A stretch of DNA of 64,000 nucleotides from IMG/VR virus record IMGVR_UViG_3300044644_001125, positions 83,623 to 147,622 of that record. The stretch is one strand, 5' to 3'. This DNA is from a virus. The position numbers were made by a program, and so were the translations under genes. Shown here piece by piece: positions 1 to 64,000 of the stretch; within the stretch, counting starts at the first letter, position 1, and each line of letters starts with the position of its first letter. The notes under the pieces are model-generated. The model had not been told where the DNA came from. It did not search any database and worked only from the letters and a program-made list of their open reading frames with translations.

Positions 1-164
1 CCATCGGTTCTTCTACACATGGGTTGCCTCTATGTTGGATAGATAGTTGTGCCGTAGACTTCTACGGGTTCGAGTAGAATAGTATCATACTCGACTGTCA
101 CTGTCAATAAGGCGACCAGTACTATTATTGCGATTGATTGTAGTATAATTATAGTTCGCATTGC

Positions 165-374
165 TTATCTCTTGAACAGGTAATAACCGACAGCTAACAT
201 GACTAGGTATCCCGCGCCACCACTGCCAATGATTCCAGCAGTGCCAAAGATAAGCAATCCAACCATAACAAACCAGAAAGCAACCTTAATGAATAAGGTT
301 AGCACTGTTGCGAATATAGATAGCATTATCAATGCAAAAATGATAGTGGCGGCTAGTTCGGGTGCGTTTTCCAT
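165..374 (-). CDS. small membrane protein (hydrophobic, 2 predicted TM)
   Basis: 69-aa ORF. Upstream class-B leader TTACCCGCTGTG...TATACGCACATACGAGAGCAACCA-ATG at 375-420. Confidence 0.5.
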   Translation of the reverse strand: MENAPELAATIIFALIMLSIFATVLTLFIKVAFWFVMVGLLIFGTAGIIGSGGAGYLVMLAVGYYLFKR

Positions 375-466
375 TGGTTGCTCTCGTATGTGCGTATAGG
401 TGTGTTATGTCACAGCGGGTAAAGAGGCTAAAAGATGATTGAGTTATCTTTTAGCCTTGTTGATAT

Positions 467-769
467 TTACCCTTGTAGTTCTTCTAGGGTAACTCTGGTT
501 ACTCGTTCAATGATGAGTTGGTCTGGTGTAACCGCAGTGAGTTCGAGATACCAAGCGTCAAAATCTTCATCCTGTGTAAACGTTTTAACTGTTACTTCAT
601 CGGTATCTGAATCAAACTCGAATTCATCAACTAGGTGTGGGTATCCCTCGTGTTCTACTTTGATTTGAAAACCTGTGTTAAGGTTATAATACGTTACGGT
701 TTCTTGCCATTCTGCTTGATTGGCTGTTAATACGTTTACTGCTGTTAATGCGTCTAGGTATGCTTTCAT
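467..769 (-). CDS. hypothetical acidic protein
   Basis: 100-aa ORF. Class-A promoter/UTR cassette at 770-840 (ctccggtagtgctttgttaaggtgg, IR, ttgtcaa). Confidence 0.6.
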   Translation of the reverse strand: MKAYLDALTAVNVLTANQAEWQETVTYYNLNTGFQIKVEHEGYPHLVDEFEFDSDTDEVTVKTFTQDEDFDAWYLELTAVTPDQLIIERVTRVTLEELQG

Positions 770-839
770 CTTGTTTACTCCGGTAGTGCTTTGTTAAGGT
801 GGTGATAGTTTATTTGAAAACTATCACCGTGTCAAGTTG

Positions 840-1766
840 TTAGTGTAATATTTTTGAACCTTTGGTTCTGTTACATCTCCAACATAATGTTTGTAAGTTA
901 CTTTCTACAGTAAAACCGCCTTTCGATAATGGTATAATATGGTCGATTTCTAATAGTAGATTCTTTTCATCATTAGTTGATAGATTACACATTTGGCAAG
1001 TATGGCTATCTCTGTTCTTTATCTTAGTTCTAAGTGCCGATGTCATCAATGCGCGTTGTCCAGCGATACTCTTTTTGAATTTGATGTTATCATTCAAGTA
1101 AGCAATAAATCTGTTTAAGTTTGATATATCGAATTGAATGTCATTTTTCATAAAACTGTTACCACCAGCCGACACGTATTGAAACGAATAAACTGGAAAA
1201 TACAACTCGCTCAAGTCAACATAATTCAAACCCAACTTCTGTTTCAACAATTCTGAATCAAAACGCATAATCAATGGTGGTATGCAATTTGATATACTTG
1301 CAATAATCTCATCTCTTTCAGTGGTTAGTAATCTTTTACCCTCTTGAACCGACCCGTAATCATTTAACATACTTTCAAAGTTCGATAATGCGTCTTCATC
1401 AATTCCAATATTGAAATACTTACACAGGTACTTGAATGGTTGATTGTTTGAGTTTTTCAGCACAGAAGACGAACAGCGATGAACAAATGTATTACTTTTT
1501 CTGATATTTGCCCAGTTTGGTCTTTTGAAATTATAATTGCTACTATCACGCAACGTACTTACACCCATATTGTTAGCTGGTATATGAACGTGAGATTGTT
1601 TTAACTTCTCTATGTACTCGTTTAATTCGTTGCAATTGTTAACATGATAATATACGGTATCGCGTATATTCAAGAAAATCTGACTTTTAAAATATCTATT
1701 TCTATATACTACATATACAATCCACATCACACATAACAATCCAATCACAGCAATTGCCAATTTCAT
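840..1766 (-). CDS. HNH endonuclease with N-terminal transmembrane anchor
   Basis: C-terminal EIDHIIPLSKGG...NLQTLCWRCNRTKG HNH motif. N-terminal hydrophobic helix. Class-A cassette at 1767-1846. Confidence 0.7.
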   Translation of the reverse strand: MKLAIAVIGLLCVMWIVYVVYRNRYFKSQIFLNIRDTVYYHVNNCNELNEYIEKLKQSHVHIPANNMGVSTLRDSSNYNFKRPNWANIRKSNTFVHRCSSSVLKNSNNQPFKYLCKYFNIGIDEDALSNFESMLNDYGSVQEGKRLLTTERDEIIASISNCIPPLIMRFDSELLKQKLGLNYVDLSELYFPVYSFQYVSAGGNSFMKNDIQFDISNLNRFIAYLNDNIKFKKSIAGQRALMTSALRTKIKNRDSHTCQMCNLSTNDEKNLLLEIDHIIPLSKGGFTVESNLQTLCWRCNRTKGSKILH

Positions 1767-1839
1767 CTTGTTTACTCCGTAGTGCTTTGTTAAGGTGGGT
1801 ACATTATAGTTGCAATGTACCCAGTTGTCAAGTTATCTT

Positions 1840-2166
1840 TTAGATGAGTTCACCATCTTCGTCAAATTCTGAATCAAAGTCAACGACTTTGTATTCGTCA
1901 TCTGCTGGTATTTCAGTAACAACATAGTTCAAACGGTCACAGTAATGCCAACCACTTAAGATTGGGTTGTTGCCATAGCACATAATTGTCCAAACACGTT
2001 TAGGGTCTGTTACTTTCATCTGGTTGATATATTCTTCTTCCTCACCGTATGTTTCGTATGAGATGCCACCAAAGCTCGCAAATTCTACATCTTCATCTTC
2101 TGGTAAGAAGTGGTTGATTTGTGGTTTGAATTGTTCTTCGAATTGTTCCCAAGATATTGTTTTCAT
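1840..2166 (-). CDS. hypothetical protein
   Basis: 108-aa ORF. Stop codon embedded in CTAAAAGATAA motif. Class-A cassette upstream at 2167-2247. Confidence 0.6.
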   Translation of the reverse strand: MKTISWEQFEEQFKPQINHFLPEDEDVEFASFGGISYETYGEEEEYINQMKVTDPKRVWTIMCYGNNPILSGWHYCDRLNYVVTEIPADDEYKVVDFDSEFDEDGELI

Positions 2167-2247
2167 GTTTTGTTACTCCGTAGTGCTTTGTTAAGGTGGG
2201 TACAGTATAGTTGTTCTGTACCCAGTTGTCAACGATTATCTTTTAGG
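2167..2247 (-). promoter_or_regulatory. class-A early promoter/5'UTR cassette (representative copy)
   Basis: Gene orientation: CTAAAAGATAAT-cg-TTGACA-17nt(IR GGGTACAG..CTGTACCC)-TATACT-CCACCTTAACAAAGCACTACGGAGTAACAAAAC-ATG. Perfect sigma70 spacing. GGAG SD 9 nt before ATG. Confidence 0.7.
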
Positions 2248-2562
2248 TTATAGTTCTAGTATGAGTTCGTTATTATCGTACTTAGACTTCCAAACCAGTT
2301 TTGCGGTGTACATATTAACGTCTAGTTCTGGTTCAAGCCATGTTAGTTCACTGTTTGACATATCGAATACATCGTCAACTTCTTCCGATGCAAGGAAAGT
2401 TCCAGTGGGAATGATCGACCAATAAGTAACTTGGTTGATGTCATTACTTGATATAATCTCACGACCTTTCTCGATTTTTTCATTAAGAAAGTCTAAGTTG
2501 CCATAGTAAAACAACGGTGTGTCTGAGTATTCTTCGGTGGTTGAAAGTTCGTATAGTTTCAT
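2248..2562 (-). CDS. hypothetical protein
   Basis: 104-aa ORF. Variant leader AGAGGCACTACAATG and CTAAAAGATAAC-TTGACA upstream. Confidence 0.55.
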   Translation of the reverse strand: MKLYELSTTEEYSDTPLFYYGNLDFLNEKIEKGREIISSNDINQVTYWSIIPTGTFLASEEVDDVFDMSNSELTWLEPELDVNMYTAKLVWKSKYDNNELILEL

Positions 2563-2619
2563 TGTAGTGCCTCGTTGTTGTTTAAAGTGGGTGTATTCTA
2601 AAAGATAACTGCTTTACTG

Positions 2620-2967
2620 TCAAGTGTTATATACTAATGGAATTGGTCTAATACCTAGTTGTTTTCTCATTAGAATCGCAATATCTTCTGTTTTTCTTAC
2701 AAGCACTTTACCCTTTTTATTAAGAAGATTCGTTGATGCAACAATTCTGTTGTTGACTACATAAAACGTGTTTATTTTATGCTCGGTGCGTGCATGAATA
2801 TTGAATGCTATTATCTCGTACCCAGCATCTATTTTGTAAGCGTACACACTAGGTGGGCATACCAGTTCTTTTGTCAAAAGTCCAGTAGCAACTCTTTTAT
2901 CTAGTATTGCTATAATTCTGCTTGATTCTTTCTTTAACCATCTTTGTTTAATTTTACCTTTTTTCAT
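2620..2967 (-). CDS. hypothetical basic protein
   Basis: 115-aa ORF with class-A cassette upstream. Confidence 0.55.
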   Translation of the reverse strand: MKKGKIKQRWLKKESSRIIAILDKRVATGLLTKELVCPPSVYAYKIDAGYEIIAFNIHARTEHKINTFYVVNNRIVASTNLLNKKGKVLVRKTEDIAILMRKQLGIRPIPLVYNT

Positions 2968-3057
2968 CTTGTTTACTCCGTAGTGCTTTGTTAAGGTGGG
3001 TATATTCTAAAAGATAACTGCCTCAAAGTCAACAGTTATCTTTTAGGTTAATCTAGG

Positions 3058-3357
3058 TTAAATGTGATAGAATTCTTTAGCCTCTTGGATAATTGCATCG
3101 ATGTCCACTTGGCTATGTTGGGTTTCTACTACTTTAGAAGTGGTACGTTTATGTTTAACATAGCGTAAGGTTTTGAAGAAGTCTTGGTACATTGCGTGTG
3201 ATACAAAGTTACCTTCTACTCTGCCTACCGATGCGCAGGTGTGTAACGCTCCATCTGACGCTTTACTTGTTCTGATACTAAGTTGAAGTTTACCGTTAAG
3301 CATGGTTACTGTTTCTGCTCTCCATGCGTTGCCATATTTATTGATTAGTGTTTGCAT
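3058..3357 (-). CDS. hypothetical protein
   Basis: 99-aa ORF with cassette variant (IR GCGAGTAGT..ACTACTCGC) upstream. Confidence 0.55.
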   Translation of the reverse strand: MQTLINKYGNAWRAETVTMLNGKLQLSIRTSKASDGALHTCASVGRVEGNFVSHAMYQDFFKTLRYVKHKRTTSKVVETQHSQVDIDAIIQEAKEFYHI

Positions 3358-3426
3358 TGCTGTTTTCCTGTAGTGCTTTGTTAAGGTGCGAGTAGTATAT
3401 AACTACTCGCTTTATATGTCAACAGT

Positions 3427-3624
3427 TTATCTCAAATGTTCTTCTAGTAATTTCAACTGTTTTTTAGATAGGTTAAGTTCAGCTAATACGTTTCTAAAAG
3501 ATGATGTAAGATAACCTGTAACAAAGGCATAGTTCACCTCTCCTTTGTTAAAATCTGCCGATGCTTGTTCTGCTGTTGTTTTCATATGGTCGATTACTGT
3601 TTCTAATAGGATTGGGTTTGTCAT
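3427..3624 (-). CDS. hypothetical protein
   Basis: 65-aa ORF with class-A cassette upstream. Confidence 0.5.
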   Translation of the reverse strand: MTNPILLETVIDHMKTTAEQASADFNKGEVNYAFVTGYLTSSFRNVLAELNLSKKQLKLLEEHLR

Positions 3625-3699
3625 CGTCTTTACTCCGGTAGTGCTTGTTAAGGTGGGTACAGTATAGTTGTTCTGTACCCATTTGTCAACAGTTATCTT

Positions 3700-4284
3700 T
3701 TAGTCTTCGAGTTCTTCTTCGCGTTCCCATTCTGCCATGTTTTCATATATAGCAAATGCCTCGTTAATGGCTTGTGGTATATGCTTTTTAACCCATGCAC
3801 TATCACCATCAATGCTATATTCATCAACGTCTGTGTATTCTTCATTGCCTTCGTAATAACCACAGAATGCGCAACCACCCTCATAGAAGTAAGCCTCGAT
3901 TTCAAATCCCAATGCGGCTAATGCGTTATAACCTTCTACTGGTGGACTCCATGCACTATCGAAATCTAATGTTAATGTATCGCCTTCTAGTGTGCTTTCT
4001 GTATCAGTTCCGCCAATATCCCACTTCGTACCCCATTTGGCATTGGCAAACTCGTACCAATCAACGTATCCGTATTTTTCTTTATTTGCTTTTTGCTTTG
4101 CCTCTAATTCGAGTTGTTGCTCTGTACCCTCACCATAGAATCCACTGGTTGTGTTTCTTAGTTCTTCTGGGATTGGTATAAACTCGTTAAGTAGTTTGCC
4201 ATTGTCAAACGCCTCTTGAGCGCGGACAAGCATTGCAGGGTCTTTGTGTTTTAAAGTTGCTTTGTTATTGCACCAGTTTGGCAT
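3700..4284 (-). CDS. MPNWC-start family protein (DUF1281-like); paralog of 46206-46769
   Basis: Starts MPNWCNNKATLKH. Shares IPIPxEL and Trp-rich core with 46206-46769. Cassette upstream. Confidence 0.6.
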   Translation of the reverse strand: MPNWCNNKATLKHKDPAMLVRAQEAFDNGKLLNEFIPIPEELRNTTSGFYGEGTEQQLELEAKQKANKEKYGYVDWYEFANAKWGTKWDIGGTDTESTLEGDTLTLDFDSAWSPPVEGYNALAALGFEIEAYFYEGGCAFCGYYEGNEEYTDVDEYSIDGDSAWVKKHIPQAINEAFAIYENMAEWEREEELED

Positions 4285-4369
4285 GGTCGTATCCTCGTTG
4301 TAGTGTTTAATGTAGTGCCTTGTTTCAAGGTGGTGATAGTATATTCTTTTATCACCACCTTGTCAATCT

Positions 4370-4780
4370 TTATTTTGCTAATAATCCAATAACTACTGGT
4401 GTTAATTCTTTTACATCATAGCCGTTGCAATACCACCATTGTTTGCCTTGTAGCAGGTAGAAGTATTCGCCACCCTTACGGAATCTAAGCCATTCTTCTA
4501 CATTGGCATGGTTACGACTTTCAATACCAGTTTCGCCTCTATCACGTCCATAGAACGTGGTGCTTTTGACTTTAGTAGCACGGTCAAAGTTGTGTTTATG
4601 ACCTACAAAATCTTTCAGTGAACTAACGTCACCGTTGGCTAGTAGTTGGACTGTTTTTCTTTTGTTGTAGTGTTCTGCTAAGGTTTGTCCTACGCCTTCT
4701 AGGTAGCCGTCCCAGTGGCAGTAAATTGATTGAATTGTTCCGTTTGGTAATACCATTGCGATTGTGCTTCTTGTTGCCAT
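4370..4780 (-). CDS. hypothetical protein; paralog of 56498-56941
   Basis: Shared TTFYGRD(R/L)G(E/D)T and YCHWDG/YVHQNG motifs. Cassette upstream. Confidence 0.6.
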   Translation of the reverse strand: MATRSTIAMVLPNGTIQSIYCHWDGYLEGVGQTLAEHYNKRKTVQLLANGDVSSLKDFVGHKHNFDRATKVKSTTFYGRDRGETGIESRNHANVEEWLRFRKGGEYFYLLQGKQWWYCNGYDVKELTPVVIGLLAK

Positions 4781-4851
4781 TGTCTTTACTCCGTAGTGCT
4801 TTGTTAAGGTGGGTATATTCTAAAAGATAATACCCACCGTGTCAATACTTT

Positions 4852-5787
4852 TTATTCAATAATGCTATCAACCCATCGCGCAAAAGCATTTATTGGGTGT
4901 TCAAAGTCGGGTGGGATATACCAGAATGATCCTTGTGGTTCCCATCGTGCTCCTAATACCTTCACCATATCTTTTTCACTATATGGAACTTTAAGTTTTA
5001 TCGTCATGCCATTAGTGTATATTAGTTGGTGCTTTGCTAATATACTATCATCACAATTTCCGGTAATATCTGAATTATTAACGGTCTCAAAGAATTTACT
5101 ATGTTTAAACTGCAATTTAATCATGGTTAATCGTAGATCATTCAGTTCTAATTGTTGTTTATCTATATCTGCCTGTAGCTTTTCCAATCGTGTTTTACGC
5201 CGGTGCATCTCTAGTTGACGCATGTTAATGGATTTAAAATACAATTGAATCAAAAATTCTTTCATATCAACCGATGATTTAAAACCAACTCTATAATGTT
5301 GACCAGCATATTCTAACTCATTGAATTCGCCTACGTCTTTACATTCTACTACTCGATAGCTAACAATTTCAGAATACGCCCATCTTGGCAATGATGATTT
5401 GTCGGTGGTGTTAGCAATCCACAATATGTTTCGATAAGCAGTTGTCCGTGATTCCACGTCCTCATCAGATATAGACGACTGTTGCAATTCAACCACCAAG
5501 TAACCATCAGGAAGTCTTGGGTCTCTGATACAAATATCAGCAATGTTATTTGGCCACAATGGGTCTCTAACTTCCACTTCTGATACATCTAGCATATTTT
5601 GCCATTTATAGTGCCATTCGCCTTTTCCCTTGGCATATGCACACGAATTCGCAGAATGCGCCCAATGCCATGTCTTAATCATTCCGGTTTTAGCGATTAC
5701 TACTTCATTACAGCATTGGCAAAGTGCTTTTCTAATTTCCTTATCTGGTCTTACACGGTACCCTTCTTCAGTCACTGCTATATACAT
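4852..5787 (-). CDS. Cys-rich zinc-ribbon N-domain (CoiA-like CxxC..WHWAH..EWHYKWQ) with C-terminal KxLGAxW..WYIP module
   Basis: 311-aa ORF. Motifs read by eye. C-terminal 45 aa similar to N-terminus of 21254-21745. Non-cassette promoter, AGGA SD. Confidence 0.55.
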   Translation of the reverse strand: MYIAVTEEGYRVRPDKEIRKALCQCCNEVVIAKTGMIKTWHWAHSANSCAYAKGKGEWHYKWQNMLDVSEVEVRDPLWPNNIADICIRDPRLPDGYLVVELQQSSISDEDVESRTTAYRNILWIANTTDKSSLPRWAYSEIVSYRVVECKDVGEFNELEYAGQHYRVGFKSSVDMKEFLIQLYFKSINMRQLEMHRRKTRLEKLQADIDKQQLELNDLRLTMIKLQFKHSKFFETVNNSDITGNCDDSILAKHQLIYTNGMTIKLKVPYSEKDMVKVLGARWEPQGSFWYIPPDFEHPINAFARWVDSIIE

Positions 5788-5861
5788 GATTATTCCTCGT
5801 AACTAAAATCAATTATTATACGACATTATCTTTTAGTTTTTACCCATTGTCAATACCCTAG

Positions 5862-5891
5862 ACAAAAAAATGCCCAGCTACAAGAACTGGG
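5862..5891 (-). terminator. rho-independent terminator downstream of tRNA unit
   Basis: Minus strand CCCAG-9nt-CTGGG followed by CAUUUUUUUGUC. Confidence 0.6.
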
Positions 5892-5911
5892 CGAGGTGAG
5901 TGTACATCAGG

Positions 5912-6025
5912 TGCTAATATCAGGCACTACTCCGATACTAGCCTCCTTTGGGTGGTAGATCCGCAAGGCACTACTCCTGCAAATCTATCTGGGTTGCCAA
6001 TACAAGGCACTACTCCTGCATTGAC
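5912..6025. repeat. three direct copies of a GGCACTACTCC(T/G) core
   Basis: caggcactactccgata, caaggcactactcctgca x2, lying between terminator and tRNA. The core resembles the conserved leader GCACTACGGAG. Confidence 0.4.
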
Positions 6026-6233
6026 GGGTACTACCTTAACACAACGAATTGTCTGTTTCATGTCTATTCTCCTAAGAGTAAAACTGTTTGATTACTTTCT
6101 TTGACTGGGTTCTATTCAACGCAATGCCAGTGGATAGAAAGTATCTTATATAATCTTCAACGAATTGTTCACGTTTTGCTTGTCTAATTTGTAATTTGCT
6201 TTTTGCTTTCATTGTCTTTACCTTTATGTTTGT

Positions 6234-6309
6234 TGGTGCCATTACAGGGATTCGAACCCCGATCTTACGCATTATGAGTACGCGGCATTAACCGTTATGC
6301 TATAATGGC
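6234..6309 (-). tRNA. tRNA-Met (anticodon CAU; could be elongator Met or Ile2 if lysidinylated), CCA encoded
   Basis: Manual cloverleaf: acceptor GCCATTA/TAATGGC; D stem GCAT/ATGC; anticodon loop CTCATAA; T arm CGGGG-TTCGAAT-CCCTG; discriminator A; CCA end. Confidence 0.8.
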
Positions 6310-6386
6310 ATTTGTATATTCTAAAAGATAATTGAATCATTGTCAAGCATTATCTTTTAGGGTTGCCGTCCTTGGCAGTGAGTGTT

Positions 6387-6632
6387 TTATTGGTTTGTTA
6401 ATTGTTCATCTAATGCACGTTTTGCAATTACTGCCCATAAGTAAGGGTGGCTAAATTCAGTATCATTCAATGCTTGTTCAACACGTTCATTGTCATCAGC
6501 ATTCAAAGGTATTTCCAATTCAGTTACAGTTTCATCAATGAATGCTAGATACTCTGTGCCTCTAACATGACTGATAAGGTCAAATATTCTTTCTACTGCA
6601 TTTTCTGTTAATGTTATTGTATAGGTTTTCAT
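6387..6632 (-). CDS. hypothetical protein
   Basis: 81-aa ORF. AGAGGCACTACAT-ATG leader variant and CTAAAAGATAAT upstream. Confidence 0.55.
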   Translation of the reverse strand: MKTYTITLTENAVERIFDLISHVRGTEYLAFIDETVTELEIPLNADDNERVEQALNDTEFSHPYLWAVIAKRALDEQLTNQ

Positions 6633-6703
6633 ATGTAGTGCCTCTTTGTTTTATTAATGTGGTGATAGTCTAAAAGATAATCACCACATTGTCAAGTTAT
6701 ATA

Positions 6704-7087
6704 TTAAGCCGCTAATGCGTATGCTTTGTTCCACTGTCCGATATTGATGTCAACATAAAAGCCTCTATCGTGATAATCTGACATAATGTCCGAATTATCA
6801 TAGTTGCCTTCATTCATGATTTCAAGTGCTTTAGTCAAGAACTCGTGTGCAACACCTTTGTTAAACTGGTCGTCTAACCAATAAGGATTGACTTGTATAT
6901 AATCTTTGCTGTAGTTACTGTCTACTTCTTTTAACGCGCCATAGAAGTCGATTTTACCACCTTGTATATTAAGAACGATGGTGTAGCAATGTTTACGCGC
7001 CACAGTTGCTTTGATACCGTATTCTTTTGCTAATGCTCTTAATCTTACTGCTTTCAACTCTTTTTGTTCTTTACTAATGTATGGCAT
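6704..7087 (-). CDS. hypothetical protein
   Basis: 127-aa ORF with class-A cassette. Confidence 0.55.
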   Translation of the reverse strand: MPYISKEQKELKAVRLRALAKEYGIKATVARKHCYTIVLNIQGGKIDFYGALKEVDSNYSKDYIQVNPYWLDDQFNKGVAHEFLTKALEIMNEGNYDNSDIMSDYHDRGFYVDINIGQWNKAYALAA

Positions 7088-7162
7088 GATTTTTACTCCG
7101 TAGTGCTTTGTTAAGGTGGGTACATTCTAGTTTAAAATGCACCCAAAGTCAAGCATTATCTT

Positions 7163-7483
7163 TTAGATATATTCACGTCCTGTTTCTTCAATCAACGCAG
7201 GTGTGAACCAATCACGGTATCTGGTGGCATTCTCACGACCAGCACCCCAGCCAAAATCTTCTACCCAGTATAACTGTTCACCATCAAACTCATCTATCTT
7301 ACCTAAGATAACAAACTGTTTACCAAATACGTCATCATCACTAAAGCCTTGATTGGCTACTGCATCATCTTGAATGAAGTCTAAGAAGTGTGCCAAACCC
7401 ATTGCGTGGTCTGAACCATTGTTCAGTAACCATTCTTTTTGTTCTCTAAGTAACGCCCAGTCTATGTTTTTAAGTGTAATCAT
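7163..7483 (-). CDS. hypothetical protein
   Basis: 106-aa ORF with class-A cassette. Confidence 0.55.
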   Translation of the reverse strand: MITLKNIDWALLREQKEWLLNNGSDHAMGLAHFLDFIQDDAVANQGFSDDDVFGKQFVILGKIDEFDGEQLYWVEDFGWGAGRENATRYRDWFTPALIEETGREYI

Positions 7484-7550
7484 TTTCTATTCTCCGTAGT
7501 GCTTTGTTAAAGTGGCTCTAGTATCTCATATAAGAACCACCTTGTCAACT

Positions 7551-7726
7551 TTAATATTCTTCGTGTGTGATAATTCTTTCTACATCGTCTGGGACTGTTT
7601 CAATCGTATAATCTAAGATTTCTTCATCACCAGTCAATCTTTCGTTGATTTCTTCGGGTAACCAGTAGTCTAGTTTGTGGTCATCGTTTACTGTCAATAA
7701 GAATGTTACTTTTACTGTTTTCATTT
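7551..7726 (-). CDS. hypothetical small protein (start moved to internal ATG)
   Basis: AGAGGCACTACAAATG leader directly precedes ATG at 7724-7726. The longer ORF to 7808 would overlap the neighbouring gene. Confidence 0.4.
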
Positions 7727-7737
7727 GTAGTGCCTCT

Positions 7738-7941
7738 TTAGATTGTTTGATATATTTCTCGCTGTACTGTTTCTTCGTATGCGTCTGCGCAGTCCTCTTG
7801 ATTTGCATCGCATTCGCTACACGCTAATTGTGATTTCGGTCTGACGTAATTGTCATTGCATTCACATTCCCAATAAGAATGGTTTAGCGTAATCAAACCG
7901 TAGTTTTCAATCACATCACCTTGTGCGTTTGTGTCTAACAT
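7738..7941 (-). CDS. Cys-rich small protein (zinc-ribbon-like CxC..CxxC)
   Basis: 67-aa ORF with WECECNDN...CSEC. Class-A cassette upstream. Confidence 0.55.
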   Translation of the reverse strand: MLDTNAQGDVIENYGLITLNHSYWECECNDNYVRPKSQLACSECDANQEDCADAYEETVQREIYQTI

Positions 7942-8016
7942 GGTTATTGCTCCGTAGTGCTTTGTTGAGGTGGGTACATTCTAAAAGATGATGTACCCAA
8001 AGTCAAGCATTATCTT

Positions 8017-8241
8017 TTAGTCAAACGCTTTGACTATTGAATCAATAAGATTGTCCATATATTCCACCACTTCACTGATAGTATCATCTTCAAATTTTTC
8101 CCATATCGTAGCATAATCAATACAGTCAAAACTATCTGCTAATTCATTTGATAACATTTCATACGTTTTAACGGCATCATTATCATATTCAGATAAGAAT
8201 GTGTTAATTGCGATTTCAATTGCTTTTTCTTTTGTAGTCAT
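8017..8241 (-). CDS. hypothetical acidic protein
   Basis: 74-aa ORF with cassette. Confidence 0.55.
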   Translation of the reverse strand: MTTKEKAIEIAINTFLSEYDNDAVKTYEMLSNELADSFDCIDYATIWEKFEDDTISEVVEYMDNLIDSIVKAFD

Positions 8242-8316
8242 GTCTATTACTCCGTAGTGCTTTGTTAAGGTGCGAGTAGTTTAATCTATCTCACACCAGT
8301 TGTCAACTATTATCTT

Positions 8317-8517
8317 TTAGTTTGCGGTTAACAAATCTAAAAATTCTTGGTATGGAATCATTACTTCAAATCCCATGTTGTTATCATAAACTACCCATGT
8401 TGAATTTTTAGATGACAGGCTTATGAACTTAATGAGTGCCGTGTTTAGTATTACTAATGTTTCATGCGTTGCAGTTGAACCGCGTAGTTTTTCTGTTTTA
8501 GTTGCTTTAATGAACAT
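8317..8517 (-). CDS. hypothetical protein
   Basis: 66-aa ORF with cassette. Confidence 0.5.
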   Translation of the reverse strand: MFIKATKTEKLRGSTATHETLVILNTALIKFISLSSKNSTWVVYDNNMGFEVMIPYQEFLDLLTAN

Positions 8518-8587
8518 GGTCTTTACTCCGTAGTGCTTTGTTAAGGTGCGAGTAGTATATTACTACTCGCTTTAGTTGTCAACTGTT

Positions 8588-9088
8588 TTATATAATCATT
8601 GTTTTTGGTATTCTGTAAACAATACCACTTGCAACACCTAATAGCGGTTTAACGCTTACCACTTTCACTACTGCGACATATGAATTCCTCAACTGGATAA
8701 TGTCACCAATCATCAAGTTAGCGGCACGTTTGCGTGTTTTACTAGCATTTTCGTGAAACTTAACTACATTATCGCGCCATTCTTGGCAAGTAACTGTTGC
8801 CTCTTTTAAAAACTTTAGTGGGCAGTTATATTGATAAGGGTGCATACTTTCACACATATCTTTGTAACCATAGCCTTTATCGTTTTTAAAGTATTCAAGT
8901 CTGAATAGCAGAATAACCTTTTGACCTAACACATTGTTAGGATTATAATCAACGTCTTTTTGTGATACTGTGTACAAACCCCATAGGTTATTGCCAACCA
9001 ACGACCATTGAGTTATTGCATCATTGTCTAATTTAATTTGTCTAACTAATGCTTGTTTGCCAGTGTTGCTATAAGATAACCAACCCAT
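8588..9088 (-). CDS. hypothetical protein
   Basis: 166-aa ORF with class-A cassette at 9089-9160. Confidence 0.6.
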   Translation of the reverse strand: MGWLSYSNTGKQALVRQIKLDNDAITQWSLVGNNLWGLYTVSQKDVDYNPNNVLGQKVILLFRLEYFKNDKGYGYKDMCESMHPYQYNCPLKFLKEATVTCQEWRDNVVKFHENASKTRKRAANLMIGDIIQLRNSYVAVVKVVSVKPLLGVASGIVYRIPKTMII

Positions 9089-9285
9089 TGTCTTTACTCC
9101 GTAGTGCTTTGTTAAGGTGGGTACAGTATAGTTGTTCTGTACCCAGTTGTCAACTCTTTTTTTTCAACTATCAGTAAGTAAGTCTACCATTATTAAGATT
9201 TAACGTATTAACGAAAAATGTACTGGCTCAAGCCTTGTATTGGGTGCTTGAGGACACCCGCAGACCCACTTACTGATAGCTCTTA

Positions 9286-9308
9286 GGCTCGTGCCTATCG
9301 GCACTCGC
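9286..9308. repeat. GC-hairpin element (GGCTCG-tgcc-tatc-ggca-CTCGC)
   Basis: Member of covarying hairpin family in AT-rich intergenic region. Confidence 0.6.
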
Positions 9309-9357
9309 TAAGTTGGGTACATTATCTTTTAGAATGTACCCATTGTCAAGTATTATT

Positions 9358-9669
9358 TTAAACTACCTTACCTACGAAAACGTAATTATGTCTACTCATA
9401 TCAGCTAGATTACCAATCGAGTTAATCCAAAAAGGATCTGTATTTTGTGAATCAAGTATAACCTTATTGGCAACTTCTTCTAGGTGGTGTACCTTGTTTA
9501 CTTGAGTTTTACCTAGTAAGATACTATTGTCTAAATTATCTTTTAGTGCTTTAGCCACTTGCGCTAAGTCACTTTCGTGTCTGGTAAAACTACCAGCAAT
9601 GGATATTGGGTTTATGTTCATATTAGCACCTATCACTTTGATGTGGCAAACAATGCCGTAAATGCCCAC
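9358..9669 (-). CDS. hypothetical protein (true start possibly 9621)
   Basis: ORF without cassette. Internal Met at MNINPISIAG. Confidence 0.45.
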   Translation of the reverse strand: MGIYGIVCHIKVIGANMNINPISIAGSFTRHESDLAQVAKALKDNLDNSILLGKTQVNKVHHLEEVANKVILDSQNTDPFWINSIGNLADMSRHNYVFVGKVV

Positions 9670-9826
9670 AGCATACTCTTAATGCCGCGCCATTGAGCGG
9701 CGCGTATTGCTGTAATAGATACTGTGGTGACCTGTGTTCTTCGTATGGTGGTGGCATCATTACTGTTGGTGACATTTGGCAACCATACAAAGAAACTAAA
9801 AGTATATAGGCTATTTTACGCATGAC
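9623..9826 (-). CDS. putative small lipoprotein
   Basis: MRKIAYILLVSLYGC lipobox-like signal. Start at internal ATG of six-frame ORF. Confidence 0.4.
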   Translation of the reverse strand, partial: VMRKIAYILLVSLYGCQMSPTVMMPPPYEEHRSPQYLLQQYAPLNGAALRVCCGHLRHCLPHQSDRC

Positions 9827-9989
9827 TGAGTACCTAACAAAACAAAACCGAAACAGATTAACCCAAAGCCAACTGCTATTGCAATAATTGCCGTTAACCA
9901 CTGGCTAGTCATTAAACCTAAGTCACCAATCGAACCTAGTGCCATACCTGTTGCGATTGAAGTCATCGCTTTACTTAAATTTGTCATAG
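9811..9989 (-). CDS. small membrane protein
   Basis: Start MTNLSK preceded by class-B leader TTACCCGCTGTG..GAGGCACTCT-ATG. Two hydrophobic segments. Confidence 0.45.
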
Positions 9990-10036
9990 AGTGCCTCGTG
10001 TGCGTAGGTGTACCCGCCTTCACAGCGGGTAATCTG

Positions 10037-10540
10037 TTAGTGTCTTGTTGCTGGCTTGATACCAAAGATGGTATACATCCGTTCATCAAACTTATCTAAG
10101 ATAACGTCTGGTAGGATTTCCATAAGTTCATCTATGATTTCTGCCTTGAGTTGTTCAACATCAATCATTTCAACTTCGGTTTGTTTAGTTGTAAACTCGT
10201 TCTCTTGGCTTAATTGCAAGAGTACCGTTTCAAGGTTATGCAATGTTTTATCCTGTCGAGTGGCAACTTCCCAAAAACCAATTCGATTATAGATAAAGAT
10301 ATAATCAGCATTAGTTTCATCTAAAAGATGATTGAGTGTCTTGTGTATCTCACTTTCATCTAGGTCACCAGTATCATCCGTTATTTCTGCTCTATCTCCT
10401 ATCAACATCAATTTAGAGATGTTACTTTGGTCGATGTTAGCTAAAAGATAACGTCCAACATCTTTTAGAGTTCCTTCGTGGATATAGACGGATTCAACGA
10501 CACCACCTTCTCTTACCCATGCAACTGTACTACTAGGCAT
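10037..10540 (-). CDS. hypothetical protein
   Basis: 167-aa ORF overlapping upstream gene by 8 nt (coupled). Confidence 0.6.
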   Translation of the reverse strand: MPSSTVAWVREGGVVESVYIHEGTLKDVGRYLLANIDQSNISKLMLIGDRAEITDDTGDLDESEIHKTLNHLLDETNADYIFIYNRIGFWEVATRQDKTLHNLETVLLQLSQENEFTTKQTEVEMIDVEQLKAEIIDELMEILPDVILDKFDERMYTIFGIKPATRH

Positions 10541-10832
10541 TTTCTACCTCTCTTGCGATTATATCTGCTATTGTTTCGTCAGTGGCTTTATAGATAAGCC
10601 AGTTACCAATCTGTACCTTATGCTTTGCGTTCATGTACTTTAAACCAAAGTTACCCTCAAAGATTCGTTGTTTAGCGGCTGGGATGATGATAACATCCTC
10701 GCCAATGTACAAGTGGGTTCTGTCGGTATTATCAGTCAACAACGCCTTAAAGGTTGTTTCACTGGTATGGTTATCAACGTACTGTTGGAACAAATCCGCC
10801 ATTGGACTTGTTACTACTTCTTCAAACTTCAT
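10533..10832 (-). CDS. hypothetical protein
   Basis: 99-aa ORF. Imperfect IR CACCGCTAACG..CGTTAACGGTG upstream. Confidence 0.55.
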   Translation of the reverse strand: MKFEEVVTSPMADLFQQYVDNHTSETTFKALLTDNTDRTHLYIGEDVIIIPAAKQRIFEGNFGLKYMNAKHKVQIGNWLIYKATDETIADIIAREVENA

Positions 10833-10893
10833 GTTATCGTTCCTTGTTAGCTCACCGCTAACGCGGTTCGCACGTTAACGGTGAAGTTGTTAG

Positions 10894-11142
10894 TTAAGCT
10901 GGGTTAAGTATCTGTAATCCGTAGATTAAATCTTCGTCTGTAATCTCATCGTATGAGAGTATGTATTGTTCGCCATCATCAACTGTATGTACATGAATCA
11001 TCTTATCCTCTGGTGATAAGCCATCAATCACATAATCAACGTCATCTTTTACAATTAAGAATGCTTGTTCGATTAAGGTATTAAGTTGTTCTCTTGTTCT
11101 CATTGGTAGTGCCTCTTTGTTAGTGTAGTGGTATGGTATCAA
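10894..11142 (-). CDS. hypothetical acidic protein
   Basis: 82-aa ORF with AGAGGCACTACCAATG leader. Confidence 0.55.
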   Translation of the reverse strand: MIPYHYTNKEALPMRTREQLNTLIEQAFLIVKDDVDYVIDGLSPEDKMIHVHTVDDGEQYILSYDEITDEDLIYGLQILNPA

Positions 11143-11162
11143 TTATCTTTTAGGTTGTCAAC

Positions 11163-11411
11163 TTATTTCTTACTGTCCATTAAGTCTTGCATACCGTCTA
11201 AGTGGTAGATTCGATTCTTATGGAATACAAACCCACCTATGTTTGTAAAGTAAATTTTGCAGTAGTTAGTTGCAATGTCTTTTTGGAAGTGGGTGAATAC
11301 TGCAATACCCGCAATCAACGCGCCAATCGCAATACCACTAACAAATGCTCTTAATCCCCTAAAGTTATCTGATACTTCTACTAATCTTGGTTTCTGTTCG
11401 TAAGTTGCCAT
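11163..11411 (-). CDS. small membrane protein
   Basis: 82-aa ORF with one TM helix. AGAGGCACTACAGATG leader. Confidence 0.55.
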   Translation of the reverse strand: MATYEQKPRLVEVSDNFRGLRAFVSGIAIGALIAGIAVFTHFQKDIATNYCKIYFTNIGGFVFHKNRIYHLDGMQDLMDSKK

Positions 11412-11443
11412 CTGTAGTGCCTCTTTGTTAAGTTGTGGCTATT

Positions 11444-11632
11444 CTAAAAGATAATCGAACTGCTGTCAACAACTTTCTGTAACAAGGTTCTCATGTCTTG
11501 GCATTCGCTGTCATCTTCTTCTGAAAACTCATAACCAAACGCAATAATATATTCTAAGGCAGTTTTAATCAAGTCTACTTCATTTGCGTCAAAGTTCATG
11601 TTACTGTACTCTATAGTTATGTTTAAGGTCAA
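11444..11632 (-). CDS. hypothetical acidic protein
   Basis: 62-aa ORF. CTAAAAGATAATCG..TTGACAGCAG upstream. Confidence 0.45.
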   Translation of the reverse strand: MTLNITIEYSNMNFDANEVDLIKTALEYIIAFGYEFSEEDDSECQDMRTLLQKVVDSSSIIF

Positions 11633-11867
11633 TGTCTGGTGTCAATGGCATTGGTTTAGCTTTCGTATCAGTTCTTGGTAAGTGGATTTGTTTATGGTTA
11701 ACGATAACATACTCTACCGTAAACTTATCTGGGCAAATCTGATACAAGGTTTCACCACTGCAATGTACATGGTCATAGAATCCTGTTTCATCTGGGAAGT
11801 CTGGTACATCAATAACCGCGTGTGCATTGGTGGTAAAAATGGCTAGTGCTAGTAGTAATTTCTTCAT
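11601..11867 (-). CDS. secreted small protein
   Basis: Signal peptide MKKLLLALAIFTTNAHA. Confidence 0.55.
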   Translation of the reverse strand: MKKLLLALAIFTTNAHAVIDVPDFPDETGFYDHVHCSGETLYQICPDKFTVEYVIVNHKQIHLPRTDTKAKPMPLTPDIDLKHNYRVQ

Positions 11868-12052
11868 TGTCTTTTCTCGATTGTTGCTATTGTTCCAACT
11901 AAGTTTTGTGCAAATGTTGCTTTGAATTCTTGGTTATTCAGTGAAGTTGTTTTAACCCATTCATCGATAAAGTAACTTACTGGTGTTAACTTTCTTACTT
12001 GGGACTTAGCCACTCCTGTATGGGTTGCTAAGGTTTGTTCTATTGTGGTCAT
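11864..12052 (-). CDS. hypothetical protein
   Basis: 62-aa ORF, 4-nt overlap with downstream gene. Confidence 0.5.
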   Translation of the reverse strand: MTTIEQTLATHTGVAKSQVRKLTPVSYFIDEWVKTTSLNNQEFKATFAQNLVGTIATIEKRQ

Positions 12053-12116
12053 GTCGCTATCCTCTGTTAAGTTGCAGGTATCTTACCCTAAAATACCTGC
12101 ATTTGTCAACAACTCG

Positions 12117-12575
12117 TTAGTAAAATTCCGGCATGAATTCTTCTTCAAAGTCATCGATAAAATCGAGTTCATTAAAGTCATTATCTGCAAACTGTTCCAT
12201 GTCTACATCACTTGGTGTATAATTGCCTTTCTTTGCCGCTACATAGCTTGTAACTCTATCAACCAGTCTTTCCATTGGCTTGTCTAAGTTCTTCCCAGTG
12301 ACGGTGCCTGTGTTGCATTCTAACTTGATGTCAAATAACACATCCGCCAAGCCTACTGAATATTTAATGTCGCAATCGAATAAGAAGTTTACCGCGCCAC
12401 TGGTGTTAGATTTTAAACCGTTTTGATAGTAATCATAGTATACGCGTCCAATGGCTCTCATCATCTCACCTTCAACACTTCCAGCATTACCTGCTTTTGG
12501 TACGATTTCTTTTAATGCGTTATATTCGTTTTGCATTTTGCCTAGATTGTTCCAGTATATGTTTTTCATTTTCAT
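12117..12575 (-). CDS. hypothetical protein
   Basis: 152-aa ORF with class-A cassette. Confidence 0.6.
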   Translation of the reverse strand: MKMKNIYWNNLGKMQNEYNALKEIVPKAGNAGSVEGEMMRAIGRVYYDYYQNGLKSNTSGAVNFLFDCDIKYSVGLADVLFDIKLECNTGTVTGKNLDKPMERLVDRVTSYVAAKKGNYTPSDVDMEQFADNDFNELDFIDDFEEEFMPEFY

Positions 12576-12642
12576 TTACTCCGTAGTGCTTGTTAAGGTG
12601 GTGATAGTTTAATTGGAAACTATCACCGTGTCAAGTTATCTT

Positions 12643-12806
12643 TTAGTCTTCAGATTCTCTGCGGTCTAATTCAATGGCTAGTAACTCTTGCATAACTTCA
12701 GTAAAGGCATCTCTTGATTCTAATTCTGAATACAACTCAAACTTGAGTTCCAGTTCATCGTATGTCATTTCACTGATTTGGTTTTTGATTTCATTTATGT
12801 TCATTG
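12643..12806 (-). CDS. hypothetical acidic small protein
   Basis: Start at internal ATG 12804-12806 preceded by AGAGGCACTACCAATG leader. Confidence 0.45.
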
Positions 12807-12832
12807 GTAGTGCCTCTGGGTTGGTTAGGTTA

Positions 12833-12857
12833 GGCTCGCGCGTTGCGCTCGCGAGCC
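12833..12857. repeat. GC-hairpin element (GGCTCG-cgc-gtt-gcg-CTCGCGAGCC), left copy of a 45-bp direct repeat
   Basis: ttaggttaggctcgcgcgttgcgctcgcgagccatgtatgtt repeated at 13141-13182. Confidence 0.6.
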
Positions 12858-12868
12858 ATGTATGTTGT

Positions 12869-13066
12869 TTAGATGATACAATCGTTATCTGCATCAATTT
12901 CCAATGTTACGCATTCGGTGGAAATATCGTCACCATTATCAATCCATGCCAATCCAACACGATTTTTATCTATTGTGAATTGTTCATCTGCGTATGCAAC
13001 CGATACCACTACCGGTAAGTCTGCATCGAATGTGGATAATACTGCAATTAGTTCTTTGATTGTCAT
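12869..13066 (-). CDS. hypothetical protein (cassette flanked by direct repeats)
   Basis: 65-aa ORF with class-A cassette. Bracketed by hairpin-containing direct repeats at 12826-12868 and 13141-13182. Confidence 0.55.
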   Translation of the reverse strand: MTIKELIAVLSTFDADLPVVVSVAYADEQFTIDKNRVGLAWIDNGDDISTECVTLEIDADNDCII

Positions 13067-13146
13067 TATCTTTACTCCGTAGTGCTTGTTAAGGTGGTGA
13101 TAGTTTAATTGGAAACTATCACCTTGTCAAGTTATCTTTTAGGTTA

Positions 13147-13171
13147 GGCTCGCGCGTTGCGCTCGCAAGCC
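13147..13171. repeat. GC-hairpin element, right copy of direct repeat
   Basis: Identical to 12833-12857 except one base. Confidence 0.6.
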
Positions 13172-13277
13172 TTGTATGTTTAGGTTGACACCTACTTGAT
13201 TAGAGTAGTTAGAAGGTGCAGTTTCCTTCCATGCCAAGTATCACTTGCACTGCACCCTTATGTCATTATCTTTTAGG

Positions 13278-13517
13278 TTATTGGTCTTCGTATGCTCTGG
13301 CTAGTAACTCTGCCGTTTTAAAGATATGGTGAACTCTATCATCTTTTAGTGCGATTTCAAGAGCCTCCTCGTCATCAATCGAGAAGTCATTGTCAAAGTG
13401 TTCTACCATGTACTCCTCGAAACTATCTGCCTCAGATTCTAGCAAGTAGTCTAAGATACTAGACAAACGGTTTAAGTTGGTTTCTGTTAAGGTGATTGTT
13501 CTGTATTGTTCGCTCAT
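13278..13517 (-). CDS. hypothetical acidic protein
   Basis: 79-aa ORF with cassette. Confidence 0.55.
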   Translation of the reverse strand: MSEQYRTITLTETNLNRLSSILDYLLESEADSFEEYMVEHFDNDFSIDDEEALEIALKDDRVHHIFKTAELLARAYEDQ

Positions 13518-13586
13518 TGTCTATTACTCCGTAGTGCTTTGTTAAGGTGCGAGTAGTATATTACTACTCGCTAAGTTTGTCAACTT

Positions 13587-13838
13587 CTATTCATGGTACA
13601 TTTTACCGTTAAATTCTACTGCTTGTGGTTCATCGTCAGAATCTGCCCAATCAGTCCAGTAAATCGCGTCATCCGCGTAAGCATCTTCGTAAGTGGCATA
13701 TCCAGCCGCAATACTCCATTCAACTGCATCTTTGATATTCTTAAAGTATTGGTCTGCCTCGCTGGTAACCCATCCTGCGTTCATACCTTCACCAGTGATT
13801 GAACAAACTCGCATCCAAGTTTTAAATTCTGTAGTCAT
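13587..13838 (-). CDS. hypothetical protein
   Basis: 83-aa ORF with cassette. Confidence 0.55.
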   Translation of the reverse strand: MTTEFKTWMRVCSITGEGMNAGWVTSEADQYFKNIKDAVEWSIAAGYATYEDAYADDAIYWTDWADSDDEPQAVEFNGKMYHE

Positions 13839-13922
13839 TGTCTTTACTCCGTAGTGCTTTGTTAAGGTGCGAGTAGTATATTACTACTCGCTTTAAATGT
13901 CAACTATTTTTTTCTTCGTACT

Positions 13923-13945
13923 GGCTCGTGCCTATCGGCACTCGC
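13923..13945. repeat. GC-hairpin element
   Basis: ggctcgtgcctatcggcactcgc placed between stop of 13952-14245 and the A-run/TTGACA of the next promoter. Confidence 0.6.
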
Positions 13946-13951
13946 AGAAAT

Positions 13952-14245
13952 TTAATCGATGGTTCTAACTGCTCTGACGTATCCGTCACCGTAACTCTTA
14001 CCGTAGTAACTCTGAATCCCGATTGACATATGATTACTCCATGCGTTGACATCATTATACTCAGTAGATGACCAGTAGTAATCTTCCTCAAACTCATTTT
14101 CCGATTCATAAATCTGCGTTAGTTCGTCTGTGGTTGGTAAACGCCATCCTGTTTTCTCGTTGATATTAAGCGAAAAGCAGTATTGGCTGGCATCATACCA
14201 GTTGGCTTGAATCTCTGTTTCTTTTGGTGCGATTTCAATGTTCAT
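13952..14245 (-). CDS. DUF1566/Lcl C-terminal domain-like small protein
   Basis: MNIEIAPKETEIQANW..YCFSLNINEKTGWRLPTTDEL..YYWSSTEY..AW..YVRAVRTID. Confidence 0.65.
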   Translation of the reverse strand: MNIEIAPKETEIQANWYDASQYCFSLNINEKTGWRLPTTDELTQIYESENEFEEDYYWSSTEYNDVNAWSNHMSIGIQSYYGKSYGDGYVRAVRTID

Positions 14246-14319
14246 ATCTTTTACTCCGTAGTGCTTGTTAAGGTGGGTACATTCTAGTTGAAATATACCC
14301 AGTTGTCAACTATTTGTTT

Positions 14320-14580
14320 TTAGATTATTCTGGTTTGTTTTATTACTGCACATTCGATTCTATCTGCTGAAATTTCTTCACCAAACTCGCCATCCGTGCC
14401 TTTGAATAGTACAGTGCTACCAGCTACTTCAACTAAAGCAACCTCGACCACTTCGCCACAATCTTTAACATATATTTGATAGTCTTTGGCAACCTCGTAA
14501 TCGATTGAATCCGCATAATCCGAGTATTCTACCAAGTATGGCATGATTTCAGCTAAGGTGGTTTCTGTCATTGTGTACAT
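14320..14580 (-). CDS. hypothetical protein; paralog of 15294-15557
   Basis: Both start MYTMTETT and end IECAV(I/M)KQ(T/N)R(I/L)I. Identical upstream cassettes. Confidence 0.55.
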   Translation of the reverse strand: MYTMTETTLAEIMPYLVEYSDYADSIDYEVAKDYQIYVKDCGEVVEVALVEVAGSTVLFKGTDGEFGEEISADRIECAVIKQTRII

Positions 14581-14652
14581 GGATATTCTCCGTAGTGCTT
14601 TGTTAAGGTGGGTATATTCTAGTTGAAATATACCCAGTTGTCAAGTTATCTT

Positions 14653-14889
14653 TTAGGTTAAATCGTGTTCTAATTTAGGGTATGTTGCGCGTAAGGTTTC
14701 AATCTTTGCTATTAAGGCAGTTATATCTGCTACTATCTCGTCCCTAGCAGTGACTTCACTCTCTGTCAGTGACTTTAAGTAATCAGTGTCATAGATGTCA
14801 AACATAGCTTTAATGTCACGTCTGTATGACTGTACCATGCTATAAAGGTCTGACCGTTTTTGAATGCCGTTCCAGTATAAACTACTCAT
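14653..14889 (-). CDS. hypothetical protein
   Basis: 78-aa ORF with cassette. Confidence 0.55.
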   Translation of the reverse strand: MSSLYWNGIQKRSDLYSMVQSYRRDIKAMFDIYDTDYLKSLTESEVTARDEIVADITALIAKIETLRATYPKLEHDLT

Positions 14890-14960
14890 TGGCTTTACTC
14901 CGTAGTGCTTTGATAAGGTGGTGATAGTTTAATTGAAAACTATCACATTGTCAATCTTTT

Positions 14961-15218
14961 TTACCCGTGAGTTAGTTCTGCCTCAGCATCTTCTAGTGCA
15001 TCAGCGACTTCTTCTTTAAAGTTGATATTATGACAATCACAGTAACGAATAATATCTACTAACAAATCTGCTACGGTTGTTTCATAACCATAATCTTCTA
15101 ATTTTAATATTGCCGCAATCTTTTCAACACCAGTGTAAAAAGAAAACTTTTTAAATACTTCTTCTCCTTCTGGCATTTCCTGTAGTTCTGCTAACACAAG
15201 TTTAATCGAATTGTTCAT
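14961..15218 (-). CDS. hypothetical acidic protein
   Basis: 85-aa ORF with cassette. Confidence 0.55.
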   Translation of the reverse strand: MNNSIKLVLAELQEMPEGEEVFKKFSFYTGVEKIAAILKLEDYGYETTVADLLVDIIRYCDCHNINFKEEVADALEDAEAELTHG

Positions 15219-15293
15219 GTTGTTTACTCCGTAGTGCTTTGTTAAGGTGGGTATATTCTAGTTGAAATATACCCAGTTGTCAACTATTTGTTT

Positions 15294-15557
15294 TTAGATT
15301 AGTCTGTTTTGTTTCATTACAGCGCATTCAATACTATTGACTTTGGCAGTACCGCATTTACCACCACCAATGTTTCTGAATGTCACGCTATCACCTAAGA
15401 CTTCTACTGTTCCTACTTCTACCACATCACCAAACTCTTTTACATAGAGTTGAATATGACGTGCTGGTTCGTATTGGAAGAATCCATTGTCCTCCTCGTC
15501 AAACAATTCCAAGTAAGGTAATAAATCAGCAAAGGTGGTTTCTGTCATTGTGTACAT
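15294..15557 (-). CDS. hypothetical protein; paralog of 14320-14580
   Basis: See 14320-14580. Confidence 0.55.
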   Translation of the reverse strand: MYTMTETTFADLLPYLELFDEEDNGFFQYEPARHIQLYVKEFGDVVEVGTVEVLGDSVTFRNIGGGKCGTAKVNSIECAVMKQNRLI

Positions 15558-15624
15558 GGATATTCTCCGTAGTGCTTTGTTAAGGTGGGTACATTCTAAA
15601 AGAAAATACCCACCATGTCAATCT

Positions 15625-16338
15625 TTATTTTGTGCGAATAACGAATCCGCTAGTATCTTTTTTCGCGCGTCCTTTGGCTTTCAATCCAATAACCAAGTCT
15701 AGGTTAGTATTATTGAATCTTAAGTCATCCAAGTCACCATCAACTACAGGAACACCATTCCAAGTGGCGGGTACTTCATCGAATACCACTGCAATAGAGT
15801 AACCTTGTTCCAATGCTTTCATTACGTCTGCATCGTTTGATTCTGCTCTACTGAATGTTAAATGGTAGTTACCTAGGTGCTTAACCTTACGATTAAGAAT
15901 CTTACTGTAGTCGTAGAATTGTACTGTAGGGAAGTGTTCAAACACGTTCTTACCACCAACGTAAATGTTTTCCCATAGAATGTCACTTGTACCATTTAAA
16001 CGGAATACAGGTGTCATACCTTTACGCTCTGCTTGTTTAATGGCTTTTGTTATATCAGTGATTAAGGTTTCCATGAAAACCTCTCTGTTTGTTTTAAAGA
16101 ACACGGTTCTACGTTTACGAGCCTCTTGTACCGCGTTAGTGGTTTCACCTGCTTTAAACATACCACCATGTCCAGCAGTATTCAAACAAGCCGCTCTGCA
16201 TCCAGCAGTAGCCTTTGGGCAAGTGTTCATTACACCAGATAAGTCACTTGGTGCTAGGTGAAGAATGTAGGATTTATAACCTTGTGATTCACCTTTAATG
16301 ATTTTAAGGTTTGAAGTAGTGAGAAGTGAAAATGCCAT
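15625..16338 (-). CDS. hypothetical protein with Cys-cluster (CPKATAGCRAAC)
   Basis: 237-aa ORF with class-A cassette. No motif confidently assigned. Confidence 0.6.
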   Translation of the reverse strand: MAFSLLTTSNLKIIKGESQGYKSYILHLAPSDLSGVMNTCPKATAGCRAACLNTAGHGGMFKAGETTNAVQEARKRRTVFFKTNREVFMETLITDITKAIKQAERKGMTPVFRLNGTSDILWENIYVGGKNVFEHFPTVQFYDYSKILNRKVKHLGNYHLTFSRAESNDADVMKALEQGYSIAVVFDEVPATWNGVPVVDGDLDDLRFNNTNLDLVIGLKAKGRAKKDTSGFVIRTK

Positions 16339-16409
16339 TGTAGTAACTCCGTAGTGCTTTGTTAAGGTGGGTACATTGTATTCTCAATGTACCCATTTGT
16401 CAAATCTTT

Positions 16410-16604
16410 TTATCCGATTGCTTGTAACAAGTACGCGTATGTGATTTCTTTCTTCGTTCCTTTTGGTAAACCTAGCAACTGGCAAGCCATTGTATTAGCC
16501 GATTTTCCACGACCTTTCAATCCTTTGATTTCTAATCCAAGTGCTGATTTCAAGGTTAATAACTGGAATCTGTTGATTTGTTCTGGTGTAGTTAATACGC
16601 TCAT
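16410..16604 (-). CDS. hypothetical basic small protein
   Basis: 64-aa ORF. Upstream: hairpin-A8-TTGACA...TATACC-leader. Confidence 0.5.
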   Translation of the reverse strand: MSVLTTPEQINRFQLLTLKSALGLEIKGLKGRGKSANTMACQLLGLPKGTKKEITYAYLLQAIG

Positions 16605-16689
16605 CTTTGTAACTCCGTAGTGCTTTGTTAAGGTGGGTATAGTTTAGTGGATCTTTACCCTGTTGTCAACTCTTTTTTTTCTTCTTATT

Positions 16690-16712
16690 GGCTCGTGCCT
16701 ATCGGCACTCGC
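16690..16712. repeat. GC-hairpin element
   Basis: ggctcgtgcctatcggcactcgc adjacent to A-run and -35. Confidence 0.6.
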
Positions 16713-16997
16713 AAACAAGTGGGTACATCCTACTCGAAAATACCCACCTTGTCAAATCTTCTTTTAGTGTGATGCAATTATCGAATCATTGGACAATGAA
16801 AACCAATAACCACGTCGCTTATAGTCTGCAATGATTGCAAAGGCCTCCTCCTCTGGCATAGCTTGCAGCTCGTCCAAGTCTAGTTTAATCGAATCATTAC
16901 GTGGTTTTGTGCCTAGTATAAATGTCGGTTCGTTCATTTTGTTTGCTCCTGTATGTTTATGTTTCGGCGTATAGCCTACCAGTAGTTAGCCGAGTTG

Positions 16998-17189
16998 TCA
17001 ACAACCCACTAACTCATCATACAGTTCTTGGTAAACACTGCCTTGGTATGCACCATCATCAAAGTCCATGACAGCACATCTCTCAATAAAATCCAGATTG
17101 GATTCACCCTCATATTGCTCGTACAGCACAGAATACTTCTCATAAGCCTCTGGGATTTGTTTAACTTTCTCAATATATGAATCTATCAT
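16998..17189 (-). CDS. hypothetical acidic protein
   Basis: 63-aa ORF; TTGACA upstream. Confidence 0.45.
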   Translation of the reverse strand: MIDSYIEKVKQIPEAYEKYSVLYEQYEGESNLDFIERCAVMDFDDGAYQGSVYQELYDELVGC

Positions 17190-17245
17190 CGTAGTATCCT
17201 CTTGGGTTTAAGTTGGCATTAGTCTACCAAGTTACTGGTTACTTG

Positions 17246-17446
17246 TCAACTCTGTATACCAAACTCCCTATCAATCCACTCCTGCTCATCTGGATACACA
17301 TAAGTGAAGATGACTTCCCCATCTTTTAGGGATCTCAAATCCTCCATGAAGTCATGGGGATACAGGATGTCTGCGCCTTCAGGCAGAACTGATGAGTCGA
17401 TGATGGTTACGCCAGTTGCTGTTGTTGCTTGTAAGTAGTTTGCCAT
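17246..17446 (-). CDS. hypothetical acidic protein
   Basis: 66-aa ORF. CTAAAAGATAAT-gc-TTGACA upstream. Confidence 0.45.
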   Translation of the reverse strand: MANYLQATTATGVTIIDSSVLPEGADILYPHDFMEDLRSLKDGEVIFTYVYPDEQEWIDREFGIQS

Positions 17447-17525
17447 GCGGTTTCTCTGGGTTGTGGTTATTTGTGGGTACAGTCTAAAAGATAATTAACC
17501 CAATGTCAAGCATTATCTTTTAGGC

Positions 17526-17558
17526 ATAAAAAAGCCATCGTTTTTCGATGGCGTTTTT
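17526..17558. terminator. bidirectional rho-independent terminator
   Basis: AAAAAA-GCCATCG-ttttt-CGATGGC-GTTTTT. Confidence 0.65.
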
Positions 17559-17562
17559 GATT

Positions 17563-17868
17563 TTATTTAGCACCAGCCCTTACTAAAAGATCATTGACTA
17601 TCTCTTCACAGCGTGGTGAATGGCATTCAACCCTTTTGATCCGCTCTACCATCGCAGGATCTGGTATGTATGCAGCGGGTACGAAGTACCATACCTGCAT
17701 TAATATAACCCCTACCTGCATTCCAAGGATCGCACATATCCCAAGTGTATTCCACGGACTTTCCCTCCATAGCTCAATGAACTTAAGTTTACCTACATGG
17801 ATTAACGTAACAATCCATACAAACCCACCTATCCATAGTGCGGTTATTACGAATGACTCTAATGACAT
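17563..17868 (-). CDS. membrane protein (multi-TM)
   Basis: 101-aa hydrophobic ORF. Class-B leader at 17869-17915. Confidence 0.55.
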   Translation of the reverse strand: MSLESFVITALWIGGFVWIVTLIHVGKLKFIELWRESPWNTLGICAILGMQVGVILMQVWYFVPAAYIPDPAMVERIKRVECHSPRCEEIVNDLLVRAGAK

Positions 17869-17915
17869 TTTCTTCTCCTATACGTGTATATGCATGATGC
17901 TCACAGCGGGTAACC
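17869..17915 (-). promoter_or_regulatory. class-B leader/promoter element (representative)
   Basis: Gene orientation TTACCCGCTGTGAGCATCATGCATATACACGTATAGGAGAAGAA-ATG. Same architecture at 375-420, 9990-10030, 18120-18180, 18421-18440, 18838-18850, 21746-21840, 21976-22020. Confidence 0.5.
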
Positions 17916-18119
17916 TGACTCTACCATACGTGCACACTCAATAGCTTCCAGTGCACTAGCACGGATAGTCTTGAAATCTATCTGATCAGCATCCCAAGTG
18001 GCCTGCCAAACAAACTGCCACCAGAACTTCCAATGCTTCCGGTATACATGAATCTCTACTGCATTCTTACCTGCATAGAAAATCCGGGCCTGGTAGATAC
18101 CATCATCAACTTTTAACAT
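17901..18119 (-). CDS. hypothetical protein
   Basis: 72-aa ORF with class-B leader ACCCGCTGAAGG..CATATAGGAGAGCACAC-ATG. Confidence 0.5.
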   Translation of the reverse strand: MLKVDDGIYQARIFYAGKNAVEIHVYRKHWKFWWQFVWQATWDADQIDFKTIRASALEAIECARMVESGYPL

Positions 18120-18439
18120 GTGTGCTCTCCTATATGTGTGAATGCAGGTATATTATCATATATCCTTCAGCGGGTAAAGTAGAATTTAAAGGTAAGTGAA
18201 TCAATAACTTACAAGCGTTCGTTTCATTTTTTGTGTATTGTAGATTATTGACCCTGTAGGGTAACCAGGGTAAGATACTGTTTAAAGGTACTGTTTGTAA
18301 GTCATTGATTTATATCATTATTATTTTAAGGGTCTAAAAGATAATAGCTTTATAATTCAATGACTTACAAGAAAGTAGTTGAAAATTGAATGAAAACACG
18401 TGTATATTAGCACGAGCTACTAACACGCACAGCGGGTAA

Positions 18440-18772
18440 CTAGGATTTGATCAACCATACAAACGATTGATTGGCAGCACAACCAAGCACGAGTCCAGGG
18501 TTATTCACTATCATTTCGATTCTACCATCAGCGGTATTCTCCTGAGTTACATGTGGATAGTTCATCTCTTTAATCATAGAGTTGGTATAGAGATCACATT
18601 GATAACGACTCATCCCACGCTTCCAAGCTACTATGATATGTGAATTCTGTTTCATTGCATCATAGTCAACTAAGAACCCGGCGTTCAACATGTTCTGTTT
18701 GATATCATCCAAGGTATATGCATTGGCGTTTAACGATGCTAGTAATGCGATTACTGCTAATAACTTTTTCAT
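18440..18772 (-). CDS. secreted small protein
   Basis: Signal peptide MKKLLAVIALLASLNANA. Stop followed immediately by TTACCCGCTGTG. Confidence 0.55.
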   Translation of the reverse strand: MKKLLAVIALLASLNANAYTLDDIKQNMLNAGFLVDYDAMKQNSHIIVAWKRGMSRYQCDLYTNSMIKEMNYPHVTQENTADGRIEMIVNNPGLVLGCAANQSFVWLIKS

Positions 18773-18859
18773 TTTGATTTACTCGGTTAGTTAGAAAGTT
18801 ACTATTATACATGTATATGTACAGATGTCAAGTACCTGCACAGCGGGTAGATAGGTATA

Positions 18860-18882
18860 GCGAGGCACGCTAGTGCCGAGCC
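18860..18882. repeat. GC-hairpin element (GCGAG-gcac-gcta-gtgc-CGAGCC)
   Basis: Covarying stem variant. Confidence 0.6.
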
Positions 18883-20663
18883 TAGTCTTCGTCATCCTCG
18901 TCGTCATATTCATACAAGTACTCTTCATCCCCATACTGAACACTATCGTATCTATGATCAGAACCATCGAAGTAATCTGTACCCCAAGAGTCACGATGGC
19001 GTTTAGCATAACGTTCGCGTTCCTCCTTAATGGCTCGCATCTCTGGTTCAATTAATGAATCATCAATATCCGATTCAATGATCCGAGTAGTATTACCACG
19101 TGACAATTCATATTCCTGTTCACGTATGACTAATCTATGAATGGCAACCTTACGGTCATTATCCTCAACTCTAGGACCAACCATCGCAGTATACCCAGTA
19201 AGTTTCTCACCCACTAACTTCCAATATGGCATACCAAACGCTGTTTTGATACGCAACTCGATCTCCTGCAGATCATCAAATGCAATCTTATTTCGCACAA
19301 TGAACGCGTCATGCACACCGATTAGTATCTCATGTCCCATAGTTTCCGCAATCGATGTAGCACTAGTCATGATCGCAGTCTCAGCATGCTGGTACAAGTA
19401 AGCCATCTCTTTGGCCTTATTACGACACCCTTTGTCTGTTTTAGTACAGGTTAACGGAGCCAATATACTTTTATTCTTCTCTAGGATAAACTCAGCTAAC
19501 TCCATATGCTCATGGATAAATCCACTAATCAAATCATGATTCAAAAATGCATCACGAATTTCATTATCTTTTAGGATAACACCTAACGAATTAACCAATG
19601 GATTGTCTGGATCTTTTGGGTTGGGTATGACAATCCCGAATACCTTCGCACCAAAAGATATGGCATTCATCATAGCCTTGATCTTTTTACGACACCACTC
19701 AGGATCATACCGGTGAACATTACCCGCTTTGTCTTTGTAAGTACGGCATAAGAACACGTGCTTCAAACAGTCCTGTATAAAGTCTTCCTTATCTGTCAGG
19801 TAATGATTAGTATACTGGAACCTTTCTGGTTTTACTTCTCGGTTATACGCAGCTGCATAACTATACTTCCAGGCAATGGATGAAGAACTGATATCATACT
19901 GCCATGAATCACCCAATACATTCTTACGCATTTCCCTTGGGATGTTATGCATCGATAACCCAACATAATACAATCGGCCAAATACACTCTGCTTCTTCCG
20001 CTGGAACCAATACCCATCACCTTTATGTGCTAGGGCCAAGATCATCTTAGCCTTACGTATATAACTCTTGCGTTGGTCCTCATCCAACTTAGTACTGTCA
20101 TAGATAAGCCAATTCAAGTAATTAGTTAACGTTGTAGTATTAACTTCAATTGGGTGAAACATCGCTAAACAATCATCAGCTGACATTAATCCCTGACTTG
20201 CATATAAAACCTCTGGATATTCCCTGTAGAATAAATCATCATACATTTCATTATCAAGGAAATCATCAGTCTGGATGTTAAGTTGTTTTTCTTCGTATTC
20301 TTCTAGGCTCATGTCAAATAGATCTGTGTAAGTACAACGGTTGTCAATTAGGGAGATAGTAGATTTTACCTTCTGTAAACTATTACCCATGTTTAGAACT
20401 TTTATGATTGGCTTATTATCTTTTAGCCAGGAATGAACTCGTACCTTCTTACCTTTCGAATCGGTAATTCTCCCACCGGTATCATGTAATACCTTCATTG
20501 GGATCTGATACTGACTATACGCAGTACATGCGTAATCGTTTGTAATTGATATATGTATCAAGTTAGACAAGACCTTAGAATACTTCTCAAGTGCTTTATC
20601 TACTGATTTTTTAGAAAACTCCGCATACATTGCTTCGTACACAGACTCGTGGATTTCGATCAT
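18882..20663 (-). CDS. large hypothetical protein with poly-acidic C-terminal tail
   Basis: 593-aa ORF, the largest in the window. Ends YEYDDEDDED. Contains GVHDAF and RNKAK..Y segments of uncertain meaning. AGGAAGAATAAG-ATG SD. Confidence 0.7.
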   Translation of the reverse strand: MIEIHESVYEAMYAEFSKKSVDKALEKYSKVLSNLIHISITNDYACTAYSQYQIPMKVLHDTGGRITDSKGKKVRVHSWLKDNKPIIKVLNMGNSLQKVKSTISLIDNRCTYTDLFDMSLEEYEEKQLNIQTDDFLDNEMYDDLFYREYPEVLYASQGLMSADDCLAMFHPIEVNTTTLTNYLNWLIYDSTKLDEDQRKSYIRKAKMILALAHKGDGYWFQRKKQSVFGRLYYVGLSMHNIPREMRKNVLGDSWQYDISSSSIAWKYSYAAAYNREVKPERFQYTNHYLTDKEDFIQDCLKHVFLCRTYKDKAGNVHRYDPEWCRKKIKAMMNAISFGAKVFGIVIPNPKDPDNPLVNSLGVILKDNEIRDAFLNHDLISGFIHEHMELAEFILEKNKSILAPLTCTKTDKGCRNKAKEMAYLYQHAETAIMTSATSIAETMGHEILIGVHDAFIVRNKIAFDDLQEIELRIKTAFGMPYWKLVGEKLTGYTAMVGPRVEDNDRKVAIHRLVIREQEYELSRGNTTRIIESDIDDSLIEPEMRAIKEERERYAKRHRDSWGTDYFDGSDHRYDSVQYGDEEYLYEYDDEDDED

Positions 20664-21134
20664 CTTATTCTTCCTATGGTTTGTGTTACCAGTTCTCTGA
20701 TCAAACCACCCCTAATTCGGTTGGCCAACCTAGCTAGGGGTTTAAGAAAAATGATTATGATCAATCGAACTTTTAACTCATGTATTTAGTACAGGACCTC
20801 CATTATCTTTTAGTCGAATTAATACTATCACAGCCATAACCAATCAGTCAACTAATATATCTAAAAGATAACTTCATTAATAGTTCAATTATCTTTTAGT
20901 GATATAGACCATCAATAGTTCAATTATCTTTTAGTGATATCTCCAATTGCTCGATGGATTTCTTGTGCAATTACTAGAGGGATTCTGAGGAGAATCCAGG
21001 AGAAGAAGCAAAGACCAAGGAAGCCACCAAAGGCATAAGGAGAAGATCAACAAATCTCTTCTCCCTTAGGGAGACACTTTTTCGGTCTGCAGGCCGCATT
21101 CTATATATACCTGATTATGACAGTTATGTTACAA

Positions 21135-21156
21135 GCTCGTGCCTACCGGCACTCGC
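21135..21156. repeat. GC-hairpin element
   Basis: gctcgtgcctaccggcactcgc. Confidence 0.55.
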
Positions 21157-21202
21157 AATCGAAAAAATTCACACACTAGTCAACCCAGGGAACTTTTCAG
21201 GC

Positions 21203-21229
21203 AATAAAAAGGCAGAACTAAGTCTGCCT
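21203..21229 (-). terminator. rho-independent terminator after 21254-21745
   Basis: Minus strand GGCAGA-cttagt-TCTGCC followed by TTTTTATT. Confidence 0.5.
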
Positions 21230-21253
21230 GTGTATGAGTCAAATACATCATTG

Positions 21254-21745
21254 TTATAGGTATGAATCCACCTTAACTACTTTAATACAATTACCTTCAT
21301 CTTCGGTAACGGTAAAATCAGAAACAAATGCATCTGGTCTTAGCAAATACGCTTCGGAGATTGGTTCTTTGTACCAAACAGCCAACCCATTAAATATAGA
21401 ATACGATCTATGAATTGCTTTACATGACCAGCATCTATTACCATACTTATTTTCCCATCCATGATCTTCCGTACCTTTTAAAACTTCACCATACAATTCT
21501 ATCTCATAGGTTGGAATAACTCGTTTAATAAGATTAACATTGTTTATGGCAGTCCAACGATTAAACAACTGTGGATTAGTATGAAACTTTGGTATATACC
21601 ACGATTTCTGCTCGGGTGACCAACAGGCACCAAGTTTCTTCGCTATGGGTTTATGTGTAAATGGTACATCAATTATTATACCACCCGAAAAATGTAACGA
21701 TTGCTTTTTCCTTTTTTCCTCACGGAATTTTTCAAGAATATTCAT
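21254..21745 (-). CDS. hypothetical protein with N-terminal KxLGAxW..WYIP module
   Basis: 163 aa. N-terminal IAKKLGACWSPEQKSWYIPKF resembles C-terminus of 4852-5787. Confidence 0.6.
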   Translation of the reverse strand: MNILEKFREEKRKKQSLHFSGGIIIDVPFTHKPIAKKLGACWSPEQKSWYIPKFHTNPQLFNRWTAINNVNLIKRVIPTYEIELYGEVLKGTEDHGWENKYGNRCWSCKAIHRSYSIFNGLAVWYKEPISEAYLLRPDAFVSDFTVTEDEGNCIKVVKVDSYL

Positions 21746-22125
21746 AATTCACACCTAAAAGATAATTGCCAACTATTAACTCTATACACACATATACACA
21801 CGTATATACACCAACATGCACAGCGGGTATACTACAAGCTATTACCAAACTTATCCACTGGCTTACCTATTCGATCACACTCAACCAGAGGTACCGTCAC
21901 TGTTATACGGATTGACAACACCATTACTATCAACAAAAACACTATACACAAAATTACATTATCTCTACTCATAAAACTCTCCTATACGTATGGGTACATA
22001 ACGCTACAGCGGGTATATTACCCTAAAAGATAATGGGCATACAGCATCTCCCAATACTGTACACCCAACTGTTGTAAAACTATTCTTTATTATATCCAAC
22101 TATATACCTATAGTCAAGATATATT

Positions 22126-22148
22126 GCGAGCACCGCTAGGTGCGAGCC
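22126..22148. repeat. GC-hairpin element (GCGAG-cacc-gcta-ggtg-CGAGCC)
   Basis: Covarying stem variant. Confidence 0.6.
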
Positions 22149-22751
22149 TTAGTCAAAAACAAACAACTGCTTAACGGTTTTAGCTCTAGTTAAGGCTGGG
22201 TAATCACCATACCAGTTCTTATAACAAATTCTGAAACTAGTCGCATTGGCATATCCACACTTACTAGCAATGTCATCTACTGAAGCATATCGACCACTAT
22301 CCAACAACGACTTAGCCAATGTCATACGCACATCTCTACTTACCATAGAAAACGTGTTATCAAAGAAGGCACTAAACAAAGCATCTACCTTATGCACAGG
22401 TAACCCAGCTGCCAAGTATACCCCTTCCTTATCCACACCAGCCTCAATCTTAGCTACTAACTTCTGAATCAATGCCAAGTCACTCATCTGATAACCAGCA
22501 GCTGCCACTCTCTCAGTTAAATCAGCAGCAGTTGGCTTGTATCGCATGTTAGTATATAGGGTCTGCAACGCAGTATTCACTAATAATGAATTACCAGACA
22601 TCAACCCACTACGCAATTCCGCTACCGGTAAAGTTTTACCTAGGGCTAAACCCAACTCCACATGAAACGCACTTGCCTCTTCTTCAGTCAACCCTTCTGC
22701 CGCTGCCCAACTAAATGTTTTAACTGCTTCGATTTTAATCATTGTATACAC
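22149..22751 (-). CDS. AraC/XylS-type HTH domain protein
   Basis: C-terminal VDDIASKCGYANATSFRICYKNWYGDYPALTR. N-terminal region shares LGxxxxKLPVAELR with 23279-23983. Confidence 0.6.
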   Translation of the reverse strand: MYTMIKIEAVKTFSWAAAEGLTEEEASAFHVELGLALGKTLPVAELRSGLMSGNSLLVNTALQTLYTNMRYKPTAADLTERVAAAGYQMSDLALIQKLVAKIEAGVDKEGVYLAAGLPVHKVDALFSAFFDNTFSMVSRDVRMTLAKSLLDSGRYASVDDIASKCGYANATSFRICYKNWYGDYPALTRAKTVKQLFVFD

Positions 22752-23168
22752 CTATCTGTAATTGTTAATCTGTTGAGAAATGTTATTCTGTAAGTTAGAT
22801 AACTGATAATTAAACATACTGTTCATTGCACCAAGTACCGCAACACCAATTCCTTCCTGTACTACCTTCTGGATAGTCGCATTAACCTCTTCCGTATGAC
22901 TACCAATGTACTCCCGAACAGCCGCTTGAACATTAGCCTCCATTACCTCCTTTACTAACTCATGCAACAACGGTGGTATCGTCGCTGGCTCACCAGCATT
23001 ATAATAGGATGCATGTTTTGGATTCGAACGAGGTTTAAAGAATACCTCCTCCAAGGATCTATCCACCATCTTAGTCAAATCCTCATCAGAGATCAAATCA
23101 CCTATCGAATCCCTAATACGTTCCTTCATCCGCTGCTCAAACGTCTTACTTTCTACTATGTCTGTCAT
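22752..23168 (-). CDS. hypothetical protein
   Basis: 138-aa ORF between the two AraC-like genes; abuts 22149-22751. Confidence 0.55.
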   Translation of the reverse strand: MTDIVESKTFEQRMKERIRDSIGDLISDEDLTKMVDRSLEEVFFKPRSNPKHASYYNAGEPATIPPLLHELVKEVMEANVQAAVREYIGSHTEEVNATIQKVVQEGIGVAVLGAMNSMFNYQLSNLQNNISQQINNYR

Positions 23169-23226
23169 TCTATCACCTTCAAAGGTTTATGTCAAGTATT
23201 TTTTACTTGGTTGTTACTCGTGGGTT

Positions 23227-23275
23227 GCGAGTGCCGATAGGCACGAGCCATTGACTCGCACCTATCGGTGCTCGT
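23227..23275. repeat. two tandem GC-hairpin elements in opposite orientation
   Basis: gcgagtgccgataggcacgagcc + actcgcacctatcggtgctcgt. Confidence 0.6.
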
Positions 23276-23278
23276 AAC

Positions 23279-23983
23279 TTATGCGTGTACTAACTCTGCC
23301 AACGCTTTCTTACCCTTCTCACGCTGCGCATTCTGTCTGTACTCCAATGGCGAAACACCCATCAACTGCCCAAAAGCACTGCGGAACCCGGCTTTAGAAA
23401 ATGCCAATGATTTTGCCACATCCGAGATCTTAGCAATTGACCCATCTTCTAACATCTTAGCACCACGCATCAAGGTAATCTCACGATGCGTAGATGCAAA
23501 CGTACCCTCAAAGAATACTTCGAATAACTTCTCAAACTGGAATGGTCTCAATCCCAAGTCTCGTTGCATCTTATCCTGCTTTAAGTTAACATAGGTAGAT
23601 AACATAGTCACTACGTTCTTTGCTACTGATAACTCTTCACCAGTAAATCCTGCAGCAGCAATACGACCTGCCAAGTCAGATTCTTCTGGGGTATACTTCG
23701 TACCAGTATAAAGTTCACCTAGGGCCTGTTTAGCCAACTTGATGTCACTGCTAGATGGTGCAGCCTTAGCTACCACCTTCTTTACGTCAGGTTGTACCAC
23801 TGGGTCTACTACCTCAGCACTAGCCTTTAACTCAGCCACCGGTAACTTCGTATGGGTTTGTCCCAGTGCAATTGTAAAGTCTTTAAGGAACTGCTCCGCT
23901 TCTTCCCTACTAGCATTTACTCCTGCCTTCCAATTGTATGTTTCTACGGTAATAGTGTGCTTTGATACTTGAACTAAACTCAT
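23279..23983 (-). CDS. AraC/XylS-type HTH domain protein (paralog of 22149-22751)
   Basis: C-terminal ISDVAKSLAFSKAGFRSAFGQLMGVSPLEYRQ. Confidence 0.6.
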   Translation of the reverse strand: MSLVQVSKHTITVETYNWKAGVNASREEAEQFLKDFTIALGQTHTKLPVAELKASAEVVDPVVQPDVKKVVAKAAPSSSDIKLAKQALGELYTGTKYTPEESDLAGRIAAAGFTGEELSVAKNVVTMLSTYVNLKQDKMQRDLGLRPFQFEKLFEVFFEGTFASTHREITLMRGAKMLEDGSIAKISDVAKSLAFSKAGFRSAFGQLMGVSPLEYRQNAQREKGKKALAELVHA

Positions 23984-24269
23984 GGTTTATCCTTGTTGTG
24001 GTTGTGAAAGATTGTATGTTACTCTGTTTTCTACTTGCTGTCAACTTCTTTTTGCGATTTTCTCCCTGGGAAAACTTTGAAATCTTCCTAAAAGATAACT
24101 TTTCTACAATACCCAACATAACCAAATCCTCTACAGGCCTTGAATTTACTGGGTTCCTTATTTCTTCCATCTTCAAAACATTTTCAACTTTTTACAGGGA
24201 GAAAAACAGTACCTAAAAGATGATTTTCGTTCTAGTAATAATGCGGCCTGTAGCCCAGGGAACTCGGCT

Positions 24270-24569
24270 TCAACTTTCTCTAGGGGAGAAAGTCATCTTT
24301 TTTACTAATACCAACATCCTCTTTATGTTAGGTCTAGTAACAGATAAGGCAATCTGCACTGCATCGTCCTCTATCCACAAGTTAACATACGGATTATCGT
24401 AGTACATATCATTAACATCCGCTATAGTCAAAGGTCTCCAGTGTTCAGCTTGGGCGAATGCGTATAGCTTCGCTTCCGTGTATGTCAACGGTATTGGTGC
24501 TATATGGGTTGTTTCTTGAGTTTCTTGGGTCGCGAGCACCGATAGGTGCGAGCCATTGTCAGTTGACAT
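24270..24569 (-). CDS. hypothetical protein
   Basis: 99-aa ORF. Start overlaps stop of 24559-24846. Confidence 0.45.
   Translation of the reverse strand: MSTDNGSHLSVLATQETQETTHIAPIPLTYTEAKLYAFAQAEHWRPLTIADVNDMYYDNPYVNLWIEDDAVQIALSVTRPNIKRMLVLVKKMTFSPRES
24273..24302 (+). terminator. possible plus-strand terminator in intergenic region
   Basis: CTTTCTC-tagg-GAGAAAG followed after 5 nt by TTTTTT. Spacing makes it weak. Confidence 0.35.
24533..24555. repeat. GC-hairpin element (inside coding overlap region)
   Basis: gcgagcaccgataggtgcgagcc. Confidence 0.55.
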
Positions 24570-24846
24570 CTCGCACCGCCCGTATACTTGCTACCCTAGT
24601 CTTAACTATTCTACTAGTACTATTGTCACTGAAACTATGTGCTAACGCAAAGTTCTCCGCTTCATCCGAACTCCAGTAGTTAGATAGCGTAAAGTCGTTA
24701 TCTTGCTTGTATATGTCGATAAGTTCCGCTAACGTCGGCAATCTCCAGTTATCGTGCTCATTTACTCGCATACTCTTTATTATAAGGGTGGCCTCGTACC
24801 AATCTCCAAACATTTCAGCCTCCCTAGGTGATACTTCTATACTCAT
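24559..24846 (-). CDS. divergent DUF1566-like small protein
   Basis: MSIEVSPREAE..NWRLPTLAEL..YWSS..IRAVRDVN. Confidence 0.5.
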   Translation of the reverse strand: MSIEVSPREAEMFGDWYEATLIIKSMRVNEHDNWRLPTLAELIDIYKQDNDFTLSNYWSSDEAENFALAHSFSDNSTSRIVKTRVASIRAVRDVN

Positions 24847-25173
24847 TGTGAATTCTCCTAGTGGTTTGTCTCAATATAGCCCATTTTGAGGGTGCTGTCA
24901 AGTGATCTTTTAGCGTAAGATAGCGTACTTTAGAAAAAAGTTTTCGACTTTTAAAAACACTTCATCGATGTCGATCGAGTATAAACAATATGGGATAAAG
25001 GGAAAAAACACACACGAAAATACTCCAGATTTATAAACGTAAGTCATTGATTTATAAGGGTTAAATACGTGTATTTTTGGTTATTTTCATGCTAAATACT
25101 GGTTTTAGGCTCCTTCGCATTCGCTCAGTCGCAAGTCAAATATCGACTAAAAATCAGTAATATTCGAACAAAT

Positions 25174-25195
25174 GCTCGTGCCTAGCGGCACTCGC
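25174..25195. repeat. GC-hairpin element
   Basis: gctcgtgcctagcggcactcgc in AT-rich 360-bp noncoding region. Confidence 0.55.
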
Positions 25196-25246
25196 AACTG
25201 TATTATGTAAGGTATTATATAGGGTATTATGTAAGTCAATTATCTT

Positions 25247-25534
25247 TTAGAGGTCTCTGACTGCTCTTACATAGCCGTCATTGTTCTTACTGTATTGATA
25301 CTGGCAGCCATTACCGAAGTTCAGACCTGCTACTCGGAAGTCATCCCATACATCAGATGACCAGTAGTAGGCAGGAGCGAAATCGTTTTTTGATCTTCCT
25401 ATTATAATGAGTTCTTCCTCGGTAGGTAAACGCCATCCAGTTTTGTTGTTTGTATTGAGTGCGAAGCAGTAGAGTTTTGCATCTTCCCACGTGAGTTTTG
25501 CTACAGTTTCTTTAGGTGCTATTTCGAATTTCAT
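25247..25534 (-). CDS. DUF1566/Lcl C-terminal domain-like small protein
   Basis: MKFEIAPKET..LYCFALNTNNKTGWRLPTEEEL..YYWSS..YVRAVRDL. First of a tandem triplet; 4-nt overlap with the next gene. Confidence 0.65.
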   Translation of the reverse strand: MKFEIAPKETVAKLTWEDAKLYCFALNTNNKTGWRLPTEEELIIIGRSKNDFAPAYYWSSDVWDDFRVAGLNFGNGCQYQYSKNNDGYVRAVRDL

Positions 25535-25848
25535 GTTAAGTCTCTTACTGCACGCACGTAGCTGATGTAATTCTTGCCGTAGTTACTGAGCTGAACACCA
25601 TTCGATAAATTCTGACACCAGGCGTAGTTAGCATTGTACTCAGAAGACGACCAGTAGAAGGAATCAACAAAGTCCCAGTAGTAGGTACAGCCAAAGTCAT
25701 TTTTGTATTCATAGATATGATTTAATTCATCTTTAGTGGGTAATCGCCATCCAGTCTTACCATCGATATTAAGAGAAAAGCAGTAGAGCTTGGCATCAAA
25801 CCAATTGAGAAATGCCTCTGTTTCTTTTGGACTTATTTCGAATTTCAT
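25531..25848 (-). CDS. DUF1566-like small protein
   Basis: Same motif set. ATGA-type overlaps on both sides. Confidence 0.65.
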   Translation of the reverse strand: MKFEISPKETEAFLNWFDAKLYCFSLNIDGKTGWRLPTKDELNHIYEYKNDFGCTYYWDFVDSFYWSSSEYNANYAWCQNLSNGVQLSNYGKNYISYVRAVRDLT

Positions 25849-26138
25849 TGTAAATCCCTGATTGCTCTTACGTAGTTGTAGTCATAATCTTTAGCCCCAT
25901 CAAATTGACCACCAGTACCAAACGACTGAAACCATGCTTTTGAGCCATCGACCTCGGTAGAGGACCAATATCCCCATTTTTCAAAATCATGTTTTGTATC
26001 GAATATTTTATCTAGTTCTTCAAATGTTGGTAATCTCCAACCGGTTTTACCATTTATACGAAGAGCAAAGCAATACAACTTGGCATCATCCCAATTGGCT
26101 TGGATCTCTGTTTCCTTGGGTGCTATTTCGATGTTCAT
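25845..26138 (-). CDS. DUF1566-like small protein
   Basis: MNIEIAPKETEIQANW..GWRLPTFEEL..YVRAIRDLQ. Confidence 0.65.
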   Translation of the reverse strand: MNIEIAPKETEIQANWDDAKLYCFALRINGKTGWRLPTFEELDKIFDTKHDFEKWGYWSSTEVDGSKAWFQSFGTGGQFDGAKDYDYNYVRAIRDLQ

Positions 26139-26201
26139 GATGGTTTCCTAAAAGATAATGGAACCATGCGCGTAGGTTAGTACGCGCGATTGTCTGGTTG
26201 A

Positions 26202-26432
26202 CTATCTGAATAGTCGTTTAATGTCTGGTATAATATCTTTAAATGAAAGTACTAACAGTCCAATTACAATACATGGTAGTATTGTTGGCCATGCGATTAC
26301 TGCTATAAGTTTTGTTATAACTCGTAATAGTCGGTTTGTAATCCAATCAAATAATCCATCGTAATCCATGTTTATGATCCAAAACATTCCCATAAACAGC
26401 CAAAAAATTCCTATTAGTACAAGATCTATCAT
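26202..26432 (-). CDS. small membrane protein
   Basis: 76-aa hydrophobic ORF with 2-3 TM helices. Confidence 0.5.
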   Translation of the reverse strand: MIDLVLIGIFWLFMGMFWIINMDYDGLFDWITNRLLRVITKLIAVIAWPTILPCIVIGLLVLSFKDIIPDIKRLFR

Positions 26433-26713
26433 AGTAATCTCCTAGTCAAATAAGTACTGCCAAAATCAATCCGATTGTCCAGAATGCTTGCGAAGTTGTT
26501 TGAGTTCTGGGTTTCTGTATAGAATCCATTTAAGCCGCAACTTGTTAAAACATACTTTTATCCAATCAACGGCTTCCATGAGGTAATATATTGGAATCAT
26601 CCAAAGACAATGGTATCCAAACTTGTTATGCATGTTGTTCTCCTGTTTAGGTTTAAGATGTGGTTAGTATACTGGATTAATTATGAATGTCAAGCAAATT
26701 ATGGGTTGGTGTT

Positions 26714-27199
26714 TCAATCTATATATTCAGTTACTCCACGACTTACTGTTAACTGATTGATAATTTGATCATCAGTTTTAGCTTCACACAATTTTTCATT
26801 TACTTTACCCCAGTGAAAAGTAGAATTATACTGCCTATTAAAAATGGGGTTTAGTTGACTAATTAACGATATTTCTAATATCTCAGCATTAGTGATGTTT
26901 TTGGTAATGCATACATCAACATTATCCATCAAAGGAGTAACCTTTTGTAAATCAGTTAAATTGTATTTTAACAAGTTGCTAACGTTAGATAACGTTAAAT
27001 GCGTTGACAGTCTAGTTCGTAAATTAGCAGCCTTGCCAATGTAGAGTAACTCTGATTGTTTAGTATATATCAAGTATACTCCGCAATTATCAGGTCGGTT
27101 AATTTCAACTGGTACATCAATGTTATATTTGAACCAGTTCTTTATATTAACTCTATCATATTCAATGCTAATATTGGTAGTTTCTTTCATCTGTTTCAC
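26714..27199 (-). CDS. GIY-YIG nuclease domain protein (small homing-endonuclease-like)
   Basis: CGVYLIYTKQSELLYIGKAANLRTRLSTH matches GIY-x10-YIG...R...H. Confidence 0.6.
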   Translation of the reverse strand: MKQMKETTNISIEYDRVNIKNWFKYNIDVPVEINRPDNCGVYLIYTKQSELLYIGKAANLRTRLSTHLTLSNVSNLLKYNLTDLQKVTPLMDNVDVCITKNITNAEILEISLISQLNPIFNRQYNSTFHWGKVNEKLCEAKTDDQIINQLTVSRGVTEYID

Positions 27200-27217
27200 T
27201 CAGGAAGTTGACTCTAT

Positions 27218-27240
27218 GGCTCGCCACTAGCGTGGCTCGC
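27218..27240. repeat. GC-hairpin element (GGCTCG-ccac-tag-cgtgg-CTCGC)
   Basis: Covarying stem variant just upstream of GIY-YIG gene. Confidence 0.6.
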
Positions 27241-27269
27241 AAGATTGTATAATTACATGTAAGAAGGTT

Positions 27270-27686
27270 TTAGTCAAGGCTATTGATGAAATCGGTATAT
27301 TTGGTTTTGTATTTTGGGTTAAGTTGAATCGCTGGTTCGCCTAGTTCGAAACGCCCTTTAATAACTTCTGAAGCATACCAGTAAGAGTATGATGCACCAG
27401 TTGCAATCGCTGGTTCGCCTAGTTCGAAACGTCCATTAATAAAATCAGCATATTCATAAGATGTTTCTGCGTCGGTTGCAATGGCAGGTTCGCCTAGTTC
27501 AAAACGTCCATTGAGTATACTACACGCATAACAGTAAGCACTTCTCGGATCTGATGCAATAATCTCTACAAGTTCTGGAATGCGAGTATGCGTTTCCTCG
27601 TCGGTGTAAGCCTGGCGAATAGTGTCTAAAATATCGAGTGCTGCAAGCGGTGTTGGTTTAGAAGGTAAGGTGAGTTGAAAAGTCAT
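27270..27686 (-). CDS. tandem-repeat protein (3 x ~30 aa INGRFELGEPAIAT..)
   Basis: Protein-level repeats mirrored by DNA repeats gctggttcgcctagttcgaaacg at 27330-27530. Confidence 0.55.
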   Translation of the reverse strand: MTFQLTLPSKPTPLAALDILDTIRQAYTDEETHTRIPELVEIIASDPRSAYCYACSILNGRFELGEPAIATDAETSYEYADFINGRFELGEPAIATGASYSYWYASEVIKGRFELGEPAIQLNPKYKTKYTDFINSLD

Positions 27687-27734
27687 GATTGTTCTCCGAG
27701 GTTGTTTAAGTTGTGGTTAGTATACTGAATTAAT

Positions 27735-27986
27735 TTAGGATGTCAAGTGTTTTTCATTATCTTTTAGATCTCTTACTGGTATGCAGGTTGCTGTATTATG
27801 ATCAAAGTAATTGCAATTTTGAAAAAGTACATTGTACCGGTCTGGTAGTTCAAAGACGTATTCTTTATCTGTCGGTAATCGCCATCCAATTTTACCATCA
27901 ATATTAAGTGAGAAGCAATAGACCAATGCTTCCGAGTAGGTTATTTCTTCTTTGTGATATTCTTCTGGTGCTATTTCGATGGCCAT
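27735..27986 (-). CDS. DUF1566-like small protein (short variant)
   Basis: MAIEIAPEEY..LVYCFSLNIDGKIGWRLPTDKEY..CIPVRDL. Confidence 0.55.
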   Translation of the reverse strand: MAIEIAPEEYHKEEITYSEALVYCFSLNIDGKIGWRLPTDKEYVFELPDRYNVLFQNCNYFDHNTATCIPVRDLKDNEKHLTS

Positions 27987-28082
27987 GCGATTCTCTAAAA
28001 GATAATTGAGTTACCGTGTATTATACCGAAACAATCAATTATGTCAATAACAAAAAAGGGTATCTTTCGATACCCTTGTAGA

Positions 28083-28802
28083 TTAGCAGTTCCACTTTCT
28101 CAGTGCCAGTGCTTTTCTGGTTGGCTTGCCATGTTCATCCTTCATTGGTCCTTTCATACCACTCATTCTAGCACAGAAACTTTTACGTCGTTTGGCTGCT
28201 TTGCTACCTGGTTTGAGTTTACTTGGTTTAGTAGTGACTGCTGTTTGAAGTTTACTTCCAGGGTGTTCTCTGCGATAGCTAGCTACACCTTTCTTGTTCA
28301 AACCACCTCGTTTGTTCTTGCCTTCTTTACGTTGCCAAGCAGCTGTTTCAAAGAGTTCACGATCACTGACTGATTCAAAGTCTTCCCAAATGACGTCACT
28401 ATCAACGTTATGTTGTATGGCTAAACTTTCTACCATGTCTTCGATCATGTCGAACATCTCGTCAACAGTTGGGTTGACTCCTTGGTCTTCTTGACTTTGT
28501 AGGTAATCCCAAACAGAAACCAGCATGCTTTCTGCTTTTGCGATTTTCTCTTGAGCCCATTCTGGTAGGTTTTCATTGTCGTCAATTGTATCGAGAAGCC
28601 CATCAACTGCTCTTCGAAGCGTATGAAGATTGCTGTGAGCCATCCCAGCTTCGTCATCATATTCTGCATTGAAGTTTTCGTTTGGTACACAGTTATTGAC
28701 TCGGATACCACCTTTCATCTTAGTACCTTCTTTGTGTTTGCCCTTCCAACAACTTGGGTCTAGGCGTTGTTTTGATTCTGTAATTAGTTCACTGATGCGC
28801 AT
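28083..28802 (-). CDS. hypothetical protein, MRISELI N-terminus, Lys/Arg-rich Cys-containing C-terminus
   Basis: 239 aa. C-terminal KRRKSFCARMSGMKGP...ALALRKWNC resembles 61224-61484. Confidence 0.55.
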   Translation of the reverse strand: MRISELITESKQRLDPSCWKGKHKEGTKMKGGIRVNNCVPNENFNAEYDDEAGMAHSNLHTLRRAVDGLLDTIDDNENLPEWAQEKIAKAESMLVSVWDYLQSQEDQGVNPTVDEMFDMIEDMVESLAIQHNVDSDVIWEDFESVSDRELFETAAWQRKEGKNKRGGLNKKGVASYRREHPGSKLQTAVTTKPSKLKPGSKAAKRRKSFCARMSGMKGPMKDEHGKPTRKALALRKWNC

Positions 28803-28871
28803 TTTGGTAATCCTCTTAGTTTTGTGTATTTATTTGGTGCTGGTAAGTTAAATACATGTTTAAGGTGTATT

Positions 28872-29588
28872 ATGAGAATCGAAGAAATACTAAGTGAAGT
28901 AAAACTAAAGCCACGCATATCAAATAAGTCTACAAGTGGCGTTTTGAAATCACCGAACTTACAGTTTATCGCAACTGGTACCCAAGCTATTGCGTATTAT
29001 CACAAAACGCATCCGAATACTGTTGTTAAAGTTGCTGCGGTATCTGGTGAAGGAGACCCCATTTGGCAGTTCTTGCGTATTTGCATCAATAATCAAAAGA
29101 ATCCGTATTTTCCAAAAATCTTTAACTACAAGATATTCAATTTAAAATCGATAACCGATGAAGAAGAAGCGTACTTGGAAAACAATCCAGAGTTTGAATA
29201 CTTACCTATTCATGATAATAGAAAGATGCAAATACTAATGGTAACTGAACGGCTTGATGAAATCACTGCACCTGAGTTTGAACAAGCATTGAGTAAACTA
29301 GGATTAGACAAATTGATCAACTATACTAAAAGAAAATGGCAACCTGGTTACAGCTATCCATTAACAACAGAACTAATATGGAAAATGTTAATGGATAAAG
29401 AAGTTGGTAGACGGTATTTACGGTCTGAATCAACTGACAAGCACTTTTCGGATGCCATTAGGCTATTGAGTCCATTGATAGCAACCGGTAGAATGTATGC
29501 TGATGTTCATCTTGGGAATATGATGTTGAGAAAAGATGGGCATTTGGTATTTAATGATCCACTAGCTATTACCCTTTCAGATGAATAG
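28872..29588 (+). CDS. hypothetical protein (MRIEEIL N-terminus)
   Basis: Start at second ATG, with AAGGTG SD. The six-frame ORF begins 48 nt earlier. Confidence 0.55.
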   Translation: MRIEEILSEVKLKPRISNKSTSGVLKSPNLQFIATGTQAIAYYHKTHPNTVVKVAAVSGEGDPIWQFLRICINNQKNPYFPKIFNYKIFNLKSITDEEEAYLENNPEFEYLPIHDNRKMQILMVTERLDEITAPEFEQALSKLGLDKLINYTKRKWQPGYSYPLTTELIWKMLMDKEVGRRYLRSESTDKHFSDAIRLLSPLIATGRMYADVHLGNMMLRKDGHLVFNDPLAITLSDE

Positions 29589-29612
29589 CAAACTCACATT
29601 CTCGGCAGGGAA

Positions 29613-29858
29613 CTAATCGACATCTCGCACTGGATAGCAAAAGTACTTTACGGTATCCAGTTCCGAATCCATCAATGATGGTTTGTCTTCTTGCACCCAA
29701 CCAATAGACAGCACTGGTTTGCTATTGCTATCGCGGAAGTCTTTATACGATGGTATTCTCCAACCAATCTTACCATCGATGTTTAATGAAAAGCAATATA
29801 GTATTGATTCGTTCCACGTTATTTTTTTGTGGTATTCTTCTGGTGCTATTTCGATCAT
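29613..29858 (-). CDS. DUF1566-like small protein (short variant)
   Basis: MIEIAPEEYHKKITWNESILYCFSLNIDGKIGWRIPS..YPVRDVD. Confidence 0.55.
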   Translation of the reverse strand: MIEIAPEEYHKKITWNESILYCFSLNIDGKIGWRIPSYKDFRDSNSKPVLSIGWVQEDKPSLMDSELDTVKYFCYPVRDVD

Positions 29859-29912
29859 TGGTTTTCTCTAAAAGATAATAAACAAACAGTCTACATTATC
29901 TTTTAGTTTCGG

Positions 29913-30719
29913 TCAACTTAAACTTGATTGATAATCAGTAAGATGTTGGTAGATTGATTTCAAGTATCTGCGGTATACTTTCTCGTAGCCTGGTTCTTGT
30001 CTATTCTTAAAATCAGAATAGGTAGTTGCTTGCTTTGGAATTTCTTTTAGGAATACAGTAATAGCAGTGGCTTGTTCAGCTACAGGTAACTTGTGTATCT
30101 TATTGATTAGATCCGATGCAGCTTCTTGTGCGTATGCTGCTATTTCATCAGGTTGAGATTTGTAGATTTCGTGTGCTCTTACTTTCTCTTCTTCTGATTT
30201 GAATTCATCTTGAATCAAGGCTGTAAAGAATTTGATTTTGTCTTTTTCAATATAGCCACGTTTGTATTTGTATCGTTGTCCGTGACTTACTTGCGTAGCA
30301 TGAGTAACTTCATGCAGGAATACTGAAGTCAAGTAACCAATGATAGTATCTAGTTCAGTAGAAACGTCAATCTTTTCTGTCAACTGTTTATATAGCAGTG
30401 TGATAAGTTTTGAAAGTACTTTAGGTGAAATAGTTATCGTGTTGGTGTCTTCGAGGTACTGGCCGGTTCCATTGGGTAGGGATTTAAACTGAATAGTAAC
30501 CTCACTGTTTGTTATTTGTTTTGCGTAATCTGTTAGAATAGGTTTGATCGCATTAACAAACGCAGTATTGTACTTGACCATAAACTGCATATCCATTTTC
30601 GCTGGCGGTTGCGTTGGCGTTTTGAATATCGTTGCAACAGCGGTGTGTAATGCTCGGTTAATCGTTGGTGTGTAGTTTGATAACGATATACGTTCACTTA
30701 AGATTTCTGCGATTCTCAT
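29913..30719 (-). CDS. hypothetical protein with HExxH motif (possible metallopeptidase-like), MRIAEIL N-terminus
   Basis: VFLHEVTHATQVSHG. 4-nt overlap with upstream gene. Confidence 0.55.
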   Translation of the reverse strand: MRIAEILSERISLSNYTPTINRALHTAVATIFKTPTQPPAKMDMQFMVKYNTAFVNAIKPILTDYAKQITNSEVTIQFKSLPNGTGQYLEDTNTITISPKVLSKLITLLYKQLTEKIDVSTELDTIIGYLTSVFLHEVTHATQVSHGQRYKYKRGYIEKDKIKFFTALIQDEFKSEEEKVRAHEIYKSQPDEIAAYAQEAASDLINKIHKLPVAEQATAITVFLKEIPKQATTYSDFKNRQEPGYEKVYRRYLKSIYQHLTDYQSSLS

Positions 30720-31528
30720 ACTGATGCCTTTCTTGTAAGGATGAAGCTATCACCGTAGGTTTCGATATTCCAAGTATTAGAAAAGAACTTGTTAAGGATT
30801 TTAGAATAGACTGCGAATCTACGATTTTGTCTAACGTGTACGCCTTCTGGTGAGTAACTAGTGATCACTGACATGAATCGTTCTAGTTGTTTGAAGGCTT
30901 CGTTCATCTCTGGATATTTGCTGAGTTTCATGTCAGCAGCTTTGCGTATTTGCCAGTATAGTTTATCAAACTCACTTGAACTATATTTTTCAACTGGCTG
31001 GGTAAGATATTGTTTGATTGCCTCGATTGTTTCTAATACCAGGTTGTACTTATTCTTTCTAATCTCATCTTCTTCAGTTTTTAGTAACTCGTTTGTCACT
31101 GAACTTAAACCTTGCAATGATGCGAGTAATTCTCTTTTAGGTCTTTCTACTGGTATATTGAATTTGTGTTTGGTATCACTAGGAGTTGAATGCGCAGAGA
31201 AAGTGCACCGGTCGATTTTGGCTTTGTCGAGATAGGTTTTAACGATGTAGCCAACCCCAGATAGAATATCAAAATCATTATCAATATCTTTTCCTTCAGT
31301 CGATGCGGTATCATACATTGTACCATTAACATAGAAAACAACATCGGTTGTTTTCTCATCGCCATCGGTTGTTGTTTTGAATTGAATGTCTACTTGATTA
31401 CCTTTGTTTGTGGTAAAAGTACGTTGTGCTATTTTGTTCTTAGAACCTTGCATACCGGCTTTTGATACAGTTGAACTTTTAACTGTAGTTAAAGGTTTCT
31501 TTGGTTCTAGTAGTTCGTGAATTCGCAT
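30716..31528 (-). CDS. hypothetical protein (MRIHELL N-terminus)
   Basis: 270-aa ORF. Confidence 0.55.
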   Translation of the reverse strand: MRIHELLEPKKPLTTVKSSTVSKAGMQGSKNKIAQRTFTTNKGNQVDIQFKTTTDGDEKTTDVVFYVNGTMYDTASTEGKDIDNDFDILSGVGYIVKTYLDKAKIDRCTFSAHSTPSDTKHKFNIPVERPKRELLASLQGLSSVTNELLKTEEDEIRKNKYNLVLETIEAIKQYLTQPVEKYSSSEFDKLYWQIRKAADMKLSKYPEMNEAFKQLERFMSVITSYSPEGVHVRQNRRFAVYSKILNKFFSNTWNIETYGDSFILTRKASV

Positions 31529-31589
31529 TGGATAATGTCCTCTTTTGGTATTGAAGTATTTATGGAGGACATTATCTTTTAGGTTGTGG

Positions 31590-32378
31590 TTACTTCGACA
31601 TCGAGAACATAGTCATGTCGTGGGGGATAAGAATAGTTTGAACTTTTCCATCTCTTACTGCTTCAGCAATAGTTACCTGAGCAGTTGCTAACATATAGTC
31701 AATAGCACCTTTATTCGCATTTAACACTGCAATTCGTTCTGCTTCTTGTTTAGCAGTTTGTACTTCAATCTCTTTTTGTTTGTATGCGTTTTTAGCACGA
31801 ACTAGAGAGTTTGCAGAATCTACCACCGTATCAGCTGGAGTAATACTACGTACTAGAACTTGGCTAATAGTCAAAGCAGTATCTAATTTTTCATCCCTTA
31901 AGGTTTGAACAATAGTATCTTTGACTTCTTGTTCGATGGCTTGTCTTGCATCACTCATGTCCAACGCATCATACTTTCTTGCCGACTTGTAAACTGCATT
32001 ACGTGCGGCTGCTGTGATGTAATTGTACATTAGATACGTATCACCATGAGTGTCAGTGGTATTGAATGAACGATTCTTAGTTGAGTAAAGTTCAGCCACT
32101 GAATCTGGATTAACATTGTAGATGACTACAAGATCAAAGTCTTTCATGGTTGAGTTGTCTTTTGCTACTGGCGTTAAATCATCAATTGAAACACCAACAT
32201 CCTTGACTGGGATAGTAATCACATCACCAAGTAGAACTTGATTGAATGAGCCTGGTTGTAACTCATCAAGTTCAACTTGTTTGGATACATTGACACGAAC
32301 ACCTCGATGCCCAGATTCGATACGTGTACAACCAGTGGCTAAGATAGTTGCGAGTAATACTAATAGTAGTTTGTTCAT
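31590..32378 (-). CDS. SPFH/band-7-like lipoprotein
   Basis: Start at MNKLLLVLLATILATGC (lipobox). C-terminal region with coiled AERIAVLNANKGAIDY segment typical of SPFH proteins. Confidence 0.55.
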   Translation of the reverse strand: MNKLLLVLLATILATGCTRIESGHRGVRVNVSKQVELDELQPGSFNQVLLGDVITIPVKDVGVSIDDLTPVAKDNSTMKDFDLVVIYNVNPDSVAELYSTKNRSFNTTDTHGDTYLMYNYITAAARNAVYKSARKYDALDMSDARQAIEQEVKDTIVQTLRDEKLDTALTISQVLVRSITPADTVVDSANSLVRAKNAYKQKEIEVQTAKQEAERIAVLNANKGAIDYMLATAQVTIAEAVRDGKVQTILIPHDMTMFSMSK

Positions 32379-32561
32379 TTTGTTTTCCTTAGAATAAGAA
32401 TACAACTGTCATAAGAACAGTAATGGTTAAAATTGCGCATTGTGCTACCAATGCGAGTAGATATTTTGCAAGTTTGATCTGATCATCAGTCATTTGCCTT
32501 AATACTAAAGTACCCAAGAAAAATGCGATGAATACAATTAAGAATATTAACGTGGTTTTGA

Positions 32562-32870
32562 TCATGTTAGATCCTTAGAAGATAATATCAGTTGTTGAAT
32601 AGCTTTGCCAAACTCTTCTTTAGTTTGTGGTAGCGGAATACTTTCACCAGAACTGTTAGCCCAACGATCAAAATGTTCCAATGGACAAGAAACTTGGAAT
32701 CTGAGTTCTCCGTTTTCTGGTACCAAGAAACGCCATCTGCGATCATTGCCAATAAAGTAAGGTGGGTACTTTGAGAATATCTGTCTCCATAATTTTGATT
32801 TTCTCGTACCTTCTGGTTTTAAACCGTTTGAATTAAGCCAGCGTTTAAAGTCTCTGTGAAGTTTTTGCAT
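32562..32870 (-). CDS. hypothetical basic protein
   Basis: 102-aa ORF. Confidence 0.5.
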   Translation of the reverse strand: MQKLHRDFKRWLNSNGLKPEGTRKSKLWRQIFSKYPPYFIGNDRRWRFLVPENGELRFQVSCPLEHFDRWANSSGESIPLPQTKEEFGKAIQQLILSSKDLT

Positions 32871-32928
32871 GTTGTACTCCTGTGTTAAGTTAAGAGTATT
32901 ATACCTGTAGTTGACTGGATGTCAACTA

Positions 32929-33165
32929 CTATTCGTCGAGGTCGTCCATGTATTCCATGTCTTGCTGAATCATATCGTACATACTACTGTAGCAGGTTGG
33001 ACAAAATGCAACTGGAAGTATTCCAAAGTATCCTTGAATTCCGCCCTCGTCATCCGAAAATTCGCAAGAACAAACATTGCAAATATGGTCGGTACCTATA
33101 TGTGAAAATTGTTCAATCATGTGTAACTCCATTGTGTTCATTGTTAAGGAGTGGTTATTATACAT
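32929..33165 (-). CDS. Cys-rich zinc-ribbon small protein
   Basis: CNVCSCEF...CPTCYSS. Confidence 0.45.
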   Translation of the reverse strand: MYNNHSLTMNTMELHMIEQFSHIGTDHICNVCSCEFSDDEGGIQGYFGILPVAFCPTCYSSMYDMIQQDMEYMDDLDE

Positions 33166-33228
33166 AAGGGCGACTGGATGTCAAGAGTTTTTGGTGTGGA
33201 TATAACGAGAACAGGGGGCTCACCTACT

Positions 33229-33453
33229 TCAATCATCTTTTAGATCTCTTACTGGCGTTACGTACCACTTACCCTTACCAGAAGTTCTTCCAATGCACCA
33301 GCACATAGAATTGGTAATTCCCTTAGTATTCATGTATTCGTCGATGGTTGGTAATCTCCAACCGATTTTACCATCGATGATTAACGAAAAGCAATACATC
33401 AATGCTTCCTCATACGTCATTTCGAATTTTGTTCGTTCACCTATTTCAATCAT
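33229..33453 (-). CDS. DUF1566-like small protein
   Basis: MIEIGERTKF..MYCFSLIIDGKIGWRLPTIDEY..YVTPVRDLKDD. In a tandem quartet with 4-8 nt overlaps. Confidence 0.6.
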   Translation of the reverse strand: MIEIGERTKFEMTYEEALMYCFSLIIDGKIGWRLPTIDEYMNTKGITNSMCWCIGRTSGKGKWYVTPVRDLKDD

Positions 33454-33694
33454 CTTTTAGATCTCTTACTGGAGTAACATACCACACAATATTCGCTGTA
33501 GGTCTACCAACGTACCACGAGCCGTATATATACTTATTGCCGTAATATTCCTCTTGCGTTGGCAATCTCCAACCTATCTTACCATCAATATTAAGTGAGA
33601 AGCAATACATAACGGCTTCTTCATGCGACAGTTCGACTTCTGTTCTTATGGCTACTTCAATCATTTCAAATCTCTTACTGGAGTTACGTACCAT
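33446..33694 (-). CDS. DUF1566-like small protein
   Basis: Same motif set; coupled to neighbours. Confidence 0.6.
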   Translation of the reverse strand: MVRNSSKRFEMIEVAIRTEVELSHEEAVMYCFSLNIDGKIGWRLPTQEEYYGNKYIYGSWYVGRPTANIVWYVTPVRDLKDD

Positions 33695-33870
33695 TTAAGA
33701 CCCATATTTCTACTAAGATGCCAAGACTCGGTAATCTTCGAATTCTGCATGTATTCGTTACTTGTTGGCATTCTCCAACCAATCTTACCATCTACGTTTA
33801 ATGAAAAGCAATACATCCTTGCTTCGTCGTATGTCATTAGAAATTTAGTTCGTTCACCTATTTCAATCAT
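33661..33870 (-). CDS. DUF1566-like small protein
   Basis: Same motif set. Confidence 0.6.
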   Translation of the reverse strand: MIEIGERTKFLMTYDEARMYCFSLNVDGKIGWRMPTSNEYMQNSKITESWHLSRNMGLKWYVTPVRDLK

Positions 33871-34100
33871 CGCAAATCCCTCACTGGCGTAACTCGTCGT
33901 GGAAAAGTACTATCACTTGCCAACTTGTTTTCGTACCATCCGGCAATAGGTGGAATGATTTCCCATTCATCGTAGCTTGGTAATCTCCAACCAATCTTAC
34001 AATCATAAGATAAGGTAAAGCAATACAGTTTTGCTTCGGAATATGACATGGCGGATTCTGACAGTGGTGCTAGTTCAATCCCAAATTCTTCAATTATCAT
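33867..34100 (-). CDS. DUF1566-like small protein
   Basis: LYCFTLSYDCKIGWRLPSYDEW..RVTPVRDLR. Confidence 0.6.
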   Translation of the reverse strand: MIIEEFGIELAPLSESAMSYSEAKLYCFTLSYDCKIGWRLPSYDEWEIIPPIAGWYENKLASDSTFPRRVTPVRDLR

Positions 34101-34104
34101 AGCT

Positions 34105-34473
34105 TCACCACTTCAATGCAGTTTTTAATTCAAATTCTTTGTATGCGATATCAGCAATTGGAATTTCATATCGCATGGCTTTTGCTGCTATAACTGCTAA
34201 GTCTCCATTGCAAGAAATAAACTTAAACAACTTGTCTTCACACTCATAGAAGATATCAGCATCTTGTAGTTTCTCTAGGGTAGAAGTATGAATCAAGTAT
34301 TTCAAACAGTTGTTACCAAACTCATATTCTAGTTTGCCAATGATTTTGTTTGGTACAAGTTTATGAACTACGCCTTTGTTTGTTTCTAGTGTTAATAGTT
34401 TTACAGTATCGAATTCCACATGGGTTCTTTGTACTGTATACCAATCGTGATAATGCCATTTGTTTTCTGCCAT
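34105..34473 (-). CDS. hypothetical protein
   Basis: 122-aa ORF. Confidence 0.5.
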   Translation of the reverse strand: MAENKWHYHDWYTVQRTHVEFDTVKLLTLETNKGVVHKLVPNKIIGKLEYEFGNNCLKYLIHTSTLEKLQDADIFYECEDKLFKFISCNGDLAVIAAKAMRYEIPIADIAYKEFELKTALKW

Positions 34474-34520
34474 TTGATTTTCCTTTGGTTATTTTCTAAA
34501 AGATAATAGCTTACTTTGGT

Positions 34521-34748
34521 TTAATTGTCAATGCTTCGTACTGGGATAATTGTATGCGTTTCTGTAGTCCAATTGTCATTGATGTCTTCATCATACCAAT
34601 AACCGTCTTCATTTGTCATTATAACAAGCGACGTCAGGCATTCTTCACATGTGGGTAATCTCCAACCATCACCTAAACAAAAACAATACAAGACTGCTTC
34701 TGTGATGGTACCCTCTTTCCACAATACTCTAGGTGCTATTTCAATCAT
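34521..34748 (-). CDS. DUF1566-like small protein (degenerate)
   Basis: MIEIAPRVLWKEG..LYCFCLGDGWRLPTCEEC..IIPVRSIDN. Confidence 0.55.
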   Translation of the reverse strand: MIEIAPRVLWKEGTITEAVLYCFCLGDGWRLPTCEECLTSLVIMTNEDGYWYDEDINDNWTTETHTIIPVRSIDN

Positions 34749-34965
34749 CTTTTAGATCTCGTACTGGGGCAAGCAACCAGTTACCTTTACTGGGTCTGGG
34801 TCTACCAATATACCAACAACCCATTAATTGATCGTTACCATACCATTCATCTTTGGTTGGTAATCTCCATCCAGTCTTACCATCTATATTCAACAAAAAG
34901 CAATACATAATTGCTTCCTCGTAAGATAGTCTTAATTCACGGTCAATTGGTGCTATCTCAATCAT
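34741..34965 (-). CDS. DUF1566-like small protein
   Basis: Start moved to MIEIAPIDREL; the longer six-frame ORF lacks family features upstream. Confidence 0.55.
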   Translation of the reverse strand: MIEIAPIDRELRLSYEEAIMYCFLLNIDGKTGWRLPTKDEWYGNDQLMGCWYIGRPRPSKGNWLLAPVRDLKDD

Positions 34966-35203
34966 CGTCAGGTACCTCGCGAACAGGTTGTAAAAAGTAA
35001 ACGTCATCAGGATTGTACCACTGTTTACGGTCAACGTACAACCAATCACGGTCAACGTACCACCAATCACTGTACATTTCGTATAGTAAGCATTCATCCA
35101 AGGTTGGAAAACGCCAACCATCAGCTAGGCAAAACAGGTAGAATTTTGCATCTTCGTAAGTTACTCTTGTTGTGGTTGGCTTACCCATTTCTAATCTAAT
35201 CAT
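34958..35203 (-). CDS. DUF1566-like small protein
   Basis: Start moved to MIRLEMGKPTT. FYLFCLADGWRFPTLDEC..LQPVREVPDDD. Confidence 0.5.
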   Translation of the reverse strand: MIRLEMGKPTTTRVTYEDAKFYLFCLADGWRFPTLDECLLYEMYSDWWYVDRDWLYVDRKQWYNPDDVYFLQPVREVPDDD

Positions 35204-35399
35204 CTTTAATATCTCGCACTGGTCTAACAAAAAACGTACTAACTTGTGAGATTCTATCAACATACCAAGAACCTTGCAATTCATACTCAATGTATTCGGC
35301 TTCAGTTGGCAATCTCCAACCATCACCCAAGCAAAAACAATATAAGATTGCCTCGTCATACGTGATTCGTTTGTTATAGTACTTCCCAATCTCAATCAT
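35196..35399 (-). CDS. DUF1566-like small protein
   Basis: MIEIGKYYNKRITYDEAILYCFCLGDGWRLPTEAEY..VRPVRDIKDD. Confidence 0.55.
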   Translation of the reverse strand: MIEIGKYYNKRITYDEAILYCFCLGDGWRLPTEAEYIEYELQGSWYVDRISQVSTFFVRPVRDIKDD

Positions 35400-35634
35400 C
35401 GTCAACATCTCTCACTGGTACAAGTGGGCATAACCCAACACTATGAATCGAGTCTTCAGCAACCCAGGCATGTATTATGGTTGGCGATTCACCGTGGATA
35501 ACAGCCATGATGTTGTTAAGTTCACGTCTAGTCGGTAGTCGCCATCCAATATCTAATTTTAATAGATGCAATTCTGCATCGGATCGTGATATATTATGGG
35601 TTGGGCGTAATTCTATTGGCGATACTTCTATCAT
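35392..35634 (-). CDS. DUF1566-like small protein (divergent)
   Basis: MIEVSPIEL..LHLLKLDIGWRLPTRREL..LVPVRDVDDD. Confidence 0.5.
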   Translation of the reverse strand: MIEVSPIELRPTHNISRSDAELHLLKLDIGWRLPTRRELNNIMAVIHGESPTIIHAWVAEDSIHSVGLCPLVPVRDVDDD

Positions 35635-35684
35635 TGGTAGCCCTCGGTTGGTGGCTTACTAAACCTTAATAAGCCACCAGGTTA

Positions 35685-35915
35685 TTAAAGGTTAGGTAAT
35701 ACCCAGTTGTTAATGATGAGTAATATCCCACCAAGAATCAACAATGGTCCTAAAACCAATCTTGTAACATAACCACAGATTTCACTATCAACCACAGGTT
35801 CTTCTGATTGAACTTCTGGTTTGATACGATTTTTGTTTGATTCTTTTAAAGCCATGATTGTCTCCGTTTGTAATTTAGAAAGGGCTATTCTATCGAACAA
35901 TCTATCGGTTGTCAA
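35685..35915 (-). CDS. small membrane protein
   Basis: C-terminal hydrophobic helix. Confidence 0.45.
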   Translation of the reverse strand: MTTDRLFDRIALSKLQTETIMALKESNKNRIKPEVQSEEPVVDSEICGYVTRLVLGPLLILGGILLIINNWVLPNL

Positions 35916-35966
35916 CTACAAAACAGCACCTAAATATAACTAATCTTACCACAAAGGAAACCAAAC

Positions 35967-36191
35967 ATGAGAGCAGCAGAGTTTATGCGAACCCTGGCGG
36001 ATTTAATCGACCAGCTAGAAAACAAAACCGATGATACTAAATCATCTGAATCAGAAACACCAATGGATTCTGGTGATATAATGGTACCACCTCTACAGCA
36101 AAAGATCGAGTTGATGAAAAAGATGACAAACTCGGATGATGATAACTTTAATACAGCAGCGGCTGAAGAAGACGAACCATTCGAAGGATAA
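35967..36191 (+). CDS. hypothetical acidic protein
   Basis: AAAGGAAACCAAAC-ATG SD. Immediately precedes the tail fibre gene. Confidence 0.45.
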   Translation: MRAAEFMRTLADLIDQLENKTDDTKSSESETPMDSGDIMVPPLQQKIELMKKMTNSDDDNFNTAAAEEDEPFEG

Positions 36192-36193
36192 CA

Positions 36194-38158
36194 ATGGGTT
36201 TTACTCAAGACTTTCTTACTAGTAGAAGAAACAACGACGATGGTAGTACCAGAATCGGTGAACATGATCGCCTCTGGTATTCGAGCTCAGACAACACCAT
36301 CAGGATTGGTGACAATGTTACGCCTGGTGGTATTATTGTCTGTGGTGGCGGTACAGGTGATGGAATTTATGTATTACCAACTGCCAGTACTACCGTAAAA
36401 GGTGGTGTTAAAATTGACGGAACTTCTATCACAATCAATAACGAAGTTATTAGTGGATTTGATGGTAACTACAATTCGTTGTCTAACAAACCAGTTCTGT
36501 TTAGTGGTAACTATAATGATCTAACGAATAAACCAGTTTTATTCAGTGGGTCATATAACGACTTAACTAATAAGCCTACCATCCCAGCAGCACAGGTTCA
36601 ATCGGATTGGTTGGCAACAAGTGGCGTTGCCGAAATCCTAAACAAACCAGCTATACCAGATATCACCGGTATAACAGAAGTGTTTGCGGCAACCGGTGAA
36701 CCAATGGGCCATGCCGACAAAACCCATTCGTTGATTTCATTTGATGATGCAAGTAGAACTTTCACTATATCACCGGTGAATAGTTCATTTGATATCTGGG
36801 TAAAAGGAACTAAGTGGGTAATCACCAACTCAAGATCAGTAACTATACCAGATAATACTGGCCTGTATTACATTTATTTTGATGCCACTGGTACGTTGCA
36901 TTATAAAACAACGTTCTTTGATTGGCCAAATGATTGTATGACAGCTTATGTTTATTGGAATAAACTAACCGGTAAAGCGCCATACGTTGCAGATGAAAGA
37001 CATGGTATAACCTTAGATTGGCAAACCCATGAATACCTGCACAGAACACGTGGTGCAGCAATTGCAAGTGGTTTCACTGCCTCCAATTTTATAATAAACG
37101 GTGATGGTTCTCTCAATTCACATCTTCAATTAGATATAGAATCTGGTACGTTCTTTGATGAAGATTTACAAGTTGATGTTATTAGTACCAATACACCAGT
37201 AGCAAATTCTTGGCAACAAGACTTAGCTGGCCCTGCACGAATACCAATGTTCTATATTAACAGTGGCGGTGGTTGGGTAATGGATCCAGCTACTGACTTT
37301 CCAGTAAAACAAGGTTTGTTACCAAAGTATAACTTGTATAGCGGTGGTAACTGGACTACACCTGATATCGATAATAACAAGTTTGGTGTTAGTTTCATCT
37401 TAGCAACCAATAACATCAATTATCCTGTTATTGGAATTATTGGTCAATCATCGCATGCCAACCAAGGCGATGCAGAAGCAGTTAATTTCACTGATTTGTC
37501 ATTACCCGGATTCCCAGTTGTAGAATTAAGACAGCTATATAAACTGGTATTCCAATGCAAAACAAGTTATACCAATACGGTACATGCTAGACTTACATCG
37601 ATATTTGACTTAAGAAGTTTTAGTAGCACAACATCGGCAATGGCTACTTATACCGATCATGGATCTTTAAGTGGATTACTAGATGATGATCATCCGCAAT
37701 ATCTACTAAGAACCGATGTGAGTGCACTTAATGGTCCCGCATTTAGTGTGTATCGAGATGCAGTGCAAACCATACCAACTGATGTGTTAACCGCAATGAC
37801 TTGGACTGTCGAAGAGTACGATACCCATAACTGCGTAACATCAACTAGATTCACACCAACCGTTGCAGGTTACTATGCCCTTGTTGCTACTGTTAGAATT
37901 GATGGTGGTATCGGTACAGGTGAACGTATGATTTGTATTAAGAAAAATGGTACAGAATATCGACGAGGTATGAACTCTAAAGGTACTGCTAGTGTTGGAG
38001 ATAGTTGGTTTCAACTAGATATTTCATGCCAAGTACATGCTAATGGTACTGGTGATTACTTTGAAGTGTTTGTTCAACAGGGTGCTGGTGCTGATAGAAA
38101 TACGACAAGTGGACAACCATTCACTGCATTCCAAGGATGCATGTTGCGTGCTGCATAG
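36194..38158 (+). CDS. tail fibre / receptor-binding protein
   Basis: N-terminal repeats S(G/N)YNDLTNKP(V/T). Tail-fibre signature LLDDDHPQYLLRTD near C-terminal domain. AAGGATAACA-ATG SD. Confidence 0.7.
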   Translation: MGFTQDFLTSRRNNDDGSTRIGEHDRLWYSSSDNTIRIGDNVTPGGIIVCGGGTGDGIYVLPTASTTVKGGVKIDGTSITINNEVISGFDGNYNSLSNKPVLFSGNYNDLTNKPVLFSGSYNDLTNKPTIPAAQVQSDWLATSGVAEILNKPAIPDITGITEVFAATGEPMGHADKTHSLISFDDASRTFTISPVNSSFDIWVKGTKWVITNSRSVTIPDNTGLYYIYFDATGTLHYKTTFFDWPNDCMTAYVYWNKLTGKAPYVADERHGITLDWQTHEYLHRTRGAAIASGFTASNFIINGDGSLNSHLQLDIESGTFFDEDLQVDVISTNTPVANSWQQDLAGPARIPMFYINSGGGWVMDPATDFPVKQGLLPKYNLYSGGNWTTPDIDNNKFGVSFILATNNINYPVIGIIGQSSHANQGDAEAVNFTDLSLPGFPVVELRQLYKLVFQCKTSYTNTVHARLTSIFDLRSFSSTTSAMATYTDHGSLSGLLDDDHPQYLLRTDVSALNGPAFSVYRDAVQTIPTDVLTAMTWTVEEYDTHNCVTSTRFTPTVAGYYALVATVRIDGGIGTGERMICIKKNGTEYRRGMNSKGTASVGDSWFQLDISCQVHANGTGDYFEVFVQQGAGADRNTTSGQPFTAFQGCMLRAA

Positions 38159-38194
38159 GACTAAAAGATAATTGAAGTTAGTTTCGATTATCTT

Positions 38195-38527
38195 TTAGCA
38201 ATCCCGCACTGGTCTAACTAGGGTAGTATTCACGTATTTGTCATCCCAAGTGGTGTGCATGTCAACCAGCAGTGGCATCGCAAGCCACGCACATCCTGAG
38301 TAATCAACATGCTCCTCGCTGGACCAGTATCTAGGATACTTCCGATAATTCATTGTCTGGGTATGTTCCGAAGTGATTAACCCTCTTGACCCAAGCCAAT
38401 GCAATTCTCGCATCGTTGGTAATCTCCAACCAACCTTTCCATCGATGTTCAACGAAAAACAATACAAACGGGCTTCATCCCATGCGAGTGCTTTGATGTA
38501 TTCTAATGGTGCAAGTTCTATGTTCAT
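38195..38527 (-). CDS. DUF1566-like protein (long variant)
   Basis: Start moved to MNIELAPLEY. LYCFSLNIDGKVGWRLPTMREL..LVRPVRDC. Confidence 0.55.
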   Translation of the reverse strand: MNIELAPLEYIKALAWDEARLYCFSLNIDGKVGWRLPTMRELHWLGSRGLITSEHTQTMNYRKYPRYWSSEEHVDYSGCAWLAMPLLVDMHTTWDDKYVNTTLVRPVRDC

Positions 38528-38556
38528 TGGATAAATATTAATAAAAGGAAAAGACA

Positions 38557-38814
38557 ATGTCACTAAACGGTATTTCAACATTAGCAACTAGACAAGCTCG
38601 GCTTGAAGCTAAACTAAATTTGGCACAAGCAAAACGCCAAGGTAAAGTCGTAGCAGCTGATGGTACTATCACTGGTTCTATTGACCCAACCAAACCTTAC
38701 TTTCGTGCGTTGAATGTATATGATGTAAATCTTTTACCAACTAAGTATAGTGGCAACACTTTGGTTCAAAACAGTCATCCATTGTTGTTAAGTTTACATC
38801 ACCCATGGGTATAG
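38557..38814 (+). CDS. hypothetical protein (possible fibre-associated)
   Basis: AAAGGAAAAGACA-ATG SD. Located right after the tail fibre gene. Confidence 0.4.
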   Translation: MSLNGISTLATRQARLEAKLNLAQAKRQGKVVAADGTITGSIDPTKPYFRALNVYDVNLLPTKYSGNTLVQNSHPLLLSLHHPWV

Positions 38815-38832
38815 CCTCGCAATATCAATATA

Positions 38833-39360
38833 TTAGACATTCCTAACCGGAATAGTAACCCTGTTACTATCTAAATCCTCGAAGTCATATTCATCATCTT
38901 CGAATCCATAAGTGGTAACAGGCCCATCACTTGGCATTTCATAGGGACGAGAACCATACACGTGATTCTCCTCGTCGTAGAATGGTTCAGTAGATGTATA
39001 CACCCAGTTTTCTTGTTTCAATGCTGTTAGTAAATTGGGTTCTGCTTGTTTACGAATAATCTCGCATTCATAAACAGTTGGTAATCGCCATCCAATCTTA
39101 CCATCGATATTCAAAGAAAAGCAATACAACTTTGCATGCTCAAAAAGAAAGTCTTGACTCCAATAATCCCTCGGTGAAATCTCAAGTTTAGCATAATCCA
39201 ACTCGTCAGCTTTGTTATGTAACGCAATAGCAAATTCACGTGCAGTTGCTGTATCAACCTCACCAACTGATGCCCAACTAATGGTAGATGGATTTACTGT
39301 TTCAAAATCAACAGAAGATATGTACGGTTCAGAAACCGTTATCAATTTTTTAACGTTCAT
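38833..39360 (-). CDS. two-domain protein with C-terminal DUF1566-like domain
   Basis: C-terminal LYCFSLNIDGKIGWRLPTVYECE...IPVRNV. N-terminal 80 aa unrelated. Confidence 0.55.
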   Translation of the reverse strand: MNVKKLITVSEPYISSVDFETVNPSTISWASVGEVDTATAREFAIALHNKADELDYAKLEISPRDYWSQDFLFEHAKLYCFSLNIDGKIGWRLPTVYECEIIRKQAEPNLLTALKQENWVYTSTEPFYDEENHVYGSRPYEMPSDGPVTTYGFEDDEYDFEDLDSNRVTIPVRNV

Positions 39361-39710
39361 CGGATTGCTTCTAAGGTAACTGAGGTTTCAGTAACAGACC
39401 AAACATGGACTGGTTTCTTTTTTGATTTAGCATATTCAATTGATTCTGATGTACTGTCAGATACTGAATCGCAAATGGCAATCAACATATCGGCTGAATC
39501 AATGATAGCATGATTTCTTTCTGGTGAATAATGTTCTGCAAATACTTGCGGTGGTCTTCTTAGATTCTTGTAAGCATACATAACGGCATTACCATCAACA
39601 CCAGATGAATGTGAAGTACTGATCTCATCCAACTGACTATAATCTTTTAGGATACGTTCGATGGTAGGATAACTAACGATTGTGCGTGAACCAATTACTG
39701 CTGCTTTCAT
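39357..39710 (-). CDS. SLOG/DUF2493-like Rossmann-fold protein
   Basis: MKAAVIGSRTIVSY...SGVDGNAVMYA pattern typical of YspA/DprA-like SLOG domains. Confidence 0.45.
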   Translation of the reverse strand: MKAAVIGSRTIVSYPTIERILKDYSQLDEISTSHSSGVDGNAVMYAYKNLRRPPQVFAEHYSPERNHAIIDSADMLIAICDSVSDSTSESIEYAKSKKKPVHVWSVTETSVTLEAIR

Positions 39711-39752
39711 GTGAACACCTCTCTGTTAAAAGTTGGTAGTGTATACTGGTAT

Positions 39753-39998
39753 TTAAGGATTGTCAATAGTTCTTACTGCTCTGACTGACAAGTTCTGATC
39801 AACCAAGTAATCGTCATCAGATGACCAATACCAAGCCCAGTGCGAAGATTCGGAATTTTTAGAAAGTTCTTTAAGCTCGTCACTTGTTGGTAATCTCCAA
39901 CCTATCTTACCATCAACACTAAGAGAAAAGCAATACAATTTTGCAGCATCTAATGAATTAGTGAATGTTTCGGTTTCGATTGGTGACAACTCAATCAT
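39753..39998 (-). CDS. DUF1566-like small protein
   Basis: MIELSPIETE..LYCFSLSVDGKIGWRLPTSDEL..YWSS..VRAVRTIDNP. Confidence 0.6.
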   Translation of the reverse strand: MIELSPIETETFTNSLDAAKLYCFSLSVDGKIGWRLPTSDELKELSKNSESSHWAWYWSSDDDYLVDQNLSVRAVRTIDNP

Positions 39999-40282
39999 AG
40001 CGTTCTGACTGGTCTAGCCTGCGAAAGCATTGTGGGTAAGTGCTCTATTGTAGTGACTCCACCGTATTGGATATGGAAGATGCAACCATGATTGTTGTCT
40101 TTTGCATTGATCCAGCATGAGCCTGGAACTTCAATATCCATTCGTCCTAGTTCTTGCATTTCAGATATAGTAGGTAAACGCCATCCAGTTTTACCGTCGA
40201 TGTTTAATGAAAAACAATATACAATTGCTTCATCAATAGTTAAGGTCTTTTCGTATTCAGGTGGTGATAATTCAAAGTGCAT
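39995..40282 (-). CDS. DUF1566-like small protein
   Basis: MHFELSPPEY..VYCFSLNIDGKTGWRLPTISEM..ARPVRTL. Confidence 0.6.
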   Translation of the reverse strand: MHFELSPPEYEKTLTIDEAIVYCFSLNIDGKTGWRLPTISEMQELGRMDIEVPGSCWINAKDNNHGCIFHIQYGGVTTIEHLPTMLSQARPVRTL

Positions 40283-40329
40283 ATAGTGCCCAATGTAACA
40301 TTCAATTAAACTATAGGATATTAAATATC

Positions 40330-40416
40330 GCGAGGCACGTTAGTGCCGAGCCATTACTAATATCCGGGAGTGTGTTAATATTATGGTTATGATTGCGAGG
40401 CACGTTAGTGCCGAGC
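40330..40416. repeat. pair of GC-hairpin elements (GCGAG-gcac-gtta-gtgc-CGAGC) upstream of HNH gene
   Basis: Copies at 40330-40352 and 40395-40416. Confidence 0.6.
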
Positions 40417-40514
40417 TAATCTCTCTTTTTCTGTTATAAGGATAAATAAGTGTAGTCCACGGATTTGGCGATCCTGACTACTTTAGAACTATTAACTTTA
40501 GAGGAGTTCCAACT

Positions 40515-41822
40515 ATGACTATTTATGCCAAAATTTTAGCAACAAAAGAACACAACGAACGTCAACTAAGAATCTACGTAAAATACATCGCAAAATGTGC
40601 AGTATTAAACGAGAATCTTTCAGAAGATACCTACACAGAGCTTCATCATATCTGCCCTAGAGTATTCTTTCCTGAATACAAAAATCTAAAAGATCATCCT
40701 TGGAATGGGATACGATTAACACTAGGCCAACACTTCACAGCCCATTTGATTCTTTCAAACGCATATACGTTTAACGGTGCTATGTCTCAAGCATTTTACC
40801 TTATGTGCACACAGAATGGAAGTAAAGGTCAAGCAGTTGTTGATAGGTTCAAAAACTTGAAAACCTACTACGAAGATGCTCGTAACCTAGTCATCAACTC
40901 TCAACGCGGTTTAACTATGGTTAAAAACAAAGAAACCGGTGTGTTTGGTCTGATTCCGGTAGAAGAGTACACTGCAAATCCTGATTTATACGAAACTGCC
41001 ACTACTGGCATGGTAACAGTTCGCGATATTGAAACCGGTGAAATAATGAGTATGTCATGCGAAATTTACCACGCGAATAAGGACAAGTTTACTGCCATGA
41101 ATACTGGAATCGTGCACGTCACAGACAAATTGACTGGTGAGAAGAAACGCATACCATCAGAAGAATATCAAGCAAATAAAGAAAGCTACACAACTTCTGG
41201 GTCTGGAGTGACTACTGTTAGAGAATTAGCAACTGGTATTGTAATGAGTGTACCCGTCGATGAGTACTCAAACAATAAAGATCGATTCGAAAGCATTGTT
41301 ACTGGAACTACAACTGCAAGATTAATAAGCACCGGTGAGATGGTTGTTATCCCAGTAGAAACATACCATGCAAATCGTGATTTATACGAAACTGCTACTA
41401 CTGGTCTATTGACTGCAAAAAACAAATTAACAGGTGAATCTGTTAGATTGACCAGAGAGGAATATGAGGCAAATAAGGATTTGTATCACTTCCACACATC
41501 TGGAGTGTCAGTTATATCGACTATTACCGGTAAGAAATCGCGCATATCATGGGATGAATTTGAAAACAATCCTACCTTGTATTATAGAGTAAGCAATGTA
41601 CGGTCAATATACGAACTAGGGAGTTACTCAAAACCAATAGATTATGTAAAACTACCACACGAAGTCAGTAATAAGTCCAGTTGGGTTCATAACCCAACCA
41701 CTGGTGAATGTAAAAAGATATCAAAACACGAATACGTTGAATTAGATTGGTTAGCTGGTATCACACCAGAATATAAAAAACAATTAGAACGTGAACGTTA
41801 CCATGCTAACAAAGTAAAGTAA
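40515..41822 (+). CDS. HNH homing endonuclease with C-terminal ~28-aa tandem repeats
   Basis: MTIYAK..ELHHICPRVFF..WNGIRLTLGQHFTAH (HNH). At least 8 repeats of TG..T(V/A)R..(E/T)G. Conserved leader AAGGATAAATAAG..CGGAT..GGC shared with 48072-49133. Confidence 0.7.
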   Translation: MTIYAKILATKEHNERQLRIYVKYIAKCAVLNENLSEDTYTELHHICPRVFFPEYKNLKDHPWNGIRLTLGQHFTAHLILSNAYTFNGAMSQAFYLMCTQNGSKGQAVVDRFKNLKTYYEDARNLVINSQRGLTMVKNKETGVFGLIPVEEYTANPDLYETATTGMVTVRDIETGEIMSMSCEIYHANKDKFTAMNTGIVHVTDKLTGEKKRIPSEEYQANKESYTTSGSGVTTVRELATGIVMSVPVDEYSNNKDRFESIVTGTTTARLISTGEMVVIPVETYHANRDLYETATTGLLTAKNKLTGESVRLTREEYEANKDLYHFHTSGVSVISTITGKKSRISWDEFENNPTLYYRVSNVRSIYELGSYSKPIDYVKLPHEVSNKSSWVHNPTTGECKKISKHEYVELDWLAGITPEYKKQLERERYHANKVK

Positions 41823-41829
41823 TTATCTT

Positions 41830-42180
41830 TTAGTACCCTGTCGTGTTGGAATCATTGCGTGGTTCCTGCACTTCAGGTTTTTGATGGAACTTCTTTCTAT
41901 CAGGTTTTTCCGGTTGAAACTTTTGAAATTTACCAGAAGTTGATCTTACTGGTGGCGAAATTTTAAATTTTCCATCTCTTTGATCCGCTGCATTCTTTGC
42001 ACAAGATTTAGAAAATGAAGGATGACCATTATTTGAAATGCAGTTGGATGGGTCCGTTATTTTGTGTTTTTTGGACCAGTCAAATCCACTTTTCGACCCG
42101 GAACAGTCTTTCGTGCACGGTAATCCGTTGTATGATAACCCTGAATAGGTCAACTCTGTTATAATTTCATGTATTCTCAT
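41830..42180 (-). CDS. hypothetical Lys/Cys-rich protein (MRIHEII N-terminus)
   Basis: 116-aa ORF with Cys/Lys-rich core, loosely similar to 61224-61484. Confidence 0.5.
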   Translation of the reverse strand: MRIHEIITELTYSGLSYNGLPCTKDCSGSKSGFDWSKKHKITDPSNCISNNGHPSFSKSCAKNAADQRDGKFKISPPVRSTSGKFQKFQPEKPDRKKFHQKPEVQEPRNDSNTTGY

Positions 42181-42217
42181 GTTTGTATTTATTCACTAAA
42201 AGATAATCAACCCAACT

Positions 42218-42282
42218 AGCTCGAGCCTATCGGCTCTCGCAAATTCACATAACCCAACAAGCTCGGCACTAACGTGCCTCGC
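42218..42282. repeat. pair of GC-hairpin elements downstream of HNH cassette
   Basis: agctcgagcctatcggctctcgc and gctcggcactaacgtgcctcgc. Confidence 0.6.
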
Positions 42283-42354
42283 AATCAACAATTCAACCTA
42301 TATTATATCACATCTAACATAACCACCCAATAAATACCTATAGGTACTAAAACT

Positions 42355-43110
42355 ATGGAGGGTTTGTACGTGAAGAAATTACTAACCGTGGCTATCAATA
42401 GCTACAATGTTGCACCGCTACGCGGTTGCGTAAATGACAGCAATAATATACTAAATGTGTGCGCAGCTAATGGTTATCAAACAGTTCAACTTATTGAAGA
42501 CCAAGCAACCAAACACAATATTATGACTAAGTTACTAGAAATCAGCAAAGAACTAGTTGACGGAGATAAGTTTATGTTTCACTACTCTGGTCATGGTTCA
42601 CAAATTCCATGCAACGATGGCACTGAAACCGATGGTTTAATGGAAGTGCTTTGCCCATTTGATTTAATCAATCCGAATGGTAGTTGGAACAATACATTCA
42701 TCATGGATAACGAGTTACATGATATATTCTGTCAGTTTGCACCAGGTGTTGAAATCGAATGCTTACTTGATTGCTGTCATTCAGGTACTGCAACTAGAGA
42801 TTTAAAACCAAATGTTGCTTATCGTTATATTAGTGCAGGTGTTATCAACTCAGAACCTATGGTTATTAAGTTTAATGTCTCTTGTACACGTGAAGTTATC
42901 TGTTGGTCTGGGTGTAAAGACGAACAAACATCTGCTGATGCATTCTTAGATGGTACGTATCAAGGTGCATTTACAGCAGCACTGCTAAAAACTACAGGTA
43001 CTAGACGTGAACGATTTGCAATGCTTACTGCTATTTTAAAGCAAGTTGGCTTTCCGCAAGAGCCGCAGTTAACTTGCGCGGAATCTCTGTTGGATCAACC
43101 TTTGTTTTAA
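42355..43110 (+). CDS. caspase-like (peptidase C14) domain protein
   Basis: His site FHYSGHGS and Cys site LLDCCHSGTA in canonical order and spacing. Start may be GTG at 42370 after GGAGGG. Confidence 0.65.
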   Translation: MEGLYVKKLLTVAINSYNVAPLRGCVNDSNNILNVCAANGYQTVQLIEDQATKHNIMTKLLEISKELVDGDKFMFHYSGHGSQIPCNDGTETDGLMEVLCPFDLINPNGSWNNTFIMDNELHDIFCQFAPGVEIECLLDCCHSGTATRDLKPNVAYRYISAGVINSEPMVIKFNVSCTREVICWSGCKDEQTSADAFLDGTYQGAFTAALLKTTGTRRERFAMLTAILKQVGFPQEPQLTCAESLLDQPLF

Positions 43111-43249
43111 TTCTGTACTGGCTTGCTATTTCGGATACTGCGGCATGCCAATTGGCTTCAGTATCCAAACTACCATTTAACCACCGGTAATAAGCAGCTT
43201 CTTCGACCATCTTGCTGTATTGTGTGTAATTAACTAAACCGCTTCTCAT
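43031..43249 (-). CDS. hypothetical protein (uncertain; overlaps 3' end of caspase gene)
   Basis: 72-aa ORF. Start codon overlaps stop of GT gene by 4 nt. Has a convergent 80-nt overlap with 42355-43110. Confidence 0.35.
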   Translation of the reverse strand: MRSGLVNYTQYSKMVEEAAYYRWLNGSLDTEANWHAAVSEIASQYRIKTKVDPTEIPRKLTAALAESQLALK

Positions 43250-44247
43250 CTTACACCTACCAAGTTTGATTTAAAGATTTCCCAGCAATTCTCCCAAGTC
43301 CATTTGGCAGCACTAGACTTCACTGTCTCACGGTCCAAATGTAAGCATTTCGTGATAGCATACTCTAAGTTTTCATTCATCACGCCATTGACTCCTTGCA
43401 CAAGTATATCAATTGGACCAGGAACTGGATACGCAGCAACACCACACCCCATAGCCAGCGCTTCGATAATAACAATCCCGAATGTATCTACACGGCTTGT
43501 GAATACAAATACATCTGCTTGGTTATAATACTCTGCTAACTCAACACCATGTTTGTATCCAACGAAGTTTACTAGCGGATAACGTTCCTCAAGCTCTGCT
43601 CTATGTGGACCATCACCAATAACAGTAATTGCATAAGCAGGATTAACCGATAACTCACATAAGTCTTCAATGCCTTTTTCTTTAGAGACTCGACCAACTG
43701 AAAGTAACTTAATCTCGTTATCAGAAGTTCTTGGTTCAGTTGGAATGAACTTTTCTCGGTCAACGCCACGTGTCCAAGGAATAACAGGAACTTTGAAACC
43801 GTGTACTTGTAATTCTTTAACCATACTCGTAGTTGTAGTTAATACTAAATTAGAACGAGCATGGAACCAACGAACATAAGCATAGGTTAAGAACTCAGGA
43901 ATGTTATACAGCGTCTTAACAAACTCTGGAAAACGCGTATGATAGGATGTGTTGTATTTGTACCCATTAAAACAGCACCAGTTACGAACTGCCACCCCAA
44001 TAGGCCCTTCGGTACTGATGTGAATAAAATCTGGGTTAATTGATTTGATAAGTTTACCAACCCCAAATGGAATGCTTAACTTGACTTCTGGGTATCTAGG
44101 TGCAGAAAAGTAACAGAAGTCACTAGGTGTAATATACTTTACCTGATAACCATCTAGCAGTGCTTGCTTTTCAATATTAACAAAGGTAGTTACTACCCCG
44201 TTGATTTGACCATGAAGATTGTCTGATACTATTAAAATTGTTTGCAT
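43246..44247 (-). CDS. GT4-family (GT-B) glycosyltransferase
   Basis: 333 aa. C-terminal VGRVSKEKGIEDL..VIGDGP..LEE pattern of retaining GT4 enzymes. Confidence 0.7.
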   Translation of the reverse strand: MQTILIVSDNLHGQINGVVTTFVNIEKQALLDGYQVKYITPSDFCYFSAPRYPEVKLSIPFGVGKLIKSINPDFIHISTEGPIGVAVRNWCCFNGYKYNTSYHTRFPEFVKTLYNIPEFLTYAYVRWFHARSNLVLTTTTSMVKELQVHGFKVPVIPWTRGVDREKFIPTEPRTSDNEIKLLSVGRVSKEKGIEDLCELSVNPAYAITVIGDGPHRAELEERYPLVNFVGYKHGVELAEYYNQADVFVFTSRVDTFGIVIIEALAMGCGVAAYPVPGPIDILVQGVNGVMNENLEYAITKCLHLDRETVKSSAAKWTWENCWEIFKSNLVGVR

Positions 44248-44402
44248 TCTGCGACTACCTTGAACCCTGAGAATTTTAGTTTGTACTCTAACGTTTTAGC
44301 TGTTTGAATACATTCTTGTTCTGATTTTAAATTTAGTTTGATTTCCCCTGGAATGTCAGTTGGATCAAACAGGTTAATTGCGAGTAAGACTAAGGTCCAC
44401 AT
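44230..44402 (-). CDS. unlisted small ORF (57 aa) using cassette-type SD
   Basis: ACGGAGTTAAAGT-ATG mimics the conserved leader. Not in the six-frame track (<60 aa). Confidence 0.35.
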
Positions 44403-44542
44403 ACTTTAACTCCGTTGTTTGGTTAGTTTGTATTCTCTATCTTGTTTTATCATCTCTTTGATGATGATTGGTGATATTAAAATCACGATGATGGTTACAA
44501 CGGTATTAACTGCAATTGTGAAAAGACATTTGCCCACTTGTT
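44403..44542 (-). CDS. unlisted small hydrophobic peptide (GTG start)
   Basis: GGAGAAACAAGTG start context mimics GGAGTAAACAAGATG. Single TM. Confidence 0.3.
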
Positions 44543-44586
44543 TCTCCTAACTTAAATGTATTTAAGAAGAGTATAACATGTAAGTA

Positions 44587-45015
44587 TTACAGGAGTGTGT
44601 CAGTTGGTTCTAAAAGATAATCTAAATCATCTTTTAGGTCAGGGAATTGGTTCTTTAGCCTAGCAGCCAATGACTTCTGTAGTTTGTTATTCTTAGTATT
44701 ACCAGTACCAGATTCGTTATGTGAGAACAAACCAAACAAATATAGTTTTGATGGTGAACCAGCTATTCGGTATACTATGCTAATATCCTGTGACAAATGC
44801 GCATGTTTAAGTTTCATTTTTCCAAGAGGACCATCCGAGTTGTATGGATAATCAGACGATCCAAATTTCTGGGCTGGGTTTTGTGCTTTCATTCGAATGA
44901 AGTCATTTGCCTTATTTTCCAATGTTCGATACTTAATAAGTGATTCGTCATACGCAGGACACATTTCAACCTTAAGCATCAGCTTCACCACTGCAGATTT
45001 TTCTATTATGTGCAA
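44587..45015 (-). CDS. RelE/YafQ-fold-like protein (possible toxin)
   Basis: C-terminal KHAHLSQDISIVYRI..LYLFGLFSH resembles YafQ H..xD..LIYK...F.TGTH. Confidence 0.4.
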   Translation of the reverse strand: MHIIEKSAVVKLMLKVEMCPAYDESLIKYRTLENKANDFIRMKAQNPAQKFGSSDYPYNSDGPLGKMKLKHAHLSQDISIVYRIAGSPSKLYLFGLFSHNESGTGNTKNNKLQKSLAARLKNQFPDLKDDLDYLLEPTDTLL

Positions 45016-45160
45016 TAGCTTCTTCGACTGTCATTTCAGTCCATGGTCCATTAAGTGCAGCATCCAATATCTTAGCACGGTCTTCATCACTGAACAACTG
45101 ATCATCGTCAGGTCTTGCAAATTCATTTAATCTCATCGTTTTCTCCTCTTGTATTTTCAC
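44972..45160 (-). CDS. small protein with GPWTxMTxEE repeat unit
   Basis: One copy of a ~30-aa unit present three times across 44972-45455. Confidence 0.45.
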   Translation of the reverse strand: MKIQEEKTMRLNEFARPDDDQLFSDEDRAKILDAALNGPWTEMTVEEAIAHNRKICSGEADA

Positions 45161-45455
45161 AAAGTTTTCGGGTATGCTCTATCATCTCATCTGCCGTTCT
45201 AGTAACCCATTTGCCATTTTCAGCAGCATCTAAAACTGTAGCAATATCTTCTTCACTAAAATGATCGCCACACGCGCAGTATTCTACATCTTCTTCATTA
45301 TCTTTTAGTGCAGACTGGGCAATCTTATCATGCAACTCAAGTAACTCTTCTAAAGTCATTTTAGTCCAAGGACCATTCTCAGACGCGATTATTCTAGCAA
45401 TATCCGCTTCACTAATCAAGTCATATTCGTTTGTGAATTCTTCATCTTCGTCCAT
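45123..45455 (-). CDS. acidic protein with two GPWT/GKWV repeat units
   Basis: ENGPWTKMTLEELLELHDKI and ENGKWVTRTADEMIEHTRKL. Confidence 0.5.
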   Translation of the reverse strand: MDEDEEFTNEYDLISEADIARIIASENGPWTKMTLEELLELHDKIAQSALKDNEEDVEYCACGDHFSEEDIATVLDAAENGKWVTRTADEMIEHTRKLCENTRGENDEIK

Positions 45456-45456
45456 A

Positions 45457-45666
45457 TCAAAACCTATCCAAGTTGTCTTTAACCCATTTTAGAACACTTA
45501 TGCGTTCATTATCTTTTAGGTCACTGCAAAGTACGGATGCTTTAATCGCATCTCCACGTACAGTGATTATCATTCGCGGTTTTGAATCAATCGTATCTGA
45601 CCAAGAAATGGATTCTCCAATTTTCAAATAGCCGTTTAGTTTTGTATCATCTGGTGCCAGTATCAT
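45457..45666 (-). CDS. hypothetical protein
   Basis: 69-aa ORF. Confidence 0.45.
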   Translation of the reverse strand: MILAPDDTKLNGYLKIGESISWSDTIDSKPRMIITVRGDAIKASVLCSDLKDNERISVLKWVKDNLDRF

Positions 45667-46039
45667 ATAGTCTCTCTTTTATACTTAATATTGAAATCAT
45701 GTGTAAGTTCTTGAGTTCTTCTTTCTCTTCGCATTCAGGTAATACATCTAAATCAAAATACCTAAACGCGCTGTCATCTTGTAAAGCTGCATTTAAACAA
45801 ACCGCAGGTGTTAACTCATAAACATACAGCAGAGCTTCTAAGTTTTGTGCAACTGCTGCTTCACAAATAGCAGCAGTTTGTTGTTCTACAAATTGAAGTG
45901 CTAATCCGTTTTGAGTCACTGCAGCCAAACAAATTTCAAAAGTCTGCGTATCGACCCATTCCAAAGTCATGCCATCACGCCGTACCGACGCAAGACATTG
46001 TTCAACTGTTTGATTAGGAATAGCACGTAAATCGATCAT
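45647..46039 (-). CDS. DUF4116-like repeat protein
   Basis: Repeats LAAVTQNGLALQFV and AAVAQNLEALLYV. Confidence 0.45.
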   Translation of the reverse strand: MIDLRAIPNQTVEQCLASVRRDGMTLEWVDTQTFEICLAAVTQNGLALQFVEQQTAAICEAAVAQNLEALLYVYELTPAVCLNAALQDDSAFRYFDLDVLPECEEKEELKNLHMISILSIKERLYDTGTR

Positions 46040-46205
46040 ACCGGCAAGACTTGAATGGTTACACTTATCTTTTCATCTAACGCTTCGATAAACGAATCAT
46101 CATGGATTAATTCCTGCATAGTCAAGTCGATCATATTCTCGACCATCCCGACGTTAGCCCTTCCATCGCCACCACATTCAATGGTAAACATATACTGATA
46201 TTTTC

Positions 46206-46769
46206 TCACGCAAACTGCTCCTCTATACTCGCTGTTATCCCAAAAATAGAATCTAATTCTGGATCGATTAGGTTCTTAACTGTCTCTGACGAGTAATGAC
46301 TAATGTCAACAAAATCATCTAACCCATTGTCCCAAATACCACAATAACCCAATCTTCTTTCCCAATAATAAGCAACCACATCAAACCCAAGTTCAACCAA
46401 CCGTTCATACACATCAAATGGTGCTGTATCAACAGTATCGAACTCTAGTACGGCAGTCCCATCAACCACTTCCGATTTCAAGAATGTAGAATCGATATCA
46501 CGTGTACATCCCCATTCTGCAATACAAAACTCGTAAGCATCGGAATAGCCAAACTTAACTCTATTGGCTTCTCTAGTCAAGTCAATGTCTTCAGACTCAA
46601 CGTCCAAAAACAATTCACGCGGAATTGGCATCAACGCACGTAACAAACCAGAACCATTAAAACCAGCCACTGCTTTATCCAATAAAGCAGCATCTGAATG
46701 TTGTAACTTTACAATGTTAGTAACTTTGTTTAACATAACAACTCCTAGATTACTCGGATGATTGACCAT
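46206..46769 (-). CDS. paralog of 3700-4284 (DUF1281-like)
   Basis: Shared MPIPRELF and core. 187 aa. Confidence 0.6.
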   Translation of the reverse strand: MVNHPSNLGVVMLNKVTNIVKLQHSDAALLDKAVAGFNGSGLLRALMPIPRELFLDVESEDIDLTREANRVKFGYSDAYEFCIAEWGCTRDIDSTFLKSEVVDGTAVLEFDTVDTAPFDVYERLVELGFDVVAYYWERRLGYCGIWDNGLDDFVDISHYSSETVKNLIDPELDSIFGITASIEEQFA

Positions 46770-47238
46770 TTTCTATTTTCTGTGCATGATACTTTAAAAT
46801 ATCACCTAATGAGTTTAAGTACTCAGCTGTTTGCATCGGTGTTTCTGCAGTTTTTAATCTGAATAACCCAGTCTCAATAATACTAATAATACTTTCAAGT
46901 TTAGCAGGTGGACTTTCTGTTTTGTTCTGCCAAGCATAATCAACTTTCAGCAAGTCTATAGTTTCAAGAACCTTGTCAACTGCCTTTGCGTCATACCCAC
47001 CAATAATCCAAGAGTGCAAATGAAATGGCGTAGTAATCGTATCCCAGTCATAGATAGTCGCTACTATACCATCCTCGAACTGGATTGTCCACATGCAAGT
47101 GACTTTCGAATCTACTGGGTCTGGTGATGGTCCAATGTTTGGTTGTCCAAAGGTATTGACTAAGGTATCGTAGTCAGTGGCTATCTGGCCTTGTTGATGG
47201 GCACCAGTGGCATTGACTTGGTCTGTTGTGAACTTCAT
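46750..47238 (-). CDS. hypothetical protein
   Basis: 162-aa ORF. Confidence 0.55.
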   Translation of the reverse strand: MKFTTDQVNATGAHQQGQIATDYDTLVNTFGQPNIGPSPDPVDSKVTCMWTIQFEDGIVATIYDWDTITTPFHLHSWIIGGYDAKAVDKVLETIDLLKVDYAWQNKTESPPAKLESIISIIETGLFRLKTAETPMQTAEYLNSLGDILKYHAQKIENGQSSE

Positions 47239-47266
47239 ACTAATCCTCTTTTGTGGTTGTTTAAGG

Positions 47267-47491
47267 CTATTTAACTGGTTTGTAAAAGGCTAAGAAATAC
47301 AAGATGACTAAGATCGAATCGTTAAACAGAAAGAATTTCAAATCAGCTTCAAAAGTTTCAATTTCTTTTAGATATTCGTCAACTATTATTGCTGCAGATA
47401 GGGCAAACATTAAGGGTACTCCTACATCTGCTATTCGTTTGTGCATGGCTTTTCTCCTAGGTATACTAGTATATATCTCGCACTGGTACAA
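47267..47491 (-). CDS. small membrane protein
   Basis: 74 aa with two hydrophobic segments. Confidence 0.4.
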   Translation of the reverse strand: MYQCEIYTSIPRRKAMHKRIADVGVPLMFALSAAIIVDEYLKEIETFEADLKFFLFNDSILVILYFLAFYKPVK

Positions 47492-47759
47492 TACTATAAT
47501 GCAATTTTAATTTCTCGCCATCACCCAGTTCCAGGTATCCAGATCTTATGTCAACTATACCAGTATCACAGATGTACCAAAAGTCTAAGTATGCAAACGT
47601 CGAAACTCCATGGACTTTTCCACGTATCGAAAATAATTCCGCATAAGTAGGAAATCTCCAGCCTACTTGATCGTTTATAACAAGTGAGAAACAATACAAC
47701 TTTGCTTCATTTATGGTCAAATCTTTCCAGTATTCGATTGGTGCTATTTGTATAGTCAT
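47466..47759 (-). CDS. DUF1566-like small protein
   Basis: MTIQIAPIEY..LYCFSLVINDQVGWRFPTYAEL..IVPVRDIY. Confidence 0.55.
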   Translation of the reverse strand: MTIQIAPIEYWKDLTINEAKLYCFSLVINDQVGWRFPTYAELFSIRGKVHGVSTFAYLDFWYICDTGIVDIRSGYLELGDGEKLKLHYSIVPVRDIY

Positions 47760-47809
47760 TGTTTGTAATTATAACTTAAAGATAATTGATGTCAAGTTCA
47801 TGATTGATT

Positions 47810-47935
47810 GCGAGGCCTGATAGGGCCGAGCCTAATGTTAATGCGTTATTTGCTCTTCTTGATTAATGTAATTACTTGCGAGGCCTGATAGGGCCGAGCC
47901 TTGCTGTATTTTGCGAGGCCTGATAGGGCCGAGCC
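47810..47935. repeat. three tandem GC-hairpin elements (GCGAG-gcc-tgatag-ggc-CGAGCC)
   Basis: Copies at 47810-47832, 47878-47900 and 47913-47935, directly upstream of HNH gene. Confidence 0.65.
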
Positions 47936-48071
47936 TTTGTTTAGGTAGATTCTATTATCTTTTAGAAAGGTTGTCAAGAGGTTTTCTTAGTGGAAGGATA
48001 AATAAGGGTGTAACTCGCGGATGGCCGTCCCAGTTACTCTAATGCTTTCAATCTTACAGGAGAACATCAGC

Positions 48072-49133
48072 ATGACTATTTATACGTTTGAAAAAGTAAC
48101 AGAATTACTTACAGAATTAAACTTGGAAACAGTTTATCACGGGAAACGTGAACCTCATATCAAATCTAAGTATCCAGATATACACCGAGCAGTTTATGAT
48201 ACAACCTCGTTCTTGGTAAAACCAACGTTTACTGAACGTTTATTCTACTATGCAAACGGTGTAACATCAATTGAACAAATACCAGAATGTAAATGGTGTG
48301 GAAAACCTGTCAATTACAGTATACAGGCTCGTGCATTTAATGATTTTTGTTCAAGTAACACTGGATGTGGTTTTAAATATTTCTGTGAACAGAATGGTGT
48401 TGAGGGTTCAGCTCAGTTGCAATCAGTTAAAGATTCGTATAAAGCAACCTGTTTAAAAAAACACGGTGTTGATAATGCGAGTAAATCACCTGCAGTTCGT
48501 GCTAAGATATCAGCTGGTAAGAAAGCTGGAAAAGATAGAGCAATGGTAGATCTAGTTGAACATCTCGGATGTACTCCGTTGAATATGACAAAGGACGAGT
48601 ATTATCTAGCAGTAACTCGTATTACCGAACACGCATATTCCAGAAATATCGACACCCTAGACCCAGATAGACTAAGATCACCCGATTACCATATCGACCA
48701 CCAAGTCAGTATTTTTTATGGGTACCAAAACGAAATTCCTCCATTTATAATTGGTGATATAACCAATCTTAGAATGATGGATCGCACTAGTAATATATCT
48801 AAAGGATATCGTAATTCTATTACAATTCACGAACTAATTGCGAAATATAACAACCACTATGGCACCGACGAGCAAGCACCATTAACCGAAAATCTTGAAA
48901 TACCTAAAGCTCAAATCGGTGTTGATAATGGTTTGAAGATGACGTACTACGTTGAAGAAGCAGGTGTATGTCATGTATGCGGTGGTGAGGCTCATTATAT
49001 GCGAAAAGATGATGGATCCCACCAGTGTACACCACAGAAGAAGCATTGTCCAGAGATGCAAAAATACTACCTTGAACTAAAAAAACAGAGATACAAACAG
49101 AAAAGACTTTTGGAAAATCAAACGTCTCAGTAA
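48072..49133 (+). CDS. HNH homing endonuclease (MTIY family)
   Basis: DYHIDHQVSIFYG...NLRMMDRTSNISKG HNH core. Starts MTIYTF like 40515. AGGAGAACATCAGC-ATG SD. Conserved leader shared with 40440-40514. Confidence 0.7.
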   Translation: MTIYTFEKVTELLTELNLETVYHGKREPHIKSKYPDIHRAVYDTTSFLVKPTFTERLFYYANGVTSIEQIPECKWCGKPVNYSIQARAFNDFCSSNTGCGFKYFCEQNGVEGSAQLQSVKDSYKATCLKKHGVDNASKSPAVRAKISAGKKAGKDRAMVDLVEHLGCTPLNMTKDEYYLAVTRITEHAYSRNIDTLDPDRLRSPDYHIDHQVSIFYGYQNEIPPFIIGDITNLRMMDRTSNISKGYRNSITIHELIAKYNNHYGTDEQAPLTENLEIPKAQIGVDNGLKMTYYVEEAGVCHVCGGEAHYMRKDDGSHQCTPQKKHCPEMQKYYLELKKQRYKQKRLLENQTSQ

Positions 49134-49137
49134 TTTG

Positions 49138-49178
49138 AACAAAAGCCAGTAGACTCAACATCCACTGGCTTTTCTATT
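49138..49178. terminator. bidirectional rho-independent terminator
   Basis: AGCCAGT-12nt-ACTGGCT flanked by A-run and TTTCTATT. Confidence 0.6.
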
Positions 49179-49183
49179 ATCTT

Positions 49184-50386
49184 TTAGTCTGTATAGTGAA
49201 CGGTTTGTCCATACGAAGCGGTAGCGGATTCATTACCGAATACGATAAACAATGTATCCACTAGTTCACCGATGGCTGGCACCTCGTCGCTCACATACAG
49301 GTCAGTAAAATTAAGGAGTTTTTTAGGGCTTAGATTATTCTCTTTTAGGTATTCTAAAATACATCTATAATCTGTGCCACCACCACCAACTGGTTCATAA
49401 GTTAACAAATCACCAGCATTGTCATGCGTAATTAAAATTGGATTGTAAATGTCAACATCATAACAGAATAAATGAATTTTATAATCAGTATACTGACTCA
49501 TGATACCAGAGATCTCACCTAAGAATATAGAGATTTCGTTTTGTCCAATAGATCCACTCATGTCTAAAGCAATTGCAATGTCAATCGTTTGTTCTGGAAT
49601 CATACCAGGTAGAATAGCTCCAGATGCCCAACCTTTACGACTAGGTCTACTGAATGAATAGTTACTACGAACAATCGATTGAATGTTCATCTGTAATAGT
49701 TCACGCCAATTCATTTTAGGTTCAGTCATATCTTGAATCAGTCTTTTAATAGCAGCAGGTACATTACCAGCGGCGGCCGCATGTGCTTGGACCATCGCTT
49801 CTTTCAAAGAATCTCTGATCTCCTGCCATTCTGCTTTTGAAAACTTAGGTCTACCGCTACCTTCTTTACCATCTTCGTCGCCGTCGCCATCACCGCTATC
49901 ATCTTGAGAGAGGTGGTCGTCTAATGAATCCATGCCTGCGAGTATGTCATCGAGTGACACTACGGTCGCGTTTTCAATAAGTAATTCGTAGATCTCCTCC
50001 CAAGATTTTCCACGATAGACTGGATCCAAGCACAGAGGAACTTGATCAATAACCGTTCCAATCTTTTCATCTACGAGCAGTATGTTTATGGCGAAATCTT
50101 GGGCTATATTTGACAACCGAGCATCTCGTGAGCCACGCCGCAAAAAATGTTCAAAACAAATGTGAAGAATCTCATGACCGAATAAGAATTCAAGTTGTTT
50201 AACTGATAGTTTTTCAACGAATTCGGTGTTGTAATAGAAGTCTTTCCCATTAGTGGCCGCCGTTTGGCACCACGAACTGCTCTCCACAAGTTTCATCCGA
50301 GATGCCAAATTACCAAAAAAGCTAGCCCGTAGCATGAGACCGATGCGAGCAACCGTGAGTTTTTCTTCGATGGGAGTTAGTAACAT
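49184..50386 (-). CDS. vWA domain protein with N-terminal HExxH (DUF2201-like) domain; partner of MoxR ATPase
   Basis: FGHEILHICFEHF. C-terminal MIDAS IDIAIALDMSGSIG. Acidic linker. Confidence 0.7.
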   Translation of the reverse strand: MLLTPIEEKLTVARIGLMLRASFFGNLASRMKLVESSSWCQTAATNGKDFYYNTEFVEKLSVKQLEFLFGHEILHICFEHFLRRGSRDARLSNIAQDFAINILLVDEKIGTVIDQVPLCLDPVYRGKSWEEIYELLIENATVVSLDDILAGMDSLDDHLSQDDSGDGDGDEDGKEGSGRPKFSKAEWQEIRDSLKEAMVQAHAAAAGNVPAAIKRLIQDMTEPKMNWRELLQMNIQSIVRSNYSFSRPSRKGWASGAILPGMIPEQTIDIAIALDMSGSIGQNEISIFLGEISGIMSQYTDYKIHLFCYDVDIYNPILITHDNAGDLLTYEPVGGGGTDYRCILEYLKENNLSPKKLLNFTDLYVSDEVPAIGELVDTLFIVFGNESATASYGQTVHYTD

Positions 50387-50615
50387 AATGTATATTCCTG
50401 TTGTTTAGTTGTTAAGGTGAGTGTATTGTAGCTAAAAGATAATTGACTGTCAAGTTGTTTCTAAAAGATAACTAAAAGATAATTGATTCATAATGCACCA
50501 TATACTAAAAGATAATTGGTATATCTGGGACCTAAAAGATAATTGACTGTCAAGATGTTTCTAAAAAATAACTAAAAGATAAGGTACCCATAATACAAAT
50601 CCAAGAATACCAAAT
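50387..50615. promoter_or_regulatory. array of 9 CTAAAAGATAA(T/C) motifs with overlapping divergent TTGAC boxes
   Basis: Minus orientation: TTGACAGTCAATTATCTTTTAGC-TACAAT promoter for 49184-50386, with the motif inside the spacer. Palindromic TTGACTGTCAA x2. Confidence 0.5.
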
Positions 50616-50831
50616 CTACTTATCAAGTTTCATAACTACGGAACCGTTACAATTGTAGAATCCAACCTGATGTATATCACGAGAAGCACCAAGGTATTCA
50701 CAACCCGATTCTGTTGCTATTTGAGTTCTGGTATCTTTTCTAGTATAGTCCAAGTAACCACCGATTAGGGTGAAGGCTACAGAGCCTACTAAGACAACTA
50801 CAATGATAATAGCAAGTACGATATCTTTCAT
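50616..50831 (-). CDS. small membrane protein
   Basis: N-terminal TM helix; 71 aa. Confidence 0.5.
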   Translation of the reverse strand: MKDIVLAIIIVVVLVGSVAFTLIGGYLDYTRKDTRTQIATESGCEYLGASRDIHQVGFYNCNGSVVMKLDK

Positions 50832-50895
50832 GTTTGAAGCCTCTATATAATTGAAAAGACTAAAAGATAATCCCTCATCTTTTAGTCTATAAAGT

Positions 50896-51180
50896 TTAAG
50901 CTAAGATAGCCAGTACGTCATCTTCGATCATCTGGGTTAGGGTATCATCGTCGATTTTGATATCAGTACCAGCGGTTTTAAGGAATAGAACACGGTCACC
51001 GACTGCTACGTGCATTGGTCTTGTAGAGCCATCTGGCATTTCCTTACCTGGACCAGCTGCAATGACTTCACCGATACTTGGTTTTTCGGCAGCAGCACCA
51101 GGGAGTACAATACCGCCTGCGGTAACAGTTTCAGTTGGAATCTTTTTGATAAAGAGTCGGTCGTTTAAAGGTTGAATCAT
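50896..51180 (-). CDS. groES: GroES-family co-chaperonin
   Basis: MIQPLNDRLFIKK..AGGIVLPGAAAEKP..GEVIAAGPG..VGDRVLF. Alignable by eye to E. coli GroES over its full 94 aa. Confidence 0.8.
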   Translation of the reverse strand: MIQPLNDRLFIKKIPTETVTAGGIVLPGAAAEKPSIGEVIAAGPGKEMPDGSTRPMHVAVGDRVLFLKTAGTDIKIDDDTLTQMIEDDVLAILA

Positions 51181-51198
51181 AGGGAACCTCTTAGAATT

Positions 51199-51229
51199 GA
51201 AAAAAGGTAGCGGCTTTTACACCGCTACC
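51199..51229 (-). terminator. rho-independent terminator between MoxR and GroES genes
   Basis: Minus strand GGTAGCGG-8nt-CCGCTACC followed by TTTTTTCAATTC. Confidence 0.55.
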
Positions 51230-51237
51230 AGAAGAAC

Positions 51238-52323
51238 TTACTTATCTGACATCGCTTGGATGATCAATTTGCCATATTTTTCAGAGAACTGGTGGAATGA
51301 AGGCATTTTGGTTGCATCGAATGGTAAGTTATAAGATACCAAGCCGGTTCTTGCACCCATCACAACTAATTCAGTTGGGAAGTTAGCCATCATGTAGGTA
51401 AAGAAGTTGTTAGCCATGTCATTCCAACCGGCTGCTTTCTTGTCAGCACGATCTTTTAACTCGTAGCAAAGTGAAATAGTCAACGAGTACATAGCTGAGA
51501 TTTCTTTAACGTCTAGTTTAGTTACTTTACCATCTAAGATATCATCAGCAGTTGGCATTTTACCAGCGATTTTGCGATGAGCCATAAACTTGATACTTAG
51601 ACCATCACCGATAGCACCAGCAACTAAGGTATGTAAGGTTTCGCTATCGATAGTAGATTCATCATCTAGCAATTCAGATACGAAAGACCAAGAGCGTGGT
51701 GTAGCGAATGCTTTACTAGAGCTTGCTGGTTTAAAGTCATACAAGTCTTGTTTAGCAAAACCCAAGTAACCAATAACTTCAGGATGGATTTGGTTTTGGA
51801 TTGCCCATTCTTGCCAGTCATCGAAATCTGTGGTAGTTTCCAAATGGACGAAACGGTTTGCTAGAGGACTTGGCATACGGAATGTTACACCTCTATCGCC
51901 ATCGCGGTTACCAGCTGCCACAATATCTACACCTTCTGGTAAGACATAGTTACCTACTCTACGGTTTAAGATAAGTTGGTAAGCAGCGGCTTGAACTGCT
52001 GGTGGTGCTGAGTTTAATTCGTCTAAGAAGAGAATCGCAGTTGATTCTGGATCACTAGGTAATTCAGCAGGTTCTGCCCATAGCATGGTTTTAGCTTCTT
52101 GGTTGTAATAAGGAATACCTTTGATATCGGTAGGTTCCCAGAGTGCTAAACGGATGTCAATAACTTCACGGTGTTGTTCTTGACCGATTTGTTTGACCAG
52201 ATCCGACTTACCAATGCCTGGTGCGCCCCAGACAAAAATAGGACGGCGTTTTTTGATTGAGTGTTGAATTGCTTTTTTTGCTGCTTTAGGGCCAACTAAA
52301 CGTGTGCTGATATCTGTGCTCAT
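51238..52323 (-). CDS. MoxR-family AAA+ ATPase (CobS/CbbQ-like)
   Basis: Walker A VWGAPGIGKSDL. Walker B ILFLDELN. 361 aa. Adjacent to vWA partner. Confidence 0.75.
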   Translation of the reverse strand: MSTDISTRLVGPKAAKKAIQHSIKKRRPIFVWGAPGIGKSDLVKQIGQEQHREVIDIRLALWEPTDIKGIPYYNQEAKTMLWAEPAELPSDPESTAILFLDELNSAPPAVQAAAYQLILNRRVGNYVLPEGVDIVAAGNRDGDRGVTFRMPSPLANRFVHLETTTDFDDWQEWAIQNQIHPEVIGYLGFAKQDLYDFKPASSSKAFATPRSWSFVSELLDDESTIDSETLHTLVAGAIGDGLSIKFMAHRKIAGKMPTADDILDGKVTKLDVKEISAMYSLTISLCYELKDRADKKAAGWNDMANNFFTYMMANFPTELVVMGARTGLVSYNLPFDATKMPSFHQFSEKYGKLIIQAMSDK

Positions 52324-52406
52324 TGTAATCTCGCTTTTGAAGTTAATGTTAAGGGTTTTTGTAAATCAGGTTGTAGTTTAAATCTAAAAGATGATGTTGT
52401 CAATCT
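52324..52406 (-). promoter_or_regulatory. type-B-spacer promoter (TTGACA-ACATCATCTTTTAGATT-TAAACT)
   Basis: The 12-mer in reverse orientation occupies the -35/-10 spacer. The same promoter repeats at 52674-52760. Confidence 0.5.
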
Positions 52407-52673
52407 TTATTTTAGAGTTTTTGAAATCTTTTCTGCTGGAATGCTCCATTCTTTCATTGTTCCATTATCAAATGTATTCTTTACGTAAGCAAAGAAACGT
52501 TTTTGCAATGCAGGATCCAACGAGTCCAATTTTTGTCTGGCGCTTGGAATGTCAATTATTTCTGATTTAAGCAACGCGGACCAAGAAATAGAAAGATCTC
52601 GTAGTTCTGCATCGGTAAATTCAGATGCATTGTTTTCTGGTATGATTAAAGAATCGATAATGTCAGTAGTCAT
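52407..52673 (-). CDS. hypothetical protein
   Basis: 88-aa ORF with identical promoter to MoxR gene. Confidence 0.5.
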   Translation of the reverse strand: MTTDIIDSLIIPENNASEFTDAELRDLSISWSALLKSEIIDIPSARQKLDSLDPALQKRFFAYVKNTFDNGTMKEWSIPAEKISKTLK

Positions 52674-53023
52674 GATATTTACTCCAGTATTAATGTTAAG
52701 TGTAGTTTAAATCTAAAAGATGATGTTGTCAAGTATTTAATTTGGTTCGTTTCATCTTGGGTTACATTCTATTCCTAAAAGATAATGCTGTCAAGTGTTA
52801 TTTTCTAGGTTTCTCGTCTCGGTGACGATGTGGCTATTATAGACTAAAATTAGATGTTGTCAACAGTTATTTTCAAAAAGTTTTCTAAACTGTTATTCAA
52901 TTATCTTTTAGGTCAATACTGCCAACCACGAAACGAATCATACACTATAGGTATATAGGTGTCAACTGACTTTAAATAAAATCATACTAAATACAATATA
53001 TCATTACCACTTGAACTAATAAA
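52674..53023. promoter_or_regulatory. non-coding region with four CTAAAAGAT(G/A)ATG(T/C)TGTCAA repeats preceding tnpB
   Basis: Copies near 52713, 52774, 52838 and 52900 (the last inverted). Confidence 0.4.
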
Positions 53024-54360
53024 ATGACCAGCATCATCAAAACCAGTCAACATAGTACCAAGTTTGCCAATACAGGCAAGCAGGATATATTGTCTGAATT
53101 TTTAACCGAATATGATAGAATGATATGGTGGTTTGTTGATTACTTATGGGAAACTAAGATCGTGTGGGGATTAAATCAAGTACTAGACGTGAAGAATAAT
53201 CGTTTAGATGTACCTAATTTTATCAATACCGCAGATATAGAATACCATTCCGATTTATCAGCTAGGGCTATAAAATTAGCATCTAGCGAAGCTCTCGCGT
53301 TAGTCAAAGGGCAAACAGAAAAAAGAAGAAAGCAATTCCACGTTCTAGCTAAAAACATGAAAATGGGAACTGTCGGAGAGGTTAAACGACTTCAATCAAA
53401 AATAGATAGCAATCCTCTCACAAAACCAACTACTAATTCCAAAAACCCAAGTGCTAGACTCGATAGTATGTGTTGCAAGTACATACCAACAGAATCGTCA
53501 ATATTCGATGGATGGCTTAAACTCAAATCGATTGGTAAGGTATACGGTCATATCTTCATTCCAATTAAGTTAACCAAACATTCTAATAAGTTAGCCAAGA
53601 AAGGATATTCGATGATGACAACTTGGCGCATTTGTAATAATGTGGTTTCTTCGACTTGGCAAATTGAAAGAAAACCAAGCAGTGGAACTAAAGTTTTAGG
53701 CGCTGACCAAGGAATTAGTACGTGTCTATCACTAAGCGATAGTCAGACCACTGGGGTTTGTAAACATGGACATGATTTAAAATCAATTATAAATAAGCTA
53801 TCAAAAAAGAAAAAGGGTAGTAAGGCTTTTGCTAAGGCACAAGCCCATAGAACCAATTATATCAATTGGTCAATTAACCAATTAAACCTACAAGATGTCA
53901 AAGAACTCAGGCTTGAAAAGTTATTTCAGATGAGGAAGGGTCATAATATAGGTAAACTATTAAGTCATTGGACTTACACACAAATCAATGCACAGATAAA
54001 AAGCAGATGCGAGGAACTAGGCGTCCTAGTTACCGAGCAATCCGCTGTTTATAGAAGTCAGAGATGCAGTGATTGTGGTTGGACGCAGAAATCAAATAGG
54101 AAGGGAAAGGAGTTTATATGCAAGTCATGTGGCCATCACATCGATGCGGATATAAATGGCGCCCTTAATCACGAAGTGGACTTATATCCGCTCCCTATGG
54201 GATTTCGTCATTTGAATATGAATAGAAAAGGTTTCTTTTGGTATGAAACCCAGCTATTCGATTCAACTGGTCAGGAGATTACAGTCCCTGACGTGAAAAA
54301 TATATAACTGTCAACCTTTTTCATAAGTATTAACATTGTATAACTGTCAATCGTTTTACG
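52940..54360 (+). mobile_element. putative TnpB-only IS element (IS1341-like); ends not defined
   Basis: tnpB on opposite strand to flanking backbone genes. TATAACTGTCAA direct repeat at 54304-54352 downstream of stop. Confidence 0.35.
53024..54307 (+). CDS. tnpB: IS200/IS605-family TnpB (OrfB) RNA-guided nuclease homolog
   Basis: C-terminal zinc finger CSDCGW..CKSCGH. RuvC-III IDADINGALN. 427 aa. No adjacent tnpA. Confidence 0.8.
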   Translation: MTSIIKTSQHSTKFANTGKQDILSEFLTEYDRMIWWFVDYLWETKIVWGLNQVLDVKNNRLDVPNFINTADIEYHSDLSARAIKLASSEALALVKGQTEKRRKQFHVLAKNMKMGTVGEVKRLQSKIDSNPLTKPTTNSKNPSARLDSMCCKYIPTESSIFDGWLKLKSIGKVYGHIFIPIKLTKHSNKLAKKGYSMMTTWRICNNVVSSTWQIERKPSSGTKVLGADQGISTCLSLSDSQTTGVCKHGHDLKSIINKLSKKKKGSKAFAKAQAHRTNYINWSINQLNLQDVKELRLEKLFQMRKGHNIGKLLSHWTYTQINAQIKSRCEELGVLVTEQSAVYRSQRCSDCGWTQKSNRKGKEFICKSCGHHIDADINGALNHEVDLYPLPMGFRHLNMNRKGFFWYETQLFDSTGQEITVPDVKNI

Positions 54361-54953
54361 TGATTTAATTTCGTAGTATGATCCACATTGACTGATTTGA
54401 TACTAGCATCAATATGATAGTGACCGTCTATAAACTCACGATTCCAAAATTCAACTAAGGTTTCACCTAGGATGGCTGTGACTTTATACTTACGATAGTT
54501 CTCGTTATAAACACAAGACACAACGGTAATCGTATCTATAACTTTATCACCAACATGGCCTGGTAAGGTTAGATAGGGTGTCATATCAACTGTTTGTCGT
54601 ACCAAATCCATTTGCATTACCATTGGTAGACAAGCAACGACCGAAAACTCAAAAAGATGATGGCTTGTAAATGTATCCATTTGAGCAATCTTTAGTGCTA
54701 GGTGTTGGAATTCTGATATGGTACCTGCGATTTCTAGGAACAGGTATCCTTTGATATGATTACGGCAATCGATAGCGGCTTGGTAGTCTTCATCGGTTGC
54801 TGGAATCTTATTCGTATAAAGCCATTGTTTGATTAGGGCTTTATTTGAAAGACGTGGAGATTCTGAACTCCATTCGTCTGAATTTTGAAGATACTCTCCA
54901 TTGATTCGTTGGGCGGCGATAGCAGCTGCCCAAACTTGTTCGGCCTTGAACAT
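54330..54953 (-). CDS. hypothetical protein
   Basis: 207-aa ORF. Confidence 0.55.
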   Translation of the reverse strand: MFKAEQVWAAAIAAQRINGEYLQNSDEWSSESPRLSNKALIKQWLYTNKIPATDEDYQAAIDCRNHIKGYLFLEIAGTISEFQHLALKIAQMDTFTSHHLFEFSVVACLPMVMQMDLVRQTVDMTPYLTLPGHVGDKVIDTITVVSCVYNENYRKYKVTAILGETLVEFWNREFIDGHYHIDASIKSVNVDHTTKLNHVKRLTVIQC

Positions 54954-55031
54954 TCCATCTACCTCCTTTACTTGATGTATACTAGTATTTACCAGTTTTT
55001 TGGAGGTAGTGTGGTTGGATTGTGGTATTTT

Positions 55032-55877
55032 TTAATGTTTCATGATGGTAACATGAGCCATCTTTTGCCAAGTATCCGCAAATGACTTTTTAAGGTCTGC
55101 TGCTTTGAGAACTGTTCTAATGGATAATTCTCTTAGCTTGTCTGCATTACTCATAACAAAATGAACGATTTCGTCTTCGTGATGGGTTGGGAATTCATAG
55201 TCATCTAGTAGACCATCACTTACGATTTGTTTGATTCTAAGAATACGTTCATGTTGGGTATTCATCTTTAAGTCAATAAAGTGGCATCTTGATTCTAAAG
55301 CAGCCAAATGTTCTTGTAGCTTTTTGCTTTTGATAGAACCAAACTGGACATTAGTAATAAAGATAACACCTGCTTTAAACTCAAATCTTTCTGGGATGTG
55401 TTCACGTCTTAAGAGGTGACTATCGGTATTCCAGCTGACCCATCGTCTTTTAGAAGTATCTAAACAGGCTTTAACGATGTTAAGTGAAACTTCATCCATG
55501 AAGATACCATCAGCATCATCGAATACTAAAACATTACCTTCACCGCTGTATTCGTAGAGTTTACGGTATAAGCCCAATGCACTGATAGCACCTTTAATGA
55601 TTTCGTATTTTGGTTTTCTGTTGGCGATGGTATCGAACAAGTCTTGTTTAGAAAGGATATTCTCGACCCCAAAACTCTTGCCAACTCCTGGTGGGCCTGT
55701 GACAATTAAGGCCCTGATGTTGCCATCTTTTACTGCGGTGGTCATGTGGTCAAGAACTTCAAATCGTTCTCTGATTCTGGTGATGATTTGTTCGTCGGTT
55801 TCGGTTTCTGTAATTTTCATGTAATTGTCCTGTGATGTAGTAAATGTAAGTATATTTGATTTTGTAAGTAATGTCAA
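55032..55877 (-). CDS. AAA-family ATPase
   Basis: Walker A IVTGPPGVGKSF. Walker B VLVFDDADG. 281 aa. Confidence 0.65.
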   Translation of the reverse strand: MTLLTKSNILTFTTSQDNYMKITETETDEQIITRIRERFEVLDHMTTAVKDGNIRALIVTGPPGVGKSFGVENILSKQDLFDTIANRKPKYEIIKGAISALGLYRKLYEYSGEGNVLVFDDADGIFMDEVSLNIVKACLDTSKRRWVSWNTDSHLLRREHIPERFEFKAGVIFITNVQFGSIKSKKLQEHLAALESRCHFIDLKMNTQHERILRIKQIVSDGLLDDYEFPTHHEDEIVHFVMSNADKLRELSIRTVLKAADLKKSFADTWQKMAHVTIMKH

Positions 55878-56065
55878 TCTTTAGTATTTACGATTTCACA
55901 TTTTATTTTCCAGTTACCGAATACTAGGTCATGGTCGTTTGGCACGTCATAACCTTCCTGATTTGCTTTTTCTACCATCGCATCGACAAGATACTTGAAT
56001 ATTGGATCTGGCATCTTGGCAATATCCTCTCTTGTCAATGCGATTTTGACAGGTAACTTCTTCAT
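55874..56065 (-). CDS. hypothetical small protein
   Basis: 63 aa. 4-nt overlap with the AAA ATPase gene. Confidence 0.45.
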   Translation of the reverse strand: MKKLPVKIALTREDIAKMPDPIFKYLVDAMVEKANQEGYDVPNDHDLVFGNWKIKCEIVNTKD

Positions 56066-56382
56066 CTGCAGTCGCGTTTGTAGTAATTTGAGTTGCGATT
56101 TAAAATAATGTATTCATCACACTCACGTTGTCTCCAAGTTTCAACATAGTTAAACTCTTCTTGTCTACGCATTTCGCGTTCACGTTGTAGTTCATAGTTG
56201 AATCTTAGTTCATCCATCTCACGTTGATTCGCTAGTTCTCTATGCAATTCTAAATTGTATTGATAGATAGCATCTTTAGGTGTACCGTATGGTACTGTTT
56301 CTGAGTAGAAGTAAGTACGTTCACCTGCGATAGATGCGGTTGAAGCTACTAATAAGGTCAATGCTGCAATTTTTGATTTCAT
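56062..56382 (-). CDS. secreted charged/coiled small protein
   Basis: Signal peptide MKSKIAALTLLVASTASIAG. Arg/Glu-rich. Confidence 0.5.
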   Translation of the reverse strand: MKSKIAALTLLVASTASIAGERTYFYSETVPYGTPKDAIYQYNLELHRELANQREMDELRFNYELQREREMRRQEEFNYVETWRQRECDEYIILNRNSNYYKRDCR

Positions 56383-56497
56383 TTTTTTCTCCTGGTTAAA
56401 AGTACGATGGCAGAATACTAATATTCTGCCATTTTGTCAACCTTTAGTTGATATAATTGATACCATCAACGCTAGTATTACTGAAAGTGCCAGATAA

Positions 56498-56941
56498 CTA
56501 AGCATATTCTAATACGTCCGATACGGAAACCCAATCATCACTATCAGCAACATAGTACATCCAACCACGTTTTACGCGAACGTAGACATGTTTACTACCA
56601 CGGTGCTTTGTATAGAAATCTTTAAGTTTATCTGCGTTAAAGAATTGTTCGCTGGTCAACTCGGTATCACCTAAGTCACGACCATAGAACGTTGTTTCAT
56701 CAGGTACTGGTGTTTCAATCCCTTGAACTTTCGTTGTTGGAATTACGGTTTCTGCTGTATGGATTGAACCGATGGTAGCACCTAATTCATAGACATCACC
56801 GTATCTAACTAGTGTATTTGAACGTACACAGTCGTAGTATTTGTCTAAAATAGCACCTACGTTTTCGGGTTCACCGTTTTGGTGAACGTAAATCCCTACA
56901 AACATATCCCCCTGTTGCACACCAATTGCACAAGCTGTCAT
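56498..56941 (-). CDS. paralog of 4370-4780
   Basis: Shared TTFYGRDLGDTE motif. Confidence 0.55.
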   Translation of the reverse strand: MTACAIGVQQGDMFVGIYVHQNGEPENVGAILDKYYDCVRSNTLVRYGDVYELGATIGSIHTAETVIPTTKVQGIETPVPDETTFYGRDLGDTELTSEQFFNADKLKDFYTKHRGSKHVYVRVKRGWMYYVADSDDWVSVSDVLEYA

Positions 56942-56959
56942 CTTTTCTCCTACTGGAAG

Positions 56960-57265
56960 TTAATTACAAAAAACATTTGGTGATGCTGTTATGATGACTG
57001 CATCATAAGGTCCATCACCGATCTTATCACCGAGTCTCGCGGTGTGTCTGTTGGTACTGGTATTACCAGATGCCGTTATAATAATACTGGTATGTCCACA
57101 ATCTGTTTCAACTGTATCACCTAATCTAGCAACTTTTCGATTATTAGCAGATACGTTACCGGATGCAGTAATAATCTTGCCAGTTGTTTCAATTGGTGAA
57201 GCATGTGACGAATGTGAACAAGTACCTTGTGTTGTATCGCCTAGTCGTGCTACGCCTCTAGCCAT
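56960..57265 (-). CDS. PAAR-repeat spike-tip protein (T4 gp5.4-like)
   Basis: Three VARLGD / ITASGN(V/T)S repeats; 101 aa. Confidence 0.75.
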   Translation of the reverse strand: MARGVARLGDTTQGTCSHSSHASPIETTGKIITASGNVSANNRKVARLGDTVETDCGHTSIIITASGNTSTNRHTARLGDKIGDGPYDAVIITASPNVFCN

Positions 57266-57909
57266 TAGATTGAATCCAGTTCGCCTAAAACACTTGGGTC
57301 AAAACCAGTATCAGCCAATGCTGCACTTGAAGCACCTGCTGAACCCAATGCTTTATCTGCAGCTGCTTTGATACTTGCTTCTGCTGGGAATGGGTCTTCT
57401 GAAGTCATGGAATCAATCATATCAGAAACACCACCACCGATTACTGAGGCTGCGCCCATAACCAACGAACACCCTCCAGCTATTATAGCACGAACTGCTT
57501 TACCAAGTACAGAGGCCATATCATCAATCACACCAATGATATCTGAGATAACTGATTTCAATTTGTTAATTGCACCAGTAATCATCGATCCAATCTTGGA
57601 AATGACTTCATTTATTTTGGCAATAGCTGCACTGGCTAGTTCACCAATTTTAGCCATGAATTCTTGAACTTTACCAGCAACATTTGCAATCATGTCGGTG
57701 ATACCCTTCATCATAGAACCAATCTTAGCCATTGCGTCGGTAATACCTTTTTGAATATTGGCAAACATAGCAGACGTCTCGGCACTAACCATAGTGCCTA
57801 ATGTTCCGAATATATCACATCCACTACCGGCTTTTGCAGTGAGTGAATCCATATCAGCTGACAACGCTTTTGTTGCAACTGACATATCTGGTAAACCTGG
57901 AATACTCAT
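57265..57909 (-). CDS. Ala/Gly/Ile-rich repetitive protein (possible baseplate/ejection component)
   Basis: Repeats AKIGSMMKGITDMIANVAGK / ISKIGSMITGAINKLKSVIS. Shares stop/start junction with PAAR gene. Confidence 0.55.
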   Translation of the reverse strand: MSIPGLPDMSVATKALSADMDSLTAKAGSGCDIFGTLGTMVSAETSAMFANIQKGITDAMAKIGSMMKGITDMIANVAGKVQEFMAKIGELASAAIAKINEVISKIGSMITGAINKLKSVISDIIGVIDDMASVLGKAVRAIIAGGCSLVMGAASVIGGGVSDMIDSMTSEDPFPAEASIKAAADKALGSAGASSAALADTGFDPSVLGELDSI

Positions 57910-58364
57910 TTGGTCTCCCTCGTTAAAATTTGTTTAATTTTGAAAATGTCATCGGATGTTATACCCGTATGATCGTTTGTTCTGACAAACCGTGATTTTT
58001 GATATGGTAAGAACTCGTCAATATCATCGATTATCGCATAGTTGTAATCTTCTGCCTTAGAACATAACCACTTTTCTATCTCGTATCCACGTCGATATCT
58101 ATTCAATCCAGCATCCATAATACCATTTATTGGAGTTGTATCGATAATACGCGTTCTACAATGAAAACCGGTACGGTAAAGTAATTCCTTTATTTCAGCC
58201 AACGTGTGTATGACGCGCCATGATGAACTGATAACTACCTGGCAATCTAACTCGATGCACAAGTTTCTAACCATGATAACCTTTTCTGGACAAAGGTGAA
58301 TACCTTCAGCCAAGGATGCGGTATTGTTTAATACCCCGTCAAAATCCAGGAATATTAAGTTCAC
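57906..58364 (-). CDS. HAD-like hydrolase (5'-nucleotidase/phosphatase-like)
   Basis: N-terminal MNLIFLDFDGVLNN (DxDG motif I). Confidence 0.5.
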   Translation of the reverse strand: MNLIFLDFDGVLNNTASLAEGIHLCPEKVIMVRNLCIELDCQVVISSSWRVIHTLAEIKELLYRTGFHCRTRIIDTTPINGIMDAGLNRYRRGYEIEKWLCSKAEDYNYAIIDDIDEFLPYQKSRFVRTNDHTGITSDDIFKIKQILTRETK

Positions 58365-58612
58365 TTGGTTAAGCTATCAAGTAGCTTTTGCAATTGGGAA
58401 TTTACAGTTTTGGTTTCTAATACGAACTCACGGTATTCGTCAATTAACTTACGTTCACGGTTTAACGTTTCGAGGATTTGCACTCGTAATTCTGTATTAA
58501 TATCACATTGTTTCATGATAGATGAAATTGACAAAGCATAACCAACCAACATCGAAACCACCGAAATAACAGCATATAGTATCATAGTGCAATCCTCAAC
58601 CGATAGCATCAC
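58361..58612 (-). CDS. small membrane protein
   Basis: N-terminal TM helix; 83 aa. Confidence 0.45.
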   Translation of the reverse strand: MMLSVEDCTMILYAVISVVSMLVGYALSISSIMKQCDINTELRVQILETLNRERKLIDEYREFVLETKTVNSQLQKLLDSLTK

Positions 58613-58812
58613 GCTTCAGTTTCCACTTCTTCAGCAAAGAAGTCGGGCATTTCTAATGCCGCACGATGTAAGTCATAAGTACTTGGATAATGACGTAAAA
58701 TGCTTCTAGCACGTGCTACTACGTCTTTGTTCATGTTTGGTCGAGTGCTGATATCTTTCAAGAATTGCCCAGCCATTTGGACTGCGCGATATCTTTCATC
58801 TGGTGATGTCAT
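58609..58812 (-). CDS. hypothetical small protein
   Basis: 67 aa; 4-nt overlap. Confidence 0.45.
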   Translation of the reverse strand: MTSPDERYRAVQMAGQFLKDISTRPNMNKDVVARARSILRHYPSTYDLHRAALEMPDFFAEEVETEA

Positions 58813-58878
58813 ATGTTGATCCTCTGTTGTTTGTAAAATCTTAGTTTACCGGAATTGGTATGCCTTGTCAACAACTTT

Positions 58879-59037
58879 CTATGCTTTAGTTACAGCGCCT
58901 TGTACGCCAGATAAAGCCAATACAACTGCAATAATAGCTTGTGATTGGTCTGCTGTGTATAAGTTATATGCTGCACCTAGTGATACCAAAGAAACCCAAG
59001 TTGATGGTTCTTTTAATCTAGCTTTGATGTATTCCAT
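58879..59037 (-). CDS. small two-TM membrane peptide (holin-like topology)
   Basis: Start at MEYIKARL after TAGGAGATTTTAAA-ATG. A competing plus-strand ORF overlaps. Confidence 0.35.
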   Translation of the reverse strand: MEYIKARLKEPSTWVSLVSLGAAYNLYTADQSQAIIAVVLALSGVQGAVTKA

Positions 59038-59125
59038 TTTAAAATCTCCTAAAGTTGACAACCGTATTTATCAATTTTTAGGAAGTTGATATTTAGGTTT
59101 TAGGCGTGAAGTACGAGGTTTAAAG

Positions 59126-59152
59126 CCGAGGAGGGCTGATCGCCCTCCTCGG
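59126..59152. other. GC-rich 11-bp-stem hairpin (CCGAGGAGGGC-tgat-CGCCCTCCTCGG)
   Basis: Strong hairpin downstream of 59275-59514. No clean U-tract, so terminator status uncertain. Confidence 0.4.
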
Positions 59153-59274
59153 AACAATTCAAGTTGATTTGCATATCTAAAAGATAATCGTAATAATCTT
59201 CAAGTTCAGATTGAACATCCGGTATGTACTCATTTTTTAATTGATGAGAACCGCCTTTTCCCATAATGCTTGGA

Positions 59275-59514
59275 CTATGTCCAAGTGAGATTTTTGCCTT
59301 CACTTTTTACCACCTCGCTCCAATTATGGATATCGCGTAACGCGAAATCTCTGTAGTCTTGCTTTGCTACATCGTAAGCATGCAGCATCCATTGTTTCTG
59401 TGTATGAAACTTTGTTGTTCCAAAAAAGATACCTTTTGGTACAATGTTTCTATCAGCAGTTTCTCCGCGATAGTTTGTATAGTTGATTGTTACTGTTTTT
59501 TCAGCTAATGACAT
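59275..59514 (-). CDS. hypothetical protein
   Basis: 79-aa ORF. Confidence 0.5.
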   Translation of the reverse strand: MSLAEKTVTINYTNYRGETADRNIVPKGIFFGTTKFHTQKQWMLHAYDVAKQDYRDFALRDIHNWSEVVKSEGKNLTWT

Positions 59515-59613
59515 ACGTCCTCCTTATTGTTAAGATGCGTAGTATATAGGCAAAAACAGAAACTGTCAACCTTTAATATTTAAGTAAATATAGCTATTAA
59601 TCAGGAATAACCT

Positions 59614-60585
59614 ATGAGATTGTACGAATTAAAAGAATCCCAATACACCCGAGATGAGTTACTAGAACTTGACTGGGATGAGCTATGCGAAATGGCCTAT
59701 GGAGTCAAGACAGGTGATATTATCCAACTTGATCCACGAAAAATCAAAATCAAATATACTGATATGGAAAATCCACAGGACTTATTCAACAAGTATGGAA
59801 TGGCTTGGGTTCGTACTGTTAAATTTGATGAGCCAGTTCAGGTATCTCTAGGATTGGATGGGAATCATACTAAAGAAGATTGGTATTTAGAAGATGGGCA
59901 TCACCGAGTATTCGCTGCTCGTAAACTAAAAATGCCAACTATCACCGCTGAAGTGGAACGCATTAACTTAAAAGCGGTTGAGAAGTTACTTGGATTTCCC
60001 AATGCGAAAAAACGTCGTATCAAAGAAGATGAAGATTATCGCGGTGAGCATACCGCACCTTATAATAATGGATATGATAGACCGTTACATGATTTGACTG
60101 GTATCTATCCAGATGATATCTACACGAGTAATGCTGCTAGATTATATAGTTCAGGTGAATCTTACGACAATGCAAGTATTAGTATCATGCAAGGTGCGCG
60201 TGGTAGACCTAATCAAGCAATTAAAATCTACCGCGCCGTACCTCACGAGTTAACCAACGATGAATTAATCAAAAAGTATGAAAAAGAAAAAGCTCTGATG
60301 CTTAAAACTGGTAGACTTCCAACTGGTATCACTGGTTATACGAAAAGTCAGTACTACGAGTTTGTATCCAATGAGCTAGATCGATTAGCTAATGCACCTG
60401 CCACTGCTGCTACCAAAATAGGAATCAATCCAGGTGATTGGGTTTCTATTTCTAAGCAGTATGCTATTGATCACGGTAGAGCAAATCTTGGTAACAAGTT
60501 TAAAGTTATCACCAAGACTGTTAAAGCAAAAGACTTGTACACCGATGGTAACTCGATCCATGAATGGGGCTATTCCCCAATGTAA
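59614..60585 (+). CDS. ParB/sulfiredoxin-domain (ParB-like nuclease) protein
   Basis: WYLEDGHHRVFAARKL contains the DGHHR ParB N-domain motif. 323 aa. Confidence 0.65.
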   Translation: MRLYELKESQYTRDELLELDWDELCEMAYGVKTGDIIQLDPRKIKIKYTDMENPQDLFNKYGMAWVRTVKFDEPVQVSLGLDGNHTKEDWYLEDGHHRVFAARKLKMPTITAEVERINLKAVEKLLGFPNAKKRRIKEDEDYRGEHTAPYNNGYDRPLHDLTGIYPDDIYTSNAARLYSSGESYDNASISIMQGARGRPNQAIKIYRAVPHELTNDELIKKYEKEKALMLKTGRLPTGITGYTKSQYYEFVSNELDRLANAPATAATKIGINPGDWVSISKQYAIDHGRANLGNKFKVITKTVKAKDLYTDGNSIHEWGYSPM

Positions 60586-60812
60586 TATTCTACACGTTTG
60601 TAGATAGTAACATCCAATTCTGCATCCCATGTATAGATATGATGATTGTAGTTACTGTCTACTAACTCGATTTTATCGTCTTTTTCTATAATCTGAATTA
60701 GTTTCAGAGTGGATAGTCCAATCATAACAGTGATCTCAAACGCTTTAGGTACTGAGTAGATAGTATCGTAGGTTAAGATTTCTTTGAGTAAACTGAGTTT
60801 AATATTTTGCAT
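60570..60812 (-). CDS. hypothetical protein
   Basis: 80-aa ORF. Confidence 0.45.
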   Translation of the reverse strand: MQNIKLSLLKEILTYDTIYSVPKAFEITVMIGLSTLKLIQIIEKDDKIELVDSNYNHHIYTWDAELDVTIYKRVEYYIGE

Positions 60813-61153
60813 AATAGTTTCCTTGTTGTTGAGTATTTACCGATATCACGAACTGGTCTGACCGGATAGACCCGATCAGGTTTCCATCCTAGTTCAGCAT
60901 TAGAGTAATGCATTATTATCACATTCCCGTAAAACAAACCAGCTGCGCCAATTTCTTCGAAGGTAGGCAATCTCCAACCTGTTTTACCATCGATGTTCAA
61001 CGAAAAACAATACATGATTGCTTCATCATGAGTAACTTGGATTTGATATTCGAGTGGTGCTACTTCAAAATCCAGTAACAGGAAATCAAGATGATAGCCT
61101 GTAAACCACCATCGGTTATCAAAATCTTGTAATCGTTTTAAATACTTGTTCAT
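60773..61153 (-). CDS. DUF1566-like protein with N-terminal extension
   Basis: Start at MNKYLKRL. MYCFSLNIDGKTGWRLPTFEEI..VYPVRPVRDI. Confidence 0.55.
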   Translation of the reverse strand: MNKYLKRLQDFDNRWWFTGYHLDFLLLDFEVAPLEYQIQVTHDEAIMYCFSLNIDGKTGWRLPTFEEIGAAGLFYGNVIIMHYSNAELGWKPDRVYPVRPVRDIGKYSTTRKLLCKILNSVYSKKS

Positions 61154-61223
61154 GGTTAGTTCCATTATCTTTTAGGTTACTGGCTAAATACCTTTATATT
61201 AACATATTATAGGTGACAAATAC

Positions 61224-61484
61224 ATGAGAATTTCAGAAGTAATCGCAGATTTAGAACTCGATGAAAACGCAGCTGGGTACAAGAAACTAGGTACTAAGAA
61301 ACGTTGTACTAGCATCAACCCAACATCAATGTCTGCAGTCGAATTAAGTAAATGCAAAGCTCGTGGTCATATCGCACGTTCTAATCATAGAAAGATTCGT
61401 GGTCAAGATGGTAAAATGCGTTCTGTCTACGGACAAAAAGAAAAAAGTGAACTATTCGGTGGAGAGTTCCCTTACGACGATTAA
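61224..61484 (+). CDS. hypothetical Lys/Cys-rich protein (MRISEVI N-terminus)
   Basis: KKRCTSINPTSMSAVELSKCKARGHIARSNHRK resembles the C-terminus of 28083-28802. Confidence 0.5.
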   Translation: MRISEVIADLELDENAAGYKKLGTKKRCTSINPTSMSAVELSKCKARGHIARSNHRKIRGQDGKMRSVYGQKEKSELFGGEFPYDD

Positions 61485-61495
61485 GGATTAATCAA

Positions 61496-62239
61496 ATGAT
61501 TTCACAGTTAACAGTATACAAGCAAGCACTACTAATGGCTCAACTGAGCAATTTAGCATATAACGATAACCAACTGTTTAACGACTTTGGTTATGATAGT
61601 ATTTTTCTATCAACGAACGATTCAGAAGCCTATTTCCTTTGGAATGGTAGCGATGCTATCATTGTATGCCGTGGTACACAACCGACTCAATGGAATGACA
61701 TAAAGACAGATTTAGAATTTAAACTAGTTCCAAGTAGCAGCCATCATGGATTGGTTCATCATGGATTTAAACAATATGTAGACAACGTTTGGCCTGATTT
61801 ACTTATCTTATTGAAAAAGTTTGGAAGCAATAGACAACTTTGGTGTACGGGTCATAGTTTAGGTGCAGCGATGGCAACCTTGATTACGTCAAGATGCCAT
61901 CAATTAACTTATCTACAAAATCCAGTGCTATTCACATTCGGTAGCCCAAGAGTCGGTAATGCTGAATACGTTGAGTTTATGAATAGTTTGAATATCGAAC
62001 ATCATAGATGGGTTAATAACTCGGATATCGTTACTAGAAATCCAATAGGCAGTTATATTCATCATGGTGAATTAAATTACATGGACCACGATGGACATGT
62101 AGCAGTGATGAGTTGGTTGCGTAGAGTGATTGACAGATTAAAAGGATTTTGGGTTGGTATTAAGAAAGGCCAGATTAACTTCTATGAAAACCATTCTATT
62201 ACCAACTACGTCAGGAATTTACAGGAGATATCAAAATGA
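61496..62239 (+). CDS. lipase class 3 (alpha/beta hydrolase)
   Basis: CTGHSLGAAMATL nucleophile elbow. FGSPRVGN. 247 aa. Confidence 0.7.
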   Translation: MISQLTVYKQALLMAQLSNLAYNDNQLFNDFGYDSIFLSTNDSEAYFLWNGSDAIIVCRGTQPTQWNDIKTDLEFKLVPSSSHHGLVHHGFKQYVDNVWPDLLILLKKFGSNRQLWCTGHSLGAAMATLITSRCHQLTYLQNPVLFTFGSPRVGNAEYVEFMNSLNIEHHRWVNNSDIVTRNPIGSYIHHGELNYMDHDGHVAVMSWLRRVIDRLKGFWVGIKKGQINFYENHSITNYVRNLQEISK

Positions 62240-62433
62240 AGAAACTAGTAGTTGTTCTTGCGTTATTAATGTCAGGTTGTGCTGCCATTAAAACAACAGA
62301 GTTAATATTATCAGAAGTAGTTGCGGATTACTGCAAGGCCCCAGAAGCAGGTAGAGCAATCATCCAAGCACAGGTTCATTCAGTGCTTGATCCTAACACA
62401 ATCAAAATTGTGTGCGCTGCTGACCAACAGTAA
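62236..62433 (+). CDS. small lipoprotein
   Basis: MKKLVVVLALLMSGC lipobox. 4-nt overlap with the lipase gene. Confidence 0.5.
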   Translation: MKKLVVVLALLMSGCAAIKTTELILSEVVADYCKAPEAGRAIIQAQVHSVLDPNTIKIVCAADQQ

Positions 62434-62440
62434 TTTGCCG

Positions 62441-62995
62441 ATGACTAAAGTTAGTTCAGGCTCGTTACTTATTGCACCACCTACATTTCCAGAAGGATGT
62501 TTCACTGAAACAGTTCATTTGGTAACACACCATACAAAAGGTGGTACTTTTGCACTTTGCTTAAATCAACCAACAGACTTGACACTTCAAGATGTTTTAG
62601 TTGACTTGAATATCGCGGCTGATGTTAACTTTCCAATGTATTGGGGTGGTCCAGTAGATCCAACTTCGGTTTGGATGCTACATGATGCTGAATGGGAATG
62701 TGGTAGTACAATTCAATTTCACAAAGATTGGGCAATGACTTCTAATAAAGACATGCTTTACATGATGGCTGATGGGAATGTTCCCAAATATTTCAGACTC
62801 ATGTATGGTTTTTGTTCTTGGGGTAGAGGTCAACTAGAAGCAGAATTGGCTGGGAATGAACCTTGGTCACCTAATACTTCTTGGTTAATTGCAGATAATC
62901 CAGACCCCTACTGGGTAATGGAAGAACCAATAGAAGACTTATGGCATTCAGCTACTATGCTAAGTGCACATCAAGCAGTAAACAAATGGCTTTAA
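62441..62995 (+). CDS. YqgE/AlgH family (UPF0301) protein
   Basis: Start at ATG 62441 (MTKVSS). LLIAPP..F..TV.L..H...G..G...N.P...YWGGPV motif set. The six-frame ORF extends upstream into the previous gene. Confidence 0.6.
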   Translation: MTKVSSGSLLIAPPTFPEGCFTETVHLVTHHTKGGTFALCLNQPTDLTLQDVLVDLNIAADVNFPMYWGGPVDPTSVWMLHDAEWECGSTIQFHKDWAMTSNKDMLYMMADGNVPKYFRLMYGFCSWGRGQLEAELAGNEPWSPNTSWLIADNPDPYWVMEEPIEDLWHSATMLSAHQAVNKWL

Positions 62996-63009
62996 ACTAG
63001 AATGGGTAC

Positions 63010-63246
63010 CTAGGTACCCATTTCTCTTACTGGCCAACACAGCCTATTAAACGCATCGTGATCAGATTCGCAGTAAGCTAAACACCACATACTATCATTA
63101 GTTTGCTTATACAACTCACCTAACTCAACAATCGTTGGTAACCGCCAACCAGTCTTACCATCAATATTCAAAGAAAAACAATAGAGTTTAGCATCACTGT
63201 ACGACATTACCTGTTGATATTCAGTTGGCGTGGGTTCTAGTTTCAT
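63010..63246 (-). CDS. DUF1566-like small protein
   Basis: MKLEPTPTEY..LYCFSLNIDGKTGWRLPTIVEL..CWPVREMGT. Confidence 0.55.
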   Translation of the reverse strand: MKLEPTPTEYQQVMSYSDAKLYCFSLNIDGKTGWRLPTIVELGELYKQTNDSMWCLAYCESDHDAFNRLCWPVREMGT

Positions 63247-63494
63247 TTGATATGAGCAACGTCATCGATGATAGTCATAGTGCCCTTACAACAAATATTC
63301 CATTTTGTTTCTCCATACTCAACTGTAGTTGAATCAGTAACTGGTACTGTAATATTTAACGATTTAACCAAATTCTCAACGCCATCTTCAAACACACGCC
63401 ATACTAGTGGTGTTTCGTTATTGTGCTTGGTATTAAATCTAATGTGATATTCTTTCATTTTTGTTTCCTTTAAATAGGTATTTAATGCTCGCAC
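63243..63494 (-). CDS. hypothetical protein
   Basis: 83 aa; 4-nt overlap with downstream gene. Confidence 0.5.
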   Translation of the reverse strand: MRALNTYLKETKMKEYHIRFNTKHNNETPLVWRVFEDGVENLVKSLNITVPVTDSTTVEYGETKWNICCKGTMTIIDDVAHIK

Positions 63495-63555
63495 CTAGCG
63501 GTGCTCGCAATATCTAAGTTAAGATACAAGTCGCGAGCACCGCTAGGTGCGAGCC
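63487..63555. repeat. two GC-hairpin elements in inverted orientation
   Basis: gctcgcacctagcggtgctcgc and gcgagcaccgctaggtgcgagcc; same stem variant as 22126-22148. Confidence 0.6.
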
Positions 63556-63562
63556 AATGCAG

Positions 63563-63838
63563 TTATTTTTTCAACAAATCAAACAACCCGTACTTAGACT
63601 TGGGTATCCACTTAGTTGCATTCGGTCCGCATATCTTTTCACTATACCTAGCAGTAGAGCAGTAACCTATGCTAGCTGGTGTGGTTTGTCCTAACACTGG
63701 ATCGTATTCTGCATCAATAACATACAGTAAGCATTTGTAATTGTAACTTTTTGGATTACCAAACGTCATTACCTTATCAATCAAACTGATACTAGAGTAA
63801 ACACAATCTTTACACAACAATTCTGATTGTTCAGTCAT
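63563..63838 (-). CDS. Cys-containing hypothetical protein
   Basis: 91-aa ORF. Confidence 0.5.
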   Translation of the reverse strand: MTEQSELLCKDCVYSSISLIDKVMTFGNPKSYNYKCLLYVIDAEYDPVLGQTTPASIGYCSTARYSEKICGPNATKWIPKSKYGLFDLLKK

Positions 63839-64000
63839 TATATTTTTTCACCTCTTGAAAATCCACGGAATCTGATGAATCGTGGAAAACGTAAACTAAA
63901 AGTGCCATCTTGATTTTGTGAAACTGCATCAGCACGAACTTCTACTACTTGACCAAGCATATTATCTTTACAAGCCCAGTTAGAAGTACGTTCTTCATCG

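Follow-up and report, generated by a model that had tools for sequence, protein, structure and literature searches.

Twenty-nine genes on the minus strand of this DNA are preceded by one recurrent module, and we consider it probable that these modules are early-gene expression cassettes of the PeSL (promoter early stem-loop) type, carried by an uncultured, lytic jumbo phage from freshwater. The window, by which we mean the whole stretch of 64,000 nucleotides that was analysed, holds 29 copies of the full promoter-plus-leader cassette on its minus strand, from 0.77 to 16.7 kb, and each module spans about 70-85 nt in the order A-rich tract or 12-mer CTAAAAGATAAT, TTGACA-N17-TAnAnT, inverted repeat, leader, ATG. 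A recurrent module had been claimed in a first-pass annotation, and comparison of the upstream regions confirms it with counts far above chance: TTGACA-N17-TATAMT with at most one mismatch has 47 matches (46 on the minus strand) against about two expected. A TAnAnT -10 box and a 17-nt spacer are present in 29 of 29 modules, and TTGACA is exact or within one mismatch. Of the promoter as originally described (TTGACA-17 nt-TATA(A/C)T), the -35 box and the spacer are therefore retained, whereas the -10 box is better written TA(T/G/A)A(C/A)T, since TAGAAT and TAAACT are at least as common as TATA(A/C)T. The cassette is also less widespread than had been proposed ("about 50" genes; "almost every" minus-strand gene): a sigma70-like promoter of some kind precedes about 57 minus-strand genes across the whole window, but the full cassette stands in front of 29, and it is found on roughly two thirds of the approximately 45 genes in 0.4-17.6 kb.

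In all copies GGAG (or AGGA/GAGG) serves as the Shine-Dalgarno (SD) sequence, 7-8 nt ahead of the ATG. Leaders of type A read ACCUUAACAAA-GCACUAC-GGAG-N7-8-AUG, and the second leader variant that had been noticed earlier is indeed present as type B, AGAGGCACTAC-N1-3-ATG, with five promoter-linked and two promoterless copies. In 12 cases the upstream gene terminates at a TAA within CTAAAAGATAAT; AAAAAAGAG-type tracts are seen in other copies. The modules, together with a tRNA-Met promoter of the same type, are as follows.

2164..2246 (-), exemplar cassette head: 12-mer 2246-2235; -35 TTGACA 2232-2227; -10 TATACT 2209-2204
2224-2216 and 2205-2197 (-), exemplar hairpin: 5' arm TGGGTACAG and 3' arm CTGTACCCA
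2197-2167 (-), exemplar leader: predicted +1 2197; GCACTAC 2186-2180; SD GGAG 2179-2176; ATG 2166-2164
767..835 (-), type A: hairpin GGTGATAGTTT/AAACTATCACC; -10 TAAACT
1764..1843 (-), type A: upstream 12-mer with stop of upstream gene; hairpin TGGGTACATT/AATGTACCCA; -10 TATAAT
2560..2623 (-), type B leader (..CGAGGCACTACAATG): reverse 12-mer in spacer, overlapping -10; without hairpin
2965..3046 (-), type A: forward and reverse 12-mers around -35; weak hairpin
3355..3422 (-), type A, AGGA as SD: hairpin GCGAGTAGT/ACTACTCGC
3622..3703 (-), type A: upstream stop in upstream 12-mer; hairpin TGGGTACAG/CTGTACCCA
4282..4366 (-), long variant leader (ACCTTGAAACAAGGCACTAC...): hairpin AGGTGGTGATA/TATCACCACCT
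4778..4845 (-), type A: hairpin GGTGGGTAT/ATACCCACC with reverse 12-mer in its loop
6310..6360 (-), tRNA-Met promoter of the module type: 12-mer, TTGACA, reverse 12-mer overlapping TAGAAT
6630..6695 (-), type B: hairpin ATGTGGTGAT/ATCACCACAT, a compensatory variant extending into the leader
7085..7166 (-), type A: stop codon in upstream 12-mer; hairpin with G.U pair
7481..7548 (-), type A: -10 GATACT; hairpin GGTGGTTCT/AGAGCCAC with U.G pair
7939..8020 (-), type A: 12-mers either side of -35; hairpin TGGGTACAT/ATGTACCCA
8239..8320 (-), type A: hairpin GGUGUGAG/CUCGCACC with one U.G pair, perfect in relative L009
8515..8582 (-), type A: hairpin GCGAGTAGT/ACTACTCGC
9086..9153 (-), type A: A-tract 5' of -35; hairpin TGGGTACAG/CTGTACCCA
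11101..11161 (-), type B: forward 12-mer in spacer; without hairpin
11409..11469 (-), type B: reverse 12-mer overlapping -10; without hairpin
12573..12646 (-), type A: stop codon in upstream 12-mer; hairpin GGTGATAGTTT/AAACTATCACC
13064..13142 (-), type A: upstream 12-mer; hairpin class as at 12573..12646
13515..13583 (-), type A: hairpin GCGAGTAGT/ACTACTCGC
13836..13903 (-), type A: hairpin class as at 13515..13583; GCGAG..CGAGC hairpin and A-tract upstream
14243..14309 (-), type A: hairpin TGGGTATATT/AATGTACCCA with U.G pair
14578..14656 (-), type A: stop codon in upstream 12-mer; hairpin TGGGTATATT/AATATACCCA
14887..14954 (-), type A: hairpin GTGATAGTTT/AAACTATCAC
15216..15283 (-), type A: hairpin TGGGTATATT/AATATACCCA
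15555..15621 (-), type A: hairpin GGTGGGTA/TACCCACC
16336..16403 (-), type A: hairpin TGGGTACATTG/CAATGTACCCA
16602..16669 (-), type A: weaker hairpin; GCGAG..CGAGC hairpin and A-tract upstream

From consensus rules we infer where transcription starts, that it is early and that host sigma70 is used. Host sigma70 RNA polymerase would fire each cassette just after infection from the A of ACCUUAAC, about 7 nt 3' of the -10 box, and at the tRNA-Met promoter this register places the predicted start (6311) 2 nt ahead of the mature tRNA 5' end. A standard open leader would then give every cargo gene equal and efficient ribosome loading. As for the upstream element with its stop codon, it is present as annotated, but its 12-mer is not specific to the modules, since CTAAAAGATAAT occurs genome-wide on both strands (50 exact copies and 34 with one mismatch). 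A late promoter is ruled out for the 12-mer, which is found in both orientations relative to genes and also inside promoter spacers, and inverted 12-mer pairs were rejected as RNA hairpins, the variant positions (A/G at 10, T/C at 12) being uncompensated between the arms. It is likelier to be a protein site, with two AraC-type proteins as candidate binders.

The only typed gene encodes an AAA ATPase whose closest relatives are those of PA5oct-type jumbo phages (52% identity), and not those of a T4-type phage as had been implied at first. PA5oct itself depends on the host RNA polymerase, is rifampicin-sensitive and has TTGAC/TATAATA promoters, and gene-sharing networks link PA5oct-type jumbo phages only distantly to the T4-likes. 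Since 20 kb compared by megablast with 50,697 phage records gave no nucleotide match, and the cassette leader was not found among 185,579 prokaryote genomes, this appears to be an undescribed phage known solely from metagenomes. Pfam matches were obtained for a handful of the 46 early ORFs in 0.1-18 kb (seven families in all). The cargo consists mostly of unrelated small ORFans with few paralog pairs, such as 14320-14580 and 15294-15557 (49% identity). Plus-strand genes, which are probably late, are preceded by GGATAAATA motifs, resembling T4 late promoters, or by CTAAATA-like motifs.

The inverted repeat (8-12 bp) begins in the spacer, crosses the -10 box in its 3' part and ends at position -1/+4, at the predicted start. 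Of the 121 unique modules of the window and its relatives, 82 have a stem with 8 bp or more of perfect pairing, against 0.2% of shuffles, and the mean z of the window modules is about -6. Hairpin and leader are associated: a fold of -10 kcal/mol or below is reached by 24 of the 29 leader-bearing promoters of the window, as against 2 of 29 among the other sigma70-like promoters. The arms fall into at least eight sequence classes, all kept complementary; the three that had been quoted in support of a palindromic repeat with varying sequence were all recovered, plus at least five more. Examples of covariation between the arms are GGGTAC/GTACCC vs GGGTAT/ATACCC, GCGAGTAG/CTACTCGC vs GCGGGTAG/CTACCCGC and AGGTGG/CCACCT vs ATGTGG/CCACAT, and the 5' arm follows the -10 variant (..ATT with ..AAT, ..AGT with ..ACT). 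Arms of 6-12 bp enclose loops of 3-12 nt, in a register that varies by class, with paired positions summing to 43-48.

For palindromes that lie over the -10 box and the discriminator, the classic position for a repressor, one may also consider that they act as operators in DNA, at which dimeric repressors of phage or host origin shut the early promoters, the classes being different specificities. The window does encode two AraC-type HTH_18 proteins (22149-22742 and 23279-23983) and one WYL protein, and the bias in hairpin mismatches that points instead to RNA is weak (sense-strand G.U vs A.C of 9 vs 2 at stringent settings, noise at lenient ones). However, one would then have to assume at least eight specificities for as many arm classes, and it would be hard to explain why arm length, loop length and register all vary, why one gene changes class between near-identical relatives, and why single compensatory changes preserve the pairing, not a fixed sequence. 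AraC-type proteins, moreover, bind asymmetric sites, not palindromes. We consider this explanation very improbable. A further scenario, which we judge exceedingly improbable, is that the hairpins are promoters for a phage RNA polymerase reading extruded DNA hairpins, as does the virion RNA polymerase of N4, with the sigma70 hexamers incidental. The hairpin centre is located some 12-15 nt ahead of the predicted start, loops of 3 nt occur in some copies, and the early promoters of N4 are of similar geometry; yet here the hexamers and the exact 17-nt spacer are conserved while the hairpin sequence is free, the 5 of 29 modules without a hairpin keep the hexamers, hairpin-less hexamers drive 29 other genes, and the typed gene is nearest that of PA5oct, a user of the host polymerase.

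A canonical intrinsic terminator can be ruled out for the module hairpins, whose stems are followed by ACCUUAACAAAG without a U-tract. None of them was listed on the sense (minus) strand in a consensus terminator scan, and the only sense-strand hairpins with a T-run of 6-7 nt are those at 5892-5872 and 17552-17534. As these two nearby terminators have a U-tract that the module stems do not, the terminator role shown for the PeSLs of phage RB49 (PMC2839356) is not simply transferable here. Because each hairpin precedes the start site of its own cassette, it would exist as RNA only in read-through from the upstream cassette, where it might attenuate or insulate transcription, or cap the 3' end. 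The excess of G.U over A.C is suggestive of such a role at the RNA level, although it is small and a DNA-level role may still apply.

Comparison with related metagenomic contigs indicates how the cassettes move. Inside the modules, which cover 20% of the region, lie 68 of the 88 synteny breaks (p ~7e-31, to be read in the light of the modules filling most of the intergenic space, so that insertion or deletion of whole genes partly predicts breaks in modules). In both L004 and L024, position 4304 is joined to 818 through a chimeric module, with seven cassettes skipped. A single gene has 4-6 different promoter/hairpin variants across relatives, and the spacer is just 76% identical in orthologs whose coding DNA is at least 95% identical. 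A cassette outside the main array adds a further case.

52404..52732 (-), duplicated-promoter cassette: 88-aa gene at 52407-52673 between two TTGACAACATCATCTTTTAGATTTAAACT promoter copies

At this locus relatives have one promoter copy and the gene is absent. At the level of sequence, these comparisons show the shared 70-85 bp head to be a portable homology patch, at which recombination inserts, deletes and swaps cassettes as well as promoter/hairpin variants. REP/BIME palindromes and integron attC sites are likewise intergenic hairpins, placed between genes or cassettes, in which pairing is kept and sequence is free; REP is associated with the protection of mRNA 3' ends and attC with cassette exchange. 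Unlike those, the present hairpins are short perfect stems inside a promoter, without the extrahelical bases of attC and with no integrase, and exchange here apparently proceeds by homology, as the chimeric modules indicate.

The leader behaves in another manner. It is 99.4% identical in relatives where the coding DNA of the orthologs is 70% identical, which supports the earlier description of a distinct and unusually long conserved leader. Its 24-nt core, with at most three mismatches, is present in 19 copies (none expected), all on the minus strand, and every one of the 31 GCACTAC heptamers on that strand is in a leader. Type A leaders are G-poor and unstructured; the MFE is 0 in most copies, and the lack of structure goes well past what shuffling predicts. 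The leader core and the 12-mer are kept in L001, which otherwise has no nucleotide similarity to the window, and the leader also in L028 and L021. Natural leaders without the heptamer exist as well, e.g. ACCUUAACAAACCGGAG.

Gene conversion could contribute to this invariance, and one may ask whether the whole array is functionless repetition, the trace of recent tandem duplication and gene conversion of one promoter region. Near-identical copies are indeed crowded into 16 kb, a few cargo genes are paralogs and recombination between copies clearly happens. Nevertheless, the cargo genes are mostly unrelated, and conversion alone would homogenise leader and spacer alike, whereas the leader is 99% identical and the spacer 50-76% identical yet self-complementary. 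Nor would one expect a leader free of structure well past shuffled expectation, or its persistence, core and 12-mer together, in the otherwise dissimilar contig, and in the two others that keep the leader. Mere duplication is thus very improbable.

PeSL-type cassettes, the reading that we prefer, have a published definition with which the modules can be compared. PeSLs consist of an AT-rich tract with the upstream stop, a near-consensus sigma70 promoter, a stem-loop mostly between -35 and -10 or over -10, and a 3' SD and ATG; they occur in ORFan-rich hyperplastic regions, at indel/replacement junctions of close relatives (PMC2839356, PMC4122927), and excised mini-circles are a further criterion (PMC2839356). 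Every sequence-level feature of this definition was found here, namely promoter, upstream stop tract, stem-loop, SD and ATG, ORFan cluster and indel junctions, and the breakpoints, chimeras and duplicated-promoter cassette agree with it, so the PeSL-like interpretation first put forward from the letters is upheld. The elements of RB49/phi1 (Arbiol et al. 2010, PMC2839356) are alike in their near-perfect TTGACA-N17-TATAAT, AT-rich tract with upstream stop, stem-loop placement, 3' SD and ATG, conservation over about 100 nt, and dense ORFan arrays with indel/replacement junctions whose crossovers fall inside the element. They differ in that the present phage is not a known T4-like virus, its stems are of mixed-sequence classes, not GGGG/CCCC, and end at the predicted start without a U-tract, and its 5'UTR is invariant with a separable heptamer tag. 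In PST/T4 and nt-1/KVP40 (Comeau et al. 2014, PMC4122927) the PeSL/PmSL are again composite elements with a lineage-specific consensus and stem, in unbroken ORF runs with an element in each intergenic space, and the degraded 'half' elements near indels resemble the promoterless leaders at 7733 and 12813; there, in contrast, the stem-loop lies just upstream of a weaker promoter, while here it lies over the -10 box of a nearly perfect consensus.

A possible reader of the leader is encoded 3' of the tRNA-Met gene.

5863..6050 (-), candidate structured RNA 3' of tRNA-Met: unpaired 5' tail UGUUAAGGU at 6041-6033
6025-5996, 5989-5954 and 5942-5913 (-), three RNA hairpins
6013-6007, 5974-5968 and 5930-5924 (-), invariant GUAGUGC loops, one per hairpin
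5892-5872 (-), intrinsic terminator of the RNA, with U-tract

Across six variants of this RNA, 97.6% of cells are paired and compensatory double changes occur in 14 of 49 pairs, a level that 0 of 500 shuffles reach; slid controls are 31-41% paired. The GGAGTAGTGCC repeats had at first been read as a repeat-peptide ORF, a reading replaced after the covariation analysis; a 44-aa ORF with an SD overlaps the RNA in four of the six variants, its start being missing in L010/L013. An Rfam scan of the window returned tRNA-Met alone, and no family for 5863-6050, at both gathering and relaxed thresholds. The GUAGUGC loops and the tail UGUUAAGGU are exact complements of both conserved blocks of the leader, and among all 7-mers of the RNA only those in the tail and in the three loops find complements among the leaders (23-28 leaders each, the others fewer than three). 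Duplex energies between RNA and leaders are modestly better than with shuffled leaders (z -1.8 to -3.2). Among the recovered contigs we found no lineage with a changed leader heptamer in which co-variation of the loops could be followed, and in L155, the only more distant homologue contig recovered, the whole system is absent. A scan of viral contigs for triple GTAGTGC was unspecific, loci from L035 onward being unrelated.

From these complementarities, the three-hairpin RNA may act in trans as a regulator of all cassettes. Transcribed from a module promoter together with tRNA-Met, it would pair through its GUAGUGC loops with GCACUAC beside the SD or the AUG, and through its tail with ACCUUAACA at the mRNA 5' end, so that a new cassette would join the control of the RNA simply by recombining behind a module. 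That the leader is frozen as a common target, and that the RNA could switch every tagged early mRNA together, in its translation or its stability, we give not quite an even chance; that the leader is an address tag by which the phage RNA shuts off or stabilises some 30 unrelated early mRNAs together is put forward more tentatively. Binding via exposed 7-nt loops is also the mode of ColE1 RNA I/RNA II, CopA/CopT and seed-type sRNAs, and the candidate has three stem-loops with 8-nt loops, 7 nt of which are complementary to a single-stranded target near the SD, and an intrinsic terminator. Unlike RNA I and CopA, however, it is trans-encoded and would have about 30 targets sharing one tag in an unstructured leader, and its pairing is predicted.

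Alternatively, the leader might be read by a protein or by the transcription machinery rather than by an RNA: by a translational repressor or endoribonuclease of early mRNAs in the manner of RegA/RegB, by NusB/NusE at a boxA-like antitermination tag, or as a downstream promoter region required during promoter escape. Behind almost every sigma70-like promoter of the window, with or without the heptamer, CUUAAC(A) is found at about +3 to +9, the SD of the leader, GGAG, is the RegB cleavage motif of T4, and T5 early promoters provide a precedent, with functional homologies in the transcribed region. The leader block CCUUAACAA is also similar to the 3' half of the boxA of rrn, UGCUCUUUAACAA. Against the rrn/lambda boxA (GCUCUUUAACAA-type) the leader reads CACCUUAACAA, which fits in the 3' half and matches at 9 of 12 positions, but the GCUCUUU core is absent; RegA, RegB, MotA and AsiA families were not found among the 133 ORFs of the window, which is part of the genome. 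Each of these readers leaves unexplained why exact complements of both leader blocks should fall in those parts of a covarying RNA that are unpaired and invariant, and we consider this alternative unlikely.

If regulation by the three-hairpin RNA is true, the phage would possess an RNA regulon whose defining feature is a portable 5'UTR, and this would account for a leader kept at 99% identity amid shuffling surroundings; the candidate anti-leader RNA bears on the long-standing question of how phages silence early gene sets post-transcriptionally. The modules can also be viewed as natural standardised expression parts, in which a consensus promoter is combined with an insulating hairpin and a 5'UTR free of structure. 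Descriptions of PeSL cassettes have until now come solely from T4-like myoviruses, whereas the same architecture is found here in a freshwater jumbo-phage lineage. This suggests that promoter-hairpin-leader linkers may be a common route by which large lytic phages gain, express and discard small accessory genes, and such linkers would leave the neighbouring genes undisturbed.

A recurrent module, in which a sigma70-like promoter, an inverted repeat and a conserved leader precede the ATG, heads many of the small minus-strand genes of the early region, and its layout can be read from one representative copy:

2247-2164, minus strand: exemplar cassette, CTAAAAGATAAT-cg-TTGACA-actgggtacagaacaac-TATACT-gtaccc-ACCTTAACAAAGCACTACGGAGTAACAAAAC-ATG; the upstream ORF's stop codon, TAA, directly precedes the 12-mer CTAAAAGATAAT

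Such recurrence is real and far above chance: a 24-nt leader core, allowing at most three mismatches, occurs 19 times (0 expected), exclusively within 779-16636 of the minus strand. TTGACA-N17-TATAMT, allowing at most one mismatch, occurs 47 times (about 2 expected), and the minus strand holds 46 of these. All 31 minus-strand copies of the leader heptamer GCACTAC lie immediately 5' of a start codon. By our own ORF calls, a sigma70-like promoter stands 12-120 nt ahead of 57 minus-strand genes, and 29 of these genes also have the conserved leader, counting the one at 7548 with its -10 of GATACT. The full cassette is therefore carried by about 29 genes, rather than the approximately 50 proposed in the first-pass annotation, and it precedes roughly two thirds of the genes at 0.4-17 kb, so that the module recurs as described but not in front of almost every gene. 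The second leader variant noticed there does exist: about 24 of the 29 leaders are of type A (..AAAGCACTAC-GGAG-N7-8-ATG) and five of type B (..AAGAGGCACTAC-N1-3-ATG), with two further, promoterless type-B copies at 7733 and 12813. The -10 box, previously given as TATA(A/C)T, takes that form in the exemplar (TATACT) but overall is TA(T/G/A)A(C/A)T. In a conservation profile the -35 is invariant, the spacer variable, the TA-A-T of the -10 kept and the next six bases variable, and from the predicted start onwards CACCTTAACAAAGCACTACGGAGTAA is nearly invariant.

By sigma70 rules we infer that this start is the A of ACCUUAAC, 7 nt past the -10 box, a register supported by the tRNA-Met gene, where the same promoter type places the predicted start 2 nt 5' of the mature tRNA end. 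The leader from predicted +1 to AUG measures 31-34 nt and contains little G; most copies have an MFE of 0, versus -1.7 for shuffles. Its long conservation is borne out in relatives, since among orthologs with 70% coding identity the leader is 99.4% identical and the SD-to-ATG spacer 67%. Some relatives' cassettes have heptamer-free leaders, ACCTTAACAAAC(C/T)GGAG; GCACUAC is thus inserted between the 5' block and the SD as a separable unit.

For the inverted repeat, the suggestion that a palindrome is kept while its sequence differs also holds. Of 121 unique modules, taken from the window and from related contigs, 82 have a perfect stem of 8 bp or more, which only 0.2% of shuffled controls attain; this stem pairs the 5' half of the spacer with a segment running from the last -10 bases to position -1/+4. 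The arms fall into at least eight sequence classes, the -10 variant is tracked by the 5' arm pairing with it, and some classes are linked by single compensatory changes:

GGGTAC/GTACCC versus GGGTAT/ATACCC
GCGAGTAG/CTACTCGC versus GCGGGTAG/CTACCCGC
AGGTGG/CCACCT versus ATGTGG/CCACAT

One may also consider that the inverted repeat is a dimeric operator of fixed geometry; however, register, loop length and arm length all vary between arm classes, which argues against this explanation. As RNA, 24 of the 29 window modules fold at -10 kcal/mol or below (mean z about -6), compared with only two of 29 leaderless sigma70-like promoters, so that hairpin and leader form a single element. Where a good stem has a mismatch, this is G.U on the sense strand in nine cases and A.C in two, which hints, weakly, at the sense-strand RNA as the folding species. 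Lying 5' of the predicted start, the hairpin would enter RNA only when transcription reads through from the preceding cassette. No U-tract follows the module hairpins, ACCUUAACAAAG being found instead; the region does have two canonical terminators, and these carry 6-7 U.

Chained BLAST of related metagenomic contigs against the window at 1-17.6 kb gave 88 non-redundant synteny breakpoints, 68 of which fall inside modules, the modules making up 20% of that DNA (binomial p ~7e-31). As modules occupy most of the intergenic space, this excess mainly shows that the whole cassette is the unit of change. Examples, by contig, are:

L004 and L024: 4304 joined to 818, seven cassettes missing
L023: 8515 joined to 7120
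L007: 15564 joined to 13869
L005: 4312 joined to 3707
L025: 119 nt missing, flanked by two direct 12-mers

The module at the L024 junction is chimeric: its promoter and hairpin are those of the 4366 copy, joined to a different leader and to the gene starting at 769. Across relatives one gene can have 4-6 alternative promoter/hairpin variants, and where the coding DNA of orthologous cassettes agrees at 95% or more, identity is down to 76% in the spacer/hairpin and 74% in the upstream tract. Beyond the early region, an 88-aa gene (52407-52673) is flanked by two copies of one promoter, and relatives have at this locus a single promoter and no gene. Breakpoints, chimera and variant promoters before the same gene all favor the earlier view of mobile, gene-shuffling cassettes.

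In T4-like phages, promoter-early stem-loop (PeSL) elements comprise an upstream stop codon within an AT-rich tract, a strong sigma70-like promoter, a stem-loop between -35 and -10 or overlapping the -10, and an SD followed by ATG; they cluster in ORFan-rich hyperplastic regions, at indel junctions, and for RB49 both termination of transcription by the stem-loop and the presence of excised mini-circles have been documented (PMC2839356, PMC4122927). The window modules show every sequence-level and comparative feature by which PeSLs are defined, and cassette exchange is directly evident between relatives, in line with the PeSL interpretation originally offered. They differ in that the hairpin position is tied to the predicted start site, the stem classes are many and covarying, the 5'UTR is frozen and bears the heptamer, and the 12-mer is genome-wide. 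The hairpins have no U-tract, and a terminator role such as that in RB49 calls for caution here. The data support a PeSL-type element with its own features in an undescribed phage lineage.

For 20 kb of the window, megablast gave no hit among 50,697 phage records, nor did the leader hit any of the 185,579 prokaryote genomes searched. Leader and 12-mer were found again in a few IMG/VR contigs and in 25 from metagenomes; IMGVR_UViG_3300044655_001269 matches the window at 94-98% identity, other related contigs at 70-90%, and one contig (L001) has only the module and 12-mer in common with it. The 46 ORFs at 0.1-18 kb include few mutual paralogs and only a handful with a Pfam match (seven families altogether). 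The AAA ATPase is nearest to that of Pseudomonas jumbo phage PA5oct (52%), a phage that relies on the RNA polymerase of its host and whose promoters read TTGAC/TATAATA. On the plus strand, GGATAAATA (38529, 40440, 47996) lies 20-70 nt 5' of genes 38557, 40515 and 48021, and CTAAATATAA (35930) ahead of gene 35967; judging by their sequence these resemble T4-type late promoters (TATAAATA), which suggests a gp55-like late sigma factor encoded elsewhere in the genome.

The 12-mer occurs in 50 exact and 34 one-mismatch copies (about 1 expected) on both strands of the whole window, 71% of them intergenic, while intergenic DNA is only 16.5%. It stands forward, directly 5' of the -35, in 12 cases, and reversed, in the spacer over the -10, in nine cases at one fixed register and five nearby, its TAG contributing to a -10 of TAGAAT/TAGACT; four promoters have both placements. 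A forward copy can also supply the -10, as in TTGACA-N17-GATAAT at 5853 and 9349, the latter within 9154-9357 (minus strand), 200 nt without an ORF that also hold a GGGTAC/GTACCC and a GCGAG hairpin and may encode another non-coding transcript. Elsewhere the 12-mer forms inverted pairs with 2-16 nt loops, or single sites, for example:

428-454: 12-mer site
38161-38198: 12-mer site
50432-50583: direct array of 6-7 copies, 5' of the DUF2201/VWA gene

All relatives, L001 included, keep the 12-mer. Variant positions in paired copies are uncompensated, so its reader is likelier a sequence-specific protein. A WYL-domain protein and two AraC-family proteins are the window's only evident sequence-specific DNA binders, the latter two being no more than candidates for reading the asymmetric 12-mer:

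22149-22742 and 23279-23983, minus strand: two paralogous AraC-family (HTH_18) proteins

Several other elements were observed:

9287-9308, 13924-13945, 16691-16712, 40330-40351, 47810-47934: examples of a second intergenic hairpin family, GCGAG-N4-GNTA-N4'-CGAGC
13952-14245, 25247-26138, 33229-35263, 39753-40282, minus strand: examples of a 22-member paralog family
52966-54346: 1.4-kb segment with a TnpB/Cas12f-like gene (TNB domain; 53024-54307, plus strand)
42370-43110 (plus strand), 49184-52323 (minus strand), 28872-29588 (plus strand) and 31590-32378 (minus strand): cargo outside the early region

The GCGAG hairpin (21 copies on both strands, 0.12 expected) often lies between a gene end and the next promoter's A-tract, and two copies (40330-40351, 40395-40416) precede a homing-endonuclease-like gene (40515-41822). 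Its 4-bp inner stem covaries (TGCC/GGCA, GCAC/GTGC, CACC/GGTG, CCAC/GTGG, AGCC/GGCT, GCCT/GGGC), and its flanks could form tandem G.A pairs. The paralogs are 70-175-aa proteins, 24-86% identical, nine with a Pfam Lcl_C/DUF1566 match; several end in ..PVRDLKDD*, from an in-frame 12-mer variant, and several of the genes have ATTATCTTTTAG 8-9 nt ahead of the ATG. The TnpB/Cas12f-like segment is missing from an otherwise 98% identical relative (L157), and is thus a recent insertion in this phage. Among the cargo are a caspase-domain protein; a MoxR-type AAA ATPase accompanied by GroES (Cpn10) and a DUF2201/VWA protein; a protein that weakly matches a phage protein-kinase family in PHROG (E ~2e-7); and an SPFH/Band7 protein.

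A possible partner of the leader is encoded within the early region itself:

5863-6050, minus strand: structured RNA, located 3' of both tRNA-Met and a conserved 46-aa ORF and closed by a strong terminator (5892-5872)
6072-6212, minus strand: the basic 46-aa ORF (MKAKSKLQIRQAKREQFVEDYIRYFLSTGIALNRTQSKKVIKQFYS), between tRNA-Met and the RNA

Six variants of this RNA from relatives align as three hairpins and a terminator, with stems that vary in sequence by lineage and keep their pairing (97.6% of cells paired; double changes in 14 of 49 pairs); none of 500 shuffles matches this covariation, and slid controls are 31-41% paired. Since the stems hold many G.U pairs, the fold belongs to the minus-strand RNA. 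Its 8-nt loops, AGUAGUGC, are invariant and its unpaired 5' tail, UGUGUUAAGG, is conserved; no Rfam family matches it, and a 44-aa ORF (MKQTIRCVKVVP...) overlaps it in four variants, the start being lost in two. The RNA contains three sense-strand copies of GUAGUGC, the loop sequence exactly complementary to the leader heptamer GCACUAC, and its UGUUAAGGU complements ACCUUAACA at the leader 5' end. When all its 7-mers were compared with promoter-proximal leaders, complements were limited to its four unpaired segments, the 5' tail and the three loops (23-28 leaders each; fewer than three for other 7-mers). Predicted RNA-leader duplexes show only a modest advantage over those formed with shuffled leaders, and a search for a lineage with an altered heptamer, in which the loop might co-vary, found none. 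We tentatively give somewhat less than an even chance to 5863-6050 being a trans-acting anti-leader RNA. The neighboring 46-aa ORF has no family match; as pure speculation, its place beside a multi-loop RNA might recall a Rop/Rom-type helper of kissing complexes. The chief point of interest is whether the invariant leader serves as an address for this structured RNA.

Follow-up and report, generated by a model that had tools for sequence, protein, structure and literature searches.

In the early region of an uncultured phage, gene cassettes are gained and lost at a locus framed by two conserved anchor genes, a conclusion supported by the arrangements found in related contigs. The DNA analyzed here (the window) is a stretch of 64,000 nt from the IMG/VR record IMGVR_UViG_3300044644_001125, in which the locus carries two copies of a GC hairpin, referred to as H. 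Judged by the breakpoints compared, H belongs to a set of reusable modules between genes at which recombination takes place, and it does not mark the ends of cassettes. For the locus as a whole we favor, with moderate confidence, a shuffling of modules by homologous or microhomology recombination, with H acting as an intercistronic RNA stem-loop; such shuffling would resemble that of PeSLs, the promoter-early stem-loop regulatory cassettes of T4-type phages (Arbiol et al., 2010, PMC2839356; Comeau et al., 2014, PMC4122927).

The source of the DNA is judged to be an uncultured large phage, since nucleotide searches for near and distant relatives of the 3-kb region gave no match in 50,697 phage records, the ORFs of the window are mostly of unknown function, and an ATPase encoded there is 52% identical to the ATPase of PA5oct-like jumbo phages. 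No T4 core gene was recognized among ~30 ORFs.

Layout of the locus and its promoter modules

The real genes at the locus lie on the minus strand throughout. The variable part is framed by the 'up' gene (13278..13517, 79 aa), which is the conserved left anchor, and by geneC (12117..12575, 150-152 aa), which is the conserved right anchor. A repeat search of the window detected a 42-nt direct repeat at 12825..12866 (H1) and 13139..13180 (H2), both read on the minus strand, with 40/42 identical positions and a start-to-start distance of 314 nt. The preliminary description had reported direct repeats of 45 bp at 12826-12868 and 13141-13182; the repeats are real, but they are 42 nt long and their coordinates were 1-2 nt off. 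At ≤3 mismatches, the 64 kb contain exactly two occurrences of the 25-nt hairpin core GGCTCGCGCGTTGCGCTCGCGAGCC (0 expected from 100 shuffles), and a covariance model of H found just the two known copies in the window. The sense RNA of H1 folds at -16.1 kcal/mol, with a z score of -3.9. The H1 stem-loop, GGCUCGCG-AGCGCAACG-CGCGAGCC, occupies 12857-12833 on the sense strand, 11 nt past the geneA stop codon and 29 nt ahead of the geneB ATG. H2 belongs to the T-type allele (GGCUUGCG...) and is followed directly by TAACCTAAAAGATAAC and the promoter P2.

The statement that the repeats flank exactly one small gene and its promoter holds. The interval between the H copies consists of one ORF, the 65-aa ORFan geneA (12869..13066, minus strand), and one promoter/leader module, P2 (13071..13142, minus strand), located by repeat and promoter searches. 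The same searches placed a twin module, P1 (12575..12646, minus strand), ahead of geneC. P1 and P2 form a second repeat pair, identical at 71/72 positions and 496 nt apart, which is stronger than the H1/H2 repeat, and the two pairs interleave in the transcription order H2-P2-geneA-H1-geneB-P1-geneC. GeneB, a 53-aa ORF (12643..12804, minus strand), is preceded by the leader AGAGGCACTACCAATG (12805-12824) and has no promoter of its own in the window, being reached only by transcription through H1. An 84-nt promoter-like, ORF-free stretch, the P3' relic (13181..13264, minus strand), runs directly into H2. The full order in the sense of transcription is therefore up, P3' relic, H2, P2, geneA, H1, leader, geneB, P1, geneC. 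P2 has H2 ahead of its A/T-rich element, and H1 has no adjacent promoter.

The four genes geneA, geneB, geneC and 'up' gave no Pfam matches and no matches to functionally annotated PHROGs; two weak PHROG matches of geneA were to families of unknown function. No geneA homologue was found outside the narrow lineage, and no paralogue was found in the window.

P1 and P2 are copies of a composite module that is present ~30 times on the minus strand between 0.8 and 16.7 kb, where it precedes small minus-strand ORFs. Over the same range and on the same strand there are 21 leaders of the form GCACTACGGAG, and promoter-like sites at 11-15 kb number 29 (11.9 expected). First in the module comes the element CTAAAAGATAA. 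The preceding gene often ends within this element or right next to it: geneB has its stop codon in the TAA inside it, and the up-gene stop directly adjoins it. The second part is TTGACA-17-TAnnnT, the third is a palindrome over the spacer and the -10 box (at least three sequence classes), and the fourth is the leader CCACCTTAACAAAGCACTACGGAGTAAA-N4-ATG. In P2, the -35 and -10 boxes read TTGACA-17-TAAACT at 13130-13102, the upstream element is CTAAAAGATAAC and the leader is CTTAACAAGCACTACGGAGTAAA; P1 is identical in these boxes. An 11-bp palindrome, GGTGATAGTTT/AAACTATCACC, covers the spacer and -10 of both P1 and P2, and other promoter classes have other palindromes.

The P3' relic reads ATGACA-18-GATACT, with the palindrome GGTGCAGT...ACTGCACC and a decayed leader, and this stretch aligns with the leader end of the promoter modules. 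Our reading is that P3' may be an emptied cassette. The relic was sought in IMG/VR and in all fetched loci for an intact ancestral gene, with no match, and it is present in the window haplotype only. The layout of a promoter, a GC hairpin and the next promoter with no ORF between them recurs at 9349-9160 and at 16765-16602.

Haplotypes in related contigs and their junctions

Relatives were recovered from IMG/VR, JGI, ENA and Logan assemblies by exact-pattern scans and protein-based look-ups; one contig (L077) was left out, as a scaffold gap (N run) lies over the locus. Samples that contain the locus are 3300020513, ERZ27271755, 3300059473, 3300044655, Ga0114980, Ga0209297 and B570J29032. Three haplotypes of the locus, W, B and E, were distinguished at 94-100% identity. 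Haplotype W is that of the window, with two hairpins, and it occurs in three further samples. It is not an assembly artefact, since the same arrangement is found with 100% identity in contigs from other samples (L015 and L071; L070, 941/941 positions). A third sample has equal gene spacing.

Haplotype B is represented by L005 (IMGVR_UViG_3300044655_001269) and L023, and has one hairpin with geneA present. Its order is up, P2', geneA, H1, geneB, P1, an extra 72-aa gene in L005, and geneC. The geneA ORF is intact, with three synonymous and two non-synonymous codon differences. Haplotype B is without 13133-13264, a gene-less, window-specific segment of 132 nt made up of the P3' relic and H2 on the minus strand. 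This indel is bounded by the 14-nt AACCTAAAAGATAA, with one copy at 13265-13279 (minus strand, overlapping the up-gene stop codon) and its partner at 13131-13145. Also missing from haplotype B are 8 nt, CCAACCCA, just past H1-TAACCTAA.

Haplotype E is represented by L014 and L034, which come from two different samples and are told apart by point changes. GeneA and geneB are both missing from it, a single hairpin is present, and the order is up, CTAAAAGATAAT-GACATACAT, H, leader, geneC. Compared with the window, it is without 12866-13263 (398 nt: the rest of P3', H2, P2 and geneA), with the microhomology ACATA at the junction, and without 12571-12805 (235 nt: geneB and P1), with the junction AATGAA at start codons. 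One indel thus lies on either side of H1. An empty site with a single copy of the repeat, which the preliminary description had envisaged in related genomes, does exist, as L014 and L034 read up-gene, H, geneC. A loss through the hairpins is not supported by it, since it differs from the window by two separate indels of 398 and 235 nt with 5-6-nt microhomologies flanking H1. The exact 314-nt product of a deletion between the two H copies was found in none of the contigs, and a parent-type genome with the order up-UP-P3'-H(T) and no geneA was not among the recovered relatives.

The proposal that the hairpins mark cassette boundaries does not agree with these haplotypes, in which geneA occurs with one hairpin (L005 and L023) and the 132-nt indel is bounded by AACCTAAAAGATAA, not by hairpins. 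Nor does it agree with a wider comparison. Along 14 kb, seven rearrangements (indels, replacements or translocations) separate L005 from the window, and six of the seven junctions fall inside promoter/leader modules (in the CTAAAAGATAA element, the -10/CCACC region or GGAGTAAA-ATG); the remaining one follows a canonical hairpin-T7 terminator. Two other GC hairpins of this span, at 9287 and 13924, lie within collinear blocks. At the locus itself, most breakpoints coincide with the short, reused motifs AACCTAAAAGATAA, TAACCTAA, ACATA and AATGAA and with promoter/leader modules, and the indel junction repeats are 5, 6, 8 and 14 nt long with differing sequences.

A MITE or transposon insertion was considered and rejected, as the two repeats are 42-nt direct copies that look functional, and the junction repeats differ from one another. 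A repeat search found no terminal inverted repeats.

The haplotypes are themselves mosaic. L023 carries all B-type differences down to 12902 together with the 8-nt deletion, and then has no mismatch to the window for >450 nt; over this stretch to the right of H1, L005 goes on diverging from the window. Being B-like on the left and window-like on the right, L023 indicates that the haplotypes are recombinant mosaics. The P2 module of the window is identical to the P1 allele of L005 at 72/72 positions, whereas the geneA promoter of L005 itself differs at ~8 positions; the H2-P2 block of the window was thus imported or converted recently. The left half of H2 has the T-type allele and an AAGG flank, as in L018, L021, L039 and L004, and its right flank TAACCTAA is the same as that of H1. 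H1 in turn combines a B-type left flank (the geneA end) with a right flank of the E type, CCAACCCA included. Both copies thus have flanks that look chimeric, as a crossover inside H/TAACCTAA would leave, and this supports recombination at the hairpin. Insertion or duplication through the hairpins had been suggested from the repeats; a gain and loss site and the chimeric flanks are consistent with it, but no 314-nt product was recovered and the H2 allele differs from that of H1, so that H2 is not a fresh target-site or tandem duplication.

Both repeat pairs could also stem from a local tandem duplication, in which a geneA-H-geneB-promoter unit was doubled by unequal exchange between class-A promoters, and the upstream copy later lost geneB (through CTAA microhomology) and geneA, so that H2 came to adjoin P2. 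The spacing and identity of the pairs are in line with such a doubling (P1/P2, 71/72 and 496 nt apart; H1/H2, 40/42 and 314 nt apart). The H2-P2 junction, GAGCCTAACCTAA/AAGATAAC, is as expected from a geneB deletion between two CTAA motifs, and the left flank of H2 resembles the geneA stop region (CTAAAC...ATACA-GG). We nevertheless consider this history quite improbable: it requires at least three additional events, P3' (84 nt) carries another palindrome and resembles neither P2 nor geneA, H2 has the T-type allele and AAGG flank of distant relatives, and the intermediate haplotype was not found among the relatives.

Conservation and structure of the hairpin

H was found in nine gene contexts among the relatives and the window, and its orientation is sense in 9/9. 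It follows geneA, the P3' relic, 'up' (haplotype E), a Cys-rich gene ahead of geneC (L018 and L075), a paralogue of 'up' (L021) and geneB (L074), and it occurs in L038, L039 and L004. The H site of L004 appears to be the counterpart of that of L039. In all contexts H lies 7-22 nt past a stop codon and 20-34 nt ahead of the next ATG, and the copy number is 2-3 per genome. The core is 24-25/25 identical where the adjacent genes are only 70-82% identical. In L021, L074 and L004, H is found between CTAAAAGATAA[C/T] and the conserved leader, which is the slot of the promoter core elsewhere. L074 carries H where L005 has the P1 core, with the same two genes on either side; geneB has its own promoter leader in L074.

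Three stem positions of H are variable. A C-to-U change defines the T-type allele (five contexts including H2), and L074 has an A-to-G change and a double change from G-C to U-A. All three changes preserve pairing in the sense strand, where C-to-U and A-to-G give G.U pairs; in the antisense strand these two give C.A mismatches. The direction of the three changes is suggestive of a structure formed by the sense strand. Covariation statistics for H were no better than for shuffles, in an element that hardly varies beyond these three stem positions.

H is not an intrinsic terminator by sequence, as it has a GC stem and no T/U run. The T-run after H is absent in all contexts (the tail of H1 is UAACCUAA), and a terminator scan of both strands lists no H; a canonical hairpin with a T7 terminator is present near 5.88 kb of the window. 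Genes with no promoter of their own lie behind H, namely geneB in the window and geneC in L014 and L018. The possibility that H terminates transcription on the antisense strand was rejected because of its weak tail and the C.A mismatches of the T-type allele. Also rejected was an 83-84-aa gene call reading through H1, since relatives have an 8-nt indel there; this indel, between H1 and the geneB leader in L005 and L023, indicates that the H region is non-coding.

An Rfam search of the window assigned H to no known RNA family (the sole gathering-score match was a tRNA at 6237-6309). A scan of 185,579 bacterial and archaeal genomes with the H core returned chance matches in high-GC genomes only, which gives no link between H and a host REP element or prophage. 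Most of 35 metagenome matches to the core were likewise high-GC chance matches, and the related ones were only L014, L015, L018, L021, L023, L034, L038 and L039.

The strong conservation of H could have a purely functional cause. Each H would then be the 3'-end stem-loop (stabilizer or attenuator) of its own unit, P3'-(lost ORF)-H2 and P2-geneA-H1, and the copies would be alike through selection on their sequence and would not be the footprint of geneA's arrival. Such an origin accounts for a core conserved at 24-25/25 across relatives of 70-82% identity in nine contexts, for H2 being a different and widespread T-type allele and no copy of H1, for geneA having a single H in haplotype B, and for the layout of promoter, GC hairpin and promoter with no ORF at 9349-9160 and 16765-16602. 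Identity reaches past the stem, however, into the non-structural flanks (left, AACATACA[T/A]GG; right, TAACCTAA), the neighboring P2 reproduces the P1 allele exactly, and the H1 and H2 flanks are chimeric between haplotypes. These observations point to recombination and not to constraint alone, and we regard a purely functional origin of the similarity as unlikely.

H has its GCGA...GAGC flanks in common with a family of 22-nt hairpins, GCGA-stem-GNTA-stem-GAGC, of which there are 20 copies (0.02 expected). In this family the flanks and loop are conserved and the stems covary freely (25 double-sided compensatory cells), and its members occur in both orientations relative to transcription. Flanks shared with a family of both orientations leave room for a role of H at the DNA level. 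H and the 20-copy family might be recognition sites of a phage protein (a nuclease, a recombinase or an RNA/ssDNA-binding factor) that steers recombination or processing to cassette borders. We think this hardly likely; if true, protein-recognized hairpins would mean a dedicated, integron-like cassette exchange and not passive homology-driven shuffling.

In a further rival reading, the locus would belong to a dedicated cassette system or mobile element, in which H, and perhaps the 22-nt hairpins too, is the site of a phage-encoded nuclease or recombinase, acting in an integron attC-like manner, by conversion driven by a homing endonuclease, or through hairpin-recognizing HUH enzymes. Besides the abundance and covarying stems of the 22-nt family and the flanks that it shares with H, the window offers HNH/homing-endonuclease-like ORFs and a TnpB-like ORF, and two hairpin pairs in inverted orientation bracket an endonuclease gene at 40515-41822. 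Yet the large ORFs of the window yielded neither an integrase nor a tyrosine recombinase, the junctions lie at varied microhomologies and inside promoter modules with no fixed position at H, other hairpins of the family are inside blocks collinear between relatives, and there are only 2-3 H copies per genome. A dedicated system is thus very improbable.

Proposed module shuffling and its counterparts in known systems

The early region is built from a small set of reusable intergenic modules, each with a stop codon in CTAAAAGATAA, then either a promoter core or H, and then a leader, SD and ATG. The promoter core is of the sigma-70 type with a palindrome over the -10 box, and the GC hairpin H is its alternative. 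In the favored reading of PeSL-like shuffling, general homologous or microhomology recombination between such modules would reshuffle the ORFan cassettes, with co-infecting relatives, sister genomes or excised circles as conceivable partners. The window arrangement could arise most simply by one crossover within the ~33-nt H/TAACCTAA identity, between parents of the types P-geneA-H and up-CTAAAAGATAA-H. A circular P2-geneA-H cassette integrating at H would produce the same pattern, and either event would leave H on both sides of the P2-geneA unit.

Other orders of events would also fit, though less simply, such as a P1 x P2 tandem duplication with deletions, or successive deletions from a W-like ancestor. 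Recombination is read here from its end products, and these are compatible with several event orders and with either polarity, insertion or deletion. Some junctions have 5-8 nt of identity, which is microhomology, against the ~50-100 nt of homology invoked for PeSLs. Once transcribed, H would be an intercistronic, 3'-protective or attenuating stem-loop and not a full terminator, given the promoter-less geneB (window) and geneC (L014, L018) behind it; its position, its orientation and its wobble pairs suggest this role at the RNA level.

Several known systems share features with the locus. Intercistronic stem-loops and REP-type mRNA stabilizers occur in polycistronic bacterial and T4 transcripts. 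H is similar to them as a stable GC stem-loop in sense orientation that comes shortly after a stop codon, with no T-run and with translation going on in the next cistron downstream. It differs in its 2-3 copies per genome and near-invariant sequence, which is unusual for a purely structural stabilizer.

The morons of lambdoid phages, which PMC2839356 also discusses, are accessory genes that sit singly between neighbors, each equipped with a promoter and a 3' hairpin; they have no conserved repeated linkers at their borders and are thought to arrive by illegitimate recombination. GeneA resembles a moron as a single gene with its own promoter and 3' hairpin between adjacent genes. The difference lies in the flanking modules, which are repeated dozens of times here and are likely substrates of recombination.

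Integron cassettes are small genes parted by attC hairpin repeats of conserved structure, in a system with IntI, attI and R/L core boxes. Hairpin repeats between small genes, and a cassette number that varies between relatives, are found here as well. Unlike integrons, the locus has no IntI-type recombinase, attI or R/L core boxes, and its cassettes have their own promoters. The junction positions vary and lie outside the stem, with no fixed point in the hairpin, and no integrase was found among the ORFs scanned in the window.

The closest likeness is to PeSLs. In these composites the upstream gene stops in an A/T-rich region, and sigma-70 boxes, a stem-loop, an SD and an ATG complete the unit (Arbiol et al., 2010, PMC2839356; also Comeau et al., 2014, PMC4122927); the stem-loop may lie ahead of the -35 box, between the two boxes or over them (PMC2839356). 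A mechanism of cassette shuffling has been proposed for them in T4-type phages (PMC2839356, PMC4122927). The locus has the corresponding elements, a sigma-70 composite, an A/T-rich element with a stop codon, a stem-loop, and ORFan indels with crossovers in the composites. It lies in a dense array of small ORFans, each behind a conserved composite of ~75-100 nt, and an ORFan between two composites in one phage corresponds to a single composite in a relative. The succession of H2, A/T-rich element and P2 corresponds to the PeSL subclass with the stem-loop upstream of -35.

There are differences as well. [quoted passage not shown] H is a separate, low-copy element of near-fixed sequence, which also occurs promoter-free and can fill the promoter-core slot. 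It has neither a poly-G/poly-C stem nor a T-run, and promoter-less genes follow it, so that H is unlikely to be a strong terminator of the kind reported for PeSL211/210. Several junctions here rest on 5-14 nt of identity. Mini-circles and promoter/terminator activity are features of PeSLs, and the likeness of the present locus is one of sequence.

On this comparison the mechanism is not of a new kind, the process being already described in T4-type phages. The locus provides a wild-population view of the turnover of early ORFans in a large uncultured phage, drawn from at least eight independent metagenome assemblies. It would carry the idea of modular PeSL shuffling, documented so far in T4-type phages that are in culture, over to a lineage without close relatives in culture. 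The novelty is modest and has two parts: the haplotypes that serve as evidence are wild and come from a large uncultured phage, and a near-invariant hairpin module can stand in for the promoter core in the same intergenic frame.

The 22-nt hairpin family

We found a family of intergenic hairpins of 22 nt each with the form GCGA-N5-GNTA-N5'-GAGC, present in 20 copies in the window (positions 9287, 10850, 13924, 16691, 18860, 21135, 22126, 23227, 24532, 25174, 27219, 40330, 40395, 42219, 42261, 47810, 47878, 47913, 63487, and 63533) versus 0.02 copies expected from shuffled sequences. The loop and the flanks are invariant; at least nine different 5-bp stems were detected, all of them fully compensated, and every match found by the flanks alone was paired at 5/5 stem positions. 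The flanks could form G-C and C-G pairs together with tandem G.A pairs, and the same GCGA...GAGC flanks are found in H, the GC hairpin within the direct repeat around geneA. Both orientations relative to transcription occur. Many copies are found directly in front of gene starts; four are in antisense, directly 3' of minus-strand stop codons. The family is also present in four related metagenomic loci (L005, L021, L073, and L077), and comparison of the hairpin with known families gave no match. A canonical intrinsic terminator, GCCCAGTTCTTGTAGCTGGGC followed by T7, was found at about 5860-5890 on the minus strand, and a 1-kb replacement with respect to L005 (IMGVR_UViG_3300044655_001269) has its left end there. 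The terminator shows that T-run elements of this kind are employed by the phage where required.

Repeats, brackets, and promoter-hairpin layouts

A second direct-repeat pair of 40 nt (13907-13946 and 16674-16713; 95% identical, 2.8 kb apart) was detected. In each copy, a 22-nt hairpin is combined with an A-run, and a promoter lies immediately downstream. The segment 16351-16646, which adjoins one of the copies, is translocated in L005 (11025-11320 of that locus). Elsewhere, a 1.8-kb segment is bracketed by two 22-nt hairpins on each side (40330-40416 and 42219-42282), the two pairs being inverted. This segment, which contains a homing-endonuclease-like gene at 40515-41822 together with a small ORF on the minus strand, may be a mobile unit.

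On the minus strand, a promoter is recurrently followed by a GC hairpin a few nt past the expected start site and then, with no ORF in between, by the next promoter (9349-9160, 16765-16602, and 13266-13071). In the first example, approximately 150 nt downstream of the GC hairpin (9308-9160) are non-coding and structured-looking. These ORF-less layouts may represent emptied cassettes, small RNAs, or tandem promoters in which a 5' hairpin has a stabilizing role.

The 11-mer, the geneC start, and tRNA and tRNA-like genes

The 11-mer CTAAAAGATAA occurs 88 times across the whole window on both strands (≤1 mismatch), for example at 13131-13145 and 13265-13279 and in a tandem cluster at 50432-50572. 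It is found upstream of -35 boxes and also inverted within promoter spacers, where its TAG is the start of the -10 box TAGAAT; it is also the repeat bounding the 132-nt indel (13133-13264). The 11-mer may be a regulator binding site.

The gene geneC has two in-frame ATGs (ATGAAAATGAAAAAC, 12569-12575); in relatives it begins at the second one, which gives 150 aa. The additional ATGAAA is the joint that remains where the geneX or geneB-P1 (gene and promoter/leader) modules are present or absent. A tRNA-like gene, judged by eye, was noted in the more distant relative L076 (about 230-310), with a promoter module on one side and the gene upstream of geneC on the other; this putative tRNA gene occupies the same variable locus, without H. 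The window itself has a tRNA gene at 6237-6309 on the minus strand, within the early ORFan region.

Other genes in the window

Approximately 15 paralogous small genes with an Lcl_C/DUF1566 domain (GWRLPT motif) are scattered through the window (14113-14198, 25716-40235, 60943-61028, and others), some in tandem arrays (33.3-34.1 kb). A TnpB/Cas12f-like ORF with a TNB domain is located near an ATPase gene (phrog_1297) that adjoins a DUF2201 (VWA-like) gene, the group having coordinates 53024-54307 (+), and 51238-52323 and 49184-50386 (-). No marker other than the ATPase has clear cultured relatives; those of the ATPase are PA5oct-like (52%).

Follow-up and report, generated by a model that had tools for sequence, protein, structure and literature searches.

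In bacteriophage T4, the capsid targeting sequence (CTS) is a stretch of 10 residues, the sole part conserved among internal proteins of various kinds, and it suffices for packaging (PMC3012670; PMC9026906). IPI-III and Alt carry it (Mullaney & Black 1996; for reviews see PMC9026906 and PMC3012670). Among the proteins so targeted are an enzyme that modifies the host, Alt, and anti-defence proteins, IPI. The propeptides in the T4 record NC_000866 read MAKINELLRE in gp24, MELITELFDE in Alt and MKTYQEFIAE in IPII and IPIII, followed by S, D and A, respectively. All of them terminate with the [IL]-x-E site used by the gp21 prohead protease, and the record notes for gp24 that it is cleaved by gp21. 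Inner-head and ejection proteins of the jumbo phages phiKZ, 201phi2-1 and SPN3US carry long N-terminal propeptides that are thought to target them to the head (PMC5694885). Phage P1 packages its Dar anti-restriction proteins in the head as well (PMC9024508, PMC12810830). It loads diverse anti-defence proteins into the capsid and injects them. Loading in P1 follows an ordered protein-protein pathway (Hdf, DarA) and is not known to involve a common short cleavable tag.

We analyzed a window of 64,000 nt from a viral contig (IMG/VR record IMGVR_UViG_3300044644_001125, positions 83,623 to 147,622), in which several genes encode the nine-residue signature M-[RK]-I-x-E-[IL]-[IL]-[ST]-E at their extreme N-terminus. 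This nonapeptide tag probably is a T4-type capsid (prohead-core) targeting propeptide. It is best read, by analogy, as a variant of the known T4 mechanism that acts on varied cargo. Like the T4 CTS, it resembles an N-terminal propeptide of about 10 residues on proteins that are mostly basic and otherwise unrelated, its last residues are [IL]-x-E with a small residue behind them, and a gp21-family protease is encoded, here by the clade. The closest sequence match is the propeptide of the vertex protein gp24, MAKINELLRE, which has [KR]-I-N-E-L-L-x-E in common with the commonest tag form MRINELLTE. However, the gp24 propeptide has an extra Ala2 and sits on a shell protein, a single gene and not a cargo family. 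The tag also differs from the CTS that T4's internal proteins carry in sequence (MRIxEILSE versus MKTYQEFIAE) and in length (9 versus 10 residues), and its cargo is far broader. Moreover, it occurs in jumbo phages of about 370 kb that belong to a PA5oct/RaK2-related clade. The phiKZ, 201phi2-1 and SPN3US system is similar in that jumbo phages package many proteins and a gp21-related protease cuts after Glu, but the propeptides there comprise 100 residues or more, have no single stereotyped motif and are cleaved at (S/A/G)-x-E, and the lineage is a different one, that of the nucleus-forming chimalliviruses. The literature was searched for the motif strings as well as for work on capsid targeting in jumbo phages or cyanophages, and nothing describing the tag came up.

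The initial annotation had reported an N-terminal heptad common to seven ORFs, at 28083, 28872, 29913, 30716, 41830, 61224 and 59614, and all of these exist with the starts given there. Starts of the type M-R-I-x-E-[ILV]-[ILV] occur on 6 ORFs of the window, versus an expectation of 0.02 from the amino-acid composition or 0.10 from the position-specific composition (Poisson P <= 1e-9). Among the crude gene calls, 6 of 136 N-termini match, as against 0 of 375 internal methionines. A six-frame search with the relaxed pattern M[RK][ILV]x[ED][ILV][ILV] again gave 6 matches, each of them coinciding with the first ATG of its ORF (86–270 aa), while the base-shuffled window contains 0.26 matches on average. 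The same restriction to N-termini is seen elsewhere: in 80 head-module loci the pattern is present at 24 of 856 ORF starts versus 2 of 6323 internal methionines, and on other viral contigs at least 83 of the 119 matches listed sit at ORF starts. A chance resemblance among N-termini, for which only the shortness of the motif speaks, has a negligible probability and is refuted by these numbers; in the window, the heptad is more frequent than expected.

The codons of the tag vary, with CGC, CGA or AGA for Arg and ATC, ATT or ATA for Ile. Therefore, the conserved entity is the peptide, and a DNA-level repeat was rejected as an explanation. The bodies behind the tag are unrelated according to BLASTP, as the initial annotation had proposed, and the best local alignments cover the first 9 residues only. 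The signature extends beyond the heptad to residue 9 (E or D). The consensus of the tag is M[RK]I[NTS]E[IL][IL][TS]E, followed by S, A, D or N at residue 10. Orthologs exchange R/K, I/L and E/D, and position 4 varies freely. When the 80 head-module loci were searched with a pattern that does not require E9, this residue was nevertheless present in 19 of 22 distinct tagged starts.

Four of the tagged genes in the window are neighbors. The gene at 28083..28802 (minus strand, 239 aa, tag MRISELITE at 28802-28776) encodes a protein with a mature pI of 8.6. Behind the tag, this protein has a CW...C module, then an acidic helical region and, at the C-terminus, a DUF6321 domain (PF19846, E 2.7e-22). 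Full-length tagged homologs of this protein are found in L038, L121 and L037. The gene at 28872..29588 (plus strand, 238 aa, tag MRIEEILSE at 28872-28898) encodes a kinase-like protein that matches phrog_15752 (E 1.6e-7). Across 19 homologs, K53, D211, N216 and N228-D229-P230 are invariant, and E9 of the tag is as invariant as these catalytic residues. In an AF2 model of this protein (pLDDT 75), the tag forms a helix at residues 3-9 that is separated from the domain by a stretch of lower confidence (block pLDDT 51-56, below 50 at residues 19-26). The top Foldseek matches of the model in the PDB are GAK, AAK1, APH(2'') and PINK1, all with low TM-scores of 0.3-0.4. A tblastn search of cultured phages with the kinase-like protein gave no match.

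The two other genes of this group lie on the minus strand. The product of 29913..30719 (268 aa, tag MRIAEILSE at 30719-30693) is a putative metallopeptidase with an HExxH motif in the form HEVTH and weak matches to DUF6782 and DUF4344; its orthologs, at about 74% identity, start with MKIKELLIE or MKIRELLYE. The first 4 nt of this gene (30716-30719) are shared with the end of the tagged gene upstream of it, which suggests co-transcription. This upstream gene at 30716..31528 (270 aa, mature pI 9.2) has the shortened tag MRIHELLE at 31528-31505. Only 7 close relatives of its product were found, with 61–96% identity, and M1, R2, I3, E5, L6, E8 and P9 are invariant among them.

Further tagged genes are more scattered. 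The gene at 41830..42180 (minus strand, 116 aa, tag MRIHEIITE at 42180-42154) encodes a small, basic protein that contains Cys and a 'CTKDCSG' motif; the same motif occurs in a tagged 67-aa protein of L204, the gene of which directly follows the capsid gene. The product of 61224..61484 (plus strand, 86 aa, tag MRISEVIAD at 61224-61250) is likewise basic (pI 9.4) and Cys-containing, and Asp replaces Glu at position 9 of its tag. In T4, Asp at the cleavage position stops processing, not targeting (PMC9026906). The sequence L/I-x-Glu followed by a small residue is present, except for the genes starting at 31528 (E8-P9) and 61224 (D9), and these two suggest that cleavage may not be universal. A Lys/Arg/Cys-rich C-terminal segment had been described as common to the proteins of 28083, 41830 and 61224. 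We could find no BLASTP similarity there, and these proteins, which have only their composition in common, belong to different small-module families (DUF6321; 'CTKDCSGH'; 'C-T-S...S-K-C-K').

A variant tag, MRLYELKE (59614-59637), is found on the product of 59614..60585 (plus strand, 323 aa), a ParB-like protein with a DGHHR motif that matches phrog_2579, annotated as ParB C-terminal domain, with E 5e-35. The canonical form MRISEILTE heads a GHHR-motif protein of L079 that looks ParB-like by eye and has no Pfam match. The window cargo would include kinase-like, HExxH, ParB-like and basic Cys-rich proteins, and the body types named in the initial annotation agree with this assignment. Three ORFs with looser starts were also found in the window, all short, acidic and of uncertain membership: MRAAEFMRT at 35967..36191 (plus strand, 74 aa), MRLNEFARP at 44972..45136 (minus strand, 54 aa) and MKLYELSTT at 2248..2562 (minus strand, 104 aa). 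Starts of the type MRAxEF(I/M) are also present in a tagged-gene array of L024.

We could also observe promoter-like motifs in front of the tagged genes. Of the 6 tagged genes of the window, 5 have TAAATA in the 50 nt upstream, versus 13 of 130 other genes (p = 1e-4), and the sixth overlaps a tagged gene that has the motif. TAAATA(C) resembles the T4 late promoter, and through this match of motif late expression of the tagged genes is suggested. Across all loci the association is modest (ATAAATA, 23% versus 13%). The tagged genes starting at 28802 (minus strand) and 28872 (plus strand) are 69 bp apart, and between them two late-promoter-like motifs diverge at 28827..28854, AATAAATAC at 28832-28827 on the minus strand facing the former and TTAAATAC at 28849-28854 on the plus strand facing the latter. 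On the minus strand, CATAAATAC at 31557..31562 lies 34 nt upstream of 31528 and would be the promoter of the unit 31528..29913 with its two genes, and AATAAATAC recurs at 42186..42191, 11 nt upstream of 42180 and directly after an early-promoter-type TTATCTTTTAG. CTAAATAC is located at 61185..61190 on the plus strand, 39 nt upstream of 61224, and is also preceded by TTATCTTTTAG. The very frequent motif ATCTTTTAG was rejected as part of the tag finding, since it belongs to sigma-70-type early promoters.

It is conceivable that the tag acts on expression or stability, either in translation initiation (including that of leaderless or short-leader late mRNAs) or by affecting half-life. The genes starting at 42180 and 61224 have no obvious Shine-Dalgarno sequence and lie very near to the promoter-like motif, and the first codons are A-rich. 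However, this seems quite unlikely, since conservation is at the amino-acid level with varying codons, the late genes with the strongest expression (capsid, scaffold, portal, tail) carry no tag, and E9 with a small residue behind it looks like a protease site and not like an initiation signal. In addition, one internal copy of the tag is kept within a gene fusion in L056.

The tag is spread over many viral contigs of IMG/VR. Among the matches listed, it heads at least 39 unrelated protein families, which together with the six to seven proteins of the window fits the picture of a short N-terminal propeptide (about 10–19 residues) on unrelated proteins. The loci with tagged genes also encode a T4-like portal, gp21 protease, gp23 capsid protein, sheath, gp43 and gp41, and in L008, L022, L024, L028 and L068 the protease, scaffold and capsid genes adjoin tagged genes. 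A conserved Gly/Ala-rich gene of the head module is tagged in 22 of 80 head-module loci, and many of these loci are not long enough to include its position. The capsid protein of the clade is 65–71% identical to those of PA5oct, GAP32, CBB, Vibrio phage 2.275.O and Phosso, which are PA5oct/RaK2-like jumbo phages, and the CBB record lists PF03420 (Peptidase_S77), PF07068 (Gp23) and a late sigma factor. FLTE of T4 gp23, which ends at E65, the gp21 site, aligns with YLSE of the clade capsid protein, where S follows. The window phage itself is probably T4-type, judging from shared gene families, promoter types and the cultured matches of the gene at 55032..55820, the best of which are PA5oct-like and other T4-like phages. 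Head genes are absent from the 64-kb window, and when the head module of its own lineage was sought through S77 protease relatives, none of the roughly 372-kb contigs appeared in the top 120 out of more than 8000.

In L024 and L068, the capsid gene is bordered by tagged genes in tandem arrays, and an island of tagged genes is polymorphic between the relatives L004 and L006. The T4 internal-protein loci likewise are polymorphic between relatives. Since T4-type phages shuffle genes through regulatory cassettes (PMC2839356), such islands and arrays could mean that the tag is a functionless relic of genes that were repeatedly inserted behind a conserved cassette of promoter, start and first codons. 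We consider this very unlikely: conservation of the tag does not extend to its DNA, the sequences upstream vary from family to family, and the peptide pattern survives deep divergence with conservative exchanges and an invariant E9. Cassette shuffling is in any case compatible with a functional tag and is not an alternative to function.

Among cultured relatives, tagged enzymes were found neither in 91 kb of PA5oct nor in 41 kb of Vibrio phage 2.275.O or 33 kb of CBB. A tblastn search of cultured phages with the commonest tagged family (the MRINEILTESQLEQLDEGP type) and a megablast search with the window region gave no match either. In the head regions of Vibrio phage 2.275.O and CBB, a tag-like start is present only on the small gene after the portal, and the 91 kb of PA5oct contain a single one, on gp333. 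This protein starts with MKINDIITE, occupies the position of T4 gp67 and is annotated as 'structural protein; ESI-MS/MS'. A DUF6321 protein, likewise detected by MS, is listed as 'virion protein' in the T4-like cyanophage S-SCSM1, and NMNAT-like proteins have repeatedly been detected by MS in cyanophage virions (PMC9602691). In T4-like cyanophages, the NMNAT-like family has IP-like CTS starts (MKSFSKFFSE, MKKFSTFISE, MKNLFQFLAE); its member in L039 carries the MRIxEIL tag, and those of phiKp_21 and MIJ3 have neither.

The tag might also send proteins elsewhere, for example to secretion or membrane insertion, to a phage-made compartment, or to a phage chaperone or the tail for docking. The cargo is indeed diverse and rich in enzymes, including GNAT, transglycosylase, NMNAT-like and some ligase-like proteins on other contigs; the ligase-like and NMNAT-like ones look like ordinary cytoplasmic enzymes, which counts against the capsid. 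Furthermore, two tagged proteins have an export-like signal directly after the tag, Tat-like in L009 and Sec-like in L115, which is odd for capsid cargo. These signals are, however, separate from the tag and downstream of it. The tag itself, with nine acidic to amphipathic residues, a net charge of about -1 and no hydrophobic stretch, contains neither an h-region of at least 7 residues, as in Sec signals, nor the twin arginine plus h-region of Tat signals. No chimallivirus-type genes were noticed, and the clade is T4-related. As the tag in addition ends in a head-protease site, heads genes of the head module and matches the propeptides of T4 gp24 and Alt, a destination other than the capsid appears unlikely. 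Of the two targeting routes offered in the initial annotation, secretion thus loses ground, while packaging into the capsid is favored by the T4 propeptide match, the gp21-family protease, the head-module genes and the MS data on virions of relatives.

If the tag is a capsid targeting propeptide, TAAATA(C) promoters of the T4 late type would drive late expression of the tagged genes. As a short amphipathic helix that a flexible linker sets apart from the body, the tag would dock its protein onto the prohead scaffolding core, and the gp21-family (Peptidase_S77) prohead protease would then cut after Glu9 of [IL]-x-E, ahead of a small residue. The mature proteins, most of them basic, may remain in the head alongside the DNA and be delivered together with it into the next host, where the injected enzymes (kinase-like, HExxH and ParB-like here; GNAT, transglycosylase and NMNAT-like elsewhere) could act before phage gene expression. 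ADP-ribosyltransferase-like proteins possibly are part of such a cargo, too. In its widest form, which we offer tentatively and at somewhat short of an even chance, a large and mostly uncultured clade of T4-related jumbo phages would load dozens of unrelated enzymes into the capsid by means of one stereotyped, cleavable nine-residue tag. The capsid would then be a delivery device with a cargo that can be read in its entirety from the sequence, and some of this cargo may carry a second, Tat or Sec address for use after injection.

The targeting principle of T4 has, to our knowledge, so far been shown experimentally only in T4. If the reading of the tag is correct, this principle would extend to another clade, one that is abundant in the environment and has a much broader cargo, and the tag would be a second short natural one for packaging foreign proteins into phage heads. 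As a capsid signal, it would allow a simple pattern search to list, for hundreds of uncultured jumbo phages, the proteins that are candidates for injection. Since injected proteins act before any phage gene is expressed, these would be prime candidates for host takeover and anti-defence.

Seven proteins encoded in the window have different bodies but begin alike, as the initial annotation had described; all seven ORFs are present, with the N-termini it gave. Named by their low coordinates, the genes are 28083 (28802..28083(-); MRISELITE, 239 aa), 28872 (28872..29588(+); MRIEEILSE, 238 aa), 29913 (30719..29913(-); MRIAEILSE, 268 aa), 30716 (31528..30716(-); MRIHELLE, 270 aa), 41830 (42180..41830(-); MRIHEIITE, 116 aa), 61224 (61224..61484(+); MRISEVIAD, 86 aa) and, with a variant of the tag, 59614 (59614..60585(+); MRLYELKE, 323 aa). 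Looser candidates lie at 35967..36191(+) (MRAAEFM), 45136..44972(-) (MRLNEFA) and 2562..2248(-) (MKLYELST). The bodies are otherwise unrelated: BLASTP aligns the first nine residues and nothing else. A common C-terminal segment had also been proposed for three of the proteins, but we found no support for it beyond a shared Lys/Arg/Cys-rich composition.

A six-frame search of the window with M[RK][ILV]x[ED][ILV][ILV] gave six matches, all of them at the initial ATG of a long ORF, compared with a mean of 0.26 in the base-shuffled window. The pattern stands at the N-terminus of 6 of 136 crude gene calls and at none of 375 internal methionines. A chance resemblance of the N-termini, which would yield 0.02-0.10 N-terminal matches in the window against the six observed (P <= 1e-9), is excluded. 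The codons of the tag vary (CGC, CGA or AGA for Arg; ATC, ATT or ATA for Ile), and it is therefore the peptide that is conserved and not a DNA repeat. If the tag were a relic of gene shuffling, this constraint at the peptide level would be left unexplained.

The conservation extends to residue 9, giving M-[RK]-I-x-E-[IL]-[IL]-[ST]-E. When the viral contigs of IMG/VR were scanned with a back-translated DNA pattern of the tag, at least 119 stretches matched, on many contigs (5-352 kb), and 83 of the 119 matches listed open an ORF of 50 aa or more. Among the matches listed, the tagged proteins form at least 39 unrelated clusters. Pfam confirmed two GNAT acetyltransferases, one SLT transglycosylase and one LysM protein in this set. 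Judged by eye from motifs alone, it also holds HExxH proteins, one protein whose GHHR motif is ParB-like, a GH19-type lysozyme, a ligase-like (KWDG) protein, an NMNAT-like HxGH nucleotidyltransferase, possible ADP-ribosyltransferases, proteins rich in Ala/Pro/Gly and several small modules rich in Lys/Cys. The consensus of 163 distinct N-termini reads M; R (115) or K (48); I (121), A (24) or L (11); N, T, S or K; E (143) or D (20); I, L or F; L or I; T or S; E; and S, A, D or N. Position 9 is biased in this set, since most entries came via the IMG/VR pattern that demands E there; a pattern without this requirement still returned Glu9 in 19 of 22 distinct tagged starts, and Glu9 is invariant in the family of the kinase-like protein 28872. 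One protein (locus L056, 8420..9505) carries the tag twice: MRITEIISE heads an HELGH protein and MKINEIISE/AANPAKQAAIAINMKK is internal (slashes mark the known or predicted cleavage position). The module after the internal tag occurs on other contigs (L077, L091) as a separate N-terminally tagged protein. Either this is a fusion that is cut at the internal tag, or a stop codon has been lost.

The proteins behind the tags in the window are diverse. The C-terminal end of 28083 is Pfam DUF6321 (E 2.7e-22), 29913 has an HEVTH motif and weak metallopeptidase matches, 59614 is ParB-like (phrog_2579, E 5e-35), and 41830 and 61224 are small basic proteins containing Cys. The 28872 protein is protein-kinase-like. 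It matches phrog_15752 (E 1.6e-7), a family annotated as protein kinase inhibiting host transcription, and K53, D211, N216 and N228-D229-P230 are unchanged across 19 homologues; the top PDB matches of its AF2 model are GAK, AAK1, APH(2'') and PINK1, at low TM-scores of 0.3-0.4. In this model, residues 3-9 of the tag are helical, and a lower-confidence stretch separates the helix from the domain. Judging from the residue order, such a helix would place I3, I6 and L7 on one face and R2, E5 and E9 opposite. The mature pI of the six strictly tagged window proteins is 8.6-9.6.

The closest parallel is found in T4. Its capsid targeting sequence (CTS), 10 residues long, is the sole conserved part of otherwise diverse internal proteins, suffices for the packaging of foreign proteins and is removed by the prohead protease gp21; with Asp at the cleavage position, processing is blocked but targeting is not (PMC3012670; PMC9026906; PMC5694885). 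The T4 record gives the starts MAKINELLRE/STTT for gp24 (with gp21 cleavage in a record note), MELITELFDE/D for Alt and MKTYQEFIAE/A for the internal proteins IPII and IPIII. The commonest tag, MRINELLTE/S, shares [KR]-I-N-E-L-L-x-E with gp24. Starts resembling the CTS that T4 internal proteins carry are seen in the NMNAT-like enzyme of T4-like cyanophages (MKSFSKFFSE/A, MKKFSTFISE/A, MKNLFQFLAE/A), whose NMNAT-like proteins have repeatedly been detected in virions by MS (PMC9602691). The enzyme begins MRIFEILSE/A in the jumbo-phage clade discussed below (L039), and in phiKp_21 and MIJ3 it has neither a CTS-like nor a tag start. PA5oct gp333, at the position of T4 gp67, begins MKINDIITE and is annotated as 'structural protein; ESI-MS/MS'; the Vibrio 2.275.O counterpart starts MKLVELFE, that of CBB MLDEIFE. 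Among T4-like cyanophages, the DUF6321 gene is placed between gp16 and gp17 in P-RSM4; in S-SCSM1, where one DUF6321 protein bears the annotation virion protein, it sits just upstream of the large terminase. The DUF6321 protein of the marine T4-like virus AG-345-E15 starts MKTFEQFTE.

Loci with tagged genes also encode T4-like gp20 portal, gp21, gp23, sheath, DNA polymerase and helicase (local tblastn with T4 queries). The head module of the clade, that of T4-related PA5oct/RaK2-like jumbo phages, keeps the T4 order of portal, 80-aa gene, ~270-aa gene, protease, scaffold and capsid. Its capsid protein shares 65-71% identity with those of Phosso, Vibrio 2.275.O, PA5oct, GAP32, CBB and other jumbo phages. 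The CBB record assigns the protease to PF03420 Peptidase_S77 and the capsid protein to PF07068 Gp23, and it also names a late sigma factor. In the alignment, FLTE of T4 gp23 (ending at E65, which we take to be the gp21 cleavage site) lies opposite YLSE/S of the clade protein. In 80 further head-module loci, the tag stands on 24 of 856 ORF starts versus 2 of 6323 internal methionines. Twenty-two of the 24 are one syntenic, conserved Gly/Ala-rich gene located some 7 kb upstream of the protease; of the remaining two, 67 aa each, one directly follows the capsid gene in L204 and the other presumably does so in L206, the former with a CTKDCSG motif as in window gene 41830 and the latter with a related Cys motif. 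Tandem tagged genes lie beside the capsid gene in L024 (six) and L068 (three). A localisation signal to another place would leave both this position and the ending in a protease site unexplained. The capsid, scaffold, portal and tail genes of these loci are untagged, so the tag is no general property of late genes; a translation or stability signal would not explain its absence from the late genes with the highest expression.

Of the 6 tagged window genes, 5 have TAAATA(C) in the 50 nt upstream, versus 13 of 130 other genes (p = 1e-4), and the sixth overlaps one of these five. By motif match alone, it resembles the T4 late promoter TATAAATA. When all fetched loci are taken together the link weakens, with ATAAATA upstream of 23% of tagged versus 13% of untagged genes (p = 5e-4). 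A different 9-mer, ATCTTTTAG, mostly as TTATCTTTTAG, has 83 chiefly intergenic window sites (435-61176; ~0.5 expected), for example at 3014, 4827, 6677, 15603 and 52720 and in a cluster of six at 50439-50579 (all -). This 9-mer belongs to a stereotyped sigma-70-type promoter, TTGACA-N17-TAGAAT, whose spacer is conserved, often preceded upstream of the -35 by an inverted copy, CTAAAAGATAA, or by a hairpin with a variable but complementary stem. In T4-type phages, early promoters and 'promoter early stem-loop' cassettes look similar to it (PMC2839356).

The 64-kb window contains no head genes. We tentatively place its phage in the clade because homologues of its kinase-like protein sit on contigs of 372,173, 372,031 and 368,346 bp; its relative L006 comes from an IMG/VR contig of 372 kb; among cultured phages, gene 55032..55820 matches PA5oct-like ones best, with ~1300 records, mostly of T4-like phages, coming next; full-length homologues of its tagged DUF6321 protein, likewise tagged, occur in loci with T4-type DNA polymerase; and L014 combines its promoter cassette (95% identity over 60 nt) with a gp41-like helicase. 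In the relatives L004 (5013-6525) and L006 (5059-8344), there seem to be ClpS-like, heme-oxygenase-like and DnaK-like genes, judged by eye from N-termini, together with one that resembles cyanophage pcyA (local tblastn E 3e-13); all but the DnaK-like gene lie immediately upstream of the island of tagged genes. Genes of this kind are typical of cyanophages and thus hint that the 372-kb jumbo phage may have a cyanobacterial host.

A second window family with a conserved N-terminus, unrelated to the tag, consists of twelve paralogous small genes (75-105 aa, all -) that start M(x)IE(I/L)(A/S)P.E and share LYCFSLNIDGKxGWRLPT: 13952..14245, 24559..24846, 25247..25534, 25531..25848, 25845..26138 (precomputed Pfam match Lcl_C, PF07603), 27735..27986, 29613..29858, 34521..34748, 35392..35634, 39753..39998, 39995..40282 and 47466..47759. 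Two of them flank the tagged-gene cluster. The 427-aa ORF at 53024..54307(+), with a Cas12f1-like TNB domain (PF07282, E 4.8e-15), is a TnpB-type transposon nuclease within the phage genome. A DUF2201 metallopeptidase/VWA-like protein (49184..50386(-)), with a stack of six early-promoter motifs upstream, lies near an AAA (MoxR/dynein-type) ATPase (51238..52323(-)); we take the two to resemble the CobT/CobS-like pair found in T4-like cyanophages.

A T4-type capsid targeting propeptide is the best-supported reading of the tag, and on the sequence comparisons a fairly probable one. We count against it that the regions read of cultured relatives contain no tagged enzymes and that two window tags deviate from the cleavage pattern. 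Signal-like segments directly after the tag, Tat-like in L009 2..382(-) (MRINEIITED-MSRRGFLGALGAGAMAASGAAQA, a GH19-type lysozyme by eye) and Sec-like in L115 6398..6892(+) (...GWKSKLGAAALAGAAMLGGGHTAHA), also count against capsid targeting, which leaves them unexplained. The proposed mechanism is that of T4 and already known. Our literature search found no description of this stereotyped tag, of its use in this largely uncultured PA5oct/RaK2-related clade, or of such a breadth of cargo. As a capsid targeting propeptide, the tag would be cut after Glu9 by the S77 prohead protease and would bring a diverse and largely basic set of proteins into the head for injection.
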